From positions 14,335 through 78,334 of the IMG/VR virus record IMGVR_UViG_3300012924_000001: a DNA stretch of 64,000 nt. One strand, given 5' to 3'. How positions within the stretch are numbered: position 1 is the first letter of the stretch; every line of letters starts with the position of its first letter. Below the pieces are notes generated by a model. The model made no database searches. It saw only the letters and a list, made by a program, of their open reading frames with translations, and had not been told where the DNA came from. The stretch comes from a virus. The position numbers were made by a program, and so were the translations under genes. This document shows, piece after piece, positions 1-64,000 of the stretch.

Positions 1-325
1 TGGGGCATTTGTATTACCAAGGCAGGGGTCAAAAGTGGGATTCTATTTCTTTATTATTGCATCCTCTGGAATGGATTGGGAGCATGTGAGCGTTTCTATT
101 ATACCACAAATGCGCTGCCCTACCTGGGAAGAGATGTGTTATATCAAATCTTTTTTCTGGGAAGATGAAGATGCGGTCATGCAATTACATCCTCCCAAAA
201 GCGAATGGGTAAATAATCATCCATATTGCTTACATCTTTGGAGGCCAATTCTTAAAGAAATACCTCTTCCTCCTAAAGGAATGGTTGGGCTTCAAAGAAT
301 GAATACAAAGAAAAACCTTACATGA
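1..325 (+). CDS. Conserved phage protein (WEHVSVS...CPTWEEM...HPYCLHLWRP family), probably 5'-truncated
   Basis: Recognisable motif set of a widespread small phage family; the frame appears open to the window edge. Confidence 0.7.
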   Translation, partial: GAFVLPRQGSKVGFYFFIIASSGMDWEHVSVSIIPQMRCPTWEEMCYIKSFFWEDEDAVMQLHPPKSEWVNNHPYCLHLWRPILKEIPLPPKGMVGLQRMNTKKNLT

Positions 326-359
326 TATATGATATGGAAGCTATGTTAAAACATAGCTT

Positions 360-2399
360 ATGCAAACAGTGCATGTATATGGAGTAGATTACAATACTCC
401 CGCCTATCCTAAAAGAGAAACTGTCTCTAATTGTAGAGAGGTTTTGGGAGACCAAAAATGGATACGTGCTCCTATTCCCGAATCATTTGATGAAATAGAA
501 TTTGATGAGGAAGGGAATGCTATTCTTTCTCTTGAGCAGGAAGATTTTGTTGTCTCAGAACTTGAACGAATAAATCACGGATTTTTCTTCTTTAACCGTG
601 GAGAGTTAACCTATATTACAGGCGTTCATTATTTTTACTTACAGTACTATACTCTTGAGGACGGTAATGCCCCTGATTACCGCGATGCAGACCGCAAATG
701 GTTTTACTTTCTCGAACATTGTTACAGTAAGCCTTATATAAAAGGGATCATCCGCATTAAGAAGCGTAGGGAAGGTGCCAGCTCTCAAGCTGCATGTTTT
801 CTACTATGGATGGCGCTCACTAATCCACAAAGCAACTGTGGTATTATTTCTAAGACAAGAGATGATGCCAAGGCTGTTTTCTCAGATATGGTGGTCCGTG
901 CCTTTAATTCGCTCCCTGCTTTCCTGCAACCCCGCGTAGAAGACTCAGAAAGTAAAAGCCAGCTTGTATTTGCAAAGCCCAAAAATAAAAAGAGAAATGT
1001 AATAAAAACTAAAGGGCAGCTGTATAATAAAGATCGTGGTTTGCAATCCAGGATCGATTATAAAGCTACGGCGCTTAATAGTTATGACTCTGGCCGTGTA
1101 ACGCTGCTCATGTGTGATGAGTCTGGCAAATGGGGTGTAGAGGTGCCTATTAATCAGTATTGGCCCATTGTGCGTAAGTGTCTTACCCAAGGTGCAAAGC
1201 GTGTAGGCTTTGCACTATTGATATCAACAGTGAATGATGCGGAGAACGGAGGTAGTGCTTACAAAGAAATATGGGATGAGTCTAACCATTTTGAAAATAA
1301 GATAACAGCTACAGGGTTATATAGATATTTTACTCCGGCTTACGAAGGCTTTGCAGGCTTTATTGATCCTTATGGTTTTTCTATTATAGATAAAGCCACC
1401 CCATCAATGCGCAATATGTTTTCTGAGCAGTATGGTGTAGAGTATGATGGGGCTGTAGACTATTTGATGAAGGAGCGTAAAGCGATCAAAGATCCTGTAG
1501 CGCTTTCTGAGTTGGTGCGTATGATGCCGTTCAATGAGAGAGAGGCATTTATGATCAGTCAAACAAAGTGCCACTTTTCAGTAAACAAACTTAACGAACA
1601 GATTGAGTATTTAATAGAAAATCCTCCCTACCTACGGAGAGGAAAGTTTTATCAAAAGGAAGATGGAACTGTTGATTTCCTTGATATGGAGGATGGGCCG
1701 TGGCATGTTTATAAATTTCCTACTAATGAAGAGCGCAATAGGCGCTTTATGACGGACAAGGGATGGAGTCCCGCAAATACAGCAAAGTATTGCAATGGCA
1801 TTGACCCCCATCGGCATAATTTTACAAAAACTCAAAGGAGCCTTTCAAAAACTTCCGCCTGGATAGGAGAGCGCTTTGATTCTAATGATCCGGAAAATAC
1901 TGGTATGCCTGTAGCATGGTACTATGACCGTCCTGCATTAAAGGCACAAATGTATGATCAAATGCTGTTTGCTGGTATTTTTTGGGGGACGCGAATGCAT
2001 TTTGAAACAGATGCTGGAGATGACTACTATACTTATATCAAAAGTAAAGGGCATCTTAATTATATTCGCTGGACGCCTACTTGCGCTATTGATCCTTTAA
2101 AACCAGGACGGCGTGTTCCTGGGACCAGCTCAAGAGATCCATTTGCACTTTCTAAGCAGCTGGAGCTAGGGATTGCCTTTATTGAACATCATTGTCATAA
2201 AGTATTCTTTATTGCCTTTTTGAGGGAAGCGCTCCTTTATGAGCACGATGACAGGCAGATATATGATACCGTTGTATCCTTTCTTATTATGCTTATTGAT
2301 ATGATGGGGGATACCAAGGCCAAAGTGGCAGATGAAAAGAGGGAAGTCCCAATCATAAATATATATAATTTATTGAATGCGAACCCTCGCACTAATTAA
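360..2399 (+). CDS. terL: Terminase large subunit
   Basis: Walker A variant KKRREGAS, Walker B LLMCDESGKW, nuclease motif GIDP; directly upstream of portal. Confidence 0.93.
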   Translation: MQTVHVYGVDYNTPAYPKRETVSNCREVLGDQKWIRAPIPESFDEIEFDEEGNAILSLEQEDFVVSELERINHGFFFFNRGELTYITGVHYFYLQYYTLEDGNAPDYRDADRKWFYFLEHCYSKPYIKGIIRIKKRREGASSQAACFLLWMALTNPQSNCGIISKTRDDAKAVFSDMVVRAFNSLPAFLQPRVEDSESKSQLVFAKPKNKKRNVIKTKGQLYNKDRGLQSRIDYKATALNSYDSGRVTLLMCDESGKWGVEVPINQYWPIVRKCLTQGAKRVGFALLISTVNDAENGGSAYKEIWDESNHFENKITATGLYRYFTPAYEGFAGFIDPYGFSIIDKATPSMRNMFSEQYGVEYDGAVDYLMKERKAIKDPVALSELVRMMPFNEREAFMISQTKCHFSVNKLNEQIEYLIENPPYLRRGKFYQKEDGTVDFLDMEDGPWHVYKFPTNEERNRRFMTDKGWSPANTAKYCNGIDPHRHNFTKTQRSLSKTSAWIGERFDSNDPENTGMPVAWYYDRPALKAQMYDQMLFAGIFWGTRMHFETDAGDDYYTYIKSKGHLNYIRWTPTCAIDPLKPGRRVPGTSSRDPFALSKQLELGIAFIEHHCHKVFFIAFLREALLYEHDDRQIYDTVVSFLIMLIDMMGDTKAKVADEKREVPIINIYNLLNANPRTN

Positions 2400-2412
2400 T
2401 CTATAAAATTGG

Positions 2413-2420
2413 TATATTTG
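2413..2420 (+). promoter_or_regulatory. Bacteroidota sigma70 -7 element (TATATTTG) upstream of portal
   Basis: Matches TAnnTTTG in an intergenic gap; a second match TAAATTTG at 2428-2435. Confidence 0.5.
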
Positions 2421-2454
2421 TTTTAACTAAATTTGTTACAACAAATATTAGGAG

Positions 2455-4818
2455 ATGATTGATAACAGGCTTATTGAGTTCCATAAAGGTACGAACAGGG
2501 ACAAGGAAGACCCCCGTTTTGGGATTAAGCTGGCCCAGGCGATCAGTTCTACAGTTGATAGGGGATATAACGGGTATTATACGCGCCGCAATGGTAAGAT
2601 CAAGATTAGCCGTGATATCGCAGCGGGGCATCAAAGCATGACCCAGTTTCTTGACTTAATGAACATCGATGGAAAAAAAGCCTTTGTTAACCTGGACCTT
2701 AGTCCTCCCTGTATAGCCCCCAAATTTATGGATATCATGACGCAGCGTTTTATGGAGCGCAGCGAAGAGGTCAAAGTATCTGCAATTGATCCGCTATCCA
2801 TGCGCAAACAGGCGCGTGAAAAAGAGGAAGCTGAATTCAGGATGGGGAACAAGGATCTAATTAATGCTATCCAGCAGGAAGCGGGTGTTCCTGTAGAAGA
2901 TCCTACCGCGTATACTCCAGAAGATAAGGACGACCTTGAATTTTACTTTGGATATGAATATCAGCTTCCAGAGGAAATAAAGTTTGAGAAGGCAGTGTCG
3001 TATGTTTTAATTGATAATGATTGGTTACCCGTTTGTAAACGTAAGATCATCGAAGATATGGAGGAAACTCCCTTCGCGGCCACACGTACCTATGTTGATG
3101 TTAATGGTAAAATAAAGATAAGAGTCTGTGAACCAGAAAATACTTTTTACTCTTGGAGTAAATTTAATGATCTCAGGGATATAGCATGGTGTGGAGAGTT
3201 GTATAAAATGAAGGTCACAGAATACCGTGCTAGATTTGCAGAGGACTATATAAGGAAATATGGACCTGAAGAAGCTGAGAAAAAATTGTTTGAAGATGTA
3301 ATGACAGCCGCGAGTCAGTTCCCTGACTATACCGCTCTTAGTTGGAACTATGATTGGTCCTTTTCTTATTACCGGCCTTATGATGATTGGGAAATTGAGG
3401 TAATGGATTTTGAGTTTAAGACCGTGGATAATGATATTTATACTACAAAAACTAATAAATACGGTAACCTTATTGCCGTTGATAAAAGGAATAAAATTCC
3501 ACAAAATTTAGGCGAAAGTAAAGAAATAGTCTCCAAGCAGGTATATAATGTATACAGGGGATATTATGTGCGCAAACTGGATAAACTTTTTTGCTGGGGG
3601 CTGGCCAAGAACATGATCCGTCCTCAGAGCAACCTGAGTGATGTCTATTTCTCCTACAGCTTCTATATGCCTAAAAACCGGAACATGGATAATGTCACGC
3701 TTCCGGAAAGAATGAAGTCCTCTATAAACCAAATGACGCTCTCCCACTTGAAGATTCAGCAGCTCATCGCCAAAATGCGTCCCGCTGGTATCCTGGTGGA
3801 TATAAATGGACTACAGGATATAGACCTTGGCTTAGGCCATACCGTAACTCCCCTGGAGATGCAGGCTGTTTATGATCAAACAGGTAATGTTTACTATAGA
3901 AGTATAAAAGAGGACGGAGAGACCCGTCAAATAGTCCCTATCCAGGAACTGCCGAATGCTGGCTCAGTTGCCCAAATCCAGAACTGTATTAATATATACA
4001 ACTTCTACCTGGAACGTTTGCGTCAAGACCTTGGCACTAACGAATATGTGGAGGGGCAGTCTGTCAATCCAAAGCTCGGACTTGGTGTAATGGAAAATCA
4101 AATGGCCTCTTCTAACCGGGCAACAGCATATATATATGAAGGTTATCTTTCTCTTATGCAGAACACCTGTAGAAAGGTGGCCATGTTGCTCTGGGACAAT
4201 GTTATGTTCGGCGGTAAGGAATACAGGCATTTTATCGGTGATGAAGAGCTAGAGGATAAATATTTTGATGTAAACATTGAAATGTTGCCTGATGAGATGG
4301 AACGTGCTAAGATCGATCAGAAGGTAGAAACGGCACTTTCTGCTGGGATCATTGAGTTCCAGGATGCCTTCAAGATCAATAACATCAAGAACGTTAAACT
4401 GAAGGAGCTTTATTTGTCTCGTGCTCAGAAGCGTAACCAGCAAATGAAGATTCAGGAGAATCAGGCCAACATCAAAGCGACCTCAGACGCTCAAATTGCT
4501 TCAGCCCAGGCAACTACCCAGGGTAAACAGCAGGAGCTTCAAACTGACTATAGGGGTAAGGCTGTTATTGCTCAGATGAATGCGGATGCTAGTTCAAAAT
4601 TGGAACTACAAAAGTTCGTTCAGCAGTTACAGTTAGTATCTTTTGAAACAGGGACGCCGATCCCTGCGGACATGCAAGCTATTGTTGATGGTTTCTATGA
4701 TTCAATGGCTGAACAGGAAACGCAGCAACAGGAAATGGCTGATTCTGTGATGGAAGCGGATGAACAGCAGCAGCAGCAGCAACAAATGCAACCAGGACAA
4801 GCACCACAAATGGCATAA
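2455..4818 (+). CDS. Portal protein
   Basis: 787 aa after terL; IAPKFMDI motif, helical Q-rich C-terminus typical of crAss/P22-like portals. Confidence 0.88.
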   Translation: MIDNRLIEFHKGTNRDKEDPRFGIKLAQAISSTVDRGYNGYYTRRNGKIKISRDIAAGHQSMTQFLDLMNIDGKKAFVNLDLSPPCIAPKFMDIMTQRFMERSEEVKVSAIDPLSMRKQAREKEEAEFRMGNKDLINAIQQEAGVPVEDPTAYTPEDKDDLEFYFGYEYQLPEEIKFEKAVSYVLIDNDWLPVCKRKIIEDMEETPFAATRTYVDVNGKIKIRVCEPENTFYSWSKFNDLRDIAWCGELYKMKVTEYRARFAEDYIRKYGPEEAEKKLFEDVMTAASQFPDYTALSWNYDWSFSYYRPYDDWEIEVMDFEFKTVDNDIYTTKTNKYGNLIAVDKRNKIPQNLGESKEIVSKQVYNVYRGYYVRKLDKLFCWGLAKNMIRPQSNLSDVYFSYSFYMPKNRNMDNVTLPERMKSSINQMTLSHLKIQQLIAKMRPAGILVDINGLQDIDLGLGHTVTPLEMQAVYDQTGNVYYRSIKEDGETRQIVPIQELPNAGSVAQIQNCINIYNFYLERLRQDLGTNEYVEGQSVNPKLGLGVMENQMASSNRATAYIYEGYLSLMQNTCRKVAMLLWDNVMFGGKEYRHFIGDEELEDKYFDVNIEMLPDEMERAKIDQKVETALSAGIIEFQDAFKINNIKNVKLKELYLSRAQKRNQQMKIQENQANIKATSDAQIASAQATTQGKQQELQTDYRGKAVIAQMNADASSKLELQKFVQQLQLVSFETGTPIPADMQAIVDGFYDSMAEQETQQQEMADSVMEADEQQQQQQQMQPGQAPQMA

Positions 4819-4819
4819 T

Positions 4820-5020
4820 ATGGCGACAATTCATGTAGTACCTATTGGAGAGACTGACAAACACACAAGAGGAAAGGATTGTAAGTGTGTTCCTTTAGAA
4901 TCGGACCATAATGGAGGTCTGCTTGTAATTCACATAGCCTTCGATAATTCCATGAACCGTTCTGATTCTGTAAAGGAATTACTCGATAGACCAATGATGG
5001 CGCATTATATGCAAGAGTAA
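4820..5020 (+). CDS. Small His/Cys phage protein (HVVP...H...CxC family)
   Basis: ATG 1 nt after the portal stop; motif IHVVPIGETDKH...DCKCVP...IH. Confidence 0.6.
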   Translation: MATIHVVPIGETDKHTRGKDCKCVPLESDHNGGLLVIHIAFDNSMNRSDSVKELLDRPMMAHYMQE

Positions 5021-5052
5021 AATTAATTTTTCACTATAATAAAAAATGATTA

Positions 5053-5060
5053 TACTTTTG
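5053..5060 (+). promoter_or_regulatory. Bacteroidota -7 element (TACTTTTG) upstream of scaffold/capsid genes
   Basis: TAnnTTTG match in an AT-rich intergenic gap. Confidence 0.5.
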
Positions 5061-5108
5061 TTTAGTAAGTCTATTTTATAAACTTATTTATAACATAAAC
5101 TAAATTCT

Positions 5109-6284
5109 GTGAATTTATTCAATCCTGCACCAGGAACGAGTTTTGATCAAAATGGAAGTGTTATAGCGCCTCCTGTAGAGACAGAGACGACTGAAACAGC
5201 TGAAGTAAAGATAGACACTCCAATAGCGCCCCCTGAAACCACTGAACAGAAGCCGGAGTCTATAGTTACTGAGCCTGCCGCTCCGATAGCACCAAGTTCT
5301 GATATCAACTGGGAGCAGGTATTGACAGAAAAAACAGGTGGAAAATTTAAGACCTGGGATGACGTTTCCGCAAAGCTTGCTGAAGAGAAACAGGATATTA
5401 CCTTTTCAAATGAAGAATCCAAAAAGATCTTTGATTACCTGCGTGAAGGAAAGGTGGATGATGTATTGCAAGTATACAATGAGCAGAAGCGTCTTTCTTC
5501 TCTGAAGGAGATGTCAGACGAAGAAGCGGTCAAGCTTTCCATGGAATATAAGCAAGCAGGATTGAAGGGTAGTGATATTGACGATGAGTTTTCTGTTATA
5601 TATCAAATCGAAAGACCCGAGGCTCCTAATCCAGATGATTATTTAGATGAGGATGCACAGGCAAAGGCAGAAAAGACTTATCAGAAAGAGCTGAAGGCTT
5701 ATGAAAAAGAACACAAAGCCTTACTTCGTAAGTTAAAACAAGACGCGGTAGATGCGCGTGATTATTTAGGTGGCCTTAAAAAAGACATTTTATTACCGGA
5801 CATACATCCTAAGCAGGAACAAGAAGTCGATGAGGCTGAAATCAACCAAAGGGTCGAAGAAGCCAATCGGGAACGGGAAAGATACCTCAATAGTCTCAAC
5901 CAGACCTTTAACGAGTTCAAAGAAATACCATTAAAAGTAAATGACGGGGGAGTCAGCTTTGATGGGAAATTTGAAATTGAAGAAAGTGAAAGAGTGCAGT
6001 TAAAGAAGGATTTGGCTGAAAAAAATGTTATTGATCTTTTGTTATCTCGCTATGTCAAGGAGGACGGCTATGATACCAAGCAACTAATGGAGGATGTCTA
6101 TTTGTTGCAGAATAAAGAAAAGATCATTAACAGTATTATCAAGCAAGCCGTATCAAAGGGGAAACTTGAGAAGATCAAGGAAGCCAAGAACGTTGACCTT
6201 GATTCGACCAGCAAAGGTAATTTCGAACCGTCCAAGGAGGCTGAATATAAAGAGTTCAGCCGCAATTTTCTTTTAGCGAGATAA
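5109..6284 (+). CDS. Putative capsid scaffolding protein
   Basis: Acidic, coiled-coil-rich, between portal and capsid genes. Confidence 0.65.
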   Translation: MNLFNPAPGTSFDQNGSVIAPPVETETTETAEVKIDTPIAPPETTEQKPESIVTEPAAPIAPSSDINWEQVLTEKTGGKFKTWDDVSAKLAEEKQDITFSNEESKKIFDYLREGKVDDVLQVYNEQKRLSSLKEMSDEEAVKLSMEYKQAGLKGSDIDDEFSVIYQIERPEAPNPDDYLDEDAQAKAEKTYQKELKAYEKEHKALLRKLKQDAVDARDYLGGLKKDILLPDIHPKQEQEVDEAEINQRVEEANRERERYLNSLNQTFNEFKEIPLKVNDGGVSFDGKFEIEESERVQLKKDLAEKNVIDLLLSRYVKEDGYDTKQLMEDVYLLQNKEKIINSIIKQAVSKGKLEKIKEAKNVDLDSTSKGNFEPSKEAEYKEFSRNFLLAR

Positions 6285-6316
6285 TTTATTTTTAACTCAA
6301 ATTAACCATTAATATC

Positions 6317-7687
6317 ATGGCCGCTCCTCTAATGCCATCCGGTATATCGCTGCCCGTAGCCAACCGGGCGCTCCTTTTGACGGACATACAAATGCTGGCT
6401 CCGCATTGTTACAAGGATTTTGTAGAAATATATGGTCAGCAAAGCTGGATAACAATTCTTGACCTCCTGGGTAAGAAAGAGTTTGTTCCTGGCCGTGACT
6501 TCTTCCATTTTGAATCACGCGGTAAGCTCCACCAAAAAGTAACTGTTCAGACAGCTGTAGTAGCTCCTGCTGCTGGCGCTGACGTTACCGTAGTAGCAAT
6601 TGCCGGGGATCACTTTAACAGTGGTACACAATCACCATGGCGCGTGAACGAAGTCGTTAGGATTTCTTCTAGCGGTATAGAGGGTAAGGTCGTGAGTGTG
6701 AATAAAACCACTCCTAACGCCCACTCTGCCGTTATACGCCCAGAGAAAACAACTGCCGCTTTTGTTTCTGCCGGTTCTGCCAACCTGTTAGCAGGTGAGA
6801 TGTTGGAATTCAAAGGCGTTACTGAAGCTGGAGAACGTTCAGATGCTCCTGATCCGATCATCAACCTGACCAACAAGATATCAAATACCACCACGGAGAT
6901 CCGGGAGGTATGGCGTGAAACTGACCGCTCCATGATTGAGGAACTGATGTTCAATTATGACGGGCAGCCTTATTATAAGTATAAGGGTATGGATGAGTCT
7001 CAGAGGAAGTTCCTGAATAACAAAGCATTCAAGTTGTTCATGGGCGACACTGCTGACAACCTTGGTGCTTTGGGCGGTTCTGTGGGTACACAGGGACTTA
7101 TTCCTCGCGTGCGGACAGGTGGACAGACCCTTACTTATACTGCCGGTTCCTTGGATATCCCCAAGATCCATGAAGTAACACGCACCCTGGATTTCTACGG
7201 TGGTGCTCAGGAATATCACTGGCTCCCGGATGTATACCAAAACCAGGAGTTCAATGATGAGCTATTCACTCAGTATAACGGTGGTGCGATCATCTGGAAC
7301 AGTGTTGGTGGATCTGCTGATATCGCAATCGGCTATGGTTTCTCCAGTGTTGCCATTGATGGGTTTGTGTTCCACGTACGGAAGGAACTGATATTTAGTC
7401 CGGAAGCTGTATATGGTGCTGCTCCTACCGTAGGGGTTCCTGAGTTCCGCAACTTTGGTCTTTTCGTACCGCAGAAGAACTTCACTGACCCGGTTCGTAA
7501 ACAAACTATACCGGCTGCGCAGTTGATTTACAATGCAGTGGAAGGGAATAGCGAAATAAAGGTTTGGGAGACTGGCGGATATGCAAAAATTCCGAACACA
7601 AACATCGCTGAAGTGTGTATCAATTGGTTGCAATACTGCGGCCTTCGCGTATTCGGTGCAAATCAGTTCCTTATTCTCGAAGCATAA
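6317..7687 (+). CDS. Major capsid protein
   Basis: 456 aa; position; GTQGLIP and GLRVFGANQF-type motifs of crAss-related HK97-fold capsids. Confidence 0.88.
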   Translation: MAAPLMPSGISLPVANRALLLTDIQMLAPHCYKDFVEIYGQQSWITILDLLGKKEFVPGRDFFHFESRGKLHQKVTVQTAVVAPAAGADVTVVAIAGDHFNSGTQSPWRVNEVVRISSSGIEGKVVSVNKTTPNAHSAVIRPEKTTAAFVSAGSANLLAGEMLEFKGVTEAGERSDAPDPIINLTNKISNTTTEIREVWRETDRSMIEELMFNYDGQPYYKYKGMDESQRKFLNNKAFKLFMGDTADNLGALGGSVGTQGLIPRVRTGGQTLTYTAGSLDIPKIHEVTRTLDFYGGAQEYHWLPDVYQNQEFNDELFTQYNGGAIIWNSVGGSADIAIGYGFSSVAIDGFVFHVRKELIFSPEAVYGAAPTVGVPEFRNFGLFVPQKNFTDPVRKQTIPAAQLIYNAVEGNSEIKVWETGGYAKIPNTNIAEVCINWLQYCGLRVFGANQFLILEA

Positions 7688-7697
7688 TAATCATAAT

Positions 7698-7727
7698 AGC
7701 ATAGCGTACTCATTAGTACGCTATGCT
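7698..7727 (+). other. Perfect 13-bp hairpin after the capsid gene (mRNA stabiliser or attenuator)
   Basis: AGCATAGCGTACT-CATT-AGTACGCTATGCT with no U-tract. Confidence 0.6.
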
Positions 7728-7757
7728 CATTGTAGGACAAGGTAAAAATTTATAGTC

Positions 7758-8285
7758 ATGGCAGAACAACGTTTAAGGATATTACCTGGAAGTGGCGCTG
7801 TAACATTCGATGCGGATTTTGCATCGAAAGGATTTGCTACACTTACAGGTAACATGACGCTCACTCTGACAGGTATGAATATTGGCAAACAAGTGACTCT
7901 TTGGTTTACCCAAGATGGCACTGGTAGCAGAACGCTAACGCTGACCGCTTTTTCAGGAGGCGCAAACGTGACTGTAGGTACGAATACATTTAATGGTGCA
8001 GCTGGTACAACCACAAAAGTAATGTTGATTAATATTAACAACATTTTGTTTGTCGAATATGGCGGCGCTGGCGGCAGCGCATCTTCTGTTCCATTTGCTA
8101 ATGTTACGGGTAAGCCTACCACACTGGTGGGATATGGTATCACAGATGCGATTCCTACCACGCAAAAGGGCGCTGCGAATGGTGTTGCCACTTTGGATGC
8201 AACGACTCATGTGCCGACTGCTCAATTGGGAAGTGGGTCAGCAACTAACGTAACAACGCTGCATGGAGATAATAGCTGGAGTTGA
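7758..8285 (+). CDS. Putative capsid decoration / head-fibre protein
   Basis: Beta-rich TQDGTGSRTL domain plus fibre motifs KPTTLVGYGITDA and GAANGVATLD. Confidence 0.6.
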   Translation: MAEQRLRILPGSGAVTFDADFASKGFATLTGNMTLTLTGMNIGKQVTLWFTQDGTGSRTLTLTAFSGGANVTVGTNTFNGAAGTTTKVMLININNILFVEYGGAGGSASSVPFANVTGKPTTLVGYGITDAIPTTQKGAANGVATLDATTHVPTAQLGSGSATNVTTLHGDNSWS

Positions 8286-8303
8286 TTCGTTAAATCTTAC
8301 ATC

Positions 8304-8627
8304 ATGGCAGAGCCAAGAATAAGGATACTTACTGGGACAGGCATTGTAAATTTTGATATCACCTTTTCGCGCAGGGCTAAGATTACCTTGACGGGTAATG
8401 TTGTGTTCACTTTTAGCGGAATGACGGAAGGAGCTACCGCGATTGTATATATTCAGCAAGATGCAACTGGCGGTCGTACAGTTGGGGTACTTCCCCCATT
8501 GGGCACGCAACTGGTGATCCTGGGAGATCAAACAGATATTTCCACAACCGCCAGCGGCCGTTCAATAATTACAGTCACATTGGCACAAGGAGCTTATGAG
8601 GTAACTTTTGCACCGCAAGCTCCATAA
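8304..8627 (+). CDS. Paralog of the N-terminal domain of 7758..8285
   Basis: MAEPRIRIL.G.G.V.FD...TLTGN...QQDATGGRT aligns with the preceding gene. Confidence 0.65.
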   Translation: MAEPRIRILTGTGIVNFDITFSRRAKITLTGNVVFTFSGMTEGATAIVYIQQDATGGRTVGVLPPLGTQLVILGDQTDISTTASGRSIITVTLAQGAYEVTFAPQAP

Positions 8628-8653
8628 TATATTTTTTACTTAAATAATAGTTT

Positions 8654-9559
8654 ATGGCCGGACCGGGCAGACCTCCTAAGACCATTCAGGATCTGGATGC
8701 TCAATTAGGAGCAGATGGACAAATTCAAGAGGTGGATGTTTTAGAGCCTCCTAAGAAAAATAGACAAAAGGATCGTGCAACTTATACGTTTGAGATGGTG
8801 GGACCATTCCCCAAAGATCCTCAGAACGGTACAATAAGATATCCTGGGTTAAGCCTGGATAACTGTCAGGTAGTGTTTGATGAAGAAACAGGAGTCCAGC
8901 GGACTGCGAGACTTATTCGCGGCCTTAATACGTTTTGGATGGATGAACAAAAGGACATCGATCCAAAATATATTGCCCGTAATAAGCCTACATTGAGCTT
9001 TAACAACGGCCAGATACACATACCGGCTACAGAAGCGCTTACTGTACGTTTTCTCATGCTTCGTTCGGATTTTGTTGGTTGTAAACAGCCAACTGTAAAT
9101 CGTAAGCCACGCTATAAGCTGGTGGACACCGAAGCTGAAGAGGCTTTAATATTCGATTTGAAGAAAAAGGTTAAAGATGCTGCTGACAAAGCCTGGGGAA
9201 CGAGGATGGAAGATCTTATCCCGCACGCTGAATACCTGGGTATACGTATGATCAACGATAAGGGCTTCCCTAAGTCTGAGGATGCATTGCGTACAGACTA
9301 TGTAAATAAAGCGGAGGCACAGCCAGATCTTTTCCTTCGTACCTATGAGAACCCCAAGGTGAAAATGTATGGTCTTGTGAAGAAGGGATTTGAGCAGAAC
9401 GTGGTTATCTACCTGGAAGGTCAGGCGCTCTGGGCTGATACAAAGTCTATGATTTGTCAAGTTCCTCATTCCAGGCAGGACAATGTGGCCGACTATCTGG
9501 CCGAATTGATGCTGACCAAGGAAGGGTACGCGCTCAGGTCACGTTTAGAAAAAGCATAG
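8654..9559 (+). CDS. Conserved head-module protein, function unknown
   Basis: 301-aa ORF closing the head operon; N-terminal GRPPK AT-hook-like motif. Confidence 0.6.
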   Translation: MAGPGRPPKTIQDLDAQLGADGQIQEVDVLEPPKKNRQKDRATYTFEMVGPFPKDPQNGTIRYPGLSLDNCQVVFDEETGVQRTARLIRGLNTFWMDEQKDIDPKYIARNKPTLSFNNGQIHIPATEALTVRFLMLRSDFVGCKQPTVNRKPRYKLVDTEAEEALIFDLKKKVKDAADKAWGTRMEDLIPHAEYLGIRMINDKGFPKSEDALRTDYVNKAEAQPDLFLRTYENPKVKMYGLVKKGFEQNVVIYLEGQALWADTKSMICQVPHSRQDNVADYLAELMLTKEGYALRSRLEKA

Positions 9560-9597
9560 TTTCCGTATCTGAAATATGTAAGTAGATTAGGTCTATT

Positions 9598-9623
9598 ACC
9601 CCGGATTTTTATCCGGGGTTTTT
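9598..9623 (+). terminator. Intrinsic terminator of the head operon
   Basis: ACCCCGGAT-TTTT-ATCCGGGGT followed by a T-run. Confidence 0.85.
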
Positions 9624-9639
9624 ATTTACGGAGGGCAAT

Positions 9640-9668
9640 AAAAAACCCCCTCCTATAAAGGAAAGGGG
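9640..9668 (-). terminator. Intrinsic terminator of the convergent minus-strand operon
   Basis: CCCC...GGGGG hairpin plus T-run on the minus strand. Confidence 0.6.
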
Positions 9669-9754
9669 CGTTTCACACCACACCTTTAACATCCATGTAA
9701 AATCGCCGGACATTAAAGTACAGTGTAAATTTAGTGTTTTATTTAAAATAAAAA

Positions 9755-10393
9755 TCAAAATTCATATTCTAATCCTTCCACCGTAGCTCCCAAGAAATCC
9801 CGATCAAAGTTTACTCTTATAATAGACTGGTGAACATTCTCCCAAACATACTTCAGTTCTACGTCTGCATGTTTGGCTATCGCAATAACATCCCCTTTCT
9901 TTATCTCATCGACCTGATCAGGCACCTGTTCTACATATACAAGGTTATCCCATTTTTCTTTTGTAATACCGCCTATCACTCCTGAAGGAGTAATAGGGAT
10001 GGGTTTGTAGATACGCCTGCAAATGACGCTCTTATCGATGCAGTAAATCTCTCCGGTAGGCTTCACTCCAAGCCAACATAAGGGCTTTTCAATAGCAAAC
10101 AACCTTTCGCCCTCATCTAACAGTGATCCCATCCCAAAGACCTCTTTCCGCTCGTTTTCAAAGGCATTGTGCTGCGTAAGGACATAATCTCCCATTTCTA
10201 TCTCATCGCAGGATGTAACAGCACGCCCTACAGTAGGATTGCCATCCCATCCATTTTCTTTCCAATCCTTTTCTCCCATGTAGATATCCAGGTGAGAGCC
10301 ATCTAGCATCTTAATTCTATGGCTTGTTTTTTGGGCAGGCCATACCGCAACCAAAAGTCGCTTTTGGTTAATGTGATTATTAGGTACTTGCAT
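9755..10393 (-). CDS. Tandem GroES-like (co-chaperonin-fold) protein
   Basis: Two GroES-like repeats, EIEMGDYVLTQHNAF and EIKKGDVIAIAKHAD. Confidence 0.6.
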   Translation of the reverse strand: MQVPNNHINQKRLLVAVWPAQKTSHRIKMLDGSHLDIYMGEKDWKENGWDGNPTVGRAVTSCDEIEMGDYVLTQHNAFENERKEVFGMGSLLDEGERLFAIEKPLCWLGVKPTGEIYCIDKSVICRRIYKPIPITPSGVIGGITKEKWDNLVYVEQVPDQVDEIKKGDVIAIAKHADVELKYVWENVHQSIIRVNFDRDFLGATVEGLEYEF

Positions 10394-10397
10394 TTGT

Positions 10398-10565
10398 TTA
10401 TCCTTTACCTTTACCGCTTACTTTTTTTAATGCAGGATTGGCGGCCTTTGCGGCAGGAGATGCCTCACGGGTTTTCTTAGCCAGAATGGCACCCGCTGCT
10501 GCTTTAGAATAACCTTCTTTTTGGATCTTTTTTTGTACGGCACCAAAGCCAGGATGGTTTTTCAT
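10398..10565 (-). CDS. Small basic protein MKNHPGFGAVQKKI...AGAILA...NPALKKV (55 aa, not in ORF track)
   Basis: Manual translation; ATGA overlap with the upstream gene; resembles a recurrent phage family. Confidence 0.7.
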   Translation of the reverse strand: MKNHPGFGAVQKKIQKEGYSKAAAGAILAKKTREASPAAKAANPALKKVSGKGKG

Positions 10566-10711
10566 TTCCCTTTCTTTTTAACGGTTATTGGTTTGGGAGG
10601 AGCTGCTTTCTCCACAGGCATTTCACGCGATCCCATAAGGGCGCGCCCTTTCTTGTTCATCTCTTTGAGGGACTTATTGGTCTTTGCGATCCCTTTGCCA
10701 TAGTTGATCAT
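10562..10711 (-). CDS. Small basic protein MINYGKGIAK... (49 aa, not in ORF track)
   Basis: Manual translation; follows the minus-strand promoter. Confidence 0.55.
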   Translation of the reverse strand: MINYGKGIAKTNKSLKEMNKKGRALMGSREMPVEKAAPPKPITVKKKGK

Positions 10712-10726
10712 AGCCCAAGGTTTTCT

Positions 10727-10799
10727 CAAATGTAATATAAAATATTGTCATTCTTATACAGAATTGTATAATTTCTATCAACCAAAAAAATTATATTTG
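10727..10799. promoter_or_regulatory. Divergent Bacteroidota -7 elements (minus TACATTTG 10727-10734; plus TATATTTG 10792-10799)
   Basis: TAnnTTTG matches facing each of the divergent operons. Confidence 0.55.
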
Positions 10800-10803
10800 T
10801 GTA

Positions 10804-11472
10804 ATGGATATAAATGAAATATATTCCTTGGTTCGGTTCATTGCCAATAAATCCCAATCCGGATACATCACGCCGGAGGAGTTTAACAATGCCTTTAATC
10901 TATCCCAGGATCAATATTTTCATCAACTCATAGAGGCGCTTCAGGGATGGGACGCAAATAGACGGCGCATTCGTTTGCCAATGGGGAATGCCCAACAAGT
11001 CATCCAGAAACTTGCTCCATTTATCGTAAAAGATACATCTGTTGTTGTTCCTGGTACAGGAGTATATCCAAAACCGGGAGACCTGTCAAATCTTCTTGCA
11101 ATAAGAAGCGCTGATAATACGCAGCGTGTATGGCGCGTGGAGCACGACCGGGTTTTTTCTCATGCCTCCTCTACAATTGATCTCCCGGAGGAGACTCCCT
11201 TTTACACGGAATACAATAATAACTACCAGATCTATCCCATCACGATTGGTACTATCAATGTAGATTATTTACGTACTCCTCCGAATGCGCTATGGGCGTA
11301 TACAGTAGTCAGTGGCAGACCTGTATATGATATAGGGAGTAGTATACAACCATTATGGCAAGACACGGAGATTACAGAGTTGATTATTCGTATCCTTTTT
11401 ATGTTTGGTATAAGTATTCAGGCAAGTCAGCTAGTTCAATATTATGGTAGCGTAAAAAATGATGGTCAATGA
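10804..11472 (+). CDS. Tail ring / tubular adaptor protein
   Basis: NKSQSGYITPEEFN and DYLRTP motifs of crAss-related ring proteins. Confidence 0.75.
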   Translation: MDINEIYSLVRFIANKSQSGYITPEEFNNAFNLSQDQYFHQLIEALQGWDANRRRIRLPMGNAQQVIQKLAPFIVKDTSVVVPGTGVYPKPGDLSNLLAIRSADNTQRVWRVEHDRVFSHASSTIDLPEETPFYTEYNNNYQIYPITIGTINVDYLRTPPNALWAYTVVSGRPVYDIGSSIQPLWQDTEITELIIRILFMFGISIQASQLVQYYGSVKNDGQ

Positions 11473-11519
11473 CAGGATATATCTATATGGGCATCGTAAA
11501 AATAAAACTGATTTAATAT

Positions 11520-12158
11520 ATGCCGACTAGCAGGTTACAGGTTTTAGAAACCGTTCAGAGATTATTGTTAGGGGGAATGGCCTCTGATGATACTGAATTG
11601 ACGCTTGCCCTTATTAATCAACATCTCAATGCAGCCATAGGTTACGCAGCAAAGACAAACTATAAAGAAGAGATTGAGCTAAATGGTATCGAGAATGTAG
11701 CCGATGCTTTTTATGCTGACTTTAAGAGCATCACAATTACTAAGGACAATACAACAGGACTATATACAGCAACGCTGCCGCAACAACCAGTAGGATTAGG
11801 TGCAGGGTGGGACATTTCTACTTTTATGTTAATAACAGGCAGTGGAGCAAAGATGTTTGCACATGCCATTTCCCCGCGAGAGGTTGAATTCCTTTATAAT
11901 ACATCGGGATCGTGCAGTGAGGTTTTTTATTGGATTACTGGATTGACAGTATCTCTACATGCCTGTAAGGACATTACGCAGTACAAGGCAAATATAAGAA
12001 TGATCAGCTCACAAGCAACGGATTGGACAACTCCTGTTACGCTTCCTGATGGATATCTCCCACTTGTAGTGGAATATATGACAAAGGTATTGGGAGTAGA
12101 AGTTCAAAGGCCTATTGATATTTCAAGCGATGGTGTAGAAACTCCTCAAGTAAAATGA
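11520..12158 (+). CDS. Putative tail ring protein
   Basis: Size and position among ring genes. Confidence 0.6.
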   Translation: MPTSRLQVLETVQRLLLGGMASDDTELTLALINQHLNAAIGYAAKTNYKEEIELNGIENVADAFYADFKSITITKDNTTGLYTATLPQQPVGLGAGWDISTFMLITGSGAKMFAHAISPREVEFLYNTSGSCSEVFYWITGLTVSLHACKDITQYKANIRMISSQATDWTTPVTLPDGYLPLVVEYMTKVLGVEVQRPIDISSDGVETPQVK

Positions 12159-12159
12159 A

Positions 12160-12939
12160 ATGGGCGAGACAGCAAGACATAAAGAACTAAAAGACATCAT
12201 TTATGATTACATGGATGAGGCAAAACAGAACTCATCGGTGTTCAGGCGCTTGTGGCGTATAGCCGTTAGGGGCGTCACGGATTTATCTTTAGATATAATC
12301 CCTAATATAAAAAGTCGCAGACTGTGCGTAGATGGAAATAAAACTGTTCAGCTACCTGTAGACTATATCGATTGGAGGAAGGTTGGCGTATTAAACGCAA
12401 TGGGGGAAGTGTGTACGTTAAAATATAACAGCACCTTGACCTTGTATGGCGCTACGGATGTTAACAGGTTGAGTAAGAATACAGATTCAGTGGGTATTGA
12501 TCTGAACCGGATCTCTGATCTTTTCTACCTTAATTATTTTGATTATGCTTATGGCTATGGTCAGATTAATCTTTTTGGGATATCTGGTAATGAAGCCTTA
12601 AAGGTGGGCGATTTTAGGATTGATGATCAGTGTGGGATACTCATTCTTGATAACAGCTTCCCGACAGACTACATTATCATAGAATACTTGGCAGCTCCTT
12701 CTGAAGAGGATGGTATAAAGGTGCCGGTACAAGTATATGAAGCCATGATTGCTTGGCTTTCCTGGAAGGATAATATTCAATTGGCAGCCTCCAGGAAGGT
12801 TAGCATATACGATAAGACTGCTAGGAGGCGAGAATACTATGCACAAAAAGAGCTTTCCAGGAATAGGATGAAGCCCTTCAGGATACAAGATGCAATTAAT
12901 GTTTGTCAAGACGCAATAAGGTTAGTTCCTAAAAATTAA
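12160..12939 (+). CDS. Tail ring protein
   Basis: LPVDYIDWRKVG and IIEYLA motifs; immediately before the muzzle gene. Confidence 0.7.
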   Translation: MGETARHKELKDIIYDYMDEAKQNSSVFRRLWRIAVRGVTDLSLDIIPNIKSRRLCVDGNKTVQLPVDYIDWRKVGVLNAMGEVCTLKYNSTLTLYGATDVNRLSKNTDSVGIDLNRISDLFYLNYFDYAYGYGQINLFGISGNEALKVGDFRIDDQCGILILDNSFPTDYIIIEYLAAPSEEDGIKVPVQVYEAMIAWLSWKDNIQLAASRKVSIYDKTARRREYYAQKELSRNRMKPFRIQDAINVCQDAIRLVPKN

Positions 12940-15900
12940 TGAATGAGGTAAAAATATTTACAGGAGGCGGTCTCAATTATGATACTGAACTGCATTTGCT
13001 GCCAAATGGGGATTGGATAGATGCTTTAAATAGTCGTATGGCTGCCTCTGATGAGCGACAGGAGGGCGCTGACTCTAATATCGAAGGAAATGTAAGAATA
13101 GGCAATTACAATTATCCTGATGGAGATAATAAATGCATTGGTGCGTTTGCCGATGAGTTTAGAAATGTGATCTATGCTTTTATCTCTAACTCATTTCAAA
13201 GTGATGAGATTGTTGAGATCAATCCTGAAACGGGTATAATTACGCCTGTTTTTAGAAATCTTGTTTGGACGAATGCAGCAGATGTAACACAGTTTGAACC
13301 CTGGATCAAGATACCAAGTATTGATGTTATTCATCGAACGGATGAGGAAGGGGATCTTATGTTTTGGACTGAAGGGAATACTCGCCCCAGAAAGATAAAC
13401 ATAAAGAGAGCCAAGGCCTTTGGTTCTCCGGATGGATATCCCTCTCCTATTGTCATGGCTTATACGCTTGTAGCCAAAGCACCTCCTCCTTCCCCTTCAA
13501 TACTTGGGGGATACGCCAGTGATTTTAATCGTACAGTAAATAATTTACGTGGAAGATTATTTCAGTTTCAGATACGGTACGTTTATGATGATTTTGAGAA
13601 ATCTACTTGGAGCGGTTGGGCTGATTTCGATATTCCCCCCCGTCCATTTGCTCCGGACCGTGATAGTGATCCGGCGGTTAATAATGAAATATTTGTAGCT
13701 GTTTTCACAGGAGGCCCACAAGTCAAAAAGATAGAGGTGGCATTCAGACAAAATATCGGTTCTGTATGGGGAGATGCTTATCTGTTTGAAACTATGGACA
13801 AGGTGGCTCAAGATATAGATGACAATGTTGTCTACGCACTTCCTTTCTATAATGACACAATAGGCGTTTTACAGCCCCCCGAGAAGGTGAATCAGGTATG
13901 GGATTTTGTTCCAACGAAAGCAGGAAGCCAAGCGCTTGTAAATGGGAATACGCTTGTTTATGGGGACGTTACAGAGGGCTTACAGTTCACTGGTCCGCTA
14001 ACTGTTACGATTGATGTCCTGATGAATTTGTTAGTCCAAGACTTTGGCAATGACTTTTTATTTTGGAAACTAAATGGGAAGTATCGATTGGGACTCGTTT
14101 ACTTTGATGAGTTTAAACGGACTGATGGGGTGCATACATATACAACTGGCCAAGGAGATAACAATGATTTTGAAGTAACCATCCCTGCCTATGATGATGA
14201 TAATGCCACAGATAATTACAGTATTTACGCGGCAACGTTAAATGCTGCTATATATCATATACCCCCTATTTGGGCCAGAACCTTTAAATGGGTTAGAACG
14301 CCGTGCTTAACCTATACGCGCTTCTTTTACTATATCATGCACCTCATCAAGACGGATGATTTAGAGAATATGTATTTTGAAATAAATCCATTCGTCAATT
14401 CTGTAGCGCTTAACGGACAAAATGTTATATCATACAGTACGTTCACGCCAGGGGATCGTTGTCGGATAGTACGCAAGATGGATACAAAGGTGCCTCCGGA
14501 TACCTTTCCTGGCTTCATAGTAAATGTAGACCTGCCCATACAGAATCTCGTAACAGATCCAACAATAGTAAATACCGACTATATAGGCACATATTTAGTG
14601 GTAAAGCGTAATAGCACTGTTGATGACTATGGTCCGGCTCTTTTTTTACTTGAGATATACAATACGCTCAAGACGGGCAATACTTCAGAATTCTTTTATG
14701 AGTTTGACAGAGAATATCCTATATTAAGTCCAGGCGATGTCAATAACATGCGTCATGGTGGAATGATTCAAAATCAATCACGTCCTTCCAACACTCCTGC
14801 TACGTTTGCTTTTGACAAAGGAGACGTGTATGTTAGAGAGCGTGATAAGATGGAATATAAAAGTCCCGATTCAGCAGATCATTGGAATCTTATAAATATT
14901 CCTATTGAAGATCCTAATTTTTCTGACAAGTATCCGAGTGCTGTTAATGGGAATGGAAGAGGTTACATCGTTGATGATAATCAAAAAGAACAGCGATTAC
15001 CATCATTTATCAGGTTTGGTGGAGCATATATACAAGACACTTTTATAAATGAAACTAATAATTTCCCGGCTGGAAGTTTTGTAGATAATTGTGATAGATC
15101 ATTTGGCACTATTAAAAGGATGACAGTTAGAGACCGCCAACTTAGAATCTTTCAGGAGATGAAGTGTGGATGGATACCTATCTCACAAAATGTGCTTCAA
15201 ACCACAACCGGAAACCAGATCGTTTCACAAAGCGAACAGTTACTTAATAACATACAATATTATGAAGGCGATTTTGGAATAGGCAACGCACCGTGTTCTT
15301 TGGCAACTAAAAATTTTGCTGATTACTTTCATGATACTAATCGGGGGGCGATATTAAGACTGTCCAGGGATGGGTTGACTCCTATATCTATTACGACCAG
15401 AATGAACAGGTTTGCGATTATAGAAGATTTAAAATATAAGAATACAGTTTATTTGGGGGAATATCCGGTCAACGCAAGTGACATTCCGGGACGTGCTCAG
15501 ATATATGGTGTATTTGATACAAAAAACAATGAGTACGTATCCGCTTATGAAGAGATTGCTTCCTATGAATTGGTCGTAGACCCTCCAGGAATTATAAGAA
15601 CAGTTGTTAGTCCGGCAAAAACACTCGCATGGGATGAGGTGCGTAATAGATTTGTTTCATTCTATTCTTATGATCCGGAGTGGATGATATCATTGAAGAA
15701 TGACCTTATAACCTTTAAGCAAGGTATACCATATATTCATAACGACAAAGAGAATAGAAGTACTTTTTATGGTATTAACTATGATTGGTATATAGAGCTT
15801 GTGTTCAATGATAAGTTTACACTGAAGAAGACTTTTGAGGCTATTGATATTATCTCGAACATAGCTCTTGAATGCCCGTCAATAATAACATCATTAACGG

Positions 15901-16139
15901 AGCCGGATAACATTACCCTTCAGGAATCTAATTTAATAACTTCAGATTTTCAGCAGCTGGAAGGCCATTTTCATGCTGTGTTTCAGCGAGACATTAATAG
16001 TCCCGGTGGAATTATAAATGGTGATGTGCTGAAGGGGAGTTATATCAGAATACAAATACGGTCTGCCAATACGCAAGAATTAGTTTCTTTGCGATCCGCA
16101 GCGGTACGATATATAAGTAGTCAACTCGATAACCAGTAA
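12939..16139 (+). CDS. Tail stabilisation / muzzle protein (P22 gp10-like role)
   Basis: 1066 aa; GLNYD...LPNGDWIDALN N-terminus, GNTLVYG, YRLGLVYFD, RLSRDGLTPIS. Confidence 0.8.
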   Translation: MNEVKIFTGGGLNYDTELHLLPNGDWIDALNSRMAASDERQEGADSNIEGNVRIGNYNYPDGDNKCIGAFADEFRNVIYAFISNSFQSDEIVEINPETGIITPVFRNLVWTNAADVTQFEPWIKIPSIDVIHRTDEEGDLMFWTEGNTRPRKINIKRAKAFGSPDGYPSPIVMAYTLVAKAPPPSPSILGGYASDFNRTVNNLRGRLFQFQIRYVYDDFEKSTWSGWADFDIPPRPFAPDRDSDPAVNNEIFVAVFTGGPQVKKIEVAFRQNIGSVWGDAYLFETMDKVAQDIDDNVVYALPFYNDTIGVLQPPEKVNQVWDFVPTKAGSQALVNGNTLVYGDVTEGLQFTGPLTVTIDVLMNLLVQDFGNDFLFWKLNGKYRLGLVYFDEFKRTDGVHTYTTGQGDNNDFEVTIPAYDDDNATDNYSIYAATLNAAIYHIPPIWARTFKWVRTPCLTYTRFFYYIMHLIKTDDLENMYFEINPFVNSVALNGQNVISYSTFTPGDRCRIVRKMDTKVPPDTFPGFIVNVDLPIQNLVTDPTIVNTDYIGTYLVVKRNSTVDDYGPALFLLEIYNTLKTGNTSEFFYEFDREYPILSPGDVNNMRHGGMIQNQSRPSNTPATFAFDKGDVYVRERDKMEYKSPDSADHWNLINIPIEDPNFSDKYPSAVNGNGRGYIVDDNQKEQRLPSFIRFGGAYIQDTFINETNNFPAGSFVDNCDRSFGTIKRMTVRDRQLRIFQEMKCGWIPISQNVLQTTTGNQIVSQSEQLLNNIQYYEGDFGIGNAPCSLATKNFADYFHDTNRGAILRLSRDGLTPISITTRMNRFAIIEDLKYKNTVYLGEYPVNASDIPGRAQIYGVFDTKNNEYVSAYEEIASYELVVDPPGIIRTVVSPAKTLAWDEVRNRFVSFYSYDPEWMISLKNDLITFKQGIPYIHNDKENRSTFYGINYDWYIELVFNDKFTLKKTFEAIDIISNIALECPSIITSLTEPDNITLQESNLITSDFQQLEGHFHAVFQRDINSPGGIINGDVLKGSYIRIQIRSANTQELVSLRSAAVRYISSQLDNQ

Positions 16140-16143
16140 AGAC

Positions 16144-16857
16144 ATGATACTCTTTTTCATTTATTTAGTATTTATCATAATACTTTCTGTGCATTATTCT
16201 TTAAATAAGAAAGAATATGAAGGAAGGCTTATGTTCTTACCTGCTCTTATTCCATTAATAATTACGGCCGGAAGTGCCATATATCAAGGGATCAAAGGGG
16301 CGAAACAGAAGAAGGAGGCCCGTAAGATGCAAGAGAAGGCAGACCAAATGGACGCTTCAAATCTTGCAGAGTCGCGGCGTATTGCTTTATCGGGACTTCC
16401 TACAGAAGAATATCAACAGGCATTACAACAGATCTACCGTAATCAGGCGGTCTCACTTTCTGCGCTCCGTGATAGACGTATGGCATTAGCAGGGGCAACA
16501 AACGTACAGCAGGCGACAAATGATGCTTTGCAAGGCTTAGCCTCTCAAGATGCAAAAATGCGTTTACAGAATCAGTACAATGCATTGGGACAGGGTAATA
16601 GAGCGGCGGCGATACAGGGAGATCGTGCCGCTCAGGAGAGGTACAGTGGTGAAGCTTTAACTGGCGCTGCCATGCAGAACGCCTTTAATGCTGCCGGATC
16701 AGCTGCTTCATTAATGGGTAGTGGAGATAATAACTCTTCAGGAGGAGGATTGTTTGGCAACTCAAAAGGATTTGGCGGCTTCAAACCATTGGATAGTTCT
16801 TTATATGGAAAGGGTGGCTATAAGGGGGGATTGGGCAAGTATTCAAAAGCTTTTTAA
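16144..16857 (+). CDS. Internal virion / ejection protein (start may be 16231)
   Basis: Hydrophobic N-terminus, Q/A-rich helix, Gly-rich tail; follows the muzzle gene. Confidence 0.65.
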   Translation: MILFFIYLVFIIILSVHYSLNKKEYEGRLMFLPALIPLIITAGSAIYQGIKGAKQKKEARKMQEKADQMDASNLAESRRIALSGLPTEEYQQALQQIYRNQAVSLSALRDRRMALAGATNVQQATNDALQGLASQDAKMRLQNQYNALGQGNRAAAIQGDRAAQERYSGEALTGAAMQNAFNAAGSAASLMGSGDNNSSGGGLFGNSKGFGGFKPLDSSLYGKGGYKGGLGKYSKAF

Positions 16858-16860
16858 AAA

Positions 16861-17568
16861 ATGCCAGATAACGAAAAAATCAAGAAAACCGCTGCTCAGG
16901 ATCAGTCAATAAAAGACTGGATGAGTTCCTATGTTGGATCGCCCAAGTATAAGGAACGCCTTTCTAATTTTTATAAGTACCCTGATTATATTAAAAATCA
17001 ACGCGCAAAAATAATAAGCGGTCTCACGATAAAAGATGATACCAAAGGAGATTCGGGATATGATGATAACTTGAATCAAATAAAAATAAATCCCAATGAA
17101 ATAAAGGGATTAGGGTCTACGAGAGAAGAGGCTTTGGTGCATGAAGCGGGTCATAGTTTAAACGTAAACGAGAAGAACAAAGCAGCTTTTTTAAATACAC
17201 CAGAGCGGCGATTTATTATTCAACGTAACAAGGCGTTAATACCAGAATTAAAAGAAAGTGTATTGGAGTCCTCTTCTAATCCGGATGCTGCATCAAGATT
17301 AAGTAATAGCGTTATGCATGACGTAGCTCCTGCCGAAAACAAAAGCGATATCGATGCTTTCCGTTTCCTATTGAAACAACGTAATATCTATGATGCCGGA
17401 ACACAAAATATCACTCCTGAGATACTGGAGAAAGCAAAGAAAGATCCTGTACTAAGGAGATCTTTTATATTTAAACGTTTAAAAGAATCTTTTAATGATG
17501 ATAGCCTGATGGATATTATGAACAAAGTGGCTAAGAATAAAAGTAAAAAACAATCAAATACTGCATAA
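16861..17568 (+). CDS. Zincin-like metallopeptidase-domain protein
   Basis: LVHEAGH (HExxH) plus downstream PAENKSD. Confidence 0.65.
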   Translation: MPDNEKIKKTAAQDQSIKDWMSSYVGSPKYKERLSNFYKYPDYIKNQRAKIISGLTIKDDTKGDSGYDDNLNQIKINPNEIKGLGSTREEALVHEAGHSLNVNEKNKAAFLNTPERRFIIQRNKALIPELKESVLESSSNPDAASRLSNSVMHDVAPAENKSDIDAFRFLLKQRNIYDAGTQNITPEILEKAKKDPVLRRSFIFKRLKESFNDDSLMDIMNKVAKNKSKKQSNTA

Positions 17569-19008
17569 ATGGCGAAGGGGAATTACGGTAATCCGGAAGC
17601 AGTTGTTTTAAATCCGCAGGCATACACTAACTTTTTCTTGAAGCAACAGCAACAGAAAAAGTTAGAGAGGCAGGCATTGGACAAACAAGTCAGCGATGAT
17701 ATAGCAAAGTTATCTCCGGACGGTATCCGTCAACCGGACGTAGAACCTTTTTTAAAACAATACCAATACTTAAAGAATTTATCTATACAATACAAGGATG
17801 CCATCCGCAATCCTAATAAGAATCCACAAGTATGGCAAGAGTACCAGAATTCTAAGGCAAAGCTAATGGGTCTCATTGCCGAGTCAAAAGCTGCCAAGGA
17901 GAATAAGAAAGCTCTTATTGACTTCTATGGCAAGAATGTAGATAGGGTTGACACTGATAAGTTTAGGCAATCATTAGCGGATTACGATGCTCCAATTGGT
18001 TCACCTGAATATGAAAAGATGAAAAGCTTTGATCCTACGGACGTGTTGCTCAAAGCGCCTAAGACGGATCTTAATAAGCTGTTTCAACCACTCAATCAAT
18101 TAAAGCCAGAGGAGAACCAGGAGGAAATAAAGTTACCTAGTGGAGAAACAAGAAAGATAAGGACAAAGCAAGTTAATCCGGGACTTGTGGCAAATCATAT
18201 GGGGCTTCTCTATGACTCTGATCAATTAAATGCTAAGAGTTTCTTCGATAATGAGTTCAACAATACTTCTGAAGATCGTATCTCCAAACTGGAGGATTAT
18301 GCGCAGAAGAATTATGATCCTGATTTTGTGATAAAGGATGCCAGGGATTTGGCCATTGCTAGTGGATTGTATGGCCGCGTGAATAAAAATGTGATTAGTG
18401 ATTTAACAGGATCTGATATAAGCCGAAGGGAAGCATTCCAGCAGCGTATGCAGAACCAGCGCCTTGATCGTGCTGATCTTCGAGCAGAACGTACTGCTGC
18501 CCGTAAGGATGCTAAGGATAGTTATATCTGGGAGAATGATATAGCCAATGCTATGCAGAACGGTGATACTGAAAACGTAAGAAGATTGGCTTCCAGATTA
18601 GATACTTCTACCCCAGGCGTGGAAAAGGTTTTTCTGAAAGAAGGACAAACCACCCAAGGTGCCATGAAAACATTTATGCGTGAGCTTAGGGAACGGGGAT
18701 TAGATGGTAAAACTAAAAACTTGAAGCCAGCAGATTTTAAGGCGGGTGTGTTAGTCGTTGCTGTACCCAAAACGGATAAAGAGGGGAAAAGAATAAAGAA
18801 TAAAAATGGATTGGACGAATTTGAGTACTTAGCAGTTTCGTCACGAGATCAATATATACAAAGCAGGTTGAATAAGTTAAAATCTTATGCAGCTGGGACA
18901 TCCCTTAAAGGACTTCCAGATAAAGCCTTCAAACAGCAGGAAGCTGTTGTCCCAACCTTTGAAGAGGATGGTTATGAGCTTGATCCAACAAATGAAGAAG
19001 AACAATAA
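17569..19008 (+). CDS. Putative ejected cargo protein
   Basis: Helical and charged; within the cargo cluster. Confidence 0.55.
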   Translation: MAKGNYGNPEAVVLNPQAYTNFFLKQQQQKKLERQALDKQVSDDIAKLSPDGIRQPDVEPFLKQYQYLKNLSIQYKDAIRNPNKNPQVWQEYQNSKAKLMGLIAESKAAKENKKALIDFYGKNVDRVDTDKFRQSLADYDAPIGSPEYEKMKSFDPTDVLLKAPKTDLNKLFQPLNQLKPEENQEEIKLPSGETRKIRTKQVNPGLVANHMGLLYDSDQLNAKSFFDNEFNNTSEDRISKLEDYAQKNYDPDFVIKDARDLAIASGLYGRVNKNVISDLTGSDISRREAFQQRMQNQRLDRADLRAERTAARKDAKDSYIWENDIANAMQNGDTENVRRLASRLDTSTPGVEKVFLKEGQTTQGAMKTFMRELRERGLDGKTKNLKPADFKAGVLVVAVPKTDKEGKRIKNKNGLDEFEYLAVSSRDQYIQSRLNKLKSYAAGTSLKGLPDKAFKQQEAVVPTFEEDGYELDPTNEEEQ

Positions 19009-22000
19009 TGCCCGATAAAAAATACATACAGAAGGTTTATGATTTTATGAATACTGCCTATGGTGAAAAGGGGGCAGTAACAAAAGGTGTTTTCCGGGGA
19101 TCTTTTAATGATTTCTATGACAGAATAAATACTGATTCCAAGTACGCCGATAAAATATACGGTGCGCTTTCAAAAGCTTATGGACCAATGGGGTCTTTGA
19201 AGAGAGATGCATTCTCTTCTGATATTACAGGATTTCGAGAGAGGGTATTAGCGCCATCAGGGACACAACCAACTACTAGGGATATTCCTACGGGTCTTCC
19301 TGAAGAAAACCCCGTACAGGCAGTTTTACAAACGGGCAAAGATCTTTCTATTCCTGAGCAACAACGTCCTGGTTACTTCCAGGATATCAAAGCTTTTGAG
19401 CCGGATATCCAAGCAACTGAACTTGTAAAACAAGCACAATCAGAGCAGGCTTCCCGGAACGCAGAAAAGTATTTATTGCAAGATCAGTCCGTTGTTCCTA
19501 TAAACATGGCCGGGCAGCTGAATGGAGAGCAAACACGTACTTTAATAGATAAAAACCTGAACGATCCTAATGTTCAGTATCGCAATAATATTAAACAGGT
19601 CTTAGAAAAAGTTGATGAGGAAGATAAGAACAGACTTGCTAATCAGCAGGTAGCTGATGAGATGTATAAAACTCCACAGGGTAAGTTCTATTATGATTTT
19701 GTTCGCCCTGTCTATAAAGAAGCGCTTAATGTAGGCAAGAATACAGCGGCCTTTGGTGCCAGGGCCGTGGGTGCTGACAAGGTAGCCGATAAGATAATCG
19801 ATTATTTTGACTTCGATAGATTGGCGCGGGAAGGTAATCCCACAGCAGCCCTGAATATGGAGCCTTCTAAGCAACAGGGAAAACTAGGCATGAACAACAT
19901 CCTTCCAAGAACCATGGAGGGCCTGACTAATATGGCGGCCCTTATGGGTGGTTCGTCATTATTAGGAGGGGGAAACGCTGCGCTTATGGCTACTTCCTTT
20001 GTAAGCCAGTACGAAGACTACAGAAAAACGGCGAAACAAAACGGGCTGAGTGATGCGGACGCTGACAAGTTTGCTACAGTGAGCGCCGGTCTTAATTCAG
20101 CGCTTGAATTAGTGTCTCCTAATAAGGTCATTACAAAAGAGCTGCCGCAGGCGCTTACTAAAAAGGAGATATTCAATTACATTAAAAATGGAGCAAGTGC
20201 AAAGGATGCGATAAAAAAGTTCATTGTCCGCAGCGGAGATGAGGTATTAAAAGAGAATATGCAGGAGTTCGCTCAGAACATGGGAGACAAGACCGCGAAG
20301 TATGCTTTTGATAAGTATGTCTTAGATGATCCCCGCTTTGGCGAAGAGACAATATTGCCTTCTTTACAGGAGTCTTTAGAAACAGCGGTTATTACTACGC
20401 TGGTTACGGGCCTTATGTCCTCTCCGCATCTGGTAGCACGCAATAAGCCTTCCAGTCTTGAACGTAGCGCCTGGGCTGCCGCAGCACAGAATCCTGGAAT
20501 CATAGAAGGGGGTTTAAAGAATGCAGTGGCACAAGGGCAATTAACAGAAGCGAAGGCAGACCAGATTAAACAGAATGTAGGGGAATACACAGAGATATAT
20601 GACGCTCTTTCTGCTAAGGGATATAATCCTGAGATGGTGGAGAGAGTTGCTATGAACGCCTTTAGAGCTAAAAAACTGGATGAACATAATAAACCTTTGT
20701 CTGGAATTGAAATTCTGACGCCTATCACAGCACAGGATGATGCTACAAAGATTGATCTTGAGAAAGGAGTTTTATCCGCTATAGCTGGGGAATCAGAAAC
20801 GGATTATGATACAGAACCTGAAAGTAAAAAAGTTACAGTTCAGCAGCCTGAAGAGGTATCACACCCGCAAGTTATTGCTGTTGGGCAAAAAATTACTGAA
20901 CCATCTCAACCTGAACAAAATGCCATTCAAGAGCAAACAGCAAGAAAAAGCGTGCTACGCGAAGAAAGACCCGAACTGGGATTGCAAGAAGTGGGCGAAG
21001 GAAACGCCGAGTCCCAAATCCCTCCCACAGAAAGTGAAACAGAGCAGCCCAAAGTCCAAGAAGAAGTAAAAGTAAAATCAGGAACTAAGGAAAGCCGGGA
21101 TCAGGCGGTTGCCAACTTAAAAAATAAGTTTGATCCTTATAAACACGTTGGTATTATAAGCGATCCTAAGCAGAACCTGAAACGAGATAAAGAATTTTAT
21201 TCTGCTTTGGCAAATTACATTAAAGAAGAAATTCTGTATCGTGCAAATCAAGTGAAGGGCTTTGCCAATGAAAAGAAGGCAAAAATTAAAAGAATGATCA
21301 CTTCTTCTCTTAAAGAAGAAGGAATGACCATTCAGGATCTTTCTATGCTGAATGATGCATTTGATGATGCCTTTTCTCAGATAAAGAAAATACCTGGCGT
21401 ATTACCAGAGCAGCCGAACGATAGGATTTCATTTAAGGATTATGTGCGTGATAGGATAAAGGTTAGAGAGGCAGGTTTTAAGGAAGGGAGTAAGGGGCCA
21501 ACAGGACGGATAAAGGCGGTAAGGGCTGTCATTGGTGATATGTTGAAGGGGAAGCAAATTAATTTAAACATTACGCAATTACGTTCAATAACTTCTCTTT
21601 TACAAAAAGCGGTTGGCACAAAAGATAAGATTGAGAATACTGAGCGTACTGTAAAGACAATAACCAATATTCTTTGGCAGGCACGTAATAAGCAAAAGAT
21701 ATCAAGAACAAAGGGACTCATGAGGTCTCTGGGAAAGCTGAAACGGTCTAAGTCAATGGTCGCTCAGGATATAGATTGGATCAAAGGCCTGCAACTTCCT
21801 TCCCCTTCAAAGGTGGACGACCTGGATTCCTATATGGATATGCTGAAGGATTTTATTGACTCCAGAAAAGGGAACGAGCTAAATCAAAAATATACTAAAG
21901 AAGAAATCTCTGAGTTTGTAGATCAGGAAAATGACCGGATATATACAGAGCGTAAAGAGTCAATGCAGGATGACCTGGATGATCTCAAAGAAGAGGGAAT

Positions 22001-24857
22001 TATACCGAAGGATGTTACTTTGGATGAGTATATGGGAATGTTAAGCAATGAAAAGCCGCCAAAGCTTTCTGAAGGTATAAGTAAAAAGGAAGAGATTTTA
22101 AAGCAAGAATTAAAAAAGAAACTTGGTTATTTAAAGAATCGGCTACCTGAGTTTTATGGATATGAAAGAGATCTTGCTACACAGTTAGCAGATGTAGATC
22201 CTTCATATCTGAAAGGGCCTGATTTGATCAAGCTGAATAATGTATTAAACAATATTGCAGAATTCGGTTCCTTGGATTCAGCCGGAGATATTGTCACTTC
22301 ATATGAAGCACAAAAAGCAAATGAATCGCTGATAGCTGGAGGAGAGAAGATACGGGAACTGGCGCATGAAGATGTTATCAGTAAGAAGAATCTTTCCAAT
22401 ATCATGGCGGGATTGTTTTATAACGATAATGCTGTTGCCGCTTTCAGATCTAAAACGATAGGTCCAATTGAAAGAAAGCTTTCTCCTGTGTTTAGAAAAA
22501 CTCAAAATGTTGTAAAGGCATTTGTCAATCTTAACAAAAAACATAAAATAGGAGCGGCAGCCAATGCGCGGCTCCATGCATATGCTTATCTTAATCAATA
22601 CAAAGGCATAGAAAGCGGTGAGGTTTCAGATAACCTGTCTCAGCGCCTGGATGATTTAGTGGATGATGCAAAATATTTTATTGAGGAAGCCAATAGGATT
22701 CGGCCAGCTGTACGTAAGAAGTACCTGGAAAATGCTACAGACCGGCTGGACGCATTGAAGGACTTTGGATTAATTGATTATGGGATATCAAAATCACAAG
22801 TTGAAGATGAAGGGAAGACAATTAGGGGTAAGCCACGTAAGAAAACTAAATTTGACTTATGGGTCAAGGTCAACGATAATTTTGATAGTCAAGATCCTAC
22901 AAAATCGCTTGAGACTGCTTGGGATAAAATGAGTGCGGGAGAAAAAGAGGTTTATGATTTTGCTCGTAATGCTTACGACGAATTGACCGATAAGGTTGAG
23001 TTTGTTACCCGCGCTTATGCGGGTAAAGACTTCCAGAGAGAACGAAACTATATTTCCCTGGTAGCCAGAAAAAAAACTGGAGAAAATTTTGCCGACACAG
23101 AATTATCAGATCAAACGGATCTAACATATGATTTGCGTTCTATAAACAGCAAGCCAGCGGGAATGACAATGCGGAGGGTGGCTAAGAAGCCTGAGAACAT
23201 CTATTATGACGGTGACTTCTTTTCAAATTTTGTTAATCGGTATTATCAATCGCTATATACTGCTGAGGTGTTGCCGGGATTGCAGGTCGTGGCCAAGACT
23301 GTTAATAATCCTGATTTTAAGCGCTATATAACGGGGCAGCTGGACATAGGGTTTAACAAAGAAAAGGGAGCACCTAATTATGATAAGTTTAAGAACAAAC
23401 TTATCCAGGCTGTTAACCAGGGCAAGTATGCTCCTTTCTTTAAACCCAATCCCAAAAGTGCGCTTGATAATGCAGCCACTCAACTGATGAGTGCGGGAGT
23501 AAAGATGGCCCTTCATAATATATGGCAAGGACCGGCACAGTTGGCACCCGCGCTACTTCATACTGTTGCTATCTCTAACGCGAAAGCAACCGCTCTTGCA
23601 TTAGGTACGGGCTTTAGAGCTTTGGTGGATGGGCAATACGCGAAAAATCGAGCAAAATTTCTGGAGAACTTCACAGCAGTAAAAAGGAGCGCTTTAGGAT
23701 CGGATGCATTTAATTCATATGTTAAAAGACTAGGAGATGAACCAGGATGGTGGACAGATACCAAAGGATATGCAAATAAAATGCAAAAGATATCTGCTTT
23801 TTCTTTAGAGAAGGGAGATCAGGCAGCACAGAATACAGCCTTGATAAGTGGTTATATTACATCTCTCCTTCGCCAAGGCAAGATAAAGGCTGTTAGTGAG
23901 TTCGATTTTGCTAAGGAGGCTAAGAATCCTAACAACGAAGCATTAGCATTTGCCGAGCAAACGGCATCTGCTGTAAATAATGAGTCTGCCAGAGAGTATA
24001 AACCTGATGTGCTCAAGGATTCTGAGAAGGCTAAATATTTATGGATGTTGCAGGGATTCTCTTTGAATGCCTATCAAAATGCCATGAACAAGGCTAAAAT
24101 TATGTTCGACAATAGGCGAACCACTCAGGAGAGAAATGAAGCACGTTTGCATTTTGCAGGATATTTAGGAGAGATGGCGGCCTATCAATTTGTCAAACAT
24201 GCTTCTCGTGGTTTTCAATTAGCGCTTGCTGGTGCGCTTGTTTCTGCGTTGTTCGGTATAAAGCATGAAGAGGATGAAGAAGAAAAGAGGAAAAGGAAAG
24301 AAAAGGAGGCTATCCGCACTGCTACAAATATCTTAGCAGATATTACATTATCAAATACAAATGCGCTTGTCCAAGGTGGCGCAAAAAATTTGATTAATCA
24401 GGGCTATAAAGAATGGGCTAAAGCAAAGGTACGAGAGAAGAAGAAAGCGGCGAAAGAAATGGGTAAGAAGTTTGATCCACGTGGAACTTATCTCAGTCCT
24501 TATTTTGCTCCCTATTATGGAGTTGAAGGAGCAGGAGGTGGGGTAGAGTTCTACACTTCAGCCGGGGAGAAGGCCGTTAAATTAATGTCCAGTGTAATGG
24601 GATGGTCTGATGATCCGGATGCACAAAAGAAAAAGTCTGAAGAAAAGAAAAGAATTGAGGATATAAGTAAAAAGACAAACGTTACATTGAACGCAGCGGC
24701 AATGCTTCTGCGCTCTAGTGATTTGATAATTCTCAATAACAGGATACAGCAGCAATTGCAAGCAGCAGGCAAGAAGAAAGCCCCTACGGGCGCAGCGACT
24801 ACTAGAGGAGCCTCAAGGAGCAGAAGAGCGAAACGAAGAAATACAAATAAGAGATAA
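19008..24857 (+). CDS. Large internal virion (cargo/ejection) protein, 1949 aa
   Basis: Size, position, ENMQEFAQ-type motif, hydrophobic Ala/Gly segments; no RNAP DxDxD catalytic context seen. Confidence 0.7.
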   Translation: MPDKKYIQKVYDFMNTAYGEKGAVTKGVFRGSFNDFYDRINTDSKYADKIYGALSKAYGPMGSLKRDAFSSDITGFRERVLAPSGTQPTTRDIPTGLPEENPVQAVLQTGKDLSIPEQQRPGYFQDIKAFEPDIQATELVKQAQSEQASRNAEKYLLQDQSVVPINMAGQLNGEQTRTLIDKNLNDPNVQYRNNIKQVLEKVDEEDKNRLANQQVADEMYKTPQGKFYYDFVRPVYKEALNVGKNTAAFGARAVGADKVADKIIDYFDFDRLAREGNPTAALNMEPSKQQGKLGMNNILPRTMEGLTNMAALMGGSSLLGGGNAALMATSFVSQYEDYRKTAKQNGLSDADADKFATVSAGLNSALELVSPNKVITKELPQALTKKEIFNYIKNGASAKDAIKKFIVRSGDEVLKENMQEFAQNMGDKTAKYAFDKYVLDDPRFGEETILPSLQESLETAVITTLVTGLMSSPHLVARNKPSSLERSAWAAAAQNPGIIEGGLKNAVAQGQLTEAKADQIKQNVGEYTEIYDALSAKGYNPEMVERVAMNAFRAKKLDEHNKPLSGIEILTPITAQDDATKIDLEKGVLSAIAGESETDYDTEPESKKVTVQQPEEVSHPQVIAVGQKITEPSQPEQNAIQEQTARKSVLREERPELGLQEVGEGNAESQIPPTESETEQPKVQEEVKVKSGTKESRDQAVANLKNKFDPYKHVGIISDPKQNLKRDKEFYSALANYIKEEILYRANQVKGFANEKKAKIKRMITSSLKEEGMTIQDLSMLNDAFDDAFSQIKKIPGVLPEQPNDRISFKDYVRDRIKVREAGFKEGSKGPTGRIKAVRAVIGDMLKGKQINLNITQLRSITSLLQKAVGTKDKIENTERTVKTITNILWQARNKQKISRTKGLMRSLGKLKRSKSMVAQDIDWIKGLQLPSPSKVDDLDSYMDMLKDFIDSRKGNELNQKYTKEEISEFVDQENDRIYTERKESMQDDLDDLKEEGIIPKDVTLDEYMGMLSNEKPPKLSEGISKKEEILKQELKKKLGYLKNRLPEFYGYERDLATQLADVDPSYLKGPDLIKLNNVLNNIAEFGSLDSAGDIVTSYEAQKANESLIAGGEKIRELAHEDVISKKNLSNIMAGLFYNDNAVAAFRSKTIGPIERKLSPVFRKTQNVVKAFVNLNKKHKIGAAANARLHAYAYLNQYKGIESGEVSDNLSQRLDDLVDDAKYFIEEANRIRPAVRKKYLENATDRLDALKDFGLIDYGISKSQVEDEGKTIRGKPRKKTKFDLWVKVNDNFDSQDPTKSLETAWDKMSAGEKEVYDFARNAYDELTDKVEFVTRAYAGKDFQRERNYISLVARKKTGENFADTELSDQTDLTYDLRSINSKPAGMTMRRVAKKPENIYYDGDFFSNFVNRYYQSLYTAEVLPGLQVVAKTVNNPDFKRYITGQLDIGFNKEKGAPNYDKFKNKLIQAVNQGKYAPFFKPNPKSALDNAATQLMSAGVKMALHNIWQGPAQLAPALLHTVAISNAKATALALGTGFRALVDGQYAKNRAKFLENFTAVKRSALGSDAFNSYVKRLGDEPGWWTDTKGYANKMQKISAFSLEKGDQAAQNTALISGYITSLLRQGKIKAVSEFDFAKEAKNPNNEALAFAEQTASAVNNESAREYKPDVLKDSEKAKYLWMLQGFSLNAYQNAMNKAKIMFDNRRTTQERNEARLHFAGYLGEMAAYQFVKHASRGFQLALAGALVSALFGIKHEEDEEEKRKRKEKEAIRTATNILADITLSNTNALVQGGAKNLINQGYKEWAKAKVREKKKAAKEMGKKFDPRGTYLSPYFAPYYGVEGAGGGVEFYTSAGEKAVKLMSSVMGWSDDPDAQKKKSEEKKRIEDISKKTNVTLNAAAMLLRSSDLIILNNRIQQQLQAAGKKKAPTGAATTRGASRSRRAKRRNTNKR
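20920..21069 (+). CDS. Overprinted 49-aa basic protein MPFKSKQQ...WAKETP..KSLP.KVK nested in an alternative frame
   Basis: Resembles the MPFKS...KWAKETP...LP.KVK small phage protein family; A-rich start context. Confidence 0.6.
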   Translation: MPFKSKQQEKACYAKKDPNWDCKKWAKETPSPKSLPQKVKQSSPKSKKK

Positions 24858-24876
24858 AACTATAGGCATTTTTTAG

Positions 24877-24884
24877 TACATTTG
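24877..24884 (+). promoter_or_regulatory. Bacteroidota -7 element (TACATTTG)
   Basis: TAnnTTTG match in the intergenic gap. Confidence 0.45.
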
Positions 24885-24906
24885 TTTCAACAAATATTCC
24901 CTCAAA

Positions 24907-25476
24907 ATGGCTGAAGCCTGGAAAGACATAGAAGGCTATGAAGGTCTATATCAGATTAGCTCCAATGGAAGATTAAAAGCTCTTTCTAAACAAGTATTCC
25001 CCTCTACGCATCCTTGGAGAATAAGAAGTTATCCCGAAAGGATAGTTGATCTGCTGCAAAACGAGTGCGGATATAATTTTTACTATTTAAGTAAAGGTGG
25101 AACCAGTAGTAAGCGGACTATTCACCGTTTAGTTGCTAAAGCTTTTATGGCAAATCCTCTAAATAAACCTCACGTAAACCATAAAAACGGGAATAAGATC
25201 GATAATAATATTTCTAATCTTGAATGGGCGACTCCAAAAGAAAATATGGTTCATGCAAGACGTAATGGATTGATAAAATGTGGCGAAAATGCAGCAAATG
25301 CAAAACTGACAAATAAACAAGCTGAAGACATTAGAAATAGTGTTGAAGGGCCGCTTGCATTATCAAAAAAATATAATGTGACTCAGACTATTATAATAAA
25401 TATCAGACAAAACAAAACATATATGCCGAATATATATTTTGGAGAATTGCCGGCTATTATGAGTTCAAGATATTAA
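24907..25476 (+). CDS. NUMOD4-HNH homing endonuclease
   Basis: WKDIEGYEGLYQISSNGR, HRLVAKAF, VNHKNGNKIDNNISNLEW. Confidence 0.93.
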   Translation: MAEAWKDIEGYEGLYQISSNGRLKALSKQVFPSTHPWRIRSYPERIVDLLQNECGYNFYYLSKGGTSSKRTIHRLVAKAFMANPLNKPHVNHKNGNKIDNNISNLEWATPKENMVHARRNGLIKCGENAANAKLTNKQAEDIRNSVEGPLALSKKYNVTQTIIINIRQNKTYMPNIYFGELPAIMSSRY

Positions 25477-25489
25477 AACAGATATTATT

Positions 25490-25996
25490 ATGGCATTTTT
25501 AGTCAGTTTTTCTGTTTCACAAAGCGCTGACGGTTCTGTAATCACACTGACCGATTTGAGTAACTACGGTGATGGGTCTGCCTTTCATAAGGTTGATTTT
25601 ACTTCCCGTACATTATATATAACACGTGGCGATACGCTTATAGAAGAAACTGTGCCCTTCCCGTATACAAACACAGTTGACAGTACGCAAGATGTATATA
25701 CTTGGACCATTGATCAGGATTATGTTTACTCTATAAGAATGGTACTGGTGGATAATACAGCGGTTACCTATACTTTTATTGCGCAGGCGATTACCACTGA
25801 ATTTACATTGAAAAAACTCCGACAGATACTTTCCGAATTCTCTACCTGTGGATGTGATTCTGAATGCCGTATTGCGCAACAGATCCAGTGTGGGATAGAT
25901 GCTGCAACGGCTAGAACCTGTGCCGGAGATATTGCCGAAGCGCAGCAAATACTTTTCTATATAAATGAGTTAGCGGATAACCATATCAATTGTTAG
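25490..25996 (+). CDS. Putative tail hub protein
   Basis: Beta-rich N-terminus with a CGC-containing helical C-terminus; tail module position. Confidence 0.5.
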   Translation: MAFLVSFSVSQSADGSVITLTDLSNYGDGSAFHKVDFTSRTLYITRGDTLIEETVPFPYTNTVDSTQDVYTWTIDQDYVYSIRMVLVDNTAVTYTFIAQAITTEFTLKKLRQILSEFSTCGCDSECRIAQQIQCGIDAATARTCAGDIAEAQQILFYINELADNHINC

Positions 25997-25999
25997 AGA

Positions 26000-26830
26000 A
26001 TGCCTTATATAGATGCAACAAAAGCAAAACAAATAGTAGCAATTGCCAAGGACTATATTGGCACTACCTACTATTCGTATGTTGCCAAGGCTGCAAATGG
26101 GTGTGGAAAAGGAGATTGGAATTCCCTTCTTTGCTTTTATGAACTATACCGGGTAGCGGGACACAATGTTGACGATCTGATAGATGAGGAATCCTATCAA
26201 AATATAATTTTAAAACTACTTTCTAAGGTAGCGCTTACTCCAAATTACTCTCTTGCGACTTGCAATAACAGTGTGATAGTGACAAGCGGAGGATGTGGTT
26301 GTCAGGGGGGATCTAGTACGACTGGCCCGGTATCAGGGTGTACAGATAGTATTCTTCCTTTCCACATGAATTTTGGAGAGGTTTCGTTTAGCAATCCCCA
26401 GCTGATAGGAGTGGATATCTTGATAGCGATCCGGGAAGGAATGGTAATGAGAGCGAACCCGGCTGCGATTGATGGTTTTTTATTCGATAATGTAACAGGA
26501 ACGTTTATTCCAAACGCACCTGTCTCAGATGGAGGAGAGGATTTTATCATCCTTTATAAGGATTGCAATACTGGTGGTGTTCCGGTCCCTCCTATAGGAC
26601 TCGTTACGGGTACTTCTATTTTTTCTGGAGATGGGGTTACTACGCAGTTTCTCATAGTTCATGGAAGCAGCAGTCCAACACCGCCAGATTTTTATATTGT
26701 AGGTGCAGGATCTGTAGGAGCATTGGGTTGGACTACCTTATCTATTGACATAACAAATATAATTGTGAACTATGATGTTGCGCCTCCTGCTGGATCTGGC
26801 AACATCATTTTAACCTGGGCAGCTAGATAA
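26000..26830 (+). CDS. Putative tail hub / fibre attachment protein
   Basis: Cys-rich; GDGVTTQF.I.H virion beta-domain. Confidence 0.5.
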   Translation: MPYIDATKAKQIVAIAKDYIGTTYYSYVAKAANGCGKGDWNSLLCFYELYRVAGHNVDDLIDEESYQNIILKLLSKVALTPNYSLATCNNSVIVTSGGCGCQGGSSTTGPVSGCTDSILPFHMNFGEVSFSNPQLIGVDILIAIREGMVMRANPAAIDGFLFDNVTGTFIPNAPVSDGGEDFIILYKDCNTGGVPVPPIGLVTGTSIFSGDGVTTQFLIVHGSSSPTPPDFYIVGAGSVGALGWTTLSIDITNIIVNYDVAPPAGSGNIILTWAAR

Positions 26831-27060
26831 TGGCATACAGTGGAGCGACACGAACGTTTGATACGATAACCGATTTGCGGTTGCAGAAAGGTACTCCAAA
26901 TGTAAGAGTAAATATACTTGGAGGAACAACCATATCGGATGGCTTGGGTGGAGATTTTTATTGGAATAATGTTTCAACGGCTGCTGATGATAATCAAAGT
27001 GTAATTCAAGTAACGGGAGTCGTCACAGGACGGTGGATACGTGTTGGTGTTTCTCCCTAA
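26830..27060 (+). CDS. Stand-alone tailspike N-terminal module
   Basis: TITDLR...DGLGGDFYW...ADDN...GRWIR motif. Confidence 0.65.
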
Positions 27061-27074
27061 GATTTTCCCTCAAA

Positions 27075-30000
27075 ATGATCAGATATTTAACCATATCCCT
27101 TTTACTGCTTCTTACATTATCTGTAAGGTCTCAGACTGCTGTGCCAATAGTACAAGGTGGCAAGTATTATGAGTTTAGAAATGCAGCTCGCTTTGATTCG
27201 GCTTTTTTCTTGCCACGTCGAGATACCGGAAACAATGATCCTACCTTACTGGCTCCTGGTGAGATAATCTACCGGGTTGCGGATGATAAGCTCTATTACC
27301 GGAAGGGAACAGCTATGACTCCCCTGGCGGAGGCCACTGGAAATGTAGTCGATAGAGTATTTACGGTAGCGCAACTAATGGCATATGCTGGAACGGCTAC
27401 GGCTGTCTTTGTGGTTGATAGCTTCAGAGGGGGATATTTTAATTATGTACCGGCAGGCCCTTCTGCTCCAGCTGTAGACAGTGGGATCGTATTTCCGGCA
27501 ACAGGTAAGGGAGGTGGTGTATGGCAACGTCCGTGGGACCGGATGACGGTGAACGCAAACTGGTACGGCGTACTGCCTGATGGCAATGATTACAGTTATA
27601 GACTACAAAGGATCATTGATAAATTCTCTTTCCCAACGCTGTCAGATACCGTAGGAATTGCCATCTTATTGCCAAAAGGAATATATCGCTTTAAAGATGT
27701 TTTAATAAAAAGAGGAATAAAGCTCTATTCAGAACAAAGGAGCAAGAATAACGTAAACGCATACGTCCCCAGTAAAATATATCCTGCACCTGGAGCGATA
27801 TACGTTTTTGATTTTGTAGATACCTGTTTGAATGCGGAACTGTCACATCTCTATATAGATGGAGATTATACTAATAATCCAAATCTTCAAGCTGCGATTA
27901 GGTTGAGGGGATATTCCAATGTCCTCAATGATCTGAATGTCATTAATTGTCCAAATCATGCATTATACGGAGTGCTGGGCCTCAACGGTAGGGTAGAGCA
28001 TAGTAATTTCCAGGGGATGTTCGCTCCGAATATTCCCTTTACCGGGTTCAATGACTTCCATGGCGCAGTTCATTTTACTGCTATGGGAGATGCTACTTTA
28101 CACGATAATGAGATTGGGGCAGCGGCTCCTTATCTTATAGGTCAAGTACCAAATCCTATTGACATTATTCGTGATCCGGTTAACTACAGGATCGTTTCTT
28201 TCTGTGGTGATATTGTAGTTAATAGTTGGATTACAAACAACTTTTTTGAAAATGGAGATCAGGGATGTGTAATAAAAGCTGGAGTCCATAATAATTTTGG
28301 CAAGAACAGATATGAAATGAATGCCTTCAGGGGTTTGCTCTTGAAGGGTATGCAATCAAGTTTATTTACAGATGAAGAATTTGCAAATAATTCTTTGGCC
28401 ATAAATGGTGGTGGAGAAGATGTTCGCCTAGATACCGGCGCAGTTGCTTTTTGCGATTTCAAGAGTCCCACATTTTTAAAGCTAGTAAGTCCGATCATTC
28501 CTTCCAGTACGTTTAAAGTAAAATATAATATCGTAAACTATTCCGGGACAGGAGGGAATTCTTTATATGAGCCTACCTTTTCTGATACTTCATTACTTGC
28601 CCGTTATGATAGTTTAGGTCATTTCGATACTACTTCTCAATCTGTAAAATTCCGGCAAGTATCCGGCCAGCTAGACCCGGACAATCCGGCATTCAGTTCT
28701 ATTGGTGTAGGCCGTACTGGTATTATTGATCCCTGGAAGACAAAACCTTACAAGGGAGGGATAGATATTGGTGCCGGGACCGATGCGGCCAATGGTAGCC
28801 GGGTGGGTATTATTAGGGCCTTTAAACCCAACGAGAGTGTTCCTTGGCAAATCGGGTTCGACAATGGCAACGATATGACGTTTGCCATCTTCAATCCTTT
28901 AGGGCGATACATATTTGGAGGAGGCGAAGCTGTCTTTGCAAAAAACGGTGCAAGTGGTATCTCGATCCAAAGCAACGATGGTCTTGCGGATACTCATATT
29001 AATTTGTATTCGGACCCGGCTTTAACGTTTAATGCAGGATTGTCACTTGACCGGAATACAGGAGGGTTAAATATTATATCTTCAAACGGTATAACTTATA
29101 CGAGTGCGGTAGCAAGCACTGCAACCTTTATTAATACTGGATTTACTGTTGCCAAAGTGAATGGTGTTCCTGTAAACCTGATTTCTAATAATCTGGGCTT
29201 TACGGATGTCGCTTTTTCTTCTGATCCTATTCCCACCAGATCTGCAAGGATAAGGTTTGATAATACAAATGGTGATTTCTCATTAACGGGAAGCGGTAAT
29301 ATATACATTGGAGCGAACAATAATTGGCGATTTAATTTTGATGGATCAAACGCTATTCCGGTGCCTCCTGCCCCCGCTCCTGCCGCAGCTGGTGATACGA
29401 CGACATCATTTGTGCTGCGTACAAATAATGGTGGCTTGTTGAGAGTAAGGCCGAATGTATATTGGGATAGCACACAAGTGAAGCATTATGCAGATAGTGT
29501 TAGCGCCGCAGCAGGGGCCGTCGATCTTCAGGCAGTTACAGATGTTGGTAATACTACCTCTAATCCGATAATTGTAAATAAAATAGGCGTAAATACTACA
29601 CCTATTAACCATCTGGATGTGGACGGGTCCATAGGCTTTCCTCTGTTTATTTTTTCCACAGATAATTTGCCATTTGGCAGCAGTGATTATGCATTAGGTA
29701 TAAATAATACCGGGACGGGGACCGTCACTTTGCCAGATGCTACCTTATATCCGAATAGAATTTGTGAAGTAAAAAAGGTTAGTGCTACCGGCATTATTGT
29801 AAACATTGTTACGTTAGGAGGGCAGACTATTGATGGGGCAGCATCTAAAACGCTCACGGTTCAAAATAGTTGGGGACGTTTTCAATCGGATGGGAGCAAT
29901 TGGCATGTTATGGGTGAAACACTCCTTTCAAGTGTACCTACTTCCAGACTTATAAATACAACGTCTCCACTTGCCGGTGGCGGCGACTTATCTGCCGATA

Positions 30001-31154
30001 GAACGTTGTCGATAGCCAACGCAGCAGCAGACGGCACAACAAAGGGAGCCGCAAGCTTTACAGCGAATGATTTTGATGCGACCGCTGGGAATATAGGTAT
30101 AGATTATACGAATGGGCAAACGGCTGGAACAGCCACAAAAGGATTCCTTTCTGCAACAGATTGGAATACTTTTAACAATAAGATCGGTACATTAAATACG
30201 CTGACTGGTGCTTCACAAACATTTGCTACTGGAACTGCCGGTACAGATTTCGCAATAAGCTCTGTTGGAACCACACATACTTTCAATCTACCGGACGCTT
30301 CTGGCACTGCTCGTGGATTGATGACTACAGGTGCTCAAACTTTTGCCGGTACGAAGACTTTTGCTACTGCGAATGCCACCACTTTTGGAGCAACGACTTC
30401 TTTAACGTGTTCCTCTAACAGTGCAAATATTTTTATTCCTCTTTCTTCTTCAGCTCAATCAGTAAGTGCCACTGATAAATATAATAGTTGGGGTGGTTCG
30501 TCTGTTGCCTTTTTACGTGTGGGTTTTGCGGGGGCGACATCAACAACTTTAACGGCTAATGCAAGTTATGCCAATGTGATTGTCGGAAAAACTGATATCA
30601 CGACAGCAGCTACCGGCACTCATCCCTTTATGGCAAATTTCGTAGCGCTCAAGCCAACAAGAACAAGTGGTGGCGCTACTATAACTAACTTTGCAAATAT
30701 CCTTACGCTCAGCGCTCCTACAGGAGGAACAAATAACTATACGCTATATGCTGATAGCGGAAACGTAGCGCTGTCACCAACTTCCGGAAATGTCGGCGTT
30801 GCAACAAATGCTCCAACTTCAAGGCTGCATGTGGGAGGATCATTTGCGCTACCCATTACGACAGTAACGACAACCACTACGCTGGATGCCACGCACGGTA
30901 CTGTCGTTGTTAATAATACTGGTGGCGCGGCAACGATAAATCTGCCAACAGCTGTTGGCATCTCAGGACGGATTTATGTAATCAAAAAGATATCAGGTGC
31001 AGCGTTGAATGTTACCATTGACGGAGCCGGTGCTGAACTCATAGATGGCGCGGCTACTAAAACGTTAACACTACAATACTCGTCAATGATTATACAAAGT
31101 GATAATGTGGGCTGGCAGATACTTGGCGCTTTTGGTACAGGGATAACGCTTTAA
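27075..31154 (+). CDS. Tailspike/fibre-like protein with pectate-lyase-like beta-helix and N-terminal signal peptide
   Basis: [11 protein letters not shown]...LPKGIY beta-helix cap and fibre repeats; [20 protein letters not shown] leader from ATG 27075. Confidence 0.8.
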
Positions 31155-31164
31155 AACTAATTAT

Positions 31165-31665
31165 ATGCTTACGGTTCCTTTTTGCTTAGACGTCCTTAGT
31201 GACCTTTTATTTTATGATTCTTTTCCAGATGGGTTCATAATTTTTATAACTAATAGCCAGAATAAACCACCTGTTCCTTATAGATGGGATTTGACATCTA
31301 CGGCTACAGTAGACGGTGTTAATGTTATAAAGCCCACTACCATTATTTCAGGTGATCCCGGAAGGTGGATCAATCAGATTGGTGGCAATACAAGGGTGGA
31401 AATTATTACCGGAACAACGGACGCCAATGGTAATATAACAACAACATGGGCGACTGCGTTTGCGGGTATTCCTCATCTGTCCCCTACTATTGAAGGAGGA
31501 GCGGCAAATCAAACCTTAACAGTGACTAGTAACACGGCCTCTGGATTTACTGTAAATGTAAAACAAAGGAACAGTGTTTCCTTGCTCGGAATAGATGTAT
31601 TATTGTCCACCACTGTGAATGTGGCTGGAATATTCGTTAGGATAATGGCAACAGAAAAAATATAA
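31165..31665 (+). CDS. Small tail-fibre-related protein
   Basis: YRWD..STATVDG..VIKP...GRW module plus a C-terminal beta domain. Confidence 0.55.
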   Translation: MLTVPFCLDVLSDLLFYDSFPDGFIIFITNSQNKPPVPYRWDLTSTATVDGVNVIKPTTIISGDPGRWINQIGGNTRVEIITGTTDANGNITTTWATAFAGIPHLSPTIEGGAANQTLTVTSNTASGFTVNVKQRNSVSLLGIDVLLSTTVNVAGIFVRIMATEKI

Positions 31666-31669
31666 TGTC

Positions 31670-31930
31670 ATGGCAGACAAAAAAACAATCATCAGTATTC
31701 TGCATCCTACGCCTGCATGGGCTAATTGGGCCTTTAGGATTGTTTTCCTATTAAATAAGGTAGTGATTGGTATGGTTGCATCAGATCCAGGAATTGATGC
31801 AGAAACAAAAGTGCGTATAGGGTTGTATCTCTCAGGCCTGGATACCTTTGTATGGGGTATTAGTAGGATTTTTGGAGTGAAAGTACAAGATGAGGAAGCC
31901 CCTAAGCCAGAAAACACACAAATTAAATGA
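31670..31930 (+). CDS. Putative holin
   Basis: 86 aa, two hydrophobic segments, charged C-terminus, after the tail genes. Confidence 0.55.
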   Translation: MADKKTIISILHPTPAWANWAFRIVFLLNKVVIGMVASDPGIDAETKVRIGLYLSGLDTFVWGISRIFGVKVQDEEAPKPENTQIK

Positions 31931-32883
31931 GAATATTATTATTGTTATGTAGTCTTTTGCAGTTAAATATTTGTTTTGCTCAGGGCTATGAGTTGATTAA
32001 GATTCCGACAGACTCTTATCATGGTGTCTATACTATGATAGCTACCCCTCCTGACTATAAGGATAGTGTTGATAAGACATATCCAACGATCATTTATTTT
32101 CATGGTGGTGGCGCTAAGGGGACAGACGGAACAAAGTTATTTATTGAAGCAATCCCGCAGCGCATAAAAAATGGTTGGCAACCCCAGGCCATTAGTCCCT
32201 TGACCGGAAAATTAGAATACTTTATTGTAATCGCAGCCCAGGATCAATGGGGCACCCCGTGGCCTTCTACGATGACTCCAGTAATGAAGTACCTCAAAGA
32301 GGTGAAACATCTCCGTATTGACACAAATAGGCTCTATACGACCGGCCTTAGCTTCGGCGGCTCCGGATGTATGCTTTTTGCCGGATGGGACTCTATAGCG
32401 CCTAAAAAGGTGGCCGCTGTGCTTTCCTGTTCACCTACGGCAGATGTTAACCTGATCCAACCCAACTTTAAATATATTGCAAAAGAGAATTTCCCTGTTT
32501 GGTTTTACTGTGGTAACCAGGATGGATCTGCTACAGAAAATGCTACACGTTATAGCAAGGAGTTAAACCATTTGGCAGACAGCTTAGGAAATGGTCCAGA
32601 ATCGTGGGTCCAGATGTATGCAGGTGGCCATTGTTGTTGGAATGATCTGTATAATTCAAAAGTAAAAACCAACTTCAATGGAGAGCAGATCGATATGTAT
32701 CAGTGGTTTTTGACCAATAGTAAAAAAGTTCTTCCTCCCGATCCTACCCCTACCGACTATCAAATTTGTATTGGGAATGCGCAGGATATAAAGAAGGTGA
32801 TCGTATTGCTAAAAAGTGGGAAGTACGTAGAATATGATAGTAGTGCGCTATCCATTCCTAAAATACAGATTCAGCTAAAATGA
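31927..32883 (+). CDS. Secreted alpha/beta hydrolase (esterase/peptidase)
   Basis: Signal peptide ...CFA-Q; FHGGG; GLSFGG nucleophile elbow; D and GGH triad candidates. Confidence 0.8.
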   Translation: MRILLLLCSLLQLNICFAQGYELIKIPTDSYHGVYTMIATPPDYKDSVDKTYPTIIYFHGGGAKGTDGTKLFIEAIPQRIKNGWQPQAISPLTGKLEYFIVIAAQDQWGTPWPSTMTPVMKYLKEVKHLRIDTNRLYTTGLSFGGSGCMLFAGWDSIAPKKVAAVLSCSPTADVNLIQPNFKYIAKENFPVWFYCGNQDGSATENATRYSKELNHLADSLGNGPESWVQMYAGGHCCWNDLYNSKVKTNFNGEQIDMYQWFLTNSKKVLPPDPTPTDYQICIGNAQDIKKVIVLLKSGKYVEYDSSALSIPKIQIQLK

Positions 32884-33014
32884 CCGCTTGCCCTAAATTT
32901 TTTTTCGTATTTAATATAAATAACCTAAATTTAAAGCCAGATTTTAACCTATCGGCTTGGAAGACATTACATAAAATCCTATGTTTATTATTCTTCACCT
33001 CTAAAATAAGGGTT

Positions 33015-33341
33015 ATGCATGTTGGTAATCTGCTTATAGATCGAGAAACATTATCAATAAGGATACCAGGAACAGACCTAGCAAAAGAATGCACCCTGCG
33101 CGAGTTTCAGATATTAGAATTTTTATCTAATCATCAAAATCAGGCGGTATTATTTTCAGATCTAATTGAAAAAGTGTTCCCAGTAGGAGACTTTTATGCA
33201 AAAAGGACCACTGAAGTCTATTTAAATATGCTTCGGAAGGTATTGTGCTGGGATGGCGGCCATTTCATTAATATAATAAAAAAGGACAATATAATATCAC
33301 TTACCGTTTCCCCCATTGCTGCTGAACGGCCGACAGTATAA
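33015..33341 (+). CDS. Orphan OmpR/PhoB-type winged-helix DNA-binding protein
   Basis: TLREFQILEFL...DLIEKVF...RTTEVYLNMLRK; no receiver domain. Confidence 0.75.
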   Translation: MHVGNLLIDRETLSIRIPGTDLAKECTLREFQILEFLSNHQNQAVLFSDLIEKVFPVGDFYAKRTTEVYLNMLRKVLCWDGGHFINIIKKDNIISLTVSPIAAERPTV

Positions 33342-33461
33342 GTTTTTTATCTTCACTATATGTACAGATTATTTGGTTAATCCTGAATAATCCAGTAATT
33401 TTCATAACTCAATAACCTACTCTACTCACGCTTTGTTTTTTTAAGAAAAAATACATTAAAT

Positions 33462-34013
33462 ATGATGCAGGCATTTTCAGCTCCTACAGCGAGAGCTATT
33501 ATTACACATGCAAAGAACAACTTGACAGATCTATTAATTGACATCACAAAGATTAGTGATTACGAACGCCACAAGGATGCGCGTTCTGTTAATGAAAAGA
33601 TACTCGCAGCAACCAGGACATTACACGATATAGACAAGCAGTTGTTCCAGCAGATAATGATAAGGCTCGAAGAAATAGAAACATCTGAGAACAAACGAGC
33701 TATCATGTATATTAATGGGAAGGGTATACTCCAGTTAACGGAGTATTTTTTTATGTCTACACATCTTGAGTCCGGGTTGAAGTTTCTCCCTCATATCAAT
33801 AAAGAGAACGAAAGGGATAATGCTATATACTTCGTTGAGGCTACGGATGGTTTTCGTCTGGGCGAAAAGACAATGAATTTAGCGTCTGTTCTGGAACGCA
33901 CCCATATATCATGCCCCAGTAAAGTCTTGTGGTCTCCGGTTAATGAGACAATTGAACAACATGAAGGGCAAAGAGCTTTTCGCTTAGAATTTTCGCAACC
34001 AATTTACGCATGA
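33462..34013 (+). CDS. Hypothetical protein
   Basis: 183-aa ORF with ATGA overlap to the next gene. Confidence 0.6.
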   Translation: MMQAFSAPTARAIITHAKNNLTDLLIDITKISDYERHKDARSVNEKILAATRTLHDIDKQLFQQIMIRLEEIETSENKRAIMYINGKGILQLTEYFFMSTHLESGLKFLPHINKENERDNAIYFVEATDGFRLGEKTMNLASVLERTHISCPSKVLWSPVNETIEQHEGQRAFRLEFSQPIYA

Positions 34014-34909
34014 GTACAAAGATACAGAATGAAGGGCAACTTCAGATCACCAAACGTCATCTACGCAGCTTTAAGGAATCGTGGCGGCAACTAATAACAG
34101 AGCCTATTCCTGAGAGCGTTCACCCTCTCGTGCATCAGGCGCAGATAGATGCTATTGAATACAAGATAAAGGATTTTGAGCAAGAGATTGATGAATATAA
34201 TAGGTATCAAGAATCATTAAATAAAAAGACCTTACTTACAATTAAACCCGTACAGATGTTAAAACTTAAACCTTTAGCCGTACCCTGGAGGCCTTCTAAA
34301 GATTTTGATCGAATTACTATTAATGAAATAGGTCGAATCAATTTTTGGTCTAGCAAGATTATGAATGAGTTTGAATTTAATGGAGTAGAATTCTTTTCGT
34401 TTGCCATGGATACAGCTGATGAGGCTTCTAATAGTTCTGCCGTATTTTTGATGCCGAATTATGATCCTGAACAAAACAGTAGAATTAATCTTAACAGGAC
34501 TGATAAACAGCAACCTTATATTATCATGAAAACACCATTGGATGTGTATCGTATACATTATCCAGCTACGGTTGATTACTCTATCATAAAATACCCTATC
34601 TTTGAATGGAGTGAAGAGGAGCAGAAGGAGGTATGGGCTTATGATATACCTGTGATAAAGCTGGATACTTCCTTTAGGAAGGCTAATAGTATACCTCTCA
34701 CTAGAGATGAAATAGTTCAGCATAAAGGGACATTAGCGGCAAGCACTGAGCCACCACCACCACCACCTCCTCCTTCACCAGAAAGCACTAAACCAAATCT
34801 GCCCCTCCCGCCACCACCTCCTCCTAAAAGAGCAATAGCAAAGACAACCGGAAAGAGCGCACAACAAAAAGGAAAAAAAAGAGGCCCATATAAGAAAGGG
34901 AAGAGCTAA
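34010..34909 (+). CDS. Hypothetical protein with antitoxin-like N-terminal hairpin and polyproline/basic tail
   Basis: IQNEGQLQIT...HPL...IDEY N-terminus; poly-Pro tracts. Confidence 0.55.
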   Translation: MSTKIQNEGQLQITKRHLRSFKESWRQLITEPIPESVHPLVHQAQIDAIEYKIKDFEQEIDEYNRYQESLNKKTLLTIKPVQMLKLKPLAVPWRPSKDFDRITINEIGRINFWSSKIMNEFEFNGVEFFSFAMDTADEASNSSAVFLMPNYDPEQNSRINLNRTDKQQPYIIMKTPLDVYRIHYPATVDYSIIKYPIFEWSEEEQKEVWAYDIPVIKLDTSFRKANSIPLTRDEIVQHKGTLAASTEPPPPPPPPSPESTKPNLPLPPPPPPKRAIAKTTGKSAQQKGKKRGPYKKGKS

Positions 34910-34961
34910 TTCATTATCTTTGGAATATGGGTTGTGACAGGAAACGCCCATAACAAATGAT

Positions 34962-34991
34962 AATGCCCACTGTAACAGGTGGGCATTTTTT
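34962..34991 (+). terminator. Intrinsic terminator
   Basis: AATGCCCAC...GTGGGCATT plus T-run. Confidence 0.8.
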
Positions 34992-35026
34992 AGATTCAAT
35001 ATTCACAACTCATAATATATAAAACA

Positions 35027-35563
35027 ATGTCTCCCACTGATAATAACAAACAGATCAAGGATTACTCATTTAATAATGGGGCGATATGCCTTTCATTTAA
35101 AAATGGCGATACTGTAAGATTACCGCTCATTGATATTTTGCAATCACGCGCTGGTGCGGATGTTATAGCAAAAACAATGGTGAATATTGAGGAGTGGGGC
35201 ATTTCCATCAATATTCCTCAAATTGATATCAATGTAGATGCCATTAGATTACTTTCTGACAAAGAGGGCTACATAAAGATAAAGATTGAAGAGGCGAAAA
35301 GTGAAGCAAAAAAGGTAGGAGCGAAGATCCAGTTTATCCGTGAAGAACGAAAAATATCAAAACAGACTGTTGCTTCCTTCATAGATAGATCATATCAACA
35401 TATATCCAAAATAGAAGCGGGGAAAGCTGATTTAACGTATCAGGATCTATTACAGATTCAGGCAGTTTTGGGATATTCTGAAGAGGAGTTCCTAGCTTTT
35501 GAATTGCCTTCGAAGACAGAAGAAACATCTCTGAAAGAAGAAGACCCTGAATTAGAGAAATGA
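35027..35563 (+). CDS. XRE-family HTH regulator with DUF2442-like N-terminal domain
   Basis: IREERKISKQTVA...ISKIEAG HTH; LSFKNGDTVRLPL N-domain. Confidence 0.7.
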   Translation: MSPTDNNKQIKDYSFNNGAICLSFKNGDTVRLPLIDILQSRAGADVIAKTMVNIEEWGISINIPQIDINVDAIRLLSDKEGYIKIKIEEAKSEAKKVGAKIQFIREERKISKQTVASFIDRSYQHISKIEAGKADLTYQDLLQIQAVLGYSEEEFLAFELPSKTEETSLKEEDPELEK

Positions 35564-35584
35564 TTTTGTCTATCTATTGGCTAT

Positions 35585-35609
35585 ATACCCGCTTCGGCGG
35601 GTATTTTTT
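35585..35609 (+). terminator. Intrinsic terminator
   Basis: ATACCCGC-TTCG-GCGGGTAT plus T-run. Confidence 0.85.
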
Positions 35610-35663
35610 AAACACATGCATATGGTTTTCGAAAGGCGTAAATCCGAATCAACTTTCCGACTA

Positions 35664-36080
35664 TTATTTAACAGTGACATTTTTTATCATACGCAATTCA
35701 TCTTCTTCTATTACGAAGGAATCACCTATAACTCGCGATATCATATCTATCAATAATCCCCAATTTTTTCCATCACTAATAACGGAAACACCTTTCCTTA
35801 CATAAGGTGGAAATATTTTATTGATATGGGTCTCTCCATTATCAAAATCAATTCTCTTTGCAAAGAAAAAGACCATATCTTCAGGTGCATTTTTTTGGAG
35901 CGGGTCTGCTATTTTAATCAATAATTCCTGTGGAGTGATATTCTCATCGATCCTTCCTTCGATTTTTATTATTTCAAATTTCCCTATTACTTTAAACTGT
36001 TCAAAAACGTCCGCAGCCTGCATCAAAGATGTCATTTTTTTATGCTTAAAAATACAAGAAGCAATTAAAGTGAACTTCAT
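35664..36080 (-). CDS. Hypothetical protein
   Basis: Last gene of the minus-strand operon. Confidence 0.55.
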   Translation of the reverse strand: MKFTLIASCIFKHKKMTSLMQAADVFEQFKVIGKFEIIKIEGRIDENITPQELLIKIADPLQKNAPEDMVFFFAKRIDFDNGETHINKIFPPYVRKGVSVISDGKNWGLLIDMISRVIGDSFVIEEDELRMIKNVTVK

Positions 36081-36081
36081 A

Positions 36082-36807
36082 TTAACGTTCTTTTATTCCC
36101 GGATAAAGATCTGTTACAAAATCGGATTGCCAGTATTCATGAGTATCCACGTCCATAATGGTAAGTTTACCATCCCATCCAGCCCCTGTATCTAAGTTCC
36201 ATACGCCACCAGCATATAGTGGTTTCGCCTCTTTATTATTCCCGTTGTTAACGGCAGTGTGTCCGATAAATATTTCAGAGAAATCATCAACAGTTTTAAG
36301 CTTGTTATTTTCACCTTTAACGCTTTGTGCTTTCTCCCAAAGGGATCTGTCCCAATAGTATATGTCTTCTGGTTGTCCTATAAATTGTATTTCCCTGTTG
36401 AAGCCTCCATGTACAAAGCATCTTCTTTTGTCATCTATATAGAACAATCTTTGTTTTTTAAAGAACATGCGATGTGACTTAGGGAAGCAATCTGGATTAC
36501 ATATTCCGTTTTCTTCAGAATATGACTTTAATGTTCCTAATCCTCCCTGTCTCCAAAAATCAGGATGAAAATATGTTTCAAAGAATGCCCTAAGCCATTC
36601 ATCGTGATTACCTCTTATAGCTATAAGGTTCTCTATTTTTAAAAGCTCATCTACACATTGTCTTACTTCTGCCCATCCATCCGCAATATCACCTAATGGA
36701 ATAAGTGTATCATTTTGATAGTCAAACGCGCATCTTTCAAGACACTGCATAAGCGCTTTGTAGGCTCCATGTATATCACCTATTGCAAGTGTGCGGCCTT
36801 TCTTCAT
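36082..36807 (-). CDS. Calcineurin-like metallophosphoesterase (lambda NinI-like Ser/Thr phosphatase)
   Basis: GDIHG, GDIADG, RGNHD, HGG, GHT, LDTG motifs. Confidence 0.92.
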   Translation of the reverse strand: MKKGRTLAIGDIHGAYKALMQCLERCAFDYQNDTLIPLGDIADGWAEVRQCVDELLKIENLIAIRGNHDEWLRAFFETYFHPDFWRQGGLGTLKSYSEENGICNPDCFPKSHRMFFKKQRLFYIDDKRRCFVHGGFNREIQFIGQPEDIYYWDRSLWEKAQSVKGENNKLKTVDDFSEIFIGHTAVNNGNNKEAKPLYAGGVWNLDTGAGWDGKLTIMDVDTHEYWQSDFVTDLYPGIKER

Positions 36808-36811
36808 TCAT

Positions 36812-37267
36812 TTATTGTTTTAACAGTAATGTTATAGCAGAGGGATTATAGTCCCATTTGTTTAATGGATTATAGTTCCATTCGTTTAAGATTTTTAATC
36901 TCCTTACCCATATGGGTATCGCCGGGTTAAACTGTATTTTACATATTGTCTTCCATCCGCGTGGTATTTCAGGCACTAGATTACCAAATTGTGTGAAGCA
37001 GTATAATATTTTTACTGAAAGAGCGCAAGGGTCAGATAATAACTGCATTTTGTCTTGTTCTATTAAGGACGCAAACGAACACCCTGTTGGGATACTTTCA
37101 TAGGCATAATCAATAAAGAACCATCCTTCATTATATCTTGACATAAGCGCATCCACAATATCCTCTTTATTGAGCCTTCCCCATTTAAAGTGACCAGTTG
37201 CCAATAACGCAGGGAATACATGACCTTGTAATGTTAACGGATAGTATACGGCATCTTCATTTTGCAT
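36812..37267 (-). CDS. Hypothetical protein
   Basis: In operon, overlapping the upstream gene. Confidence 0.55.
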   Translation of the reverse strand: MQNEDAVYYPLTLQGHVFPALLATGHFKWGRLNKEDIVDALMSRYNEGWFFIDYAYESIPTGCSFASLIEQDKMQLLSDPCALSVKILYCFTQFGNLVPEIPRGWKTICKIQFNPAIPIWVRRLKILNEWNYNPLNKWDYNPSAITLLLKQ

Positions 37268-37841
37268 ATGGTAAAATCATTTGATGTAAGCGGCCTTCCT
37301 TGTGAAAGCTTGTGATGGCTCCCATAAAGGCTTCCCGGTACAAATTAAAGGCTGTGATTGCCGGAATAGCCTCTTTATTGTTTTTAATATCGCACAGTTC
37401 TGGAGGGCTAATTACATGATAAGACCTGCAAATTATGGGGCGTGCTTCATATATGGTACACTCATTGTCTTTAAGAAAGACACAGGCCGATACATCTGAG
37501 TGTAATAGCTTGTTAATAGAAAGTTTATTCTGACGTAACAAGTGGTTTTTATCTATGGCTATATTATGTTTTCTGCAATACTCAACAATGATTGCCACCT
37601 CCTCCGTGTAAGTTGGAATATCATGATGACAACAAAAGGAGCATCCTTTTTTGCAAGAATATTGAACCTTTGCGTTTGTGGATACCTCTTCATTAATATA
37701 ATCTACTTTTGTAATAGCCCAACGAAATGCCTGCAACTTGCCAACCATTTTAATGAGTTGACCATATTTTATTTTCCATTCAGCATACCAGTCTAATGAT
37801 TCAGGATTATTTGCTATCCAGGATAAGATTTCTTTTTTCAT
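37257..37841 (-). CDS. YkgJ-family Cys-cluster (Zn/Fe-chelating) protein
   Basis: CKKGCSFCC...CVFL....CTIYEARPIICR. Confidence 0.88.
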   Translation of the reverse strand: MKKEILSWIANNPESLDWYAEWKIKYGQLIKMVGKLQAFRWAITKVDYINEEVSTNAKVQYSCKKGCSFCCHHDIPTYTEEVAIIVEYCRKHNIAIDKNHLLRQNKLSINKLLHSDVSACVFLKDNECTIYEARPIICRSYHVISPPELCDIKNNKEAIPAITAFNLYREAFMGAITSFHKEGRLHQMILPYAK

Positions 37842-37871
37842 AATAATATTGGTTTAGATGAAAAAGAAAAG

Positions 37872-38443
37872 GGGAACATAGCCCACGTTGCCGGATATTG
37901 CTCTCGGGTATCTTCCGACCCTCCGGAGGTTGATTTGGCCTTACGCTTTTGGACAGCTGCCTCAGCCATGTGGACGCACCCGCTATCAGCCCTTTCGGTA
38001 TGTTCCCAAGAAAATTGGCCACCGTAGTTTTTCGGCATCTTTAGCTACTAGATGTTAGAATCTATCCGTTAGGACAAGCCCTGATTTTTGCGGCCAATAT
38101 AATAAAGTGAAGAACTTTTAAAGATTCCTGAGCGTGTCCCTTCGGCAGTAAGCGCCGGACATCCTGCAAACCCGCCCTGACTTCGACAGTGTGCCAGACC
38201 GGAATAAATGGTTAAGAGAAAGACTACTTCCGCGGGCCTCTCCCATATTATTCTAGCTTCCTGGTAGTAACCCCCGCCGTCCTTACATTTCAGGCTGCCA
38301 TTGGGATCATTAAATAAAGTTCCCGCATGATATACAGCTCTCAGGAATCCAATAAAATAAAGATCTTAAAGAAAACCCCCTCCGCACCTCATTTCTCTCA
38401 GCGCCGAGATATCCCCCATAAAGACGGATAGCGGAAGGGGTTT
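37872..38443 (-). ncRNA. Cluster of four tandem structured RNA domains, family not recognised
   Basis: Four separately closed 9-13 bp terminal helices with many internal helices; G-U pairs and a GAAA tetraloop favour the minus strand; U-rich linkers. Confidence 0.7.
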
Positions 38444-38476
38444 AGCAGGAATTGACGTTTAAAGATAAGAGATTAT

Positions 38477-38806
38477 TTATTTTGTACCAACCTTATTACG
38501 AAAAGTATTGTAATCAGCAGCAGAAAGAAATCCTTTTTTACATCCTCCATTTAATGTCTTTTGATATTGTACTATTCGGGGGCTGTTTTCTGGTAAAGGA
38601 GTCAAATCCGTGCGTAATTGATCAAGAACGCGCTGAAGTATCTTAGGAGGCACTTCTCCCTCTGCCAGGGTAGCAGTAGTGCAGGTTATGTGAAAGATAC
38701 AGGCCTTATTAAGAATAAACGCCTTCGCTGTGCTCAGTCCAGGAACTGAATCTATTTTTCTTGCCTTTACGTGGATACCATCTACAGAAAAATTTGAATT
38801 ACGCAT
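38477..38806 (-). CDS. Hypothetical protein
   Basis: 109-aa ORF with A-rich start context. Confidence 0.55.
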   Translation of the reverse strand: MRNSNFSVDGIHVKARKIDSVPGLSTAKAFILNKACIFHITCTTATLAEGEVPPKILQRVLDQLRTDLTPLPENSPRIVQYQKTLNGGCKKGFLSAADYNTFRNKVGTK

Positions 38807-38825
38807 AGTGATTGGGTTTAGTGAT

Positions 38826-39119
38826 TTAGTGCTTTAAAAGGTCAACCATATTGATTATTTCGGCTAACCCATATTGAAAGAAAAGAAAGTCTTTATAGGG
38901 ATTGGCCATTAGGGTGAAACGGACTTTTTTATCTGTCAATTCTTTTGCTATTGCTGCTTGTTCGGGAACTAAGTAAGTATATCTTTGGTTTTTCTCGGTG
39001 CCCCAAAGGATACAGGCCATTCCAGATGCCTTACATATTATTACCTTTCCTTCGAGTACTTGAGCGTAGTATTTGGAGGGTTTAGGAGACCGCAATTGGG
39101 AATCGGTATCTTGAGGCAT
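38826..39119 (-). CDS. Hypothetical protein
   Basis: 97-aa ORF. Confidence 0.55.
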   Translation of the reverse strand: MPQDTDSQLRSPKPSKYYAQVLEGKVIICKASGMACILWGTEKNQRYTYLVPEQAAIAKELTDKKVRFTLMANPYKDFLFFQYGLAEIINMVDLLKH

Positions 39120-39192
39120 TTTGCGCTTTTTCCGTAATTTAATAATATTATATTATAAAATAGGTTTTTTGGAGTGAAAAATTATGAATACC

Positions 39193-39432
39193 TTGGGCAT
39201 ACAATTAGGCATACAGAAAAACATCGTTTTGAAGATAGGCCACCATGGCTGTCAGGCAAGAAAGTAGCTAAAATTCCACGTTATGCACAATACTTCCACT
39301 CAGTTCCACGTTATCTGCTAAAAATGGCCACAATAAAGGGTTATATGGGAATGGGACAAAAAATAAAGTGCTGCAAAATGTATTATAATTGAAAGAAAAG
39401 AGTTAGTTTTAGGCATACAATTAGGCATACAA
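39193..39432. other. attP-like region with integrase arm-type and Xis-type repeats
   Basis: Paired TTRGGCATACAR repeats at 39193-39216 and 39409-39432; TTCCAC at 39274, 39294 and 39304; directly upstream of int. Confidence 0.7.
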
Positions 39433-39448
39433 ATAAACCTCTACAGAT

Positions 39449-40855
39449 ATGGCAGAAACTCCCACTCTCATTGTGATTAACAAGTATTACTCCGTTTCCT
39501 TTTATTGCGACGATCTCAAGCCGATGGACAACCGTTTACGCTACCCGACAGGAGTCAGGGCAACGGAGTCCATTTCGAAAGCGGGGCAGGAAAAAATAGA
39601 TCAAATAAAGGATGATATTATGGAATATGTCTCCACCAGGAGGAGGCGAAAAAAAACAGTTCTCAAGCTGGAGTTAAAGACATTCCTTGACGAACAAAGA
39701 GGTATTTTTCTTCCGCTACCTTCTGAATCAATCGTAGCTTCAGAAGCTGAATCAAACGTAGCTTTAGAGGCCATTAAGGATCTTGTGCAAGATCACAAGG
39801 ATATGATAGCCCAAATGCGGAAAGGGAATATCTTAAAAAAAGATGGCGGTGTCTATAGTCCCAATGCGTGTGATCAGTATGAGAGGATAAGAGCGCGTTG
39901 GCAAGACTGCGAGATAGCAACCAAAAACGCTGAAAATAAATTTACACTGTCCTATTTGATTACTATTGACGACTGTAAGGCCTTACAATTGTGGCTGACC
40001 CAGCAAAAGTATAGCAAAAACACCATATATGATACGCTCAATGTTCTCAAGATATACTTGAAGTGGTCTCACAAAGAAAAATATCATCAAAACGAAGTTT
40101 TTAAAGAGATGTGTGACAGAATGAGCTTTTCCCCAGAGGTTGCTGATGCCATTGCTCCTTCTTTTGATGAAGTTTATGCTTTATACACAAAGCATTTCGA
40201 TAATACAAATGAAGAGCGTGCCAGAGACTTTTTTATTTTGGGCTGTTTTTTAGGGTTACGTGTAAATGATCTGTATCGTATTAATGATTATTTGCTGCTC
40301 CTGCATTCTGATGGCTATTATTATTTTGATATCTTCACTCAAAAGGGGCAGAAGACAGTCTCTATTCCGGCCCACTATATAGCTCGTGAAATATATAATA
40401 AATACAGGGGCAATAAAAGTTTATGTGGGGATAATCAATTTGGGCCATTTGAACTATCAAGAATACCAAAACAATGGCGTAAATTATACAAGCCTGGATT
40501 ATTACCTGTATTCCATAAAAGCAATCTTGCTCAATATCTCCCTAAGATATGTAAAGAGACAATAAAAGGAAGCGCACTAATAACAATGACAAAAGGAGGT
40601 ATAAAGGAAGCGCATCATTATGAAAGATGTGATCTAATGACTCCCCATACGATGAGGCGATTTTTTGCGACTTATATGTACTGTGATATGCATTTGTCTG
40701 CTGCGGAGGTAATGGAGTTTACTGGACACAAAACAGAAGAGAGCTTTTTTAGGTATATAAAAATAGATCGCCAAAGAACAGTAAAGAAGGTTGCAAATAT
40801 GATAGCTTTTACGGGACCAGTCGAACTTTCTTCCAATCTTTCCGTGGTAGCGTAA
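39449..40855 (+). CDS. int: Tyrosine integrase
   Basis: GLRVND, HTMRR, GHKT...Y catalytic motifs; Bacteroidota-type N-terminal domains. Confidence 0.93.
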   Translation: MAETPTLIVINKYYSVSFYCDDLKPMDNRLRYPTGVRATESISKAGQEKIDQIKDDIMEYVSTRRRRKKTVLKLELKTFLDEQRGIFLPLPSESIVASEAESNVALEAIKDLVQDHKDMIAQMRKGNILKKDGGVYSPNACDQYERIRARWQDCEIATKNAENKFTLSYLITIDDCKALQLWLTQQKYSKNTIYDTLNVLKIYLKWSHKEKYHQNEVFKEMCDRMSFSPEVADAIAPSFDEVYALYTKHFDNTNEERARDFFILGCFLGLRVNDLYRINDYLLLLHSDGYYYFDIFTQKGQKTVSIPAHYIAREIYNKYRGNKSLCGDNQFGPFELSRIPKQWRKLYKPGLLPVFHKSNLAQYLPKICKETIKGSALITMTKGGIKEAHHYERCDLMTPHTMRRFFATYMYCDMHLSAAEVMEFTGHKTEESFFRYIKIDRQRTVKKVANMIAFTGPVELSSNLSVVA

Positions 40856-41084
40856 TCTCTTTCCCTGCTCGAAGGCCTTTAATGTTAAGTTTCTTCATCT
40901 TATTACGCAACGTCCTCTTACAACAGTTAAACTCCTCAGATGCTTGTCCAAGCGTAAGCTCCTCCCAATCGGGAGGAGCTTTTTGTTCTTCCTTCCACCC
41001 CTGTTTTGCTTTCTCTATGGCCTCATTGATCATATCCTGTAGATCACTACGAGTGAGGCCTATAACTTCAATACGCTGGATCAT
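40809..41084 (-). CDS. xis: Excisionase-like HTH protein
   Basis: LTLGQASEEFNCCKRTL HTH_17-like; convergent with int. Confidence 0.7.
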   Translation of the reverse strand: MIQRIEVIGLTRSDLQDMINEAIEKAKQGWKEEQKAPPDWEELTLGQASEEFNCCKRTLRNKMKKLNIKGLRAGKEITLPRKDWKKVRLVP

Positions 41085-41086
41085 GG

Positions 41087-41518
41087 TTATAAATTTACTT
41101 GGATATCCAATTTATTTAGTTGCCGTATAATATATAAGCGTTCTGCTTCTTTGTGAGCGACTATTACCCCCAGGATCTGAAGTACAATCACCTCCGAAAG
41201 TACTATTGAAAACAATTCTTTTTGTTGATCTTTTTTTTGGTTGCCAAGCGTATTCCATGTAGATGGAAACATTCCCGGTTGAAACATTGCTAAATCATTT
41301 AATAGTTGATTTTTATTCATTCCCATAATAAGGCTCCCGTCATCATCAAAAAGGTCTTTTTTTATTTCTTCCTGTTTTGTGTGCGATAGATCCATTTTTA
41401 TCTTCAGATCGTTGTCTTTAATATTTGATGCATACTTTGCAAGTGAATTGATTTCTTTGCTTATGATTTCAAGGTTACGAAAGAGTAGATTGGCGCTTTC
41501 TAAGTCTGTTATTTTCAT
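41087..41518 (-). CDS. Hypothetical protein
   Basis: In operon. Confidence 0.55.
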   Translation of the reverse strand: MKITDLESANLLFRNLEIISKEINSLAKYASNIKDNDLKIKMDLSHTKQEEIKKDLFDDDGSLIMGMNKNQLLNDLAMFQPGMFPSTWNTLGNQKKDQQKELFSIVLSEVIVLQILGVIVAHKEAERLYIIRQLNKLDIQVNL

Positions 41519-41528
41519 GTATTTTATT

Positions 41529-41771
41529 TTACCAAGAAATAATATGTTCAGTTTCGTTATTATGAGTCATTGTTTTTACATGGTATTCAGCAGCTTCTAA
41601 CATTGATATTACTTGAAACGGCAACGGCCCGTCTATATTGATGCTATAAGCTTCTACACGTTGTAGTAGCTCTCTTATCATATCAATTATAAGGGCATAT
41701 TCTTTTATGTGTTGAGCACTTATTTTCAATGCCATTTCTGTTGCCATTTTTCTAGCTTCTTTTGCGTCCAT
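41529..41771 (-). CDS. Hypothetical protein
   Basis: In operon. Confidence 0.55.
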   Translation of the reverse strand: MDAKEARKMATEMALKISAQHIKEYALIIDMIRELLQRVEAYSINIDGPLPFQVISMLEAAEYHVKTMTHNNETEHIISW

Positions 41772-41772
41772 A

Positions 41773-42114
41773 TTAATTAACTATATAGTTTAAGAATTTT
41801 AGTTGCACTTTTATCTTTGTAATCTCATGTTCCTCCTGCCATTTCTTTAATACCTTCTTTTCTTCCGGATTCTTACTGTCCAGATATGGACACTTCTCCA
41901 TAAGATCATTATACTTTTGTTTCAGAGCACGTATTGATCCTGTTATATATTCGGCTTTAGGCGAACTTTCCAAATATATTACCACTTTGTTCAAGAACTG
42001 CAATCGTTTCTTAGCGGCAGAGATAGCACGTTTGCCATCCGTAACCGGGCTAAGTTGAAGTGCAAGTTCATGCTGCTCCATGAAGGCTTGTTTAACATCG
42101 AGAAGTGTTTTCAT
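41773..42114 (-). CDS. Hypothetical protein
   Basis: In operon. Confidence 0.55.
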   Translation of the reverse strand: MKTLLDVKQAFMEQHELALQLSPVTDGKRAISAAKKRLQFLNKVVIYLESSPKAEYITGSIRALKQKYNDLMEKCPYLDSKNPEEKKVLKKWQEEHEITKIKVQLKFLNYIVN

Positions 42115-42123
42115 GAGTATTTT

Positions 42124-42567
42124 TTATAGTCCAAATACTAATCGTGCGGCGTCTCTTATTTCTGGATTGGTACGAGACTGCACGCCTGTTATTTTTTTAA
42201 ATACATCTGCGTCCCATTTTTTTTGTGTAGGCCTAATGACATGATGAGGTATCATTTCTAGTTCACAATATTCCACTAGCAGTTTGCCTACAGCATGATT
42301 TTCGCCCACCCTTTTGGCAATAACCTCTCTCACGCTGGCTCCCTGTGCTTTATGGAAATTACTTTTTACGTTTAACCAGCCACCCTCAATGTATATTTTA
42401 ACGTCAGGTTCATTACCCTCCATTAGCGCTTCCATTTTTTTAAACTCCAGATAGTCTATCAGCTCAAAAAAACGCATTATCCCAAGCTGAATGAATTCTT
42501 TCCCGTTCCAGGTAGCGACCCCTGATTTGATCAGGTCCGGATCTATCCCTATACATATCTTACCCAT
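42124..42567 (-). CDS. RuvC-like Holliday junction resolvase
   Basis: IGIDPD...SG, IYIE, RDAA RNase H-fold motifs. Confidence 0.75.
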   Translation of the reverse strand: MGKICIGIDPDLIKSGVATWNGKEFIQLGIMRFFELIDYLEFKKMEALMEGNEPDVKIYIEGGWLNVKSNFHKAQGASVREVIAKRVGENHAVGKLLVEYCELEMIPHHVIRPTQKKWDADVFKKITGVQSRTNPEIRDAARLVFGL

Positions 42568-43442
42568 TATTCAAATATTCTTTTTTTACCTGCACCTTTC
42601 CATACCTTGAAGAGGTCGAGAAGAGCTATTCGCTTGGCGCAATTGATAACCCATTTTTTTTCTGAAATAGGTATCTCATTTTTTGCATAATCTGCTAGCA
42701 ATTGCTTTACCTCTTTATATTCTTGCACATGGGCTATGGACTGTTCATTGAGTATATGCAAACGAAGCCCCTGAGCCTCTTCCATAAACTTCTTTTTTTG
42801 ATCTACAGAATAAGAGATTAGTTGAAACTTATCTAAGATATCATAGATCCAATGCGCGTATTCCGGGCTAACGAATGAAAATTCTTTATTAATATATTTT
42901 CTATAATACTCATTGGCTATGTTCTTGTCTTCCATTTCCTGTTCTTCTTTGGTTAATTGAGGTGCTTCTATCATAAGGTACTCTTCTTCGCGTATTTTCT
43001 TGGCCAGATTTGCCCTCTTTTGCATATAGCGAAACAAGATGCCGCCGACATGCTCAATAGTCAAGGATGACCCATAGAAATCTATTTTATCCGTCTCCTT
43101 CCCGTTGGATGATCCCGGTAACTCCCCCGCAGCATTTAGCGTAAAAGCTAACACTATTTCGCTCGGAGTGATATTTGCATAGTGAGCATGGATGAACTTG
43201 TTGAAAAGCTTCGTGAACTCTTTGCTTACTCCTTCATCCACTTTTAACCCGGTTATCAAGCAAATCTCCTTGAGGATATCCCCCATTTTAGCCACAAAGG
43301 ATTGAGCGGGATATTCCCTAATCTTCTGGCTGCTGGCGTGCTGCCTCATCAATATCTCGTATGAGGTCAGCCGTGGCCCTGTCGATTGCTTGGATGCTAT
43401 CCGTAGTTGTCGATACTCTTCCGCGTCCATGGTTTTTTTCAT
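42567..43442 (-). CDS. Putative replication accessory protein (helicase loader-like)
   Basis: Follows the initiator; ITPSEIVLAF motif. Confidence 0.5.
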   Translation of the reverse strand: MKKTMDAEEYRQLRIASKQSTGPRLTSYEILMRQHASSQKIREYPAQSFVAKMGDILKEICLITGLKVDEGVSKEFTKLFNKFIHAHYANITPSEIVLAFTLNAAGELPGSSNGKETDKIDFYGSSLTIEHVGGILFRYMQKRANLAKKIREEEYLMIEAPQLTKEEQEMEDKNIANEYYRKYINKEFSFVSPEYAHWIYDILDKFQLISYSVDQKKKFMEEAQGLRLHILNEQSIAHVQEYKEVKQLLADYAKNEIPISEKKWVINCAKRIALLDLFKVWKGAGKKRIFE

Positions 43443-44079
43443 TTTCGTGATAATTCACGATAAAGTTATTTGCATTAGAAGCCCAATTTCGAATAGGCGA
43501 TCCACGTATTTCCCACTGAACACCCTCCCTGGCATTCCAATATTTTTTTGCCATCTCCTCCGTAGCCCCAGCACCACGAAAAAATCGGACGACTTCTTCA
43601 AGCGATGGAATGTTTGCTTTCGGGCGCGTAATATCTCCCTTCCCTTCCTTTCCCTTCCCTTCCCTTCCTGTCGTCCTGGGTATTTCCAAAGTGTTTCCAA
43701 AGTGATCCGAAGTGTTTCCTCCCGTTTGTTCACTCTTTTGAGCGGCTTTAGGCGGGGCCGGTAAGACACTTTCGGATTGGGCCTCAGAACCTGTTATTCT
43801 TTGGTGGACTGTAAAATTCTTGATTTGTATCACTTTCAGTTCGCCAACTTCATATCTTTCAATAAAGCCTGCACTTTGAAGCCGTGATAATTCAACATCA
43901 AGATTTACATTGCTGTAAGGGAAAATTTCTGCTTTTAACCTTTTGGGCCGATCCAGCAACCTACCTTCCTTATCTGCTTGTGTCCAAAGACCTATGAAAA
44001 GTAATCTCACAATGGCAGAGAGATCGGCTAAATCTTCATTTAAAAAAAAACTCGGTTTTATAGATCTTATCCGTGCCAT
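43318..44079 (-). CDS. Phage replication initiator / replisome organiser
   Basis: MARIRSIKPSFF...RLLFIGLWTQADKEGR; GKGKEG linker; PSLEEV...IRNW C-domain. Confidence 0.85.
   Translation of the reverse strand: MARIRSIKPSFFLNEDLADLSAIVRLLFIGLWTQADKEGRLLDRPKRLKAEIFPYSNVNLDVELSRLQSAGFIERYEVGELKVIQIKNFTVHQRITGSEAQSESVLPAPPKAAQKSEQTGGNTSDHFGNTLEIPRTTGREGKGKEGKGDITRPKANIPSLEEVVRFFRGAGATEEMAKKYWNAREGVQWEIRGSPIRNWASNANNFIVNYHENEKNHGRGRVSTTTDSIQAIDRATADLIRDIDEAARQQPED
43683..43719. repeat. Iteron-like direct repeats (putative origin) inside the initiator gene
   Basis: TTTCCAAAGTG twice, then ATCCGAAGTG and TTTCC; next to a CCCTT-repeat tract. Confidence 0.55.
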
Positions 44080-44088
44080 TGATCGTTT

Positions 44089-44370
44089 TTAATATAAACA
44101 CGCTTTCGCCCATCCATTTGCATCGAAGTACCCGTTCTTCTCCCACGGTGCTTTCTTTTCAAAGTCAAATGGTTCTTCCAGAAGTGGAGGGATACCATCT
44201 CCATTGTAAGAGTATATATATCCTCCCCAGAAATTTTCATCCTGAACAAGATGCCTAAACTTAGAAACATCCATTCTGATAGAGGCAGCCCCTTCTTTAA
44301 TAGAAGCGAAGCTATCTATCAACTCTCCTTTTACGTTATACTTAAAAACGGGGATGCCTATTTTTGACAT
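44089..44370 (-). CDS. NUMOD1-like DNA-binding protein
   Basis: PVFKYNVKGELIDSFASIKEGA. Confidence 0.65.
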   Translation of the reverse strand: MSKIGIPVFKYNVKGELIDSFASIKEGAASIRMDVSKFRHLVQDENFWGGYIYSYNGDGIPPLLEEPFDFEKKAPWEKNGYFDANGWAKACLY

Positions 44371-44636
44371 TATTCCTGTACTAATTTGTATTTTTTACAC
44401 CTAATCTTATTACCCTGCGAATCCATTACAGTTATCATCTTACCCTCTATATTAATTTTACTTCGATGTCGGAGGTCGGCAATTCTACTGTTTAAATAAT
44501 GTATACGATACAATCGTAAGGCTGAAAGGAAAGTAATTGTTTTCCCACTCGCTAAATGCTGATAAATTAATCTGTTCTGTCTTTCTAATTTATCAACATT
44601 AATAGGACTTGCAGTTGTCATTTTGAGGGTTGCCAT
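44370..44636 (-). CDS. Winged-HTH protein
   Basis: HLASGKTIT.LSAL...LNSRIADLR. Confidence 0.7.
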   Translation of the reverse strand: MATLKMTTASPINVDKLERQNRLIYQHLASGKTITFLSALRLYRIHYLNSRIADLRHRSKINIEGKMITVMDSQGNKIRCKKYKLVQE

Positions 44637-44648
44637 GGTACAAGCTGT

Positions 44649-45059
44649 TTAATATGGAATAGGTTCTTCTTTATACATTATATCGTGCCAATTTTGAGGA
44701 ACACCGTTGTGTAATAACCAAAGTATCCTCTTAGCAGCTCCTACAGGAGTATTGTCAGTTCGTTCCCAATCGGCATCAAAGCACCATCTCCACGCAATAG
44801 TAGAGGCTACTATGTTAAGACCAAAGACCCGCGTAATGTATTGACTCCATGTTTCACTGTCATACTTAGGGATACCGGCATGGGGACCATGTCCCGCAGC
44901 GCATCCGATAGTACCACATTCTACGGAATAATCATCATGATCCCAATCAGAATATGCTACCATATCGAACTTGGCCTTTAATTCTGGCCGCAGGAGATAT
45001 TCAGCAAGCTTTCTTAGATTATGTTCATGTTGCTGTGAAAGCTTAATTACATTTCCCAT
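44649..45059 (-). CDS. Hypothetical phage protein (CGTIGCAAGH motif)
   Basis: Recurrent phage motif; in operon. Confidence 0.6.
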   Translation of the reverse strand: MGNVIKLSQQHEHNLRKLAEYLLRPELKAKFDMVAYSDWDHDDYSVECGTIGCAAGHGPHAGIPKYDSETWSQYITRVFGLNIVASTIAWRWCFDADWERTDNTPVGAAKRILWLLHNGVPQNWHDIMYKEEPIPY

Positions 45060-45061
45060 GC

Positions 45062-45313
45062 TTATATATTTTGAAGTTGTTTAGCACCTCCTATCTTATC
45101 TCCTTTATAATGTTGTCCTTTTATTACTCCTCCTGTGGCGTTAAACATCTGGTTAAACATACTAATGTTGGCCCAATGCTTTCTTTGGTTAATAGGGTCA
45201 TATAACAGATACATATCCTCTCCATTGTTAGAGAGCATGTCTATTACTTTACGGAAGATTTGCTTTCCGTTATGTTTGTAGCTAAAGGTGCGATCTTTAA
45301 GAGAAATGTCCAT
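45062..45313 (-). CDS. Hypothetical protein
   Basis: In operon. Confidence 0.55.
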   Translation of the reverse strand: MDISLKDRTFSYKHNGKQIFRKVIDMLSNNGEDMYLLYDPINQRKHWANISMFNQMFNATGGVIKGQHYKGDKIGGAKQLQNI

Positions 45314-45315
45314 GA

Positions 45316-45729
45316 TTATAGGGTATTGTTGTTTTGTGAATAAGCTTTGTTCTCTTCTTTTAATGCAGAAATAGCGGTACGGAGGAAATCAAGTATATGC
45401 ACACAGGTTCGGTTTGTTCTTTCAATAGACTCCCAAATTGCCTCATAATTACCTGCTTTGGCTGTGGCGTACCTATTTGCAAGAGTAGCCTGTATCTGCA
45501 TCCCCTGTGCCATCTTACTGAATATATGGTTATCATATGCTTTTGCGGTTTCATTTCTCCATATCCTTTTTGCTACCGACATCTGTTCCCCTGTATAAGC
45601 AATCCAGGAAGAAAGGACTCCACCCAGATCAATCAATTGGCCTATCGATTGAGTAGAAGTGATGACAGTGTTTATGTTTTCCAGTTCTGTCTGGATATCC
45701 CTTAATCTGTATAAATGTTCTTGGGTCAT
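45316..45729 (-). CDS. Hypothetical helical protein
   Basis: In operon. Confidence 0.55.
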   Translation of the reverse strand: MTQEHLYRLRDIQTELENINTVITSTQSIGQLIDLGGVLSSWIAYTGEQMSVAKRIWRNETAKAYDNHIFSKMAQGMQIQATLANRYATAKAGNYEAIWESIERTNRTCVHILDFLRTAISALKEENKAYSQNNNTL

Positions 45730-46118
45730 TTCTTATTATTTAATGCATTTTCACAAAGCCTTACAACCGTTTTACATTGCTGTTCGTCAAACATGCCCAT
45801 ATGTGTCATCTCTCGCGGTATTCCCATCTGTATAGATAGCCAGTAATATGCATTCTCTCTTGTAAGCCGTTTGGTTGTCCATATTTTATCAAATGATTCA
45901 TGCGCTTTAATCTTCCATTGTCGTAAGCTCTTTTTTGCCACCCTCCCAAGCGCTTGATTTGTTCCTTTGTGTACACCAACCCAGGCCTTACACTTCCTAC
46001 ATATATACATCATCCCATAAGACTTACAATACACCTCTACACTATCGATATACTCTGTTGGTTTATTACAATACGGACACTGGTGACCAAGCATTATAGG
46101 ATCATCAGGTAGTATCAT
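45726..46118 (-). CDS. DUF3268-like zinc-finger protein
   Basis: CPYC...C..CKAWVGVHKGT..ALG...AHESFD.IW. Confidence 0.85.
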   Translation of the reverse strand: MILPDDPIMLGHQCPYCNKPTEYIDSVEVYCKSYGMMYICRKCKAWVGVHKGTNQALGRVAKKSLRQWKIKAHESFDKIWTTKRLTRENAYYWLSIQMGIPREMTHMGMFDEQQCKTVVRLCENALNNKK

Positions 46119-46654
46119 TTGGGCAACGTGATTTTGTAAGAGCTTTTTGATGATTTACTCGGACCTATATAAGTTTCTCCTGTCTGTTCATCAACCAGGA
46201 GTTTCCCGGCAGGAATGGTTTTTAATTTGTCCTCTAATGCTCTCATCTGTGCCTTGATCTCGCCTTCTTTTTCAGAAAGCTCTCTCCATTCTGAGTTAAG
46301 CGAATAATCATATCTGGTGCCGAATTCTGCCAGTTCAAACTTTACGCCACGCTCTGAGATATAATCCCTGCCGTGCTTAGATATCTCAGAAGTTATAAAA
46401 TCCAACAGTTCTTTATCATCACTAATAAACTCTTTTAGCTTAAACATTAACTGTAGGGTTTCCAGATACCTGAACATAGTGTCTCCCCCTTCTAAAATGG
46501 CCGCTTTTACCATTCCGTAAAACATCCCTACCATTTCTTTATTGAAGCCGGACAACATAGAATAGGAGAATCTGTTCGTATCCAAAAGACGTTGATCCTG
46601 ATCAGGATTTTTACTGAACCTAGCTTGTTCATCAAAAAAAAGATCTTTACTCAT
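46115..46654 (-). CDS. Conserved phage protein adjacent to ERF
   Basis: GTRYDYS...VDEQTGE...P.KSS motif. Confidence 0.6.
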   Translation of the reverse strand: MSKDLFFDEQARFSKNPDQDQRLLDTNRFSYSMLSGFNKEMVGMFYGMVKAAILEGGDTMFRYLETLQLMFKLKEFISDDKELLDFITSEISKHGRDYISERGVKFELAEFGTRYDYSLNSEWRELSEKEGEIKAQMRALEDKLKTIPAGKLLVDEQTGETYIGPSKSSKSSYKITLPK

Positions 46655-46656
46655 GG

Positions 46657-47250
46657 TTATTGAGGTTTAGTATTTATCATAATTTCAGAATGGCGTTTTA
46701 TCCCAGCGGCTTTCACCTCTTGATCTTTTGCAAATAGATCTGGATACATTTCCTTTAAAATCGTGAGGTCTTTTGCCTCCTGGCTCTTTTCGATAAGAAA
46801 TAAGACCTCTCCTTTCCTGGAGATAATTTCATGTGTTTCCTCTTCGGTATCCTTCTTGTCCTCTGTGGGAATAAGAAACATCTGCAATAGCACATATTTT
46901 AGAGCAGCGCTCATAGCCTTGTTACATCCTTTGTCTCCACTGTCCATTGCCTCCCCGATCATCGTAGCTTGGATATTGCTACCATCTTGTGTATAGAATG
47001 TAAATTCCACATGCACAAGGGTCCATATAAGTGCTTTATCTTTAGAACTTTGACGTTCTTCGCGGTCAAGCTTTATAACCTTTGGAGATATGAATACATC
47101 ATTTTTTGCAAAGATGGGATGCAGCTCGTTATAGACATCATCAATGCCCCTGAAGTTATAGTTCTGTGTTTGATTCCTTTTATCCTTCCCGATAAAATCA
47201 ATAGCATTGAGGATATTAATGATGCGTTGATATATAAAAGACGGTTCCAT
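46657..47250 (-). CDS. ERF-family ssDNA annealing protein
   Basis: YNFRGIDDVYN, GEAMDSGDKGCNKAMSAALKY, FLIPTE. Confidence 0.88.
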   Translation of the reverse strand: MEPSFIYQRIINILNAIDFIGKDKRNQTQNYNFRGIDDVYNELHPIFAKNDVFISPKVIKLDREERQSSKDKALIWTLVHVEFTFYTQDGSNIQATMIGEAMDSGDKGCNKAMSAALKYVLLQMFLIPTEDKKDTEEETHEIISRKGEVLFLIEKSQEAKDLTILKEMYPDLFAKDQEVKAAGIKRHSEIMINTKPQ

Positions 47251-47344
47251 AATAAGATAAGTATGAGCTATGTCCAGGGGTCGAACCCGGATCTCCTCCT
47301 TCAGGAAGAATCTTGCCATTAGACCAACACAGCTACCATGAGAG

Positions 47345-47704
47345 CTAAAGAGAAGTTGAAGGAGGATTAGTCGTAGCAGCTTTTACTGCCCACATTGCCC
47401 CTTCTTCATAAGCGGTTTGCGCCAAGCTGGCCAATCTCCCGTCAAGAGACTTTAGTCTTTCACAGAGATCAATTAAATCAGCTGACTTTTGTTTGATGTC
47501 ATCTACGAGTGAGTTACTTGAGGGATTGAAAGAGACCCGAACACGCCGCTGCCCGATAGAGATAGGAGCGGTGTTTGTTTCCGGTGTTACTGTTAATGGT
47601 TCTGAGGAGGTGATCATTGCTGTTTTTTTTATGGATTTATCGATTACATATGTTAAAGCGAATAGCGCAAAAAGAGACGCTGCGAACTGTATAATTATAT
47701 CCAT
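47345..47704 (-). CDS. Acb2/Tad1-like helical-hairpin protein with possible N-terminal membrane anchor
   Basis: RVSFNPS...RLASLAQTAYEEGAMWAVKAAT. Confidence 0.6.
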   Translation of the reverse strand: MDIIIQFAASLFALFALTYVIDKSIKKTAMITSSEPLTVTPETNTAPISIGQRRVRVSFNPSSNSLVDDIKQKSADLIDLCERLKSLDGRLASLAQTAYEEGAMWAVKAATTNPPSTSL

Positions 47705-47782
47705 TTTGTTTTTTTAAAAACCAGAGCTGAGAACAGCCCCGGCATTTACAATTAATCATGTGTGAAAATATACCCTTATACA

Positions 47783-48094
47783 CTACTGAGGATAAAAAAG
47801 AGGATGATCATTGTTAATGATATCGCTAACACCGTGCCGGTCCAAAAAAGTATCCTGTCCTGTCTCCGGCTGTTCATCCGGAGTGATGTATATCGCGGAT
47901 ATCTTCTCATACTTGTTTATTGCTTCTTCTATAATATAATACCTGTAAACTTTTGAACGGTAGGCTTTATTCACCACTTCCTTTCCGTCTACCTCTATCC
48001 TTATCCGACCAGATATGCGGCTCTCTGAGGTAGATGTATCTGGCGGGATAAGAAAAAGCCGCTGCATGTATGTGATGAGTTTTTGGAAGATCAT
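47783..48094 (-). CDS. Hypothetical protein
   Basis: 103-aa ORF. Confidence 0.5.
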   Translation of the reverse strand: MIFQKLITYMQRLFLIPPDTSTSESRISGRIRIEVDGKEVVNKAYRSKVYRYYIIEEAINKYEKISAIYITPDEQPETGQDTFLDRHGVSDIINNDHPLFYPQ

Positions 48095-48176
48095 AACAAT
48101 AGTTTTAAGGTTTAAAATAATACCGGCTGATAGGAATAAAAGCCGGATTACAATACCGTGTAAATAACCCTACTGT

Positions 48177-48329
48177 TTATCTGCGGTAATCAGAGTACGC
48201 TATACCTCCTATAGTAGCTGAAATGATCAGCCCAATAAGAGTGGGATATAATGAAGTCACATATATACCTAATAACAAGGAGATGGAGAAAAACACTCCT
48301 GCAAGGAGAATGATGATTCTACGTTTCAT
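48177..48329 (-). CDS. Small 2-TM membrane protein (50 aa, not in ORF track)
   Basis: MKRRIIILLAGVFFSISLLLG...; ATGA overlap. Confidence 0.6.
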   Translation of the reverse strand: MKRRIIILLAGVFFSISLLLGIYVTSLYPTLIGLIISATIGGIAYSDYRR

Positions 48330-48487
48330 TCTTCGTCTGAGGTGTCCAATGGTGCAGGCGCTTGTACAGAAAGTTCTACCCAGCCTCCTTTATCGTGTAT
48401 GGATTCTATTTCGTCCTGGTTCTCATCCGTTACATCTGCCTCCGGATTAACCTGTTTAAGTAAATCAATAAGTTCTTTTGCTTTCAT
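48326..48487 (-). CDS. Small acidic protein MKAKELIDLLKQVNPEADV... (53 aa, not in ORF track)
   Basis: Common phage N-terminal motif. Confidence 0.65.
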   Translation of the reverse strand: MKAKELIDLLKQVNPEADVTDENQDEIESIHDKGGWVELSVQAPAPLDTSDEE

Positions 48488-48521
48488 GATGTATATTTTG
48501 AGAGAAAAATGTCTGATATGA

Positions 48522-48773
48522 TTACAGGGCCAGAACAGCCTTTATCTTAGCCTTATATGCCGTTCGGAATTCGTTAATCCTTTTTACTACATCCAGGTCA
48601 AACGTTTTTTGATGAGAAAGCGTGAGGTAGTTGGTAACCACCTGTCTCTTAACACCTATCTCACGGGCTATCTGGCTATAGGGAACAGCTTCCAGGTCTT
48701 TAGCAGCTGCCGCGCTCCAACCTATTAACGATTCTTTAACAACTTTTATTTGACATTTGCAATCCATTTGCAC
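48522..48773 (-). CDS. Cro-like HTH regulator
   Basis: YSQIAREIGVKRQVVTNYL; divergent from the repressor. Confidence 0.7.
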   Translation of the reverse strand: MQMDCKCQIKVVKESLIGWSAAAAKDLEAVPYSQIAREIGVKRQVVTNYLTLSHQKTFDLDVVKRINEFRTAYKAKIKAVLAL

Positions 48774-48924
48774 TATATTAGCGTTGTGTTTGCAACAGGT
48801 GATGATGATTATTCTGCGCGATTGTGATGATTTAGCTACACGATGATGACAAATATGCGCTGTAGAATTGATAATAACAAATTTATTTTCTGTTTTTTTA
48901 CATATTTTTAACTGTAATATATTT
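48774..48924. promoter_or_regulatory. Lysis/lysogeny switch region
   Basis: Between divergent HTH genes; GATGATGA/GATAATAA direct repeats; minus-strand TAAATTTG at 48878-48885. Confidence 0.6.
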
Positions 48925-49371
48925 ATGACAAAAGGACAAAGAATTTCAGCAGCAAGGCGCGCTAAAAGCCTTACTCAGCAACAGTTAGCAGATGCGTGTG
49001 GAGTTACTAAGAATACGGTTTCCCGGTGGGAGATTGGTAAGAATAATCCAGATCAGGAGCGGATAGTTCAAATTGCCACTGCTGTGGGCTTTGATGTTGC
49101 TTATTTTGATTTTGAAGATGATATCTCAGTTGGCCATACACCGTTATTAGATATAACTGTTACACCCGAACGAGCCGTTATGATAATGATAGTCTCTTCG
49201 ATCTTGGATTTAGGTGAAGCAGTGCAAGATTTATCAATGCAAATAATCGATATGAGGGAAGTGCTTCTATTTACCGAGCAGGGGGAGACTGGTCAGAAGA
49301 AAAAGCAGCAGATGGAGAAGATGGAGCTAAAGATGGAAATGATAAGAAAAGCCATGCAAGCGCTTCAATAG
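48925..49371 (+). CDS. CI-like XRE repressor without S24 peptidase domain
   Basis: RRAKSLTQQQLADACGVTKNTVSRWEIG. Confidence 0.8.
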   Translation: MTKGQRISAARRAKSLTQQQLADACGVTKNTVSRWEIGKNNPDQERIVQIATAVGFDVAYFDFEDDISVGHTPLLDITVTPERAVMIMIVSSILDLGEAVQDLSMQIIDMREVLLFTEQGETGQKKKQQMEKMELKMEMIRKAMQALQ

Positions 49372-49642
49372 CCGATTTACGGCTACTTTCACAGGGGGCA
49401 GGGAATTGCTCATCCTTAGATGATTTCATCTTTTTTGAGGGCCTCTTGTTCGTCATAACTTAAATGTTTACTGGTGTGTAAGCTTGTTACATATCGGTTG
49501 TAGGGACAGCCGTTAAGGAAATAAGATTAGAATAGTTAGAAAACAGGATTGTATCAATAAGATCAGGACAACTAATGTAAGAAAAAGGATTTGATATAAC
49601 AAGGAAAAAAAATAAAACCTTTAAAAAAATAAAATTGGACTA

Positions 49643-50041
49643 ATGGATGATCTCTTTATGAAGCTAAGGCTTTTCTTAAAATCACCTTCTCGCAATCAAT
49701 ACATTCAGGACGATCATATGAAGATATATTTGAGAAAGTCTGTACGGAGGATTAATAATCAGTTCTATGCGTTTATTGATTTTGCTAACATTGAGATAAC
49801 AGATAGTAGTAAGCGTGGAAAAGGGTTGTTCACCCTGTTTTTGTCAACTTTCTTGAGTCGATATCCGGATATAAACATTTTTGTTGAATGCATACATAAT
49901 CCACATTTGACTTATAAATTAAAACAGTTTGGTTTTGTTGAGGCACGAACAAGTATACATGATTTACATATGTTTCTGCTTAATAGTAAAAACATCGTAA
50001 CTCCTTCAGATGTTTATTCTTTAAATAAATATTTTCACTAG
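49643..50041 (+). CDS. GNAT-like acetyltransferase
   Basis: FANIEI...KRGKGLFT motif A; LKQFGF. Confidence 0.6.
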   Translation: MDDLFMKLRLFLKSPSRNQYIQDDHMKIYLRKSVRRINNQFYAFIDFANIEITDSSKRGKGLFTLFLSTFLSRYPDINIFVECIHNPHLTYKLKQFGFVEARTSIHDLHMFLLNSKNIVTPSDVYSLNKYFH

Positions 50042-50073
50042 AGATTGTTTTCTCCGGATGGATATAATGTATG

Positions 50074-50081
50074 TAAATTTG
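50074..50081 (+). promoter_or_regulatory. Bacteroidota -7 element (TAAATTTG) of the fibre moron
   Basis: TAnnTTTG match ~20 nt upstream of the ATG. Confidence 0.55.
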
Positions 50082-50100
50082 CGTGTAAATCCGCATTTAC

Positions 50101-52197
50101 ATGAGACCTTTTTTCTTTTCCCTCTTATTGCTTACTCTGCCGCTTATTACAAGAGCGCAACAGATCCTCAGCGGGAGCGATTATATATATAAGTATCAAA
50201 TGTCAGTGGGCAAGACAAATGCCAGTCCTATCAATATTACGCCTAGCCTAACATCCCCCGCTGCTTGGATCGAGATCGGGCGAGACAGCACAAATAAAGC
50301 GATGTTGTTACCCCGTGCTGTAGATACTGCTCTCGTCCTTAACCCCGTTAAAGGTCTTTTCCTTTATCAAATAAAAGATAGTACCCTTTACTACCGCAAC
50401 AGGCATAGGTGGGTAAGGGTCGGAGATGATGCCGTGTTAGCGGGTTATCTAAAAATAGCGGATAGTACAATTTATTATCCATACGCTTCTAATCCTTTGG
50501 GGTATATATCAACAGAAGCAGATCCTGTAGCAAATGGCAAAATTGTAACGTTAACACAAGGTACAGGCATCTTTATCGGAGGATCAGCTCAGTTTGTTGG
50601 AAACAATCCAACTTTTTCTATAGCGGCCAATAACACCACGGCTTTGTGGAATGCAAATGCGTTGCAAGGTATTCAAGTAGCGGCAGCTACTCCCACAACC
50701 GGGCAGCTGCTTCAGTTCAACGGTGTTAGCTGGCTTCCCCAGACAGTCACAACTTTGGGAACAGTAACGAGTGTGGGACTCGCTCTCCCTGGCGATGTGT
50801 TTAATATTGCTGGGTCTCCTGTTACCACATCCGGCACATTGAATGCCACTTTTAAACCACAGTTCGCTAATTTGTTCCTGGCCTCTCCCAATGGCATTAG
50901 CGGCCTTCCTTCGTTTAGGTCATTCGTCAATAATGATCTGCCGCTCTCAGGAGTTTCGCCCGGAACATTTGGTAGTGATACATCTGGATTAATTGTTACC
51001 GTTAATAGCCGGGGCATCATGACAAATATTAGCAATGCGCCTATTAACTTCTCAAGGTATATCATTAATCAAAGGGACAGCATACAGACCGCTGACATGC
51101 AGATATCAGGAAGGGCTGTTATAGGTGATAGTCTTGCCGTTGGTTCTACTACTCCCGCAACCGCCAACCTTCAGGTCACTGGCTCCATGAAGTTTGACCT
51201 TCCCAGTAGCGCTACCGGAGACCTGTATTACAGAAATTCTGCCGGTGAAGTCACTCGCCTACCGATTGGTACGTCCAATCAGGTATTAGTACCTTTTGGT
51301 GGTGTTCCTATATGGGGCGGTCTCCCAGGCAACTCCAACAGCTACATACGTAACAGCACAGGCTTGCAAACTTCAGCAGCCGCTTATATAGACGGTGTAT
51401 TCCGTTCACAGGGTGGTATGTGGTGTACAAAGGACGGCAACGGTGCATTTAGTCAATCCCTTTTCCTAAGCAACTTAGCAAACAACAGGGGGTGGAACTT
51501 TCAACTGAATGGAGATGCTGATCCGGGGTTAGATATATACGGAACTGATAACACTGGTTTATATACAAGGAGGTTCAGCATTCTGGCAAATGGGAATGTG
51601 GGGATAGGGAATGCCGCTCCAGCTGAAAAATTAGCTGTAACTGGGAATGCCATTATAAATGGGGATATCATTTTACCGGCCAATGGTACCCCGTGTGTGG
51701 GGTGCGTATTAACAGGGACGGACGCGGCCGGTCATGCGACTTGGCAATTTGCGACTGGCATGGTGATTCCCCTGGAAGATTTTATAACAGACGCCAATAA
51801 TAGTAGTGCTGGTACATATAGCCAGATGTACGCTTATACTATTCCGTCCAACACCTTAACCGCTACGGGAGATAAGATAAAGGCTACCTACGGGGGCCAA
51901 TTTGCCTCTAACGGCAATACAAAGGGGCTACAGGTGTTTATAAATGGTACAGGTAGTGGCGCGAGTGATGAGGCGGCTCATACAGGTGGATGGTCAACAA
52001 CAGTTACATTCATACGTACAGGAACTACAACGGGTAGGTTTGTAACAAATTTTGGCACATTGGGATCAAGAGAAGTAGCCTTAACAGGATTAGACTTTAC
52101 TGCTTCAATGACTTTTGAGTTGTGGGGGAAAGGAGGAGTTGCTACAGATGTAACAGCCATGCAGGGAGACATAATAAAATATAACGCTGCTCCATAG
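50101..52197 (+). CDS. Secreted tail-fibre-like protein (moron)
   Basis: Signal peptide ...ITRA-Q; GTVTSVGL, RLPIGT, GNVGIG fibre motifs. Confidence 0.75.
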   Translation: MRPFFFSLLLLTLPLITRAQQILSGSDYIYKYQMSVGKTNASPINITPSLTSPAAWIEIGRDSTNKAMLLPRAVDTALVLNPVKGLFLYQIKDSTLYYRNRHRWVRVGDDAVLAGYLKIADSTIYYPYASNPLGYISTEADPVANGKIVTLTQGTGIFIGGSAQFVGNNPTFSIAANNTTALWNANALQGIQVAAATPTTGQLLQFNGVSWLPQTVTTLGTVTSVGLALPGDVFNIAGSPVTTSGTLNATFKPQFANLFLASPNGISGLPSFRSFVNNDLPLSGVSPGTFGSDTSGLIVTVNSRGIMTNISNAPINFSRYIINQRDSIQTADMQISGRAVIGDSLAVGSTTPATANLQVTGSMKFDLPSSATGDLYYRNSAGEVTRLPIGTSNQVLVPFGGVPIWGGLPGNSNSYIRNSTGLQTSAAAYIDGVFRSQGGMWCTKDGNGAFSQSLFLSNLANNRGWNFQLNGDADPGLDIYGTDNTGLYTRRFSILANGNVGIGNAAPAEKLAVTGNAIINGDIILPANGTPCVGCVLTGTDAAGHATWQFATGMVIPLEDFITDANNSSAGTYSQMYAYTIPSNTLTATGDKIKATYGGQFASNGNTKGLQVFINGTGSGASDEAAHTGGWSTTVTFIRTGTTTGRFVTNFGTLGSREVALTGLDFTASMTFELWGKGGVATDVTAMQGDIIKYNAAP

Positions 52198-52215
52198 TGG
52201 AGCAGCGCTTTATTT
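52185..52215. terminator. Hairpin terminator between convergent units
   Basis: CGCTGCTCCA-TAG-TGGAGCAGCG. Confidence 0.65.
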
Positions 52216-52347
52216 CTTGTAGACTAGGTAGATACTATACCCAATTATACCAAAGCCCATCCCTCCCAGGATATAAATGGAGAAAAGGTCGTAGAAGCAA
52301 CAGGCATAAATATAGAAAATCAGCACCATTATTTTGTAGTACTTCAT
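52210..52347 (-). CDS. Small membrane protein (45 aa, not in ORF track)
   Basis: Manual translation MKYYKIMVLIFYIY... Confidence 0.45.
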   Translation of the reverse strand: MKYYKIMVLIFYIYACCFYDLFSIYILGGMGFGIIGYSIYLVYKK

Positions 52348-52353
52348 TAGCTA

Positions 52354-52695
52354 TTAATTTTGAGGTAAAAAGATAGGGCATATTTCTGCATCCATCCATA
52401 TTTTCGCATTGCTGTTCACCAAATTTGTTCTGTCCTTAAATTTAAATCCAATAACAGCCCCTTTGTTGATCTCCTTTTCTAATTCACTTCTGCTGTAGTA
52501 GCACAGTAGGCAAATGTGTGAAAAAGAATTTTCGCCCTTTTGTTTAACTTGTACTACTATTGAACAGGCCCCATTCTCTAATGCCATATCATTGTGCCTT
52601 GGGTTGTAGGCTTCAAAGGCTTCAAGATTATCAGCCTCTACACGCATCAAGGCCGCGTTTACCAATTCTATTAACTTCTTATACGTTAATCTCAT
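52354..52695 (-). CDS. Hypothetical protein, small-gene array
   Basis: Tightly packed co-oriented ORF. Confidence 0.6.
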   Translation of the reverse strand: MRLTYKKLIELVNAALMRVEADNLEAFEAYNPRHNDMALENGACSIVVQVKQKGENSFSHICLLCYYSRSELEKEINKGAVIGFKFKDRTNLVNSNAKIWMDAEICPIFLPQN

Positions 52696-52706
52696 AGTAG
52701 TGATTT

Positions 52707-53105
52707 TTAAAGTACATTAATTATTTCATATCCCAGCGCTTTGAGTCTGTTGAGTCCAGGTATATACGTGTCCTTTTCTTTTCCTGCAATAGAGAGATAG
52801 TCCGGAGATACTGTTACCTCTTCCTTGTAAAGCTGGATTCCTGCAAAACATAGCCCATTTAAGGCATTTCCAAATGGCCATGGTTCGGTTTCCCCAAGGT
52901 ACTGGTGAATAAGTTTCTCCCCTTCATAGACATCTATCCGGATATAGTTTTCCCTTGCATAGGAAACGTGTATTCTCCCGATAGCGTTTAGATCAGGCGC
53001 AGGGGACAATATCATATAGATTCCGATTTGTTTAACCCACCAGGACATGCTGATAGGTTTGTATTTCTTCGGTGGCTCTGTGCCGTCCTTTTTTCTTCTT
53101 CCCAT
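52707..53105 (-). CDS. Hypothetical protein, small-gene array
   Basis: Tightly packed co-oriented ORF. Confidence 0.6.
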   Translation of the reverse strand: MGRRKKDGTEPPKKYKPISMSWWVKQIGIYMILSPAPDLNAIGRIHVSYARENYIRIDVYEGEKLIHQYLGETEPWPFGNALNGLCFAGIQLYKEEVTVSPDYLSIAGKEKDTYIPGLNRLKALGYEIINVL

Positions 53106-53117
53106 TTGTTTATGGCT

Positions 53118-53381
53118 TTAAAAATACTTGATAAAATGCTCTATTTGTGAATGCACCAAGATAAGGTGTTCCGGTGTTTTATAGTAATTATGAGGGTTGT
53201 AAAAGTTCAATGCTAATTCCTCATAAAGATCAGGGAGATGAGTTTTTACATGCCTATCTATTATCTTTTTGTTAGCGCGTGTAGCCCCTTTCATTAGCTC
53301 TTCCCATTTGTTTATTGAAATAGCGGTGCAATTAGTCTCATATTCTAACCCGTAAATAAAATTTGGTGTTTTCATGATCAT
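53118..53381 (-). CDS. Hypothetical protein, small-gene array
   Basis: Tightly packed co-oriented ORF. Confidence 0.6.
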   Translation of the reverse strand: MIMKTPNFIYGLEYETNCTAISINKWEELMKGATRANKKIIDRHVKTHLPDLYEELALNFYNPHNYYKTPEHLILVHSQIEHFIKYF

Positions 53382-53396
53382 TGCTTTTTAGTTAGC

Positions 53397-53442
53397 TCCC
53401 GCTGGCGGTAATGAACCGCACAACGTCTGCCGTTCAGCGGGA
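53397..53442 (-). ncRNA. tRNA-like element lacking the anticodon arm
   Basis: UCCCGCUG/CAGCGGGA stem, D-like AACG-GCAGA-CGUU, T-like GCGG-UUCAUUA-CCGC. Confidence 0.55.
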
Positions 53443-53447
53443 AGGGA

Positions 53448-53570
53448 TTATATAATGTATGGAAGATAGGCCCCTATCTCAGGACATAGCATTAGGATAG
53501 CTATTATCCCAAAGAAAAAAAGGGCACATATAATCCAAAACAGGATATCTTTTATTTTGAGGCGCTTCAT
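53448..53570 (-). CDS. Small single-TM protein
   Basis: MKRLKIKDILFWIICALFFFGIIAIL. Confidence 0.55.
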   Translation of the reverse strand: MKRLKIKDILFWIICALFFFGIIAILMLCPEIGAYLPYII

Positions 53571-53598
53571 GGGTATCTGTTTAATAGATGAACAAGTA

Positions 53599-53862
53599 TT
53601 ATATCTGATCCATTTCAATGTTACTTCCAAAGAGGTGTGGATTTTCAAACTGTAACAGTATATTTAGTCTCAAAAGGATTAATATACTTTCCCGGTTAAG
53701 GTCTTCAAATTCCTGGTCAGCCTTGTAAAGGTTGTATGCTTCTTTCTTTATTCCTTCTTGTTCTTTATCGTACTTCTCTTGATCAATCTGTGACATCCCC
53801 CTGTTCAGTAAATAACGCCTTTTTAGACTTTTAACTTTCCGGTTTAATTCAGCTTTTGTCAT
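53599..53862 (-). CDS. Hypothetical protein, paralog of 57229..57504
   Basis: Shared IK.EA..LY..D...R.NI.L.FE.PH.FGS motif. Confidence 0.65.
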   Translation of the reverse strand: MTKAELNRKVKSLKRRYLLNRGMSQIDQEKYDKEQEGIKKEAYNLYKADQEFEDLNRESILILLRLNILLQFENPHLFGSNIEMDQI

Positions 53863-53919
53863 AAATTAATTGTTTTATGGTTTGAAAATATGATAGTCTT
53901 ACGGGACTATCCGTTATGT

Positions 53920-54186
53920 TTATCTTCCTTTAAAACTGTCAATGAGTGGTCTATAATTCTCATAAGCAGCATTCAAAGTACGTTCAACAAAATCCTTTCT
54001 GAAGTGGTAGGGAGCCTCTTTAGGCTTAACTCCTCTTTCGTAATAGTCTTTTAGCTGGTCCTGGCTCCATTCCTCCCACGCTTGTTTAATTGCGGTGTCT
54101 ATTGTATTGTACAGTGAGGAATCAAACATCTCCGCTTTGTGGTTGGCGATCTCGATGGCAATACGGTTATATAGTGGCTGTGGCAT
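53920..54186 (-). CDS. Hypothetical protein, small-gene array
   Basis: Co-oriented ORF. Confidence 0.6.
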   Translation of the reverse strand: MPQPLYNRIAIEIANHKAEMFDSSLYNTIDTAIKQAWEEWSQDQLKDYYERGVKPKEAPYHFRKDFVERTLNAAYENYRPLIDSFKGR

Positions 54187-54197
54187 AATGAAAAGAT

Positions 54198-54455
54198 TTA
54201 ATGGTGAATAAGAGGGATATTACTAGCGTGTTGTTGTGCCAACATTGTAAGATGGCAGTTAATTTCCCATTGCAATGAGTCATTGAGGCCGGAAATAAAA
54301 ATTAAAAGATTATCGGCTGTTCTTCTTTTGCCGATTAGAAAGGCCTGATCTGAGGCCGGGATGTCTCTAAAGATCGTGTTAATTAGTTGGGCTGCACCCA
54401 ATGTGTTTAACTGTTCGTAGGCGTGTAGCAGCGGTTGAATTGTTGTTTGTTCCAT
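54198..54455 (-). CDS. Hypothetical protein, small-gene array
   Basis: Co-oriented ORF. Confidence 0.6.
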   Translation of the reverse strand: MEQTTIQPLLHAYEQLNTLGAAQLINTIFRDIPASDQAFLIGKRRTADNLLIFISGLNDSLQWEINCHLTMLAQQHASNIPLIHH

Positions 54456-54480
54456 AGATGTTAAAGTGTGTGGTGAATAA

Positions 54481-54891
54481 TCAATATTGAAATTCTGAAT
54501 AATGCCAGTTCTTTGGCTGTTGTCTATTCCAGCATTCTAACAATAGTTTACCATTCTCAGCGGTAAGGCCATATATAAAACTACAGCCTTCCTTATTACT
54601 GGGGAGGTGTTTCCATTTGTACCAGTATTCTGAAGCGCCTTTATAATACTCATGGGTATACGATATACCCTTCGATCCAGTATGTTCACTTAGCCACATT
54701 ACATCGTTGTAACTTTTTGGATCAACATTTAATTTAAAGGTCAGAATGTTGCCGTACTCTGGAATGTTGTATTTGTCCCTCCAAAGGGAATACATTGTTA
54801 AGGCCTCATTAGGTGTAATCACTTCTGGACTGATAGTTGAAAATTCAATAGTCCCCAAAAATTCTTCTATGTTATAAACTGCATATGTCAT
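54481..54891 (-). CDS. Hypothetical protein, small-gene array
   Basis: Co-oriented ORF. Confidence 0.6.
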   Translation of the reverse strand: MTYAVYNIEEFLGTIEFSTISPEVITPNEALTMYSLWRDKYNIPEYGNILTFKLNVDPKSYNDVMWLSEHTGSKGISYTHEYYKGASEYWYKWKHLPSNKEGCSFIYGLTAENGKLLLECWNRQQPKNWHYSEFQY

Positions 54892-54932
54892 TTTATTCGG
54901 TTTTAGTGAACACCCGGCATGTACCGGGCCGC

Positions 54933-54960
54933 ACGGTTTTTACGCCCTAATCACTCTGTA
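54933..54960. repeat. 28-bp direct repeat, copy 1
   Basis: ACGGTTTTTACGCCCTAATCACTCTGTA; one mismatch to 55452-55479. Confidence 0.9.
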
Positions 54961-55406
54961 AAATCAGTTTCTTTTGGCCATTCTGTAGGCGATATCCAAT
55001 TATCAGAACCACCGCTACCGTCCATATCTGCAAGTTCTACGGCTATATGCTGCTCAAGGGTTAAACCGTTAATACTCTTGCCCCCCTCAATAATAGAAGC
55101 GGCAAATTCTTGTGCAATTTTATATGCAAAATCGTACATCTGTGAGCTACTGAAGTCCCTGTCGTCTTGCGGTTCTAACTCATCGTATGGGATTGGGGAA
55201 ACTCCCTTTTTCATAGTAAAGCCATTGAACCACTTTCCAACTAAGGAAGATGCTATAGATAATGCAATCCCTTTGTCAGTCAGTTTATTTATGATGGTTT
55301 TTTCTGAGTAATTTTGATGTTTAAGAAAAAAGTTGTTAATCCAATTTTGGATATTTTCCGAGAAATACAGTTCGCGGAGGTCTTCAAATTTGATTTCATT
55401 TTCCAT
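54951..55406 (-). CDS. Acidic hypothetical protein
   Basis: ORF lying between the two 28-bp repeats. Confidence 0.6.
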   Translation of the reverse strand: MENEIKFEDLRELYFSENIQNWINNFFLKHQNYSEKTIINKLTDKGIALSIASSLVGKWFNGFTMKKGVSPIPYDELEPQDDRDFSSSQMYDFAYKIAQEFAASIIEGGKSINGLTLEQHIAVELADMDGSGGSDNWISPTEWPKETDFTE

Positions 55407-55451
55407 GGTAGTATATTTTAGTTTTTTGAATGTTGAATGAATACTGGAGGA

Positions 55452-55479
55452 ACGGTTTTTACGCCCTAATCACCCTGTA
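55452..55479. repeat. 28-bp direct repeat, copy 2
   Basis: ACGGTTTTTACGCCCTAATCACCCTGTA. Confidence 0.9.
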
Positions 55480-55703
55480 GCACCTACTTTGATCCATTCA
55501 TTAAAGCCTAAATTAAAACGTATAGGATCGTTTTTTCGTAACAAAACGCCAAGTATATGGTTGGCATGAGCGCTATATATAACGGAGCGTGCTATTTTGC
55601 CGTTTTTAAAGTAGCAAAATTGTTCGTATGCCTCTTCAGCTGAGTAAATATCCGCGAAAAGGTCATTTAAGTAGTCGGTATATGCTTTTTTGGTCTTATT
55701 CAT
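55470..55703 (-). CDS. Hypothetical protein (LRKNDPIRFNLGFNEW motif)
   Basis: Recurrent phage early-gene motif. Confidence 0.6.
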   Translation of the reverse strand: MNKTKKAYTDYLNDLFADIYSAEEAYEQFCYFKNGKIARSVIYSAHANHILGVLLRKNDPIRFNLGFNEWIKVGATG

Positions 55704-55705
55704 TT

Positions 55706-56278
55706 TCAATCTTTTGAATGTTGAATAAAAATTGGTTCTACGGGTATGCTGTGAATAGCGCCGGTAAAATGGCCCTTATCAAAAGCGCTTCCTAATGAGG
55801 TAAAAGTAACCTCATCTGTATTGCGCACTACCTTTTTTAGTGTCTCTGTATTGGGCTTATGTTCGCCAGCATAAATAGCGATAGATTGGTAGGGAAGTAT
55901 TTGCATCATATTCGCTATTCTTTTTCGTGGTAGTAGATATTTAATAAATAAGCAATTATCATACTGGGCATAGTTTCGTACATATACATTTACTAGAGTG
56001 CAAATAAAAGAGGTGCAATATCCCCATTCTCCCGACCTAACGATAGTTGCTTTCTTGTCAAGTAAAGAGTTTAACTTGTTAACTGTGTCCTGTAAGAAAT
56101 CCGGGATGGGATATACTGACCACGCTAAGCGGTCTACTTCCATATGCATATCGCGCTCAAATATACGTCCGCTTGCAAAGACTATATCATAAAGTTCTGA
56201 AAGCGCACCCCTATTGCGCAGGGGACCATGTTTGATAAATAATTCAATTGCTTTTTCTTTGATCTGTTCGTTTGTCAT
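55706..56278 (-). CDS. Hypothetical protein, small-gene array
   Basis: ATGA overlap at 56275-56278 supports this start. Confidence 0.6.
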   Translation of the reverse strand: MTNEQIKEKAIELFIKHGPLRNRGALSELYDIVFASGRIFERDMHMEVDRLAWSVYPIPDFLQDTVNKLNSLLDKKATIVRSGEWGYCTSFICTLVNVYVRNYAQYDNCLFIKYLLPRKRIANMMQILPYQSIAIYAGEHKPNTETLKKVVRNTDEVTFTSLGSAFDKGHFTGAIHSIPVEPIFIQHSKD

Positions 56279-56553
56279 AATGATGATTTTATCTTTTTTA
56301 AATGCTTCTTGCAAAACCATCCCGAAAAGACGCTGCATTGATAATATGTTGTTTTGTATCCTACAGCCTGTTTTTTACAGTGCCATGCGCTACAGACGGG
56401 TAGGTCAAAGCTAACGTCCTTTATGCGCTCTGTTTTCACTCCAAAGCTGTCTGTATAGAACGGTACTCGCTTTTCCTGCGCCTGTGAAAATAGGGGTAGC
56501 AGAATGAGAATTATTATATGCTTCATTTGGTACGATGTTTTATGTGTTTCCAT
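56275..56553 (-). CDS. Small protein with signal-peptide-like segment
   Basis: MKHIIILILLPLFSQA-Q; four Cys. Confidence 0.5.
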   Translation of the reverse strand: METHKTSYQMKHIIILILLPLFSQAQEKRVPFYTDSFGVKTERIKDVSFDLPVCSAWHCKKQAVGYKTTYYQCSVFSGWFCKKHLKKIKSSL

Positions 56554-56563
56554 ACAAGTATAT

Positions 56564-56821
56564 TTAAAGAGTGATTTTTATTTCTTTTATACCGAGCGCT
56601 TTTGCATAAGAAGCGAGAAACGCAATACCTCCGTTTTGTTTGGTTCGGTTCAATTCACTTTCAAAATGTGTAATATTAGTACGGTTACATCTTACTCTTT
56701 TCGCTAAATCTTCTATTGAGATGTTAAGGACATCTCTAAATAGTTTCATTTGCTGACCTGTATGTTTGTCCGCATTTATTGTAACTGATTTTAGTTTGAC
56801 GTCTTTTCGCTGTCTTTTCAT
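56564..56821 (-). CDS. XRE-family HTH protein
   Basis: ISIEDLAKRVRCNRTNITHFE...YAKALG. Confidence 0.75.
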   Translation of the reverse strand: MKRQRKDVKLKSVTINADKHTGQQMKLFRDVLNISIEDLAKRVRCNRTNITHFESELNRTKQNGGIAFLASYAKALGIKEIKITL

Positions 56822-56822
56822 T

Positions 56823-57209
56823 TTATTGTAATTCAGCTTTACTTAACTCTTCACAAAATTCCTTAAACTCTTCTGTGTAATTCCCCTCTTCGTCGAATAC
56901 TTCATAATCAATAGAGTCATACTCGCAAAAAAGAGGGTAATTTTCTTTTGAATTATATGTTGTTTTGAAAAACAATGGTGTCTCATTCAGGGTGAAAGTG
57001 ATATTCATAACAGTCAAATGACCATCACTTACAAGCCCAATTACAAATGGTTCTCCGTCATGCTCGAATTGCATGTCATTCAAACCAAAGCCCTCATGAA
57101 TAAGTATTGTTAACCTGCCAATACATTTTAATAGCTTTGATACGTTGTAGGCGTCACGCGGCAACACGTGAAAAAAGCCTGTATCTATTGTTTGCCCTGT
57201 GTGGTACAT
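56823..57209 (-). CDS. Hypothetical protein, small-gene array
   Basis: Co-oriented ORF. Confidence 0.6.
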   Translation of the reverse strand: MYHTGQTIDTGFFHVLPRDAYNVSKLLKCIGRLTILIHEGFGLNDMQFEHDGEPFVIGLVSDGHLTVMNITFTLNETPLFFKTTYNSKENYPLFCEYDSIDYEVFDEEGNYTEEFKEFCEELSKAELQ

Positions 57210-57228
57210 ATATTTTTTGTTTGAAGGA

Positions 57229-57504
57229 TTATAATTGTTTTATATCTATACTGCTGCCAAAACGATGTGGCTCCTCAAAACGAAGATGGATATTTATACG
57301 CATCAATATTTTTAGACTACCTAAACTCATTATTTCAATTTTCAGATCAAGAAGATATAATCTTAATGCCTCTTCTTTAATATGCCCCATTTCTGTATGA
57401 TAAGCGTCTTCCTTTTTTTCTTGGGCCTTTAAATAATGATTCTTTAGCTTTTTGATTTGGTTATTATATTGACGGGATGTTAATGTTTTTTGTGTGTTTT
57501 CCAT
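57229..57504 (-). CDS. Hypothetical protein, paralog of 53599..53862
   Basis: Shared motif. Confidence 0.65.
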   Translation of the reverse strand: MENTQKTLTSRQYNNQIKKLKNHYLKAQEKKEDAYHTEMGHIKEEALRLYLLDLKIEIMSLGSLKILMRINIHLRFEEPHRFGSSIDIKQL

Positions 57505-57515
57505 GCTTATATAAT

Positions 57516-57719
57516 TTAAGCGGTTACTTCAGACTTGTATAATTCGTATGCGGCTTTCCGTAAAGCTGTTGGGGTAAGGTAAAACTTGCCATTGCCATGC
57601 AGTTCATTACGGCCAAGATATTCCGCTACTTTATTTTGCACAGTAGTACGCGGTTCTTTTATCGGCTCTTTGAGTTTCTTACACGCGGTTTGGAATTGAT
57701 TCCATGTTAGTTTGTCCAT
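57516..57719 (-). CDS. Hypothetical protein, small-gene array
   Basis: Co-oriented ORF. Confidence 0.6.
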   Translation of the reverse strand: MDKLTWNQFQTACKKLKEPIKEPRTTVQNKVAEYLGRNELHGNGKFYLTPTALRKAAYELYKSEVTA

Positions 57720-57739
57720 ATGCTATAATTAAATGGTGA

Positions 57740-58156
57740 TTAATAGGTTTTGAATGCGCGTTTCAGCGTTCTTTTAGCGGAGGTATGGTATTCACTATCC
57801 GAGTTAAAATAGTCGTTAATATACTCCTTTAAATGGTCACACTCGGCACTATTGGACCATTCTATTTGCAAGGGAGTGTAGTTTTTAAAATAATCCTTAT
57901 CCGTATCACCTTCCTGAACGGCGAAGCGGCCTAACAGCCCTGCCATAGCTACTAGGCTGTCAATCCCATAAAGTATAGACGGTTTGAAATCTTTTCCACT
58001 AAATAACTCTTTACCGTTCCACCAAAAAGAGTAACGTACATTATCGCCCCCTGTATAAAATGTATAACAGGCAATTTTTAGCTTGCGCATTATCAGGGTA
58101 GATAACAGATTTTCATCTGCTAACAATTGTTCGTGTGTGGGCTGTTTTGTTTCCAT
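57740..58156 (-). CDS. Hypothetical protein, small-gene array
   Basis: Co-oriented ORF; GDTDKDYF..YTP.Q.EW motif. Confidence 0.6.
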   Translation of the reverse strand: METKQPTHEQLLADENLLSTLIMRKLKIACYTFYTGGDNVRYSFWWNGKELFSGKDFKPSILYGIDSLVAMAGLLGRFAVQEGDTDKDYFKNYTPLQIEWSNSAECDHLKEYINDYFNSDSEYHTSAKRTLKRAFKTY

Positions 58157-58164
58157 ATTAAAAG

Positions 58165-58440
58165 TTATTTAATACATGCGGTTATTGTTTGTCCTGTAGC
58201 GCTTACCTGGATGGGTTTACCAATGTTGGCAAGAATAGTCTCATATTCCTGGGTAGCTATTTTGATAGCTTCCGCGTACTTTTCGGAGTTATCAAACACT
58301 TTCAGCTCTAAGGGTCTGAAATAAACATGCGCTATCGTATGATAGTCCCCAGCCGTTTCTTTGCGCTTATCTGCGTATACATAAGCATTCGGATAAGTGC
58401 CAATGAATAGCCAATCAGGGATTACAATTTTTGTGTTCAT
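58165..58440 (-). CDS. Hypothetical protein, small-gene array
   Basis: Co-oriented ORF. Confidence 0.6.
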   Translation of the reverse strand: MNTKIVIPDWLFIGTYPNAYVYADKRKETAGDYHTIAHVYFRPLELKVFDNSEKYAEAIKIATQEYETILANIGKPIQVSATGQTITACIK

Positions 58441-58499
58441 AGTATACAGTTTTAAGTATTAATCAATAAACTCAATGACTTTATTCTTTGTTTGTATTA

Positions 58500-58880
58500 T
58501 CAAAAAATAATTTCACCGTAAAATACAGTCTGTAGTAAAACATCAGCGGTTACGGCATCGTCTATGTCATTTATAAAATCGCTTAAATAATCAAACGGCA
58601 TTTTTGAGACGCCTATATGTACGTCTGATAGTTTAATTTGTTTTATACCCTCACTTCCTTCCTTATCCTCAAACGATAGCGTTCCCCCATCCTTTAAAAT
58701 TTGCATCCAAACATCTTCAATGCAGGGGTTTGTTAGTGAGGCCTTGGCTGTCTTATACTCCTGTTCATCGTAGGTCAATTCAATTCCGTGAGCGGCCATA
58801 TACCCACTGCTAACAGCATTACAGAGGGCCAAATGAAAGTACTTTTCTGATTCCTCATGCGTTAATAATATCTGTGCCAT
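58500..58880 (-). CDS. Hypothetical protein (DAVTADVLLQ...GEII motif) directly downstream of hammerhead 1
   Basis: Recurrent phage motif. Confidence 0.65.
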   Translation of the reverse strand: MAQILLTHEESEKYFHLALCNAVSSGYMAAHGIELTYDEQEYKTAKASLTNPCIEDVWMQILKDGGTLSFEDKEGSEGIKQIKLSDVHIGVSKMPFDYLSDFINDIDDAVTADVLLQTVFYGEIIF

Positions 58881-58897
58881 ATTCTTTATTTTTATTT

Positions 58898-58950
58898 GGT
58901 TAAGACCCCGCTTGTCGGGGTTTCACAGAGTAACCGATCATCAGTTAACC
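58898..58950 (-). ncRNA. Type I hammerhead ribozyme (variant), HH1
   Basis: GGUUAA-CUGAUGA-UCGG UUACU CUGU-GAAA-CCCCG ACAAG CGGGG-UC^UUAACC. Confidence 0.85.
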
Positions 58951-58958
58951 TTTAGTCC

Positions 58959-59129
58959 TCATCCGGGGTATGTAATGGGAGTTGTCATCCATTCCGTATC
59001 TATTACTAGCACATTCGCTGTGCTGAATATCTCATACTCAGAATTTTGTTCTAGTTCCTCAATGGCATCCGCTACACTGAGAGCGGACTGTATCTTTATT
59101 TTGATGATAGCATAAATTGTTGTTTCCAT
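58959..59129 (-). CDS. Small acidic protein (56 aa, not in ORF track)
   Basis: METTIYAIIKIK...; preceded by TAACCTTTAAAC. Confidence 0.65.
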   Translation of the reverse strand: METTIYAIIKIKIQSALSVADAIEELEQNSEYEIFSTANVLVIDTEWMTTPITYPG

Positions 59130-59161
59130 AATAAATAAGTTTAAAGGTTATTAATACTATT

Positions 59162-59347
59162 CTATACCAAACTAAAATTACGCCACCATGAGCCAATAGT
59201 ATGCCGTTGTCCTAGATCATTGGTTACGGTTACTTCCATTAATGCAGCAACGCTTTCAATCGGGTTTTTAAGCTCATACGTGCGGCCTTTAGTAAAGCAT
59301 TTACCAAGGTTATACAGGTCTTTTTTCGCTTTTATTTTCGTGTACAT
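59162..59347 (-). CDS. Hypothetical protein, small-gene array
   Basis: Co-oriented ORF. Confidence 0.6.
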   Translation of the reverse strand: MYTKIKAKKDLYNLGKCFTKGRTYELKNPIESVAALMEVTVTNDLGQRHTIGSWWRNFSLV

Positions 59348-59348
59348 A

Positions 59349-59591
59349 TCAATGTAGTTTAGCGGTTAATTTTGTTTGAAAGCGGCCCCCAAAGGAAAAG
59401 TAGGTGTTACATGGTTCTATTTCCTTACGGTCAAAATGCATTTTTGCGTCATCTGGGGTTATCCAGCCGTTTGTAATGGCCTTGTTGATCTCTGTAGGAG
59501 TATACAGTTCATCCCTTACCAGAAAGGTATTGGAAAAGTGGACACTCAGAGGGACTTGATCTGAACTTTTTTTCACTTTGTAGTATAACAT
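59349..59591 (-). CDS. Hypothetical protein, small-gene array
   Basis: Co-oriented ORF; ELYTP...YFSFG.RF motif. Confidence 0.6.
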   Translation of the reverse strand: MLYYKVKKSSDQVPLSVHFSNTFLVRDELYTPTEINKAITNGWITPDDAKMHFDRKEIEPCNTYFSFGGRFQTKLTAKLH

Positions 59592-59612
59592 ATATAGTGG
59601 TTTTAGGATTAT

Positions 59613-59867
59613 TTAATCGGCCATTAGTGGCTGTTTGGCTATGTGTGTTACCAGCATTCGGACAGCGAGAACGTTTAATTGTTCTAGCGCGCTGATAGCC
59701 GATTCCGCTGTATAATATGCATGTGTGCGCATCTGTTTAAGTGACTTGTTTCTACATTTGCCATCTGAATAGTGGTAAGTACGTCCGGCGCTATCGACAA
59801 TATACCAGTAGGTAGTAGCACGACCAGCTAAGAAGTATCGATTGCTCTTTATAGTGTACAGGTACAT
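59613..59867 (-). CDS. Hypothetical protein, small-gene array
   Basis: Start at MYLYTIK after an A-rich leader. Confidence 0.55.
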   Translation of the reverse strand: MYLYTIKSNRYFLAGRATTYWYIVDSAGRTYHYSDGKCRNKSLKQMRTHAYYTAESAISALEQLNVLAVRMLVTHIAKQPLMAD

Positions 59868-59889
59868 AATAATGTAGTTTAAGGAGTAT

Positions 59890-60420
59890 CTAAAAATCAA
59901 AATCGATAACAACTGTAGTTCCTTTCTTCTTACCAAAGCCACCCCCTAACACGTCATTAAATGGCACATACCAGTATTTACGCGCCTGGTGGTTATATCC
60001 TTGCGCCACATATACCTGAGCGGATACACGGCCACCCTTAAACAGGAGCTTAAAGTAATCGCCCTTTTTAACCTTCTCAATTGTGGTTTGGCCTTGTATC
60101 TTATTGATAATTTCCGCATTCGCTTTGATTACCATATCCAGCCTATTACTTATGTCATTAAGAGCTATCGTATTACCTTCCCGTTGTAGCTTATCGGCAA
60201 GGGCACTTAACCCATCTACAGGCACGGTTTGAGCGTTATAAATCTCATTTACATAAGCGGCTTTAGTCCTTCCCATCGCTCCACACACAGTACAGCGTAC
60301 CTGAGAAGATTTAGTAGGTTTTATCTTACCAGTGCGATAACTCCAATAGTGCCTGTATTGCGTAATTACATATTTGCTTCTATCGCGTGGCCTGCATTGG
60401 CAGGAAAATCGTATTGACAT
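59890..60420 (-). CDS. Hypothetical protein with N-terminal Zn-ribbon
   Basis: CQC...CTVC. Confidence 0.6.
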   Translation of the reverse strand: MSIRFSCQCRPRDRSKYVITQYRHYWSYRTGKIKPTKSSQVRCTVCGAMGRTKAAYVNEIYNAQTVPVDGLSALADKLQREGNTIALNDISNRLDMVIKANAEIINKIQGQTTIEKVKKGDYFKLLFKGGRVSAQVYVAQGYNHQARKYWYVPFNDVLGGGFGKKKGTTVVIDFDF

Positions 60421-60430
60421 AATAACAGGT

Positions 60431-60676
60431 TTACAGGTTATTGAAAGAGGGCTGATAACCGATCATACCCTTGTGTAACATACCAACTATAGTAAACTCT
60501 GATTCGCTGCCGTTTAGCGTTATTCCGTCCATATGTGTTAATCCTATGCAATAATCATTCAGCAGGCATATAATAAGATACTGCCCTATGCGGTCTTTAA
60601 TAACACGATAAGCAGTAGATGCCCACTGTACATTGTGACCTGAATCAACAGCTTGTTTAATTTCTGTAACTGTCAT
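60431..60676 (-). CDS. Hypothetical protein, small-gene array
   Basis: Co-oriented ORF. Confidence 0.6.
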   Translation of the reverse strand: MTVTEIKQAVDSGHNVQWASTAYRVIKDRIGQYLIICLLNDYCIGLTHMDGITLNGSESEFTIVGMLHKGMIGYQPSFNNL

Positions 60677-60696
60677 AATAGAGTTCGGTTTAAAGG

Positions 60697-60966
60697 TTAA
60701 TACATTTTATCTATGGGCAGATGTTCGCCCCCGTCTGCATCCCTACAGATTGCGCGGTAGCCAGCACAATCAATGGCCGGTCTATTTTCATGTGCGAGGC
60801 GCTTTACTTGCGTTTCAAGTGCCAATAATTCGTCATTATCCCCCTCATCTTCTTGTGGGGAATAATCAGCTACAAAGGGCATTGTGAAATAAGGCCAATC
60901 CTGCGTCAATTGTCCGTTGTGGTCTAATTTCCATATTTCTAGTGTCCAATTATTATTTGTTTCCAT
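60697..60966 (-). CDS. Acidic hypothetical protein directly downstream of hammerhead 2
   Basis: Co-oriented ORF. Confidence 0.6.
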   Translation of the reverse strand: METNNNWTLEIWKLDHNGQLTQDWPYFTMPFVADYSPQEDEGDNDELLALETQVKRLAHENRPAIDCAGYRAICRDADGGEHLPIDKMY

Positions 60967-60988
60967 CTGAAAAGATTTAAAGGTTATT

Positions 60989-61041
60989 GACTAATAGGGG
61001 CCTTTTACCCCTTTCACGTAATAAACGATCATCGGTTAGCC
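60989..61041 (-). ncRNA. Type I hammerhead ribozyme (variant core CCGAUGA), HH2
   Basis: GGCUAA-CCGAUGA-UCGU UUAUU ACGU-GAAA-GGGGU AAAAG GCCCC-UA^UUAGUC. Confidence 0.75.
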
Positions 61042-61052
61042 TTGTAATAGGT

Positions 61053-61358
61053 TTAAAGGAATTTATAAATAAGCCTGATACTCACTATATCCCCTTCTTT
61101 GCTATCTATCTGTACCGTGTTTATGTCTATGACTGAAAATTCATCTTTTTTAGGCCAATCAACCCAGCTGTCTTTAAAAGCCTGATCTTTTTCTCGCCAT
61201 GTTTTTAGGGCAAAAGAATTGCTTTGTACGATAGATACTTCCCTTTCATCATGTAGCTGTATGAGCTTTAGATTCCCCTGTTTGTCTGCCCAATGTAATT
61301 CAGAATATATTTTTGTACCAGGGGTAACACGTTTTTTGAAGTCTGAAATAGTCTGCAT
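61053..61358 (-). CDS. Hypothetical protein, small-gene array
   Basis: Start at MQTISDF after the TAACCTTTAAAC motif. Confidence 0.6.
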   Translation of the reverse strand: MQTISDFKKRVTPGTKIYSELHWADKQGNLKLIQLHDEREVSIVQSNSFALKTWREKDQAFKDSWVDWPKKDEFSVIDINTVQIDSKEGDIVSIRLIYKFL

Positions 61359-61368
61359 AGTAATAGGT

Positions 61369-61560
61369 TTAAAGGTTAAGGTTTTTAATATAGTTTTTTG
61401 CAACTGTCCATGCCTTACTGCGCGTGGGTTGGGCAGCGTTTAAATAAAAACTATCCGATATAGTTTTACTATAAAACATTATAACAGGATAGTATTGTAC
61501 ATGCCCTTTGTGATTTGATTTGGACGTGGAGGGCTTGTAAGTTACGTTTTGCTGTGCCAT
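61369..61560 (-). CDS. Hypothetical protein, small-gene array
   Basis: Preceded by the motif. Confidence 0.6.
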   Translation of the reverse strand: MAQQNVTYKPSTSKSNHKGHVQYYPVIMFYSKTISDSFYLNAAQPTRSKAWTVAKNYIKNLNL

Positions 61561-61571
61561 AATCTAATGGT

Positions 61572-61835
61572 TTACAGGTTATCATTGATGTGTTGAACGA
61601 TGGCTGTATAAGTGGAGTCCGGCACTGGCTCCCGCTGTATTTTGGGCAGGAAGGGGGAGATAGGGTACAACTGCACACGATATACAGGCAGTTCATTTGA
61701 CTTGTCCTGTGTGATAAAGATATGCAGGCCGTCCGGCGCATTGTCTGCTATCCAGTCCATGAGTAATTCAAGGGCCGGGCCTTCCTTTGATATAAGGAGG
61801 GCGTTTTTATTGATAAGATAATATGCTTTGTTCAT
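61572..61835 (-). CDS. Hypothetical protein, small-gene array
   Basis: Preceded by a motif variant. Confidence 0.6.
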   Translation of the reverse strand: MNKAYYLINKNALLISKEGPALELLMDWIADNAPDGLHIFITQDKSNELPVYRVQLYPISPFLPKIQREPVPDSTYTAIVQHINDNL

Positions 61836-61846
61836 GATACGATAGT

Positions 61847-62038
61847 TTAAAGAGTTTGTAGTTTTAAAAGTATATCGGTCCAGTATGCAACAATGGTTAT
61901 ATCATCGGTATAGTATATGACATTGGGGTCATTCCACATTGTACGCTCCTGTGCCTGCTCTATTGCTTTATTTAGATCGGTAACCTCAATAGACTTGCCT
62001 AATAGATCAGTTATGTAAATTTTGTTTGTAGTGTCCAT
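61847..62038 (-). CDS. Hypothetical protein, small-gene array
   Basis: IEVTDLNKAIEQA...YWTD motif. Confidence 0.6.
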   Translation of the reverse strand: MDTTNKIYITDLLGKSIEVTDLNKAIEQAQERTMWNDPNVIYYTDDITIVAYWTDILLKLQTL

Positions 62039-62055
62039 AGTATGTTAGTTAAGAG

Positions 62056-62379
62056 TTATTGATTAATATACAGTGTAGCATACTGATACCCCCAAAAATT
62101 AGACTGTATGAGCAGCATGTTTTTGCTGTTCCTTATAGCTATTTTCATACAGTCATTAACAAATTGCTGAGTGTCCTTAATTAATCTTGGACCAACAATA
62201 CTAAAATCAAAACTATAGAAGCTATGTTTTGTATCAACGGTTGTTCTACAGGTATCAATCTCGCAAACAATAGCCTTGTTTTGCTTGGCATAGTCATATA
62301 CTATAGTAACCTGCTCAGCGGGTGATAATTCATTAATGTTTGCCGGTAAGCCTATTATATTGGGAATGGTGATTGCCAT
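62056..62379 (-). CDS. Hypothetical protein, small-gene array
   Basis: Preceded by a motif variant. Confidence 0.6.
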   Translation of the reverse strand: MAITIPNIIGLPANINELSPAEQVTIVYDYAKQNKAIVCEIDTCRTTVDTKHSFYSFDFSIVGPRLIKDTQQFVNDCMKIAIRNSKNMLLIQSNFWGYQYATLYINQ

Positions 62380-62389
62380 AAGAACAGGT

Positions 62390-62629
62390 TTAAAGATTAT
62401 AGTTAGGATGTGCGGTCATCTTTAGCAAGGGACTAACGCACACGTGTTGAAATGTGATAGGGTCTGTAACTGCCCATAAGAGCCTGTGGCGGTCCGCTGG
62501 CTTGTAAGACTTGTAGTTGATACGCTGATCTATTGTAAGCTCAAAATACGGGCTGTAATAGCCGTGGAAATGATTTTGAAAGATGATACTACGGAAGGTA
62601 AGTTGCTGGGAAGTGTTGTTTGTGGTCAT
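62390..62629 (-). CDS. Hypothetical protein, small-gene array
   Basis: Preceded by the motif. Confidence 0.55.
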   Translation of the reverse strand: MTTNNTSQQLTFRSIIFQNHFHGYYSPYFELTIDQRINYKSYKPADRHRLLWAVTDPITFQHVCVSPLLKMTAHPNYNL

Positions 62630-62662
62630 AGTATGTTAGTTTAAAGGTTAAGAGTGATCCAC

Positions 62663-62959
62663 TCAAATGTTATACGGTAACTGGTACAATTCTGTACTGT
62701 TAAGGGTATAAAAATGCACGGGTTCAGCTTGCCGCTGTTCAATAAATGTCACATACTCATCAAAGGACACTTCTTTGGGGTCACGCCCATTTAAGTACAT
62801 ATTGAGTGAAGCGTCCTTTGTGTCGTTGCGCATAGCGAAGGTGTTAAAGGCTGTATCAGGCTGTTGGTCATTGGCAACTATGTATATTACTATACCTTGT
62901 TCAAAGAGCAGCCGCGCCTGTCTGTGTGTGATTTCTAACAATGTTAGGGTGTGGTTCAT
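62663..62959 (-). CDS. Hypothetical protein, small-gene array
   Basis: Preceded by a motif variant. Confidence 0.6.
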   Translation of the reverse strand: MNHTLTLLEITHRQARLLFEQGIVIYIVANDQQPDTAFNTFAMRNDTKDASLNMYLNGRDPKEVSFDEYVTFIEQRQAEPVHFYTLNSTELYQLPYNI

Positions 62960-62969
62960 AGTAAACAGG

Positions 62970-63341
62970 TTAAAGGTTATTAGATTCCATTTTAACAGGC
63001 GCTAAATACTCCCGCGTGCCGATATGCTTAAAGAGTAGTGCAGCGCTGCCTGTATCCGCGTCTTTCATCCCCATGTACATATAATGACCCGCAAAGTTAG
63101 GGGACGCGGGATCAGCAGATAATATACCGGCGTTGATAGCATGAGCAAAGCAGTCTTTTGCGCTTGGACCGTTTATAGGGAAGCTCTTTTTAAGGTCCTC
63201 AATCTGCTGCTTAATTGTTAAGCGAGTAGCGGGATCAATAGTACGAACCATACGCGCAGTGAGCAGCTCAATGAGCTTATGGGGATCGGTAGTGTTAGCG
63301 ATCATGCGATCTATGATAATAGTCATGTTCATTCCGTTCAT
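62970..63341 (-). CDS. Hypothetical protein (YMYMG...FKHI.TREYL motif)
   Basis: Preceded by the motif. Confidence 0.6.
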   Translation of the reverse strand: MNGMNMTIIIDRMIANTTDPHKLIELLTARMVRTIDPATRLTIKQQIEDLKKSFPINGPSAKDCFAHAINAGILSADPASPNFAGHYMYMGMKDADTGSAALLFKHIGTREYLAPVKMESNNL

Positions 63342-63359
63342 GATATATAAGTTTAAAGG

Positions 63360-63563
63360 TTAAAGTGAATTGATTTCATTATCTAAAAGGTGGTGCCCCG
63401 CTTCCACGTACTTTGTGGCATATACTTCAAAGCCGTCTCCTTCAGGGAAGCGCGTTTTGAAGTCGTTATAGATGGCTTTAAGCGCTTTACCGCTTGTAAT
63501 ACTGCGCTTATGAGTGGCAAAATAATGTACGCCTTTAAGTGACACGATAATTTCGTAGTACAT
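63360..63563 (-). CDS. Hypothetical protein (YEIIVSL.G.HYFAT..RSI motif)
   Basis: Recurrent phage early-gene family. Confidence 0.65.
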   Translation of the reverse strand: MYYEIIVSLKGVHYFATHKRSITSGKALKAIYNDFKTRFPEGDGFEVYATKYVEAGHHLLDNEINSL

Positions 63564-63573
63564 ACAATGTAGT

Positions 63574-63801
63574 TTAAAGGGTTGATGAATGTGTAATGTC
63601 TACCATATCCCCGGCCTTTACTACTTTCTTACGTAAGCGGGCGTGATATTTAGCTTCCTGTAAGGCGACGGCGTCCTGTCCTATACGAGTCCAGTTTGCG
63701 AAATCTTTATCAGTCTCATAGATAACAATATATGTTGCTGTTATATACGGTTGTGTCGCAAAGATAAAATTACCTTCTTTGGTGGTTATTGCGGTATGCA
63801 T
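63574..63801 (-). CDS. Hypothetical protein, small-gene array
   Basis: Preceded by the motif. Confidence 0.6.
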   Translation of the reverse strand: MHTAITTKEGNFIFATQPYITATYIVIYETDKDFANWTRIGQDAVALQEAKYHARLRKKVVKAGDMVDITHSSTL

Positions 63802-63819
63802 AGTTATGTAGTTTAAAGG

Positions 63820-64000
63820 TTATTCAGCAATAGTAACTTTATAATACCCTTTGGGATCAATCCAGTACTTAAACCCCCCATTGTCACACGTATTGGTTTG
63901 TTCTATCAATTCATATGCACAATCAGCTAGTGTCTCCTGCGCTAATGTATAGAAAAGTCCCTGTAAGGTTGGTTCGTTACGTTGTTCTTTTGCTTCATTG
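63820..64000 (-). CDS. 3' part of a gene truncated by the window end
   Basis: Open frame ...GFKYWIDPKGYYKVTIAE* whose TAA begins the motif. Confidence 0.55.
   Translation of the reverse strand, partial: NEAKEQRNEPTLQGLFYTLAQETLADCAYELIEQTNTCDNGGFKYWIDPKGYYKVTIAE

What the first reader, a model, noticed from the sequence alone, without database searches (positions are those of the whole stretch)
37872..38443. Unrecognised ~570-nt cluster of four tandem structured RNA domains near attP
Seen (minus strand, 5' to 3'): domain C 38443-38373 closed by AAACCCCUUCCGC/GCGGAGGGGGUUU; domain B 38349-38123 closed by GAUUCCUGAG/CUCAGGAAUC; domain D 38098-38014 closed by AUUGGCCGC/GUGGCCAAU; domain A 38007-37872 closed by GGGAACAUA/UAUGUUCCC. 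Each is multibranched and visibly GC-richer than its surroundings, and they are separated by U-rich linkers. G-U pairs and tetraloops (CCGAAAGG, CUAACG) favour the minus strand, and a near-consensus promoter TATCTTTA lies at 38467-38460. I cannot match it to tRNA, tmRNA, RNase P, SRP or a riboswitch. Inference: either a new large phage ncRNA (size class of ROOL/GOLLD-type RNAs) or an operon of small RNAs, possibly expressed in the lysogen.
Basis: partly seen in the sequence, partly recalled or inferred. Interest (0 to 1): 0.85.

Follow-up and report, generated by a model that had tools for sequence, protein, structure and literature searches.

The report
Phage small-RNA array with new family
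The 570-base gene-free stretch is not one giant RNA but a row of four separately folded modules, and the last one belongs to a previously uncatalogued, strongly conserved RNA family of soil phages that often sits among tRNA genes and in one phage is grafted into a tRNA body.

Summary
All four closing stems are at the stated coordinates on the minus strand. The stretch is ORF-poor and GC-enriched. Four tandem stem-closed domains were reached by 0 of 300 shuffles and by no other 601-nt window tested.

The "single large RNA" reading fails. A sister phage in another soil metagenome joins 38451 directly to 38013, so it lacks C-B-D (437 nt) and keeps domain A.

Domain A (37872-38007, minus) is a real RNA family. 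I found 11 further copies in soil/metagenome phage contigs (66-161 bits). On 12 sequences 93.6% of cells pair, with compensatory changes in P1-P5 and a conserved GNRA loop. Rfam 15 has no match.

Context of the 11 other copies:
- five lie beside tRNA or tRNA-like genes;
- in L037 the core replaces the anticodon/variable region of a tRNA body;
- neighbouring protein genes are unrelated;
- each of five virus records searched whole has one copy.

My best reading is a stand-alone, stable, trans-acting small RNA matured like a tRNA, not a leader of the ykgJ operon. Its function is unknown.

C, B and D have no detectable homologues and remain unverified. No RNA-seq run was available. This scan has already reported other unclassified structured RNAs in phage tRNA arrays on other DNA.

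The parts
37872..38007 (-). Domain A: member of a new conserved phage RNA family (about 125-150 nt). P1 38007-37999 / 37880-37872. Lineage-specific GAAA hairpin 37998-37991. P2 37975-37970 / 37886-37881. P3 37957-37955 / 37947-37945 with loop GUCCAAA. P4 37925-37922 / 37895-37892. P5 37921-37906 with GNRA loop GGAA.
   Evidence: Model R1 gives 140.7 bits. Eleven further copies exist elsewhere. Covariation. No Rfam match.
37858..37871 (-). U-rich tail CUUUUCUUUUUCAU directly after P1 of domain A; the ykgJ-like ATG follows at 37841.
   Evidence: In one search and 75 outputs a U-run or canonical terminator follows P1 in 7 of 11 full-length copies, this window's included.
38014..38450 (-). C-B-D cassette, 437 nt: present here and absent from a sister phage. 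CAAU stands at both borders (4-nt microhomology).
   Evidence: one 57-kb contig of run X4 covers 38451-39172 and 37867-38013 with adjacent contig coordinates (4780/4781), 'skips 437', both=4. No homologue found.
38373..38443 (-). Domain C: 71-nt three-way junction closed by a 13-bp stem and followed by UUUUCUUU. It could also act as a terminator for the upstream ORF.
   Evidence: MFE -33.9 kcal/mol, z -4.1, against -24.8 on the plus strand. No homologues.
38123..38349 (-). Domain B: 227 nt closed by a 10-11-bp stem. Its inner fold is not supported.
   Evidence: The closing stem is in the centroid, but z is only -0.72. No Rfam hit at E<=10. No homologues.
38014..38098 (-). Domain D: 85-nt multibranch module closed by a 9-bp stem and followed by UUUUCUU.
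   Evidence: z -2.26; the plus strand is similar at -2.17. Not called a tRNA by ARAGORN or Rfam.
38460..38467 (-). Similar ATCTTTA boxes recur before B (about 38364) and after B (about 38124).
   Evidence: repeat D5. Not confirmed as a promoter.

Best explanation
The gap holds a tandem array of four independently folding, stem-closed RNA modules on the minus strand, not one large RNA.

The 3'-most module, A, is a single-copy gene for a new, highly conserved structured RNA of soil phages. Its fold has a closing helix P1, four further covarying helices, a GNRA tetraloop, and long joining strands that stay invariant in most copies.

I infer that A is released as a discrete, stable RNA of about 135 nt. 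Its 3' end would come from P1 plus a U-run or a terminator, or from the tRNA-processing enzymes where tRNAs flank it or enclose it. I infer further that it acts in trans on a conserved host or phage factor, possibly linked to tRNA or translation, and does not switch the downstream ykgJ operon.

C-B-D is an accessory 437-nt cassette with the same grammar (stem-closed fold followed by a U-run). It was gained or lost between sister phages. It probably encodes further small RNAs, and C may double as the terminator of the upstream operon, but this part is unverified.

Shown here: the anatomy, the covariation, the distribution, the indel and the tRNA contexts. Inferred: transcription, processing, action in trans, and the target.
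For: Family and fold:
- 12 sequences score 66-161 bits with R1.
- 93.6% of cells pair against 69.9% in shuffles; the covariation score is 0.539 against 0.136 (0/500 shuffles); slid controls give 31-45%.
- P2 covaries at 6 of 6 pairs with 100% pairing. P4 pair 108/139 reads GC5/UA5/CG1. P5b pairs read UA7/CG4 and CG6/AU3 and close a GNRA loop.

Separability: the sister phage lacks 38014-38450 and keeps A, with 8 differences in 147 nt. The model finds one copy in the window and one copy in each of five virus records searched whole.

Stand-alone RNA:
- L030: A lies between tRNA-Met and tRNA-Trp.
- L028: A has its own terminator, then tRNA-Asn follows.
- L035: a tRNA lies 40 nt downstream.
- L036: a tRNA-like gene lies 15 nt upstream.
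- L037: the core sits inside a tRNA body with canonical acceptor, D and T arms.
- A U-run or terminator follows P1 in 7 of 11 full-length copies.
- The downstream protein genes are unrelated: terL, NinB, helicase-methylase, winged-helix, ykgJ.

Array grammar: 0 of 300 shuffles reach four domains. UUUUCUU follows C, D and A, and linker motifs repeat. L036 also has stem-closed modules flanking its A copy.
Against: There is no direct evidence of transcription, RNA ends or stability.

In L029, L033 and L039 an ORF starts 7-11 nt after P1, and in this window 30 nt after it. A cis role in translation or termination therefore stays possible. A P1 followed by a U-run could equally be a ligand-dependent terminator.

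In this window A is not next to a tRNA; the nearest tRNA-like gene is 9 kb away.

C, B and D have no homologues. B is no more stable than shuffles, and D folds equally well on both strands.

The A4 alignment was fitted to the model, which favours the modelled pairs. The independent MAFFT alignment A2 gave the same answer for P2-P5.
Confidence: 0.6

Rival explanations
1. Domain A is a cis-acting leader of the downstream genes. It would be either a riboswitch whose ligand-stabilised P1 plus U-run (or the adjacent terminator) stops transcription, or a put-like RNA that makes RNA polymerase read through terminators.
For: A always has the same orientation as what follows it. P1 is followed by a U-run or a canonical terminator in 7 of 11 full-length copies. 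ORFs start 7-30 nt after it in four loci. In L015 the segment AAGGUG of P2 can pair with the CACCUU 5' half of the terminator (read). The largely invariant joining strands resemble an aptamer core.
Against: The genes downstream are unrelated across loci. Two copies are followed by tRNA genes, and one is embedded in a tRNA body. No consistent antiterminator pairing is visible; L028 has none. In L039 the motif fills a 140-nt gap inside an operon with no terminator.
Confidence: 0.2
2. The whole 570 nt is one large multi-domain ncRNA of the ROOL/GOLLD class.
For: The four domains are contiguous, on one strand and GC-enriched, with one candidate promoter upstream. ROOL and GOLLD also occur in prophages near tRNAs (PMC5737381). 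An 8-nt perfect complement links C (CCGCUAUC) to the near-invariant GAUAGCGG of A (repeat I1).
Against: The sister phage has A without C-B-D. The 11 other copies of A carry no C/B/D-like sequence nearby. There are no ROOL, GOLLD or other Rfam hits. The whole region folds no better than shuffles.
Confidence: 0.04
3. C-B-D is not a set of functional RNAs. It would be a strain-specific insertion, or the remnant of one (mobile or recombinational junk), whose hairpins at most act as terminators. Only A is a functional RNA.
For: The indel is exact and has a 4-nt microhomology. No homologue appears in GenBank phages, in 12 related loci, in the rest of the genome, or at 80% likeness or more in four soil runs that do hold several A relatives. 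B has z -0.7 and D shows no strand bias.
Against: Three tandem stem-closed domains are uncommon by chance: 1.7% of shuffles and 2.6% of real windows. GC is 0.44-0.50 in a 0.35 genome with no ORF. C has z -4.1 with a 9 kcal/mol strand bias. The modules share A's stem-plus-UUUUCUU grammar.
Confidence: 0.3
4. Domain A is a self-cleaving or otherwise catalytic RNA that helps process phage tRNA or operon transcripts.
For: It is associated with tRNAs. It has a large conserved core with a GNRA loop and a multi-helix junction.
Against: It matches no known ribozyme model. About 135 nt is large for a self-cleaver. Embedding in a tRNA body (L037) fits a stable product better than a cleavage module. Half the copies have no tRNA nearby.
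Confidence: 0.08

Closest known systems
Phage T4 RNA C and RNA D (species 1 and 2 stable RNAs of the T4 tRNA cluster). Named from my own knowledge; other reports of this scan name the same comparator.
   Same: Small, stable, non-tRNA RNAs of unknown function, encoded among phage tRNA genes and matured with them. This is the context of 5 of the 11 other A copies.
   Different: There is no sequence similarity: blastn of A against 50,697 GenBank phage records found nothing real. In this window A lies in a lysogeny/early region, not in a tRNA cluster. Processing is not shown.
GOLLD and ROOL RNAs
   Same: Phage or prophage location, often near tRNAs (PMC5737381). Ornate conserved folds of unknown function.
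   Different: They are 580-800 nt single units. A is about 135 nt, and the four-domain block is not conserved as a unit. Their Rfam models do not hit.
tmRNA, and engineered 'tRNA scaffold' RNAs (from knowledge)
   Same: The L037 copy has a tRNA acceptor stem, D arm and T arm with a large structured insert in place of the anticodon region. This is the topology of tmRNA's tRNA-like domain and of laboratory tRNA scaffolds used to stabilise aptamers.
   Different: ARAGORN makes no tmRNA call and finds no tag reading frame. Acceptor pair 3:70 is U-A, not G-U. All other copies, including the one in this window, use a plain P1 helix.
Riboswitch aptamers with terminator platforms, and HK022 put RNAs (from knowledge)
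   Same: A conserved multi-helix RNA with largely invariant junctions, directly upstream of U-runs, terminators and co-oriented genes.
   Different: There is no common downstream gene class. Some copies have tRNA neighbours and one has a tRNA host. Neither a ligand nor an effect on RNA polymerase has been tested.

Membership tests
Any Rfam 15 family (including ROOL, GOLLD, tRNA, tmRNA, RNase P, SRP, 6S, riboswitches, ribozymes, group I/II introns) | Match to the family covariance model | tested here: not met
   0 hits at gathering score over the whole window. At E<=10 only chance snoRNA hits appear, over 37600-38700 and over domain B alone.
ROOL/GOLLD-type large ornate RNA | One conserved unit of several hundred nucleotides whose domains co-occur | tested here: not met
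   The sister phage lacks C-B-D and keeps A. The other 11 A copies stand alone.
ROOL/GOLLD-type large ornate RNA | Phage or prophage context, often beside tRNAs | tested here: met
   All loci carry phage genes. tRNA or tRNA-like genes lie next to or around A in L028, L030, L035, L036 and L037. In the window itself no tRNA is adjacent.
New 'domain A' RNA family (defined here) | Full-length match to model R1, with P1-P5 and the conserved joining strands GAUAGCGGGUGC, CAUGGCU, CAACCUCC, AGAGCAAUAUC and GGCAAG | tested here: met
   The window copy scores 140.7 bits over model positions 1-134. Pairs are kept and covary.
Riboswitch / cis-regulatory leader | Consistently upstream of one functional class of genes | tested here: not met
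   What lies downstream: ykgJ-like, NinB, winged-helix, terL, helicase-methylase, tRNA-Trp, a tRNA, and unknown small ORFs. No shared neighbour protein.
Riboswitch / cis-regulatory leader | Expression platform with mutually exclusive pairing, and ligand binding | tested here: inconclusive
   Terminators or U-runs follow P1 in 7 of 11 full-length copies. An antiterminator pairing is visible only in L015. Ligand binding cannot be tested with these tools.
tRNA / tRNA-like | Cloverleaf with acceptor, D, anticodon and T arms | tested here: not met
   ARAGORN, also with introns allowed, and the Rfam tRNA model find nothing in window 36000-40000. Only homologue L037 has a tRNA body around the core.
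T4 RNA C / RNA D | Sequence homology to the T4 genes | tested here: not met
   No real blastn match of A or of C-B-D in the GenBank phage collection.
T4 RNA C / RNA D | Stable RNA excised from a tRNA-cluster transcript | not testable with these tools
   No RNA run holds the stretch. The genomic context fits in 5 of the 11 other copies.

The most novel reading that the evidence does not exclude
Domain A is a natural, phage-encoded functional RNA of a new biochemical class: an aptamer or sponge, or a ribozyme. Phages would stabilise it either with a plain helix or by grafting it into a tRNA scaffold. It would act on the host's tRNA/translation machinery or on a tRNA-targeting defence. On this reading the four-module block in this temperate phage is an 'RNA island' of such effectors, expressed next to the integrase.
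Probability: 0.12. Interest if true: 0.85.

Novelty: new variant of a known kind. Interest (0 to 1): 0.62.

Why it matters
Highly conserved, multi-helix RNAs with long conserved joining strands have repeatedly turned out to be ligand sensors, ribozymes or macromolecule mimics.

This family is absent from Rfam 15. It spans phage contigs of 32-51% GC and is single-copy in each virus record searched whole.

It comes in three natural 'packagings': a plain closing helix, flanking by tRNAs, and grafting into a tRNA body. That is the same trick engineers use to stabilise aptamers, and it points to a trans-acting product and gives a handle for expressing it.

It adds to a growing set of unexplained structured RNAs in phage tRNA regions. 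Other reports of this scan describe different such families, which suggests that phages carry a larger non-coding toolkit than annotation shows.

Tried and rejected
The Logan contig of the 51%-identical YkgJ homologue P0002 and the sister-phage contig could therefore not be fetched.

**Searches through flanking proteins that led nowhere**
- The YkgJ-like protein, the 109-aa ORF and the integrase in IMG/VR gave no relatives.
- Alignment A1 in GTDB genomes gave only an unrelated archaeal hit.
- The phosphatase gave five jumbo-phage loci without the RNA.

**blastn searches**
- The whole stretch, A alone and C-B-D alone against GenBank phages gave only chance hits.
- An A copy (L033) against E. 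coli genomes, as a test for a mimic of a conserved host RNA, gave no match.

**Chance hits of the DNA patterns.** L013, L014, L016-L019, L022-L027, L031, L032 and L034 were read and discarded.

**Expression.** No RNA holder was listed for this stretch, so expression could not be examined.

**Bacterial genomes.** A virus record has no 'relatives', and 'of' needs a genome handle, so bacterial genomes could not be surveyed with the model.

**Literature.** The supplements of the 10,006-csRNA paper (PMC10690425) are not held. I cannot say whether the motif is in that list.

**Rejected readings**
- The GAGG/CCUC helix that I first drew is not kept in L035, L038 and L039, so I dropped it.
- The RNAalifold pairing of GCUG with CCGGC fails where P4 covaries.
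- Small ORFs across A (66 and 71 aa) are rejected as coding. Variation sits in paired columns, and homologues differ by 2-nt and 21-nt indels.
- Bacteroidota-type promoter pattern: 5 matches against 3.4 expected, none near the stretch.

Full report
**Setting.** The window is part of a complete 78,334-bp IMG/VR virus record with direct terminal repeats. Its reads come from soil metagenomes. The stretch lies in a minus-strand gene row that starts next to a tyrosine integrase at 39449-40855(+) (PHROG integrase, E 7e-14). The order is: a 97-aa ORF, a 109-aa ORF (38477-38806), the 635-nt gap, a YkgJ-like CxxCxxCC protein (37257-37841), a 151-aa ORF, a NinI-like metallophosphatase and a 138-aa ORF. 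A cI-like HTH gene converges on this row.

**The observation.**
- The gap is GC-enriched, 0.46-0.505 against about 0.35, and has no ORF longer than 71 aa.
- A scan for perfect stems (at least 9 bp, at most one G-U, span 50-260 nt) finds four tandem closed domains on the minus strand and two on the plus strand.
- None of 300 dinucleotide shuffles and none of 424 other 601-nt windows of this sequence reach four.
- Energy alone is not decisive. The whole stretch has z +0.56. C has z -4.1, D -2.3, B -0.7 and A -0.8. C is 9 kcal/mol more stable on the minus strand.
- Rfam 15 gives nothing at gathering score or at E<=10. ARAGORN finds nothing here.

**The stretch is not one unit.** I laid contigs of four soil runs on 36800-39200. 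A 57-kb contig of a related phage in run X4 shows 50 differences over 38451-39172 and 8 over 37867-38013. Position 38451 is joined directly to 38013, with adjacent contig coordinates 4780/4781. That phage therefore lacks 38014-38450, which runs exactly from 7 nt before C to the last base of D. CAAU stands at both borders. Its ykgJ region is replaced by 650 unlike letters. Short contigs of run X2, from another study, are identical to the C-B-D-bearing form. In the same call the core of A (37884-37972) matched several unrelated contigs at about 85% identity, whereas C, B and D matched nothing.

**Domain A is a family.** I used the blocks conserved in those matches as DNA patterns.
- IMG/VR and JGI metagenome scans returned true homologues L015 (=L021), L020 (cut by the contig end), L028, L029, L030 and L033.
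- A second-half pattern returned L035-L039.
- A covariance model built from six of them scores all 12 sequences at 66-161 bits. It finds only one copy in the window and one copy in each of five virus records searched whole.

On the plain MAFFT alignment of six sequences, my hand-drawn P2-P5 pair in 97.6% of cells, with nine compensatory pairs; slid controls give 25-54%. On the 12-sequence model alignment 93.6% of cells pair, and the covariation score is 0.539 against 0.136 in shuffles (0/500).
- P1 differs in sequence in most copies yet stays complementary.
- P2 covaries at all six pairs.
- P3 is a 3-bp stem, capped by GUCCAAA in most copies.
- The central pair of P4 reads GC5/UA5/CG1.
- P5 ends in a GNRA loop closed by pairs reading UA7/CG4 and CG6/AU3.

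G-U pairs fix the sense strand. Joining strands such as GAUAGCGGGUGC, CAUGGCU, CAACCUCC, AGAGCAAUAUC and GGCAAG are invariant or nearly so across contigs of 32-51% GC. Indels of 2 and 21 nt, and variation confined to paired columns, exclude a coding reading.

**What the contexts say.**
- All loci are phage-like: NinB, HNH endonucleases, terminase, helicase-methylase, RecE-like exonuclease, TnpB, integrase.
- No protein family recurs next to the motif. Only L015, a distant temperate relative, shares an integrase and two small proteins with this phage. The YkgJ/phosphatase operon is therefore not a conserved partner.
- tRNAs do recur. In L030 the motif lies between tRNA-Met and tRNA-Trp. In L028 it has its own strong terminator and tRNA-Asn follows. 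In L035 a tRNA lies 40 nt downstream. In L036 a tRNA-like gene lies 15 nt upstream and is itself enclosed by a 12-bp stem.
- In L037 the plain P1 is replaced by a tRNA body: acceptor GGUAUGG/CCAUACC, a D arm, a T arm with loop UUCGAAU and discriminator A, followed by CUUUUUU.
- P1 is followed by a U-run (window, L033, L036, L038, and L037 after the acceptor stem) or by a canonical terminator (L015, L028).
- In L029, L033 and L039 an ORF starts 7-11 nt after P1.

**Mechanism.** Only one reading fits every context: a discrete, stable RNA cut out of, or terminated from, phage transcripts. It is sometimes matured by the tRNA machinery and acts in trans. I give this about 0.6.
- A cis leader (riboswitch or put-like antiterminator) fits the U-runs and adjacent ORFs. 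It does not fit the tRNA neighbours, the tRNA-embedded copy or the unrelated downstream genes. I give it about 0.2.
- A catalytic role cannot be excluded.
- The target is unknown. A sequence-level mimic of a conserved E. coli RNA was not found.

**C, B and D.**
- They share A's grammar: a closing stem followed by UUUUCUU or UUUA. The linkers carry repeated ATCTTTA and CUUUAUUNUAUUGG pieces.
- nhmmer and blastn find no relatives in 12 related loci, the rest of the genome, GenBank phages or the four soil runs.
- They are not related to A.
- Three tandem closed domains are uncommon but not rare by chance, at about 2%.
- I therefore treat C-B-D as an accessory cassette that probably encodes further small RNAs. 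C is also placed to terminate the upstream ORFs. 'Insertion without function' remains a live rival at 0.3.

**Comparison and novelty.** The family has no Rfam model and no GenBank phage homologue.
- By context its nearest analogues are the T4 tRNA-cluster stable RNAs C and D (from my own knowledge) and GOLLD/ROOL, which also sit in prophages near tRNAs (PMC5737381). It shares no sequence with them, and it is far smaller than GOLLD and ROOL.
- The L037 form has the topology of tmRNA's tRNA-like domain and of laboratory tRNA scaffolds.
- A 2023 catalogue of 10,006 candidate viral structured RNAs (PMC10690425) may or may not contain the motif; its tables are not held.
- Other reports of this scan describe different unclassified RNAs in phage tRNA arrays.

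**Limits.**
- No RNA run was listed for the stretch.
- Bacterial genomes could not be surveyed with the model.
- The promoter claim is untested.

Noticed in passing
window 38427-38434 and 37980-37987 (minus strand): Domain C carries 5'-CCGCUAUC-3', a perfect complement of the near-invariant GAUAGCGG strand of domain A (inverted repeat I1). By my rough estimate the chance expectation for one such match to a conserved strand is about 0.03-0.15. It could let C mask A.
   Followed up: partly
window 47265-47333 (-): A tRNA-shaped gene that ARAGORN calls tRNA-??? with a 2-nt 'anticodon'. The Rfam tRNA model gives 38.6 bits. It is the only tRNA-like gene of this phage and lies 9 kb from the RNA array.
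   Followed up: partly
L037:3854-4020 (-), provirus record of 53,091 bp: A natural chimera: a canonical tRNA acceptor stem, D arm and T arm, with the ~100-nt domain-A core in place of the anticodon/variable region, followed by a U-run.
   Followed up: yes
L036:13746-13860 and L036:14113-14227 (+): Two further stem-closed modules flank the A copy. One is a 97-nt tRNA-like gene enclosed by a 12-bp stem (z -2.8). The other is an AT-rich 115-nt module closed by 13 bp and followed by UUUU (z -3.4). The tandem layout resembles the one in this window.
   Followed up: partly
L035:5960-6032 (+): A tRNA by the Rfam model (45.6 bits) that ARAGORN does not call. By eye its anticodon loop has only 5 nt. 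A TnpB (OrfB_IS605/Cas12f-like) gene lies 420 nt upstream of the A copy.
   Followed up: no
window 36843 and 37269-37867: The sister phage of run X4 has a 24-nt deletion at 36843. It carries 650 unlike letters in place of the ykgJ-like gene. That may be the divergent allele seen as P0002, 51% identical at the protein level.
   Followed up: no
window 38094-38107 / 38349-38362 and 38114-38125 / 38455-38466: Linker repeats. CUUUAUUNUAUUGG precedes both B and D. AUCUUUAAANGU occurs at the candidate promoter and again after B. This suggests the modules were assembled from cassettes with shared flanks.
   Followed up: no

Follow-up and report, generated by a model that had tools for sequence, protein, structure and literature searches.

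The spacers of a small-gene array in the phage DNA analysed here (a stretch of 64,000 nucleotides, hereafter the window) contain two type I hammerhead motifs, designated HH1 and HH2, whose subfamily has members in phage contigs that are not related to one another. The sequence comparisons show the motifs themselves, their assignment to this family, covariation among its members and the position of the motifs relative to the genes. On comparative grounds we consider it fairly probable that the two hammerheads cut one leftward transcript, and that the other structured elements of the spacers are separate from them.

Organization of the small-gene array

The array, its closing hairpin and a recurrent spacer motif are located as follows.

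52210 to 64000, minus strand: small-gene array of about 38 co-oriented small ORFs (from ORF lists and a spacer table)
52183 to 52209, unstranded: strong, bidirectional terminator-like hairpin of 12 bp, between the array end and a convergent 698-aa gene
59140 to 63819, minus strand: spacer motif CCUUUAAA(C), 9 copies located 8-15 nt 5' of start codons and one further copy preceding HH2

As had been predicted, this region is filled with tiny co-oriented ORFs separated by short spacers; we counted 38 minus-strand ORFs in 52210-64000, and the array extends over the circular junction as far as genome position 875 or so. Spacer length is 1-33 nt in most cases; seven spacers are longer than 50 nt, and 6 of these contain a structured or repeated element. 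The CCUUUAAA(C) motif was matched 19 times in the window against 5.8 expected, a number reached by none of 100 shuffled sequences, and two of its copies, at 61052-61059 and 60976-60983, bracket HH2. In searches of Pfam and PHROGs, 28 of the 30 array ORFs that were searched showed no named function or family, and the matches obtained were limited to four weak ones in PHROGs (three unnamed families and one "transcriptional regulator") and one more to an unnamed family, so that the host-takeover or anti-defence role originally proposed for the array was not borne out. The segment 58400-61400 matched nothing in a phage database by blastn, and no relatives of the gene downstream of HH2 were found in IMG/VR.

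Bacteroidota-type -7 boxes were absent from the array spacers; five lie inside ORFs and one is upstream of the first array genes. This placement, the short spacers and the single strong closing terminator are consistent with one operon. From this layout we infer that the minus-strand genes are most likely transcribed leftward as one long unit, which would start in a promoter region past the circular junction (near genome position 926) and end at the terminator at 52183-52209.

Structure of the two hammerhead motifs

58898 to 58950, minus strand: HH1, type I hammerhead (51.6 bits with model R3, E 1e-10)
60989 to 61041, minus strand: HH2, type I hammerhead (52.0 bits with model R3, E 9e-11)

Hammerheads had been predicted at 58898 and 60989, and both proved to be genuine type I motifs at exactly these positions. 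A covariance model (R3/A3) built from the copies of other phages only, with those of the window left out, gave exactly two strong matches in the 64 kb, HH1 and HH2, at about 52 bits each; the third-best match scored 13.4 bits. The two motifs are clearly beyond chance. In each of them, three helices surround one junction (stem I of 6 bp, stem II of 3 bp plus a U-U, and stem III of 5-6 bp), G12, A13, A14 and the A15.1-U16.1 pair are present, H17 is not G, and stem II opens with U10.1-U11.1, not G10.1-C11.1. HH1 has the full consensus core, CUGAUGA...GAAA, and the cleavage triplet GUC (C17); cleavage is predicted after C58904, with the next ATG at 58880. HH2 has GGCUAA/UUAGUC as stem I, the core CCGAUGA (the C4 variant, U4C), a GC hairpin as stem III and the triplet CUA (A17), with the predicted cut after A60995 and the next ATG at 60966. 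Both lie on the sense strand of the probably polycistronic array, and 17-22 nt separate each from the start codon downstream.

Natural hammerheads with U10.1-U11.1 have been reported, and this mismatch supports more cleavage than any other mispair; U4C is likewise a natural variant, whose in vitro activity is lowered (PMC3088659). HH1, with its full consensus core, is probably active, and HH2, with C4, is probably slower. For HH1, nearest-neighbour folding favoured another hairpin as the minimum free energy structure, by 3.4 kcal/mol over the hammerhead fold, and the pairing probability of stem I was about 0 when 40-nt flanks were added. Fast hammerhead cleavage at physiological Mg2+ requires a tertiary contact between stem I and stem II. 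No contact between stem I and loop II was identified in the HH1/HH2 family comparison; conservation of loop II and the fixed length of stem I hint at some tertiary contact. A candidate pseudoknot between loop II and the 3' flank was rejected, being found in 4 of 20 family copies as compared with 3.6 expected with swapped partners.

The hammerhead family in other phages

We gathered the family with a search pattern that was derived from the window's own copies and specified neither stem III nor the 3' strand of stem I. With a pattern taken from HH1 and HH2 themselves, the search selects to some extent for a similar core and stem II; the unspecified stem III and 3' strand of stem I nevertheless pair in every match. 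All 20 family copies have GAA, an invariant A15.1-U16.1 pair, an H17 that is never G and a stem I of 6 bp. U4 is present in 19 of the 20, and the C4 of HH2 is the only one among all pattern matches, even though the pattern permitted C or T at this position. In the family alignments, 96% of cells were paired, as compared with 33-45% in slid controls, compensatory changes were seen at 12 of 16 pairs, and all three stems covary (18-20 family members). The copies are found in phage contigs that share no protein similarity in the flanking genes, always in sense orientation to the genes and at a fixed distance to the next ATG. Elsewhere the same family is arrayed around single genes (6 copies within 2.5 kb in L012, 3 in L133 and 3 in L135), and these arrays mix G-C and U-U at 10.1/11.1.

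Rfam searches of the window, the region and the single elements, at the gathering threshold and at E up to 10, returned no ribozyme, tRNA or riboswitch family, and RF00163 alone, run against the genome, matched neither HH1 nor HH2. Since the canonical sister copies in L012, which align to RF03152 and HH9 at 20-25 bits, also stay below the cut-offs of 52-56, the Rfam hammerhead models are insensitive to this subfamily, and such arrays are for this reason under-annotated. HH1 and HH2 resemble Hammerhead_1 (RF00163) and RAGATH-1-hammerhead (RF03152) in their type I topology, in having the same core and in a short stem II with a small loop, whereas they lack the RAGATH-1 upstream hairpin, have U-U in place of G10.1-C11.1, and give no match to these models at E up to 10.

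Clustered type I, II and III hammerheads that flank genes in prophages and phages have been described, and clustered prophage hammerheads cleave both in vitro and in vivo (Perreault et al. 2011, PMC3088659). The arrangement of hammerheads between small phage genes has thus been known since 2011, and HH1 and HH2 are one more case of a phage habit, still unexplained, of keeping self-cleaving ribozymes between small accessory genes. Like the hammerheads of Perreault et al., those of the window are found between phage genes that share one orientation, where they enclose a single gene or a short block of genes. Unlike them, they number only two, come from an uncultured soil phage whose start sites are without Shine-Dalgarno sequences, and belong to a subfamily with a fixed, open stem I of 6 bp and a 13-nt stem II unit that falls below every Rfam hammerhead threshold.

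Other structured elements of the spacers

53397 to 53442, minus strand: 46-nt three-way-junction fold, with an 8-bp outer stem around two hairpins
53892 to 53911, minus strand: 7-bp hairpin followed by AUAUUUUCAA (z -3.3; terminator-like pattern match)
54905 to 54955, minus strand: motif A, full copy (77 bits with model R2)
55452 to 55479, minus strand: motif A, truncated copy (38.7 bits with model R2), with the 5' block only and lacking P2 and the 3' strand of P1

By their sequences and predicted structures, these elements appear to be things separate from the hammerheads. The 53397 element had been taken for a tRNA mimic. A stable fold does exist here (minimum free energy of -26.8 kcal/mol, z -3.7, with none of 200 shuffles as stable), but ARAGORN found no tRNA at 53397-53442 and Rfam returned nothing for the element, a 91-nt search included; it has no anticodon arm and no CCA, and its T-like loop, UUCAUUA, is without A58. 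No second copy of the fold was found in the genome, and neither an 18-mer scan of IMG/VR nor a related-locus search with the neighbouring gene returned anything. Two homologues of this neighbouring gene exist. The hairpin predicted at about 53892-53911 was found; its stem has 3 GC pairs, and with its AUAUUUUCAA tail it matched, weakly, a simple terminator consensus only. The hairpin resembles an intrinsic terminator or attenuator of low strength.

The duplicated junction motif, which we call motif A (GUGA-UUAGGGCG), turned out to be a real conserved RNA element, the segments 54933-54960 and 55452-55479 being identical at 27 of 28 positions and the second copy being truncated. Its P1 helix (AGUGA/UCACU) includes the UGA stop codon of the upstream gene; then come the invariant block UUAGGGCGUAAAAACCGUGCGG, P2, which is a variable hairpin, and UGU. 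The next ATG lies 13 nt past P1. The family comprises 9 full copies in 6 phages that have no similar genes adjoining the motif. Its architecture is the same in 5 other phages: the 5' block is invariant, the hairpin covaries and the 3' block is conserved. One phage has 3 copies within 900 nt, around single genes. There was no match to motif A in Rfam. Judged by this conservation and covariation, motif A is an uncatalogued conserved RNA family that occupies the same niche as the hammerheads, and we regard it as the more useful outcome of the 2. Paralogy of the two genes that end in the 28-nt repeat was considered and rejected (BLASTP E 0.85), as was a bacterial occurrence of the motif: an 18-mer from it gave two matches in bacterial genomes, which were without the rest of the motif and within chance expectation.

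Pistol, hatchet and twister-sister ribozymes were reportedly found by Weinberg et al. in 2015 through genomic neighbourhoods common with hammerheads. Motif A and the hammerheads have the same niche, the same orientation and the same spacing from the next start codon, and such leads earlier gave these three classes; motif A resembles the three classes further in its length of about 50 nt, in combining an invariant core with a variable hairpin, and in sometimes occurring in tandem around single genes, and differs from them in that neither sequence nor covariance models show it to be similar to any of the three. That motif A is a new class of self-cleaving ribozyme, or an equivalent RNA processing signal, which phages place among small accessory genes interchangeably with hammerheads, strikes us as quite unlikely; if it were true, the array would carry two unrelated classes of portable mRNA-cutting modules.

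Predicted effects of cleavage and alternative explanations

When transcribed, HH1 and HH2 would each fold to a three-stem junction and cut themselves after C58904 and A60995, respectively. This would leave the upstream RNA with a 2',3'-cyclic phosphate end, capped by the stem II/III hairpins, and the downstream mRNA with a 5'-OH and a short leader of 23-28 nt before the next start codon; cleavage in vivo may in this way uncouple the stability and translation of gene blocks. An mRNA-processing role, as well as circular or spliced products, was proposed as a possibility by Perreault et al. (2011, PMC3088659), and the idea of hammerhead processing of polycistronic phage RNA is thus already published. 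The original prediction that spacer RNAs divide a long transcript stands in part, in that predicted self-cleavage at two genuine sense-strand hammerheads would split it; a functional link among the five elements was not supported.

Such a link would have five kinds of RNA element jointly cutting a takeover transcript, and the hammerheads freeing a 2.1-kb unit (60994-58904) for circularisation by an RtcB-type ligase, a proposal that we consider highly improbable; both the coordinated toolkit and the 2.1-kb circular RNA are speculation. The presence of elements in 6 of the 7 long spacers speaks for it, as does a relative in which the homologue of the gene at 58500-58880 has a different three-way-junction element where HH1 sits here; tandem hammerheads would also yield a 2091-nt RNA with 7 ORFs and with 5'-OH and cyclic-phosphate ends, which RtcB accepts. 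No RtcB gene was found in the phage, however, HH2 has the activity-lowering C4, an anti-defence or takeover function was detected for no ORF, and the 53397 element showed neither conservation nor, with any tool, features of a tRNA. The elements are unrelated families that occur apart elsewhere, motif A without a hammerhead in G006 and G007 and neither of them in G003, and when circular or spliced products of clustered phage hammerheads were sought, none were detected (Perreault et al. 2011, PMC3088659). Equally remote is the chance that the GC-rich hairpins of the long spacers, hammerhead stem III included, are terminators or attenuators that split the array into transcription units. The 53892-53911 hairpin has a U-rich tail and fits the terminator pattern, and 21 terminator-like sites were counted in the region, where 9.6 were expected; yet the stem III hairpins of the hammerheads, motif A and the 53397 fold all lack a U tract behind them, are not listed by the terminator scan, and are not followed by -7 promoter-like boxes.

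Self-cleavage of a single transcript, which we favor, must also be weighed against the view that the hammerhead-shaped elements and motif A are mainly portable junction cassettes, conserved islands where phages would recombine and so shuffle small accessory genes, with cleavage weak, lost or incidental. There is a precedent in the PeSLs of T4-type phages, mobile regulatory cassettes that consist of an early promoter and a stem-loop terminator (Arbiol et al. 2010, PMC2839356). Like PeSLs, the elements described here are short, conserved and intergenic, lie between small accessory genes and are found at mosaic joints between related phages; unlike PeSLs, they have no recognisable promoter, one conserved island being a ribozyme fold and the other an RNA motif. 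The truncated motif A copy at 55452-55479, the activity-lowering C4 of HH2, the position of HH2 between its two CCUUUAAA copies, as though inserted in a standard spacer, and the occurrence of both motif families in phage contigs without protein similarity in the flanking genes all fit this view. Recombination alone, however, leaves unexplained the strict retention of all 13 hammerhead core nucleotides, an H17 that is never G and compensatory changes in three stems, and the uniform sense orientation and fixed distance from the next ATG also stand against it. We hold it to be unlikely as the main explanation, and note that cassette and ribozyme roles are compatible with each other.

Comparison of the spacer elements across related genomes, as had been called for, showed that HH2 and motif A are kept in a related phage and that both families have members in other phages. 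In contigs of this related phage, from other soil metagenomes, exactly 60976-61043 (HH2, with 3 differences from the window) and 54902-54957 (motif A) are retained and the flanks switch to different genes; the match to another contig ends at 60988, the 3' edge of HH2. The joints in the relative's contigs thus bracket HH2 and motif A, and no promoter consensus was found in those spacers. Because the 2 elements persist as islands while their neighbors differ, these comparisons suggest a further possible role for intergenic RNA modules, that of directing how accessory genes are shuffled.

Layout of the small-gene array

The window covers the final 64 kb of an IMG/VR virus record of 78,334 bp (40% GC) that is effectively circular, since its ends overlap by 94 bp; soil metagenomes, none of them recorded as RNA, were the only public runs found to contain it. 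We confirmed both the array of small genes and the presence of distinct elements in its spacers. The array comprises 38 small minus-strand ORFs (45-210 aa) running from 64000 down to 52210, and two further ORFs continue it across the circular junction (genome 392-875). Spacers are mostly 1-33 nt and exceed 50 nt in seven cases. Start codons lack a Shine-Dalgarno sequence in front of them. A single Bacteroidota-type -7 box (TAnnTTTG) precedes the array, at genome 926, and none was found in any array spacer. The far end is marked by the following element:

52183-52209, bidirectional: terminator-like hairpin of 12 bp, separating the array end from a convergent 698-aa gene

Taken together, the short spacers, the -7 box and this hairpin describe a layout that fits a single leftward unit of about 12.6 kb. 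The -7 box reads TACCTTTG on the minus strand. Beyond the circular junction, and so outside the window, genome 876-1654 is gene-free (~780 bp), with the first minus-strand array genes and plus-strand genes on either side of it, and is likely the divergent promoter region for the array. Pfam and PHROGs searches with 30 array ORFs named almost none of them, so the host-takeover or anti-defence role proposed in the original prediction is a guess. The ORF listed at 61053-61403 with a TTG start (window 61357-61403, minus strand) more probably begins at an ATG near 61359, which sits 10 nt after a CCUUUAAAC motif; with that start it would no longer seem to overlap the ORF upstream of it by 35 nt.

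Hammerhead ribozymes HH1 and HH2

Two spacers carry type I hammerheads:

58950-58898, minus strand: HH1, with stem I GGUUAA/UUAACC, core CUGAUGA, GAA and C17
61041-60989, minus strand: HH2, with the same 53-nt architecture, stems that differ in sequence from those of HH1 yet pair, core CCGAUGA and A17

The stem II unit of HH1 is 13 nt long with a U-U mismatch at its opening, and stem III starts with A15.1-U16.1. Neither hammerhead matched Rfam at any threshold tried. We searched for relatives with a 27-nt pattern that covered the core and stem II but neither stem III nor the stem I 3' strand. Copies came from IMG/VR and JGI metagenome contigs, and their flanking genes showed no protein similarity to the window phage. 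All pattern matches complete stem I and stem III, and position 17 is always non-G. Canonical G10.1-C11.1 hammerheads adjoin U-U ones in the same contigs, which identifies the U-U form as a variant inside ordinary hammerhead arrays. The Rfam silence on HH1 and HH2 carries little weight, because the canonical sister copies are missed as well, at 20-25 bits against cut-offs of 52-56. Counts per contig were six in 2.5 kb (L012), two (L001) and three each (L133 and L135). On L012 (7495-10034, plus strand), L133 and L135 (7011-8181), the 3-6 subfamily hammerheads lie at 300-900-nt intervals with G-C and U-U mixed at 10.1/11.1, and all of them fall under Rfam thresholds.

An alignment of 18 sequences that left out the window copies has 95.8% of its cells paired, versus 33-45% with slid partners, a percentage that is inflated because the family was partly collected with a pattern from the window's own copies and partly by a structure-requiring regular expression. 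This selection does not inflate the diversity of pair types or the pairing seen outside the search pattern; compensatory changes were observed in 12 of the 16 pairs. When run over the whole window, the model built from this alignment recovered just two copies, HH2 at 52.0 bits and HH1 at 51.6 bits, the next match scoring 13.4 bits. The next ATG lies 17-35 nt 3' of the ribozyme in 20 family copies; in the window the distance is 17 nt for HH1 and 22 nt for HH2.

The full consensus core and GUC triplet of HH1 make it a good candidate for an active ribozyme. The U10.1-U11.1 mismatch has been described in natural hammerheads and noted to support more cleavage than other mispairs do (Perreault et al. 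2011, PMC3088659). Counting against activity, nearest-neighbour folding of HH1 favoured an alternative hairpin by 3.4 kcal/mol, and no tertiary contact between stem I and loop II was identified. C4 occurs in HH2 only (1 of 20 family copies), and HH2 may be slow; U4C occurs naturally and reduces activity in vitro considerably, yet was enough for a viroid in vivo (Perreault et al. 2011, PMC3088659). We rejected a pseudoknot of loop II with the AAUAA 3' of HH2, for which a complement was present in 4 of 20 copies versus 3.6 expected with loops and flanks swapped.

Cuts are predicted after C58904 in HH1 and after A60995 in HH2. Once cleaved, the upstream RNA would terminate in the stem II/III hairpins and bear a cyclic phosphate, and the downstream mRNA would start with a short 5'-OH leader. 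Clustered prophage hammerheads have been shown to cleave in vitro and in E. coli, and processing of long transcripts into gene-length mRNAs has already been proposed for them (Perreault et al. 2011, PMC3088659); the hammerhead part of the interpretation is thus already in the literature. Between them, the two cuts would delimit an RNA of 2091 nt with seven ORFs (60966-58959), which, in the original prediction, an RtcB-type ligase could circularize. This proposal is unsupported: the phage encodes no RtcB, and circular or spliced products were undetected in comparable clusters (Perreault et al. 2011, PMC3088659).

An uncatalogued motif in the same niche

The duplicated junction motif, here called motif A, is present as a 28-nt repeat with 27/28 identity, for which gene paralogy was ruled out as a source:

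54955-54905, minus strand: full copy, with a 5-bp P1 (AGUGA/UCACU), an invariant 22-nt block, hairpin P2 and UGU
55479-55452, minus strand: short copy, 5' block only

Since the short copy keeps the 5' block alone and can form neither P1 nor P2, it looks like a recombination remnant. In the full copy, the UGA of the upstream gene lies within the P1 5' strand. Pattern scans and a covariance model (R2) located five other phages with the motif A architecture, including one in which three copies flank single genes within a stretch of 900 nt; the flanks of these copies gave a single weak protein match to the window genome. Across copies, P2 changes fully in sequence and ranges from 14 to 44 nt with pairing always kept, the outermost P1 pair covaries, and the 5' block and a GUUCAC block are almost invariant. 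All copies are sense to their flanking genes, and an ATG follows P1 by 13-21 nt in 8 of 9. The motif crosses host groups, because the host type of one phage contig (L149) uses Shine-Dalgarno sites and the host of the window phage does not. Rfam held no family matching it, even in an 81-nt search.

Because motif A occupies the same niche as the hammerheads, it is most likely an RNA-processing signal or a protein-binding operator, with a new self-cleaving class as an outside possibility. This uncatalogued GUGA-UUAGGGCG motif is the element that merits a bench test. The invariant block contains GGGCGUAAA (window 54941-54950, minus strand) with AUUA before it, a combination similar to a conserved segment of 16S rRNA near E. 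coli position 570, probably by chance.

Hammerhead stem I/core (GGCUAACUGAUGA) and the motif A 5' block (GUGAUUAG) both open with stop codons in two frames. Upstream ORFs often end inside the element, at the UAA of stem I in one hammerhead contig (L001) and at the UGA or UAG of GUGAUUAG in the window and in phage G006. A cassette starting in this way would terminate any ORF joined to it.

Other spacer elements

The fold at 53442-53397 is stable (z -3.7), and had been read as a tRNA mimic. That reading found no support: ARAGORN made no call, Rfam gave no match even in 91 nt, and the fold is without an anticodon arm or CCA and has an off-consensus loop in its T-like arm. No second copy was found in the genome, and no match in IMG/VR. 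The hairpin at 53911-53892 has a U-rich tail and fits a weak intrinsic terminator. The remaining long spacer, the seventh (58441-58499), is AT-rich and, by sequence reading, lacks any GC-rich structured element like those in the other six.

In the upstream half of the array (window 59140-63819, minus strand), a short motif, CCUUUAAA(C), recurs 8-15 nt 5' of start codons, for example at:

63812-63819, minus strand
63352-63359, minus strand
62640-62647, minus strand
60689-60696, minus strand
59140-59147, minus strand

The window has 19 matches versus 5.8 expected, and the motif is absent from the downstream half of the array. One possible role is a phage-specific signal, for translation initiation or at junctions, in a host that lacks Shine-Dalgarno sites. 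Two CCUUUAAA copies (61052-61059 and 60976-60983, minus strand) bracket HH2, an arrangement that would fit insertion of the ribozyme into a standard spacer or recombination through one.

Spacer elements at mosaic joints

Contigs of a ~90%-identical relative, from other soil runs, keep 60976-61043 (HH2, with 3 differences) and 54902-54957 (motif A), and on either side of these islands the sequence jumps to other genes. The match of another contig stops at 60988, the edge of HH2. In IMG/VR relatives, a gene 49% identical to 58500-58880 is preceded not by HH1 but by a different element:

L005:3920-4003, plus strand: stable three-way-junction RNA before the 58500-58880 homologue (MFE -26.8 kcal/mol, z -3.4), identical in L004

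No hammerhead of the HH1/HH2 family was found in that relative's genome (93%-complete). Since HH2 and motif A are kept amid gene jumps and another element stands in place of HH1 in relatives, the spacer elements behave like modules that can be exchanged at the borders of cassettes, and in this they recall the intergenic PeSL cassettes of T4-type phages (PMC2839356). The mosaic joints lend loose support to the originally proposed interchangeable spacer modules; they do not show a coordinated system. Overall, the original interpretation is partly supported, with tRNA mimicry and circular RNA unsupported. Several spacers of contig L005 also carry copies of a CCAAUAAACAAA-plus-small-hairpin motif.

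What the first reader, a model, noticed from the sequence alone, without database searches (positions are those of the whole stretch)
53397..53442. 46-nt anticodon-less tRNA mimic between two small genes
Seen (minus strand): 8-bp stem UCCCGCUG/CAGCGGGA, hairpin AACG-GCAGA-CGUU resembling the GGCAGACG D-loop region of Leu-type tRNAs, then GCGG-UUCAUUA-CCGC resembling a T arm. The 8+4 bp equal the 12-bp acceptor/T coaxial length of tRNA. There is no anticodon arm or CCA, and the T-loop lacks the usual A58. Known: RNase P and RNase Z recognise the elbow and this helix length. Inference: it is a host-nuclease processing signal or a decoy for tRNA-targeting defence nucleases.
Basis: partly seen in the sequence, partly recalled or inferred. 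Interest (0 to 1): 0.7.

Follow-up and report, generated by a model that had tools for sequence, protein, structure and literature searches.

The report
Orphan branched RNA stem between phage genes
A very stable 46-base folded RNA sits between two tiny genes of an uncultivated soil phage, but tests do not support it being a tRNA look-alike; it is most likely an ordinary within-operon RNA structure that shapes transcript stability or cutting.

Summary
On the minus strand, 53397-53442 folds into an 8-bp closing stem that encloses two short hairpins. The fold has MFE -23.8 kcal/mol and z = -3.5 against shuffles. It is the fourth most stable 46-nt locus in this complete 78-kb phage; the three above it are simple hairpins with U tracts. 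It lies 5 nt after the stop of a real 40-aa membrane-peptide gene and 15-21 nt before the next start, inside a co-oriented array of small genes.

The tRNA-mimic reading is not supported:
- The Rfam tRNA model and ARAGORN find nothing here, yet both find a separate tRNA-like gene at 47266-47333.
- The "T loop" lacks A58 and is predicted to close to 5 nt.
- The "D arm" splits between two registers of about equal probability.
- There is no CCA.

Five distant relatives of the downstream gene (40-57% aa identity) have no such element. A relative about 94% identical in DNA aligns across the region without indels.

With no U tract and no promoter motif downstream, a canonical terminator is unlikely.

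Best reading (about 0.4): an intercistronic RNA structure that acts as a stability or processing determinant, in an array that also carries hammerhead ribozymes. No family could be assigned. Interest is modest.

The parts
53397..53442 (-). 46-nt branched RNA structure (the whole element)
   Evidence: Sequence. MFE -23.8, z -3.5. Fourth most stable 46-nt locus in the phage genome. Single copy.
53435..53442 (-). 5' arm of the 8-bp closing stem (UCCCGCUG)
   Evidence: Pair probabilities 0.66 for the terminal U-A pair and 0.99-1.0 for the other seven pairs.
53397..53404 (-). 3' arm of the 8-bp closing stem (CAGCGGGA)
53420..53434 (-). 15-nt 5'-side segment that may form a weak hairpin A (the supposed D arm)
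   Evidence: Two competing registers: AACG/CGUU with a 5-nt loop (p about 0.45), or a 5-bp stem with two G-U pairs and a 4-nt loop (p about 0.52).
53405..53419 (-). Hairpin B (the supposed T arm): GCGG(U)-UCAUU-(A)CCGC
   Evidence: Pair probabilities 0.98-1.0 for 5 bp, including U28-A34, leaving a 5-nt loop. Read as a 7-nt loop, UUCAUUA matches the tRNA T-loop consensus at UUCA but has U where A58 should be.
53448..53570 (-). Upstream gene: 40-aa peptide with one hydrophobic helix. Its TAA stop lies 5 nt before the stem.
   Evidence: ORF. In a relative about 94% identical in DNA, a 291-nt deletion joins the previous gene's start codon in frame to codon 3 of this ORF (read). This argues that the ORF is translated.
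53382..53396 (-). Unstructured A-rich leader (GCUAACUAAAAAGCA) between the element and the next start codon
   Evidence: There is no U tract after the stem.
53118..53381 (-). Downstream gene: 87-aa protein of unknown function (probable start at 53375)
   Evidence: ORF. Homologs start at the second ATG. No Pfam or PHROG family.
52183..52209 (.). Bidirectional hairpin+U terminator, the likely end of the minus-strand transcription unit that contains the element

Best explanation
The element is a structured RNA inside a polycistronic transcript of the phage's small-gene array (minus strand). An 8-bp GC-rich stem stacks on a 5-bp hairpin, with a 15-nt side segment on the 5' side. I propose that it acts as a stability or processing determinant within the operon. 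It would block 3'-to-5' exonucleases and so protect the upstream message (the 40-aa membrane-peptide gene). It may also mark the boundary next to the single-stranded A-rich leader, where a host endonuclease can cut. The result would be uncoupled levels of the genes on either side.

Shown: the fold, its exceptional stability, its position inside an operon, and its presence without indels in a close relative.

Inferred: that it acts as RNA, and the barrier/processing mechanism.

It belongs to no described RNA family and appears specific to this phage lineage.
For: - The fold is real and far beyond chance. It is the only branched structure among the most stable loci listed for the genome.
- At 0.56 GC, its spacer is the most GC-rich spacer of 25 nt or more in an array where most genes are 1-22 nt apart.
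- The three-way fold is more stable on the transcribed (minus) strand (-23.8) than its mirror on the plus strand (-19.9).
- It sits inside a transcription unit. There is no Bacteroidota -7 motif (TAnnTTTG) on the minus strand between 56406 and the bidirectional terminator at 52183-52209. Four genes downstream therefore depend on transcription passing through it.
- There is no U tract, whereas this phage's clear terminators have one.
- Two other long spacers of the same array carry hammerhead cores: CUGAUGA...GAAA...GUC at 58881-58958 and CCGAUGA...GAAA at 60967-61052. Such arrangements in prophages have been interpreted as cutting long transcripts into gene-length mRNAs (PMC3088659). RNA-level segmentation is thus a feature of this array.
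- A soil contig about 94% identical in DNA (X4) aligns across 53362-53564 without indels, although the genes on both sides were rearranged.
- From established knowledge, not tested here: intercistronic stem-loops protect upstream mRNA from 3' exonucleases (REP in malE-malF), and phage T7 early transcripts are cut at intergenic structures.
Against: - There is no covariation evidence.
- Five more distant relatives of the downstream gene have no comparable structure at that junction. The element is therefore dispensable for that gene family.
- The exact halves are not found in IMG/VR. The 44-nt core, allowing up to 3 mismatches, is not found in 401 sampled Bacteroidota genomes.
- A plain hairpin would serve as an exonuclease barrier, so this model does not explain the branch.
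- No RNA end data exist.
Confidence: 0.4

Rival explanations
1. tRNA-like processing signal, a bacterial-virus counterpart of plant mitochondrial t-elements. The stacked closing stem and hairpin B mimic the acceptor/T-arm helix, so host RNase P and/or RNase Z cut at its borders and release the flanking mRNAs.
For: - Hairpin B abuts the 3' strand of the closing stem with no unpaired base, as the T arm does in tRNA, giving a 12-13-bp stack.
- The 15-nt side segment sits where positions 8-48 of a tRNA would be.
- Read as 7 nt, the loop starts UUCA like a T loop.
- The absence of CCA is compatible with RNase Z substrates (general knowledge).
- The same array uses ribozymes for cutting.
- t-elements and simple stem-loops are proposed RNase P/Z signals in plant mitochondria (PMC1920247).
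Against: - The Rfam tRNA model gives no match at E <= 10, locally or genome-wide, while it scores 38.6 bits on 47266-47333.
- ARAGORN finds nothing here.
- A58, the partner of U54 in the T-loop motif, is U. Position 60 is A and pairs with U54 in the predicted fold, closing the loop to 5 nt.
- The D-like hairpin is ambiguous and too short to offer a GG for an elbow contact.
- The element is not conserved in distant relatives.
Confidence: 0.12
2. Non-canonical (U-tract-less) transcription terminator or attenuator that lowers transcription of the last four genes of the array.
For: It is a GC-rich stable structure directly after a stop codon. It ranks with the phage's terminators in stability.
Against: - There is no U tract; the stem is followed by GCUAACUAAAAAGC.
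- Three of the phage's four other most stable hairpins, at gene ends, are followed by a clear U run.
- No promoter motif follows, so efficient termination would silence four genes.
- A branched fold is not the usual terminator shape.
Confidence: 0.15
3. No dedicated function: a GC-rich remnant that happens to fold well, such as a recombination scar at a mosaic joint or a decayed fragment of a gene or tRNA.
For: - It is lineage-specific and absent from all distant relatives examined.
- The surrounding junctions are recombination-active in the close relative, with a 291-nt deletion and a 275-nt insertion flanked by an 18-nt duplication.
- Hairpin A is ill-defined.
Against: - Three nested or adjacent inverted repeats, giving the fourth most stable fold in 78 kb x 2 strands, are unlikely by accident.
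- It is retained without indels while both neighbouring genes changed.
Confidence: 0.2
4. Binding site for a phage or host protein, either as an RNA operator or as a double- or single-stranded DNA site.
Against: - It is not adjacent to the candidate integrase (39449-40855, weak PF00589 match), which lies 12.5 kb away, so it is not an attP core.
- It is single copy.
- The 8-bp arms are 30 bp apart, unlike usual operators.
- The neighbouring proteins have no recognisable nucleic-acid-binding family.
Confidence: 0.08
5. A new small self-cleaving ribozyme, or a C4/CI-type processed antisense RNA.
For: - It lies in an array with hammerheads, the kind of neighbourhood in which new ribozyme classes were found (general knowledge).
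- A closing stem with two hairpins is also the outline of the P1 C4 and P4 CI RNAs (general knowledge).
- Rfam also misses the variant hammerhead core read at 58881-58958 in this window, so an Rfam blank is weak evidence.
Against: - The junction has almost no unpaired bases.
- There is no hammerhead core (CUGANGA/GAAA) in the element.
- By inspection, there is no downstream partner for an HDV-like P2 helix and no G-U at the base of P1.
- Rfam gives no ribozyme or C4 match at E <= 10.
- No site in the phage genome is complementary to both loops at 7-mers or longer, apart from the element's own antisense.
Confidence: 0.03

Closest known systems
Intercistronic mRNA stem-loops that set differential stability within operons (e.g. 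REP in E. coli malE-malF; the intergenic processing structures of the phage T7 early transcript)
   Same: A stable GC-rich structure in a spacer inside a polycistronic unit, just after a stop codon, with no U tract and no promoter after it.
   Different: It is single copy rather than a dispersed repeat. The helix is only 12-13 bp and interrupted, shorter than the roughly 20 bp typical of RNase III sites. It is branched. Neither function nor cutting has been shown.
Plant mitochondrial t-elements and acceptor-like stem-loops (PMC1920247)
   Same: A short structured element between coding regions that could offer an acceptor/T-like stacked helix to RNase P or RNase Z. It lacks a functional anticodon.
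   Different: t-elements are non-canonical cloverleaves of about 74 nt, with a well-conserved pseudouridine (T) arm in the cox1 example, and mapped RNA ends coincide with them. Here the T-loop consensus is broken at A58, the element is 46 nt, and no ends are known.
Hammerhead ribozymes flanking genes in prophages (PMC3088659)
   Same: The same genomic setting. Two spacers of this very array carry hammerhead cores, and the three-way-junction outline is shared.
   Different: No catalytic core. The junction strands here are 0-2 nt, against the 7 + 3 + 1 conserved nucleotides of a hammerhead.
tRNA (Rfam RF00005)
   Same: A terminal stem of 7-8 bp, and a hairpin stacked on its 3' strand whose loop starts UUCA.
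   Different: No anticodon arm, no A58, no defined D arm, no CCA, and no covariance-model match.

Membership tests
tRNA (RF00005) | Covariance-model score at or above the gathering score (29 bits) | tested here: not met
   No match at E <= 10 in 53340-53500, and none in the whole phage genome except 47266-47333 at 38.6 bits. ARAGORN finds nothing here.
tRNA (RF00005) | T loop of 7 nt with U54...A58 (UUCRANY) | tested here: not met
   The loop is UUCAUUA. Position 58 is U, position 60 is A, and U54-A60 are predicted to pair (p 0.98), leaving 5 nt.
tRNA (RF00005) | Anticodon arm and a defined D arm with GG | tested here: not met
   There is no third internal arm. Hairpin A has two registers at p of about 0.45 and 0.52.
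tRNA-like RNase P/Z signals (t-elements) | 12-bp acceptor/T-type stacked helix | tested here: inconclusive
The helices abut, so stacking is possible but has not been shown.
tRNA-like RNase P/Z signals (t-elements) | RNA 5'/3' ends coinciding with the borders of the element | not testable with these tools
   No RNA end data could be obtained with these tools. An experiment is needed.
Intrinsic (factor-independent) terminator | GC-rich hairpin followed by a U tract, at the end of a transcription unit | tested here: not met
   It is not listed among the 28 terminator-like sites. The tail is GCUAACUAAAAAGC. Four co-oriented genes follow without a promoter motif.
Hammerhead ribozyme | Core CUGANGA ... 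GAAA ... UH at a three-way junction | tested here: not met
   The element contains no GAAA. CUGAACG replaces the first core strand. Junction strands are 0-2 nt.
HDV-like / theta ribozymes | Nested double pseudoknot with a P2 partner downstream and G-U at the base of P1 | tested here: not met
   By inspection, the next 60 nt hold no complement to the 15-nt segment, and the first pair is U-A. There is no Rfam match.
C4/CI antisense RNAs (RF01695) | Model match, and two loops complementary to paired target sites in the phage | tested here: not met
   No Rfam match. No dual-loop target at 7-mers or longer.
Intercistronic stabiliser/processing stem-loops | Stable structure in a spacer inside an operon | tested here: met
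Intercistronic stabiliser/processing stem-loops | Measured effect on the half-life or ends of the flanking mRNA segments | not testable with these tools
   Requires an experiment.

The most novel reading that the evidence does not exclude
The element is a minimal, anticodon-less acceptor/T-arm mimic that recruits host RNase P or RNase Z. On this reading, the phage segments one polycistronic transcript with two different devices, self-cleaving hammerheads and a host-enzyme tRNA-like signal. That would be a bacterial-virus equivalent of mitochondrial tRNA punctuation and t-elements.
Probability: 0.1. Interest if true: 0.7.

Novelty: new member of a known kind. Interest (0 to 1): 0.3.

Why it matters
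If the element is a within-operon stability or processing structure, it is an ordinary device. It would add one more piece to a phage gene array that visibly invests in RNA-level segmentation, with two hammerhead-type spacers nearby.

It would matter more if RNase P or RNase Z cut it, because tRNA-like punctuation of mRNAs is well known in organelles but not established for phage operons.

The result is also a caution. A 46-nt fold can look tRNA-like to the eye while failing every model-based test, even though a separate tRNA-like gene in the same genome passes the tRNA model.

Tried and rejected
- **Rfam:** at gathering score over the whole window there were 0 matches. At E <= 10 on 161 nt around the element, the only hit was a chance 13.9-bit match to AS1726 on the opposite strand. 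At E <= 1 on 52200-64000 there was nothing. Rfam also reports no hammerhead match for the hammerhead-like core read at 58881-58958, so these blanks are weak evidence.
- **Relatives by protein:** the two flanking 87-aa proteins found no relative in IMG/VR. A 679-aa structural protein found only a 4.5-kb fragment.
- **GenBank phages:** no DNA match.
- **Exact halves of the element in IMG/VR:** 0 matches.
- **The 44-nt core, up to 3 mismatches, in 401 sampled Bacteroidota genomes:** not found in those searched.
- **Covariance model R1:** built from the single sequence. It found only the element itself, plus a 24-bit hit in a Bacteroidales MAG. That hit looked like compensatory change but lies in frame inside a 470-aa bacterial gene, so it was rejected as chance.
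- **The look-up of encoding contigs:** The 19-kb contig of the close relative could not be read. Read laying did not display the substitutions between 53362 and 53564.
- **Sequencing runs:** no RNA holder was listed. Runs X2 and X3 are near-identical low-depth fragments. The X2 pieces leave 53415-53454 uncovered, which proves nothing.
- **Antisense-target search:** only chance-level 6-mer matches for the two loops.
- **attP idea:** the only integrase-like ORF is 12.5 kb away.
- **Read-through or frameshift idea:** the 40-aa ORF, 19 sense codons across the element, a second TAA and the next gene share one frame. No slippery site was found, and TAA read-through has no support.
- **Analogous structures in relatives:** a scan of the related loci for stable folds found only ordinary hairpins.
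- **Earlier scan notes:** no look-alike on other DNA.

Full report
**Source and setting.** The window is bases 14335-78334 of a complete 78,334-bp IMG/VR virus record with direct terminal repeats. Sequencing runs that hold it are soil metagenomes. Homologs of a neighbouring gene lie in Bacteroidales and Prolixibacteraceae MAGs, which points to a Bacteroidota host.

From about 64 kb down to 52.2 kb the minus strand carries 38 small co-oriented ORFs in my greedy ORF call. Most are separated by 1-22 nt. The array ends at a bidirectional hairpin+U terminator at 52183-52209.

**Observation.** RNAfold gives an 8-bp closing stem that encloses two hairpins. The MFE is -23.8 kcal/mol, against a shuffle mean of -13.6 (z = -3.5).

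I folded every 46-nt window on both strands of the whole phage (mean -5.7, sd 3.4). This locus is the fourth most stable. The three above it (40937-40990, 52171-52220, and one about 8 kb before the window) are plain hairpins followed by U runs. The element is the only branched fold among the most stable loci listed.

The partition function adds two qualifications:
- Hairpin B is predicted with 5 bp and a 5-nt loop, because U28 and A34 pair.
- Hairpin A is divided between two registers (about 0.45 and 0.52).

The robust core is an 8-bp stem stacked on a 5-bp hairpin, with a 15-nt segment on the 5' side.

**Gene context.** The element begins 5 nt after the TAA of a 40-aa ORF with one hydrophobic helix. 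It ends 15 nt before ATG 53381, or 21 nt before ATG 53375, which is the start used by homologs.

The 40-aa ORF is probably real. In a 19-kb soil contig about 94% identical in DNA (X4), a 291-nt deletion (53564 to 53856, with two bases in between) joins the start codon and second codon of the preceding gene in frame to codon 3 of this ORF (read).

The same contig aligns across 53362-53564 without indels. It then carries 275 extra bases, flanked by an 18-nt duplication of the next gene's start region. The element is thus present while both neighbours changed. The positions of the 11 substitutions in that piece were not displayed, so it gives no covariation evidence.

**Tests of tRNA mimicry.**
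- ARAGORN finds nothing here.
- The Rfam tRNA model gives no hit at E <= 10 in a 161-nt search or over the whole genome.
- The same model scores 38.6 bits (gathering score 29) on 47266-47333, a separate tRNA-like gene with a 4-nt anticodon loop. The method does work in this genome.
- The loop UUCAUUA matches the T-loop consensus at four positions but has U at 58. That position is the partner of U54 in the defining reverse-Hoogsteen pair. The loop also has A at 60, which closes it further.
- The D-like hairpin is not defined.
- There is no CCA.

What survives is the geometry. Hairpin B abuts the 3' strand of the closing stem, giving a 12-13-bp stack with a side segment where the rest of a tRNA would be. 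That is compatible with an RNase P/Z minihelix-type substrate, as proposed for t-elements and stem-loops in plant mitochondria (PMC1920247). It is not evidence for one.

**Conservation.**
- The downstream 87-aa protein has two relatives in the large protein collection.
- Five loci in metagenomes and MAGs encode relatives at 40-57% identity. None has a structured element at the corresponding junction. Their most stable local folds are ordinary hairpins.
- Exact halves of the element are absent from IMG/VR.
- The 44-nt core, with up to 3 mismatches, was not found in 401 sampled Bacteroidota genomes.
- A covariance model built from the single sequence found a 24-bit hit with apparent compensatory changes in a Bacteroidales MAG. 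That hit lies inside a 470-aa bacterial ORF and is chance.

The element is single copy and lineage-specific.

**What it is not.**
- *Not a canonical terminator.* There is no U tract, although three of this phage's four other most stable hairpins have one. No Bacteroidota -7 motif lies on the minus strand between 56406 and the end of the array, so four genes downstream need read-through.
- *Not attP.* The only integrase-like ORF (39449-40855, 17.3 bits to PF00589) is 12.5 kb away.
- *Not a hammerhead or HDV-like ribozyme,* by core inspection. Rfam gives no ribozyme match. However, Rfam also reports no hammerhead for the hammerhead-like core at 58881-58958, so that blank is weak.
- *Not a C4/CI-type antisense RNA.* No dual-loop targets were found.

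**Best explanation.** Two other long spacers of the same array carry hammerhead cores. An earlier follow-up in this scan confirmed the one at 60984-61041. Perreault et al. interpreted such arrangements as cutting long phage transcripts into gene-length mRNAs (PMC3088659). Within such an array, an exceptionally stable structure inside the operon is most simply an RNA stability or processing determinant. It lies just after a stop codon and before an unstructured A-rich leader. It would act as a 3'-exonuclease barrier for the upstream message, a boundary next to an endonuclease-accessible leader, or both.

I put this at about 0.4. The mechanism is inferred, not shown, and it does not explain the branch.

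Rivals:
- no function, a remnant (0.2)
- U-less attenuator (0.15)
- tRNA-like RNase P/Z signal (0.12)
- protein-binding site (0.08)
- new ribozyme or antisense RNA (0.03)

**Novelty and score.** This is an orphan member of a known kind of feature (intercistronic mRNA structure). Nothing found here would surprise a specialist. The tRNA-like reading would be interesting but has no positive support beyond helix geometry. Interest is 0.3.

Noticed in passing
window 47266-47333 (-): A tRNA-like gene scores 38.6 bits on the Rfam tRNA model (gathering score 29). Its acceptor, D and T arms are intact, but the anticodon loop has only 4 nt. ARAGORN calls it tRNA-??? with a 2-nt anticodon. It lies just upstream of an ERF-family recombinase gene (PF04404, 70 bits). 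The whole-window gathering scan missed it.
   Followed up: partly
window 53362-53379 and 53564-53856, compared with soil contig X4: A 19-kb contig about 94% identical in DNA has two rearrangements. A 291-nt deletion removes the 87-aa gene at 53599-53862 and fuses its start codon in frame to codon 3 of the 40-aa ORF. A 275-nt insertion before the 87-aa gene at 53118-53381 is flanked by an 18-nt duplication of that gene's start region. Gene-start sequences appear to act as recombination joints.
   Followed up: partly
window 53375-53570 (-): The 40-aa ORF, 19 sense codons running through the element, a second TAA and the next gene all share one reading frame. No slippery site or read-through context was found, so this is probably coincidence.
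   Followed up: partly
window 58881-58958 and 60967-61052 (-): Two spacers of the small-gene array contain hammerhead cores (CUGAUGA/GAAA/GUC and CCGAUGA/GAAA). Rfam gives no hammerhead match in the 52200-64000 scan at E <= 1, or for the first spacer alone at E <= 10. They are variant forms that library scans miss.
   Followed up: partly
window 54892-54950 and 55407-55469 (-): Two spacers that bracket one gene both begin with the same 18 nt (UUAGGGCGUAAAAACCGU). The first continues into a 7-bp GC hairpin.
   Followed up: no
window 39449-40855 (+) and 40937-40990: A 468-aa ORF has only a weak match to the C-terminal catalytic part of tyrosine integrases (PF00589, 17.3 bits, below the cut-off). 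It is followed by the most stable hairpin+U terminator of the genome. It may be a very divergent integrase.
   Followed up: no
L006 (Bacteroidales MAG) and L007 (Prolixibacteraceae MAG); L003-L005 (metagenome contigs): The 87-aa protein next to the element belongs to a small family with a conserved KWEELMKGATRAN motif and an IEHFIK C-terminus. It is found in Bacteroidota MAGs and phage-like contigs and has no Pfam or PHROG family.
   Followed up: partly

What the first reader, a model, noticed from the sequence alone, without database searches (positions are those of the whole stretch)
58892..58950. Intergenic variant hammerhead ribozyme HH1 predicted to cut 23 nt before a gene start
Seen: the minus strand reads GGUUAA CUGAUGA U CGG UUACU CUG U GAAA CCCCG ACAAG CGGGG UC UUAACC, i.e. 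a complete hammerhead core with stems I-III and a GUC cleavage triplet (cut between 58904 and 58903), in the sense of the small-gene transcript. Known: this is type I hammerhead topology, and stem II normally opens with a purine-pyrimidine pair. Here it opens with U-U, which is also seen in HH2, so it looks like a conserved variant. Inference: self-cleavage gives ORF 58500..58880 its own 5'-OH mRNA end with a 23-nt leader.
Basis: partly seen in the sequence, partly recalled or inferred. Interest (0 to 1): 0.85.

Follow-up and report, generated by a model that had tools for sequence, protein, structure and literature searches.

The report
Phage hammerhead ribozyme before a gene
This is very probably a genuine self-cutting hammerhead RNA lying between two small genes of an uncultivated soil phage, where it would trim the message 23 bases before the next gene; the layout and its odd U-U pair are both already known from phages, so it is a good new example, not a new kind of thing.

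Summary
The motif is there as described: minus strand 58950..58898, type I order, cut predicted between 58904 and 58903, 23 nt before the ATG at 58880.

Rfam's hammerhead models do not see it, even at E<=10. They also miss, or barely see, clear phage type I hammerheads, so that failure says little.

- A model built only from 21 other phage hammerheads with the same U10.1-U11.1 opening scores HH1 at 48.2 bits and the second copy, HH2, at 47.8. Nothing else in the 78-kb genome scores significantly.
- Two distant homologues of the downstream gene carry a canonical type I hammerhead at the same place. Both have the same stem I (GGUUAA/UUAACC), cut 24 and 22 nt before the ATG, and have compensating changes in stems II and III.
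- Three other homologues carry a twister-sister ribozyme there.

The U-U opening and gene-flanking phage hammerheads were described by Perreault et al. 2011.

Weak points: a G-U wobble where 21 of 21 subfamily members have G-C, a rival hairpin 3.4 kcal/mol more stable, and no RNA data.

The scan has found many phage hammerheads before, including HH2 in this genome.

Verdict: a real ribozyme (about 0.8), a new member of a known kind, of modest interest.

The parts
58945..58950 (-). Stem I, 5' strand (GGUUAA)
   Evidence: Pairs with 58898-58903. The same stem I is found in the hammerheads before homologous genes in L159 and L240.
58938..58944 (-). Core C3-A9 (CUGAUGA)
   Evidence: Exact consensus.
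58925..58937 (-). Stem II element: U10.1, CGG, loop UUACU, CUG, U11.1 (a U-U opening, then C-G, G-U, G-C)
   Evidence: It has the same 13-nt layout as 21 or more independent phage hammerheads. The G-U lies where 21 of 21 of them have G-C. Loop positions 1, 3 and 5 (U, A, U) match the subfamily.
58922..58924 (-). Core G12 A13 A14
58905..58921 (-). Stem III hairpin: A15.1-U16.1 plus CCCCG/CGGGG, loop ACAAG
   Evidence: It covaries with ACGCCC/GGGCGU in L159 and ACGGCA/UGCCGU in L240.
58904..58904 (-). C17; predicted cut on its 3' side, between 58904 and 58903
   Evidence: Position follows from the hammerhead numbering applied. Cleavage itself is not shown.
58898..58903 (-). Stem I, 3' strand (UUAACC); it would become the first 6 nt of the downstream mRNA
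58881..58897 (-). A-rich leader (17 nt) between stem I and the ATG
   Evidence: The 3' flank AAA fits the subfamily. The leader resembles those of L159 and L240.
58500..58880 (-). Downstream gene: 126-aa acidic protein of unknown function, widespread in phages
   Evidence: No Pfam or PHROG family.
58959..59129 (-). Upstream 56-aa ORF, whose message would end in the ribozyme body after the cut
   Evidence: No homologue found in the loci compared.
58927..58951 (-). Competing hairpin (7 bp UAACUGA/UCGGUUA plus 3 outer pairs) that sequesters stem I 5' strand, part of the core and stem II
   Evidence: The hammerhead fold is -12.6 kcal/mol against an MFE of -16.0 kcal/mol.
60989..61041 (-). HH2, the second copy of the same subfamily (CCGAUGA core, U-U opening)
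   Evidence: 47.8 bits.

Best explanation
HH1 is a functional type I hammerhead self-cleaving ribozyme. It belongs to a recurrent phage subfamily whose stem II opens with a U10.1-U11.1 mismatch. It is transcribed as part of a long minus-strand message that covers an array of small phage genes. Once stem I closes, the RNA cuts itself after C17 (58904). The upstream message is left ending in the ribozyme body with a 2',3'-cyclic phosphate. The message for gene 58500-58880 is left with a 5'-OH and a 23-nt A-rich leader. The likely purpose is to give that gene its own defined 5' end, uncoupling its stability and translation from whatever lies upstream. Shown here: the motif, its family membership, and its conserved position relative to the gene family. 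Inferred: the cleavage itself, the chemistry of the ends, and the effect on expression.
For: 1. All invariant core positions and all three helices are present. No motif this strong appears in 60 genome shuffles.

2. A truncated scan of viral contigs for the U-U frame gave 27 unique hammerheads from other phages. They share a 6-bp stem I, a 3-bp stem II with a 5-nt loop, and a variable stem III. A start codon follows the cut in 23 of the 27, by 12-54 nt.

3. Model R2, built from 21 of these and none from this window, scores HH1 at 48.2 bits (E 1.5e-10) and HH2 at 47.8 bits. These are the only two significant hits in the genome.

4. In that alignment, 10 of 12 modelled pairs show changes on both sides.

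5. Features outside the model also fit. Loop II is U-N-A-N-U. A is found at -1 and -3, and AAA follows stem I.

6. Homologues of the downstream gene in L159 and L240 carry a canonical type I hammerhead with the identical stem I. They cut 24 and 22 nt before the ATG and have different, compensating stems II and III. In L159 the gene is bracketed by hammerheads.

7. Homologues in L003, L147 and L171 carry a twister-sister ribozyme at that spot. For L003 this is RF02681 at 35.6 bits against a gathering score of 34, E 9e-7.

8. Literature: the U10.1-U11.1 opening occurs in natural hammerheads and is the best tolerated mismatch. Clustered phage hammerheads cut polycistronic RNA in vitro and in E. 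coli. The HF1/HF2 hammerhead lies 13 nt before a start codon, with a mapped 5' end within 3 nt of the cut (PMC3088659).
Against: - No Rfam hammerhead family matches, even at E<=10 on a 151-nt stretch, whereas a canonical phage hammerhead gets 24 bits in the same mode.
- Stem II is weak. It has a G-U wobble at the position that is G-C in 21 of 21 subfamily members, and loop position 4 is C, which no other member has.
- The hammerhead fold is 3.4 kcal/mol less stable than a competing 5'-proximal hairpin. That is the largest genuine gap in the set.
- There is no close relative in which selection on HH1 itself could be read.
- The sequences in alignment A3 were preselected for paired stems, so the 100% pairing is partly built in.
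Confidence: 0.8

Rival explanations
1. HH1 is a decaying or very slow copy. It descends from a working hammerhead, but the weak stem II and the competing hairpin leave it with little or no cleavage. The sequence then persists only as a leftover of the gene cassette, or as a slow ribozyme that depends on conditions.
For: There is a G-U where 21 of 21 relatives have G-C. Loop position 4 is C, which is unique. The rival hairpin is 3.4 kcal/mol more stable and forms first during transcription. No Rfam hit. Perreault et al. report slow and inactive phage variants.
Against: Every invariant core base is intact. A G-U still pairs. Stem II with only 2 bp, or even 1 bp, is active in natural hammerheads (PMC3088659). 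Stems I and III are perfect, and the conserved flanks and loop positions are kept. L056, another member, has a similar 3.1 kcal/mol gap.
Confidence: 0.14
2. The conserved ribozyme sequence acts mainly at the DNA level, as a shared junction at which phages exchange gene cassettes by recombination. RNA cleavage would then be secondary.
For: A related soil strain (X7) replaces exactly 58462..58961 with 838 other bases. That is the gene plus HH1, starting at the stop codon of the upstream ORF. The HH2 region 60976-61045 is kept in X4 and X7 while both of its flanks are exchanged. The gene occurs in unrelated neighbourhoods.
Against: Stems covary while the core stays fixed, which is selection on RNA structure, not on DNA identity. 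The cassette boundary in X7 lies outside HH1, not within it. Different ribozyme classes occupy the same spot.
Confidence: 0.04
3. It is a chance motif, or just a hairpin such as a terminator, with no ribozyme function.
For: The weak Rfam hits are to terminator-like hairpins. The z-score of the fold is only -1.9.
Against: No U run follows the hairpin, and the terminator scan does not list it. No comparable motif appeared in 60 shuffles. E is 1.5e-10 with an independent model. Hammerheads with the same stem I lie before homologous genes.
Confidence: 0.02

Closest known systems
Clustered intergenic hammerhead ribozymes of phages and prophages (Perreault et al. 2011, PLoS Comput Biol, PMC3088659)
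   Same: A hammerhead lies between co-oriented phage genes, with several copies per genome flanking single genes. The proposed role is processing long transcripts into gene-length mRNAs. Natural variants with a U10.1-U11.1 opening and very short stem II are described there.
   Different: Most bacterial and phage examples stressed there are type II with a pseudoknot. This one is a minimal type I with an open 6-bp stem I and no loop I. It has not been assayed.
HHphage of haloviruses HF1/HF2 (PMC3088659, discussion)
   Same: The hammerhead lies a few nucleotides (13) before the start codon of an early gene. The mapped 5' end of the transcript lies within 3 nt of the cut.
   Different: That is a different core variant, active only at high salt, in an archaeal virus. 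Here the distance is 23 nt and no end has been mapped.
Canonical type I hammerheads before homologues of the same gene (L159:1429-1479, L240:1424-1480)
   Same: They share the same stem I (GGUUAA/UUAACC), the same position (cut 22-24 nt before the ATG), a similar leader and a homologous downstream protein.
   Different: Their stem II opens with the standard G10.1-C11.1 pair and has 4 bp. HH1 has U-U plus 3 bp including a G-U.
Twister-sister ribozyme (Rfam RF02681; Weinberg et al. 2015, as cited in PMC10085705)
   Same: It occupies the same place before homologues of the gene (L003, L147, L171). The literature already notes that different self-cleaving classes turn up in the same gene neighbourhoods.
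   Different: It has an unrelated fold and active site. The position of its cut relative to the mRNA was not worked out here.
Rfam Hammerhead_1 (RF00163), Hammerhead_HH9 (RF02275), RAGATH-1-hammerhead (RF03152)
   Same: They have the same catalytic core and type I connectivity.
   Different: None of these models scores HH1, HH2 or the other U-U members at E<=10. They give only 21-26 bits, below gathering, to canonical phage type I copies.
Synthetic ribozyme insulators such as RiboJ (from my own knowledge, not checked here)
   Same: A hammerhead placed just before a ribosome-binding region cuts away the upstream RNA, so that expression no longer depends on context.
   Different: RiboJ is engineered from a satellite RNA hammerhead and carries an added hairpin. 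HH1 is natural, and its effect on expression is untested.

Membership tests
Hammerhead ribozyme, type I | Core C3-U4-G5-A6-N7-G8-A9 | tested here: met
   CUGAUGA at 58944-58938.
Hammerhead ribozyme, type I | Core G12-A13-A14, then an A15.1-U16.1 pair | tested here: met
   GAA at 58924-58922. A at 58921 pairs with U at 58905.
Hammerhead ribozyme, type I | Cleavage-site nucleotide H17 (not G) followed by stem I | tested here: met
   C at 58904, giving the triplet GUC.
Hammerhead ribozyme, type I | Three helices around the core in the order I(5') - II hairpin - III hairpin - I(3') | tested here: met
   Stem I has 6 bp, stem II has 3 bp, stem III has 6 bp.
Hammerhead ribozyme, type I | Standard base pair at 10.1-11.1 (usually G-C) | tested here: not met
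   It is U-U (58937 and 58925). This is a documented natural exception (PMC3088659 section 8) and recurs in at least 27 other phage copies.
Hammerhead ribozyme, type I | Stems supported by compensatory changes among relatives | tested here: met
   HH1, L159 and L240 have the same stem I and different but paired stems II and III. In the subfamily alignment, 10 of 12 pairs change on both sides (the sequences were preselected for pairing).
Hammerhead ribozyme, type I | Reaches the gathering score of an Rfam hammerhead model | tested here: not met
   No hammerhead family at E<=10. As a control, clear phage type I copies also stay below gathering.
Hammerhead ribozyme, type I | Tertiary contact between stem I and loop II that allows fast cleavage at cellular Mg | tested here: inconclusive
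   The conserved U-N-A-N-U loop and the conserved A's flanking the 6-bp stem I hint at a contact, and HH1 keeps them. No pairing scheme was established.
Hammerhead ribozyme, type I | Mg-dependent self-cleavage giving 2',3'-cyclic phosphate and 5'-OH ends | not testable with these tools
   No RNA run holds the sequence.
Phage type I hammerhead subfamily with a U10.1-U11.1 opening (defined here by model R2) | 6-bp stem I; CUGAUGA-U; 3-bp stem II with a 5-nt loop; U-GAAA; significant score with a model built without the window | tested here: met
   48.2 bits, E 1.5e-10, full length 1-62. The training members score 48-65 bits.
Phage type I hammerhead subfamily with a U10.1-U11.1 opening (defined here by model R2) | Lies just upstream of a gene start in the sense strand | tested here: met
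   HH1 cuts 23 nt before the ATG. In 23 of the other 27 members a start codon follows the cut, by 12-54 nt.
Intrinsic terminator | G+C-rich hairpin followed by a U run | tested here: not met
   The hairpin is followed by UCUUAACCAAAUAAAA, and the scan does not list it.

The most novel reading that the evidence does not exclude
These copies may form a distinct structural subclass of minimal type I phage hammerheads with its own stem I to loop II contact. Its marks are the U10.1-U11.1 opening, a 3-bp stem II with a U-N-A-N-U loop, a stem I of exactly 6 bp, and conserved A's on both flanks. The current Rfam models miss the subclass completely, so many such ribozymes in phage genomes would be unannotated. 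In HH1, the competing 5' hairpin could additionally make cleavage slow or conditional.
Probability: 0.3. Interest if true: 0.4.

Novelty: new member of a known kind. Interest (0 to 1): 0.25.

Why it matters
It adds a well-supported example of phages placing a self-cutting RNA directly before a gene. It also adds an unusually clean comparison: the same gene family is preceded in different phages by a U-U hammerhead, a canonical hammerhead, or a twister-sister ribozyme. That argues that the cut matters, not the particular ribozyme, and it offers a simple system for testing why phage genes want their own 5'-OH end. On the practical side, the standard Rfam models miss this hammerhead subfamily, so routine annotation undercounts phage ribozymes.

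Tried and rejected
- **Rfam at gathering score** on the whole window gave nothing. Rfam in E-value mode on the window, on 52-64 kb and on 151 nt gave no ribozyme family.
- **Rfam sensitivity depends on how much sequence is given.** The twister-sister hit of L003 disappears when 6.4 kb or 134 kb are searched. Whole-window blanks therefore mean little.
- **blastn of 57500-60500 against deposited phages** gave no match.
- **Model R1.** It was built from hammerheads found with HH1's own stem III as the search pattern, and it scores HH1 at 39.5 bits. I do not count this, because the pattern biases it. R1 also misses HH2.
- **R1 and R2 on the loci L002-L006** found no hammerhead, because those loci carry twister-sister.
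- **RNA evidence.** No RNA holder is listed for this stretch.
- **Contigs of four soil runs** gave no variant of HH1 itself. X2 is identical over 58924-59299, X7 replaces the cassette, and X3 and X4 do not cover it.
- **Pfam and PHROGs** found no family for the neighbouring small proteins.
I used the search for related loci with an alignment instead.
- **ARAGORN** found no tRNA in loci whose upstream regions look tRNA-like.
- **A loop II to leader pseudoknot** was looked at by eye only. The complement is perfect in HH2 and L056, is broken in HH1, and is absent in L022 and L033, so I did not pursue it.
- **Terminator reading** was rejected because there is no U run.
- **The other CUGAUGA sites** (46102 and 31689, minus strand) have no hammerhead context. 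The R2 hit at 31657-31701 (17.8 bits) lacks stem III.

Full report
**What is in the sequence**

The window is bases 14335-78334 of a 78,334-bp IMG/VR virus record with direct terminal repeats. DNA runs that hold it are soil metagenomes.

- Stem I is GGUUAA/UUAACC.
- The core is CUGAUGA.
- A single U precedes stem II, which is CGG/CUG around the loop UUACU, and a single U follows it.
- GAAA comes next, then stem III CCCCG/CGGGG around ACAAG, then U16.1 and C17.

The predicted cut is between 58904 and 58903. The leader from the cut to the ATG at 58880 is 23 nt. The upstream 56-aa ORF stops 8 nt before stem I. Every ORF in this part of the genome is on the minus strand, so the element lies in the sense of a long small-gene message. 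No minus-strand terminator-like site lies between the genes here; the only one sits inside gene 58500-58880.

**Is it more than chance?**

A scanner for all three hammerhead topologies found only this strong candidate in the whole genome. It found none of comparable strength in 60 shuffles.

There is no hit at gathering score. There is none at E<=10 on the window or on a 151-nt stretch with the laxest filters. RF00163, RF03152 and RF02275 run directly on the genome also give none.

Controls show that this failure says more about the models than about HH1:
- Textbook-looking phage type I hammerheads from other contigs stay below gathering.
- Such copies reach only 21-26 bits in E-value searches.
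- The U-U members in three other phage records are missed altogether.

**The subfamily**

A truncated scan of viral contigs for CUGAUGA-U-CG...YG-U-GAAA returned 114 matches. At least 27 unique ones are full hammerheads. They share:
- a stem I of exactly 6 bp;
- a 3-bp stem II with a 5-nt loop;
- a stem III that varies from 4 to 13 bp;
- H17 mostly A;
- a start codon following the cut in 23 of the 27, by 12-54 nt.

About 0.2 matches would pass these stem filters by chance. That figure is my own estimate from pairing odds.

I aligned 21 of them, none from this window (A3), and built model R2. R2 scores HH1 at 48.2 bits and HH2 at 47.8 bits. These are the only two significant hits in the genome. 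In A3, 10 of 12 modelled pairs change on both sides. The sequences were preselected for paired stems, so the 100% pairing is partly built in.

Features outside the model are also conserved, and HH1 keeps them:
- Loop II is U-N-A-N-U.
- A lies at -1 (24 of 27) and at -3 (23 of 27).
- AAA follows stem I.

HH1 departs from the subfamily in three ways:
- It has a G-U where 21 of 21 members have G-C.
- Loop position 4 is C.
- H17 is C, not A; GUC is the classic cleavage triplet, so this is harmless.

**Comparative evidence from the downstream gene**

The 126-aa protein has no Pfam or PHROG family. It does have many homologues in phage and metagenome contigs. I examined 97 unique upstream regions.

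Two carry a canonical type I hammerhead at the same place, with the very same stem I. L159 cuts 24 nt before the ATG and has stem II GGCC/GGCC. L240 cuts 22 nt before the ATG and has stem II GAUU/AAUC. Stem III differs in each but is paired. In L159 the gene is bracketed by hammerheads on both sides.

Three other unique regions carry a twister-sister ribozyme there. These are L003 with its duplicates, L147 and L171. For L003 the match is RF02681 at 35.6 bits against a gathering score of 34, E 9e-7. Its helices covary among the three regions.

The gene is the only one shared between this window's array and the L003-type loci. The ribozyme therefore goes with the gene or cassette, not with the neighbourhood.

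A related soil strain supports the cassette view. It replaces exactly 58462..58961, which is the gene plus HH1, starting at the upstream stop codon, with 838 other bases.

**Mechanism**

The most likely mechanism is co-transcriptional self-cleavage after C17. The upstream message would then end in the compact ribozyme body with a cyclic phosphate. The downstream gene would get a 5'-OH end and a 23-nt A-rich leader. The end chemistry follows from what is established for this ribozyme class (PMC6765202).

The biological reading is that phage transcripts are processed into gene-length mRNAs with their own stability and translation. This is the one proposed for clustered phage hammerheads (PMC3088659; PMC6765202). 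Here it gains support from the interchange of ribozyme classes before one gene family.

The cleavage itself, and any effect on expression, remain inferred.

**Doubts**

Stem II is weak. In isolation the hammerhead fold (-12.6 kcal/mol) loses to a 5'-proximal hairpin at 58951-58927 (MFE -16.0), a gap of 3.4 kcal/mol. Most relatives have the hammerhead fold as their MFE or within about 1 kcal/mol of it. L056 shows a similar gap of 3.1.

No RNA data exist, and no close relative carries HH1. I put the chance that it cleaves at a useful rate at about 0.8.

**Comparison with what is known, and novelty**

Perreault et al. 2011 already describe:
- hammerheads that flank genes in prophages and cut polycistronic RNA in vitro and in E. 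coli;
- natural hammerheads whose stem II opens with U10.1-U11.1, the best tolerated mismatch;
- a viral hammerhead 13 nt before a start codon with a matching mapped 5' end.

That different self-cleaving classes occur in the same gene neighbourhoods is also established (PMC10085705).

This scan has followed up several phage hammerheads before, including HH2 of this same genome.

HH1 is therefore a new member of a known kind. What is modestly new is the clean three-way substitution before one gene family, and the observation that the Rfam models miss this U-U subfamily.

Noticed in passing
window 60989-61041 (-): HH2 is a second hammerhead of the same U-U subfamily, with a CCGAUGA core (C at position 4). 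It scores 47.8 bits with R2. Its stem II element is identical to that of L056, and its stem I to that of L022 and L033.
   Followed up: partly
window 53724-63821 (-), e.g. 59140-59149, 60689-60698, 60976-60985, 61368-61377, 62640-62649, 63352-63361, 63812-63821: The motif AACCTTTAAA recurs about 10 nt before start codons of the small minus-strand genes. There are 27 matches with at most 1 mismatch, against 11 expected and none of 100 shuffles reaching 27. It may be a translation or promoter signal. Strain-level joints fall on it, for example at 60976.
   Followed up: no
L003:2917-2991, L147:1401-1470, L171:1394-1465: Twister-sister ribozymes lie directly before homologues of gene 58500-58880, and their helices covary among the three. 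Rfam reports the L003 copy only when a short stretch is searched.
   Followed up: partly
L159:1007-1057, 1429-1479, 1893-1941: Three type I hammerheads lie within 1 kb of a marine contig and bracket the homologous gene on both sides.
   Followed up: partly
L022:7495-10034: At least six hammerheads lie in about 2.5 kb of one phage contig, mixing canonical and U-U stem II forms.
   Followed up: no
window 58462-58961 and 60677-60976: In the contig of a related soil strain (run X7), the gene-plus-HH1 cassette is replaced by 838 other bases, and the gene after HH2 is deleted. The HH2 region itself is kept in X4 and X7.
   Followed up: partly
L178, L183, L242, L152 (about 40-90 nt before the homologous gene): The upstream regions end in sequences that look like a tRNA T arm plus acceptor end (GGTTCGANTCC...), but ARAGORN calls no tRNA there. 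They may be tRNA-like processing sites or attachment-site remnants.
   Followed up: partly
window 31657-31701 (-): A weak R2 match (17.8 bits, E 0.024) has CUGAUGAU but no stem III. It is probably chance.
   Followed up: partly
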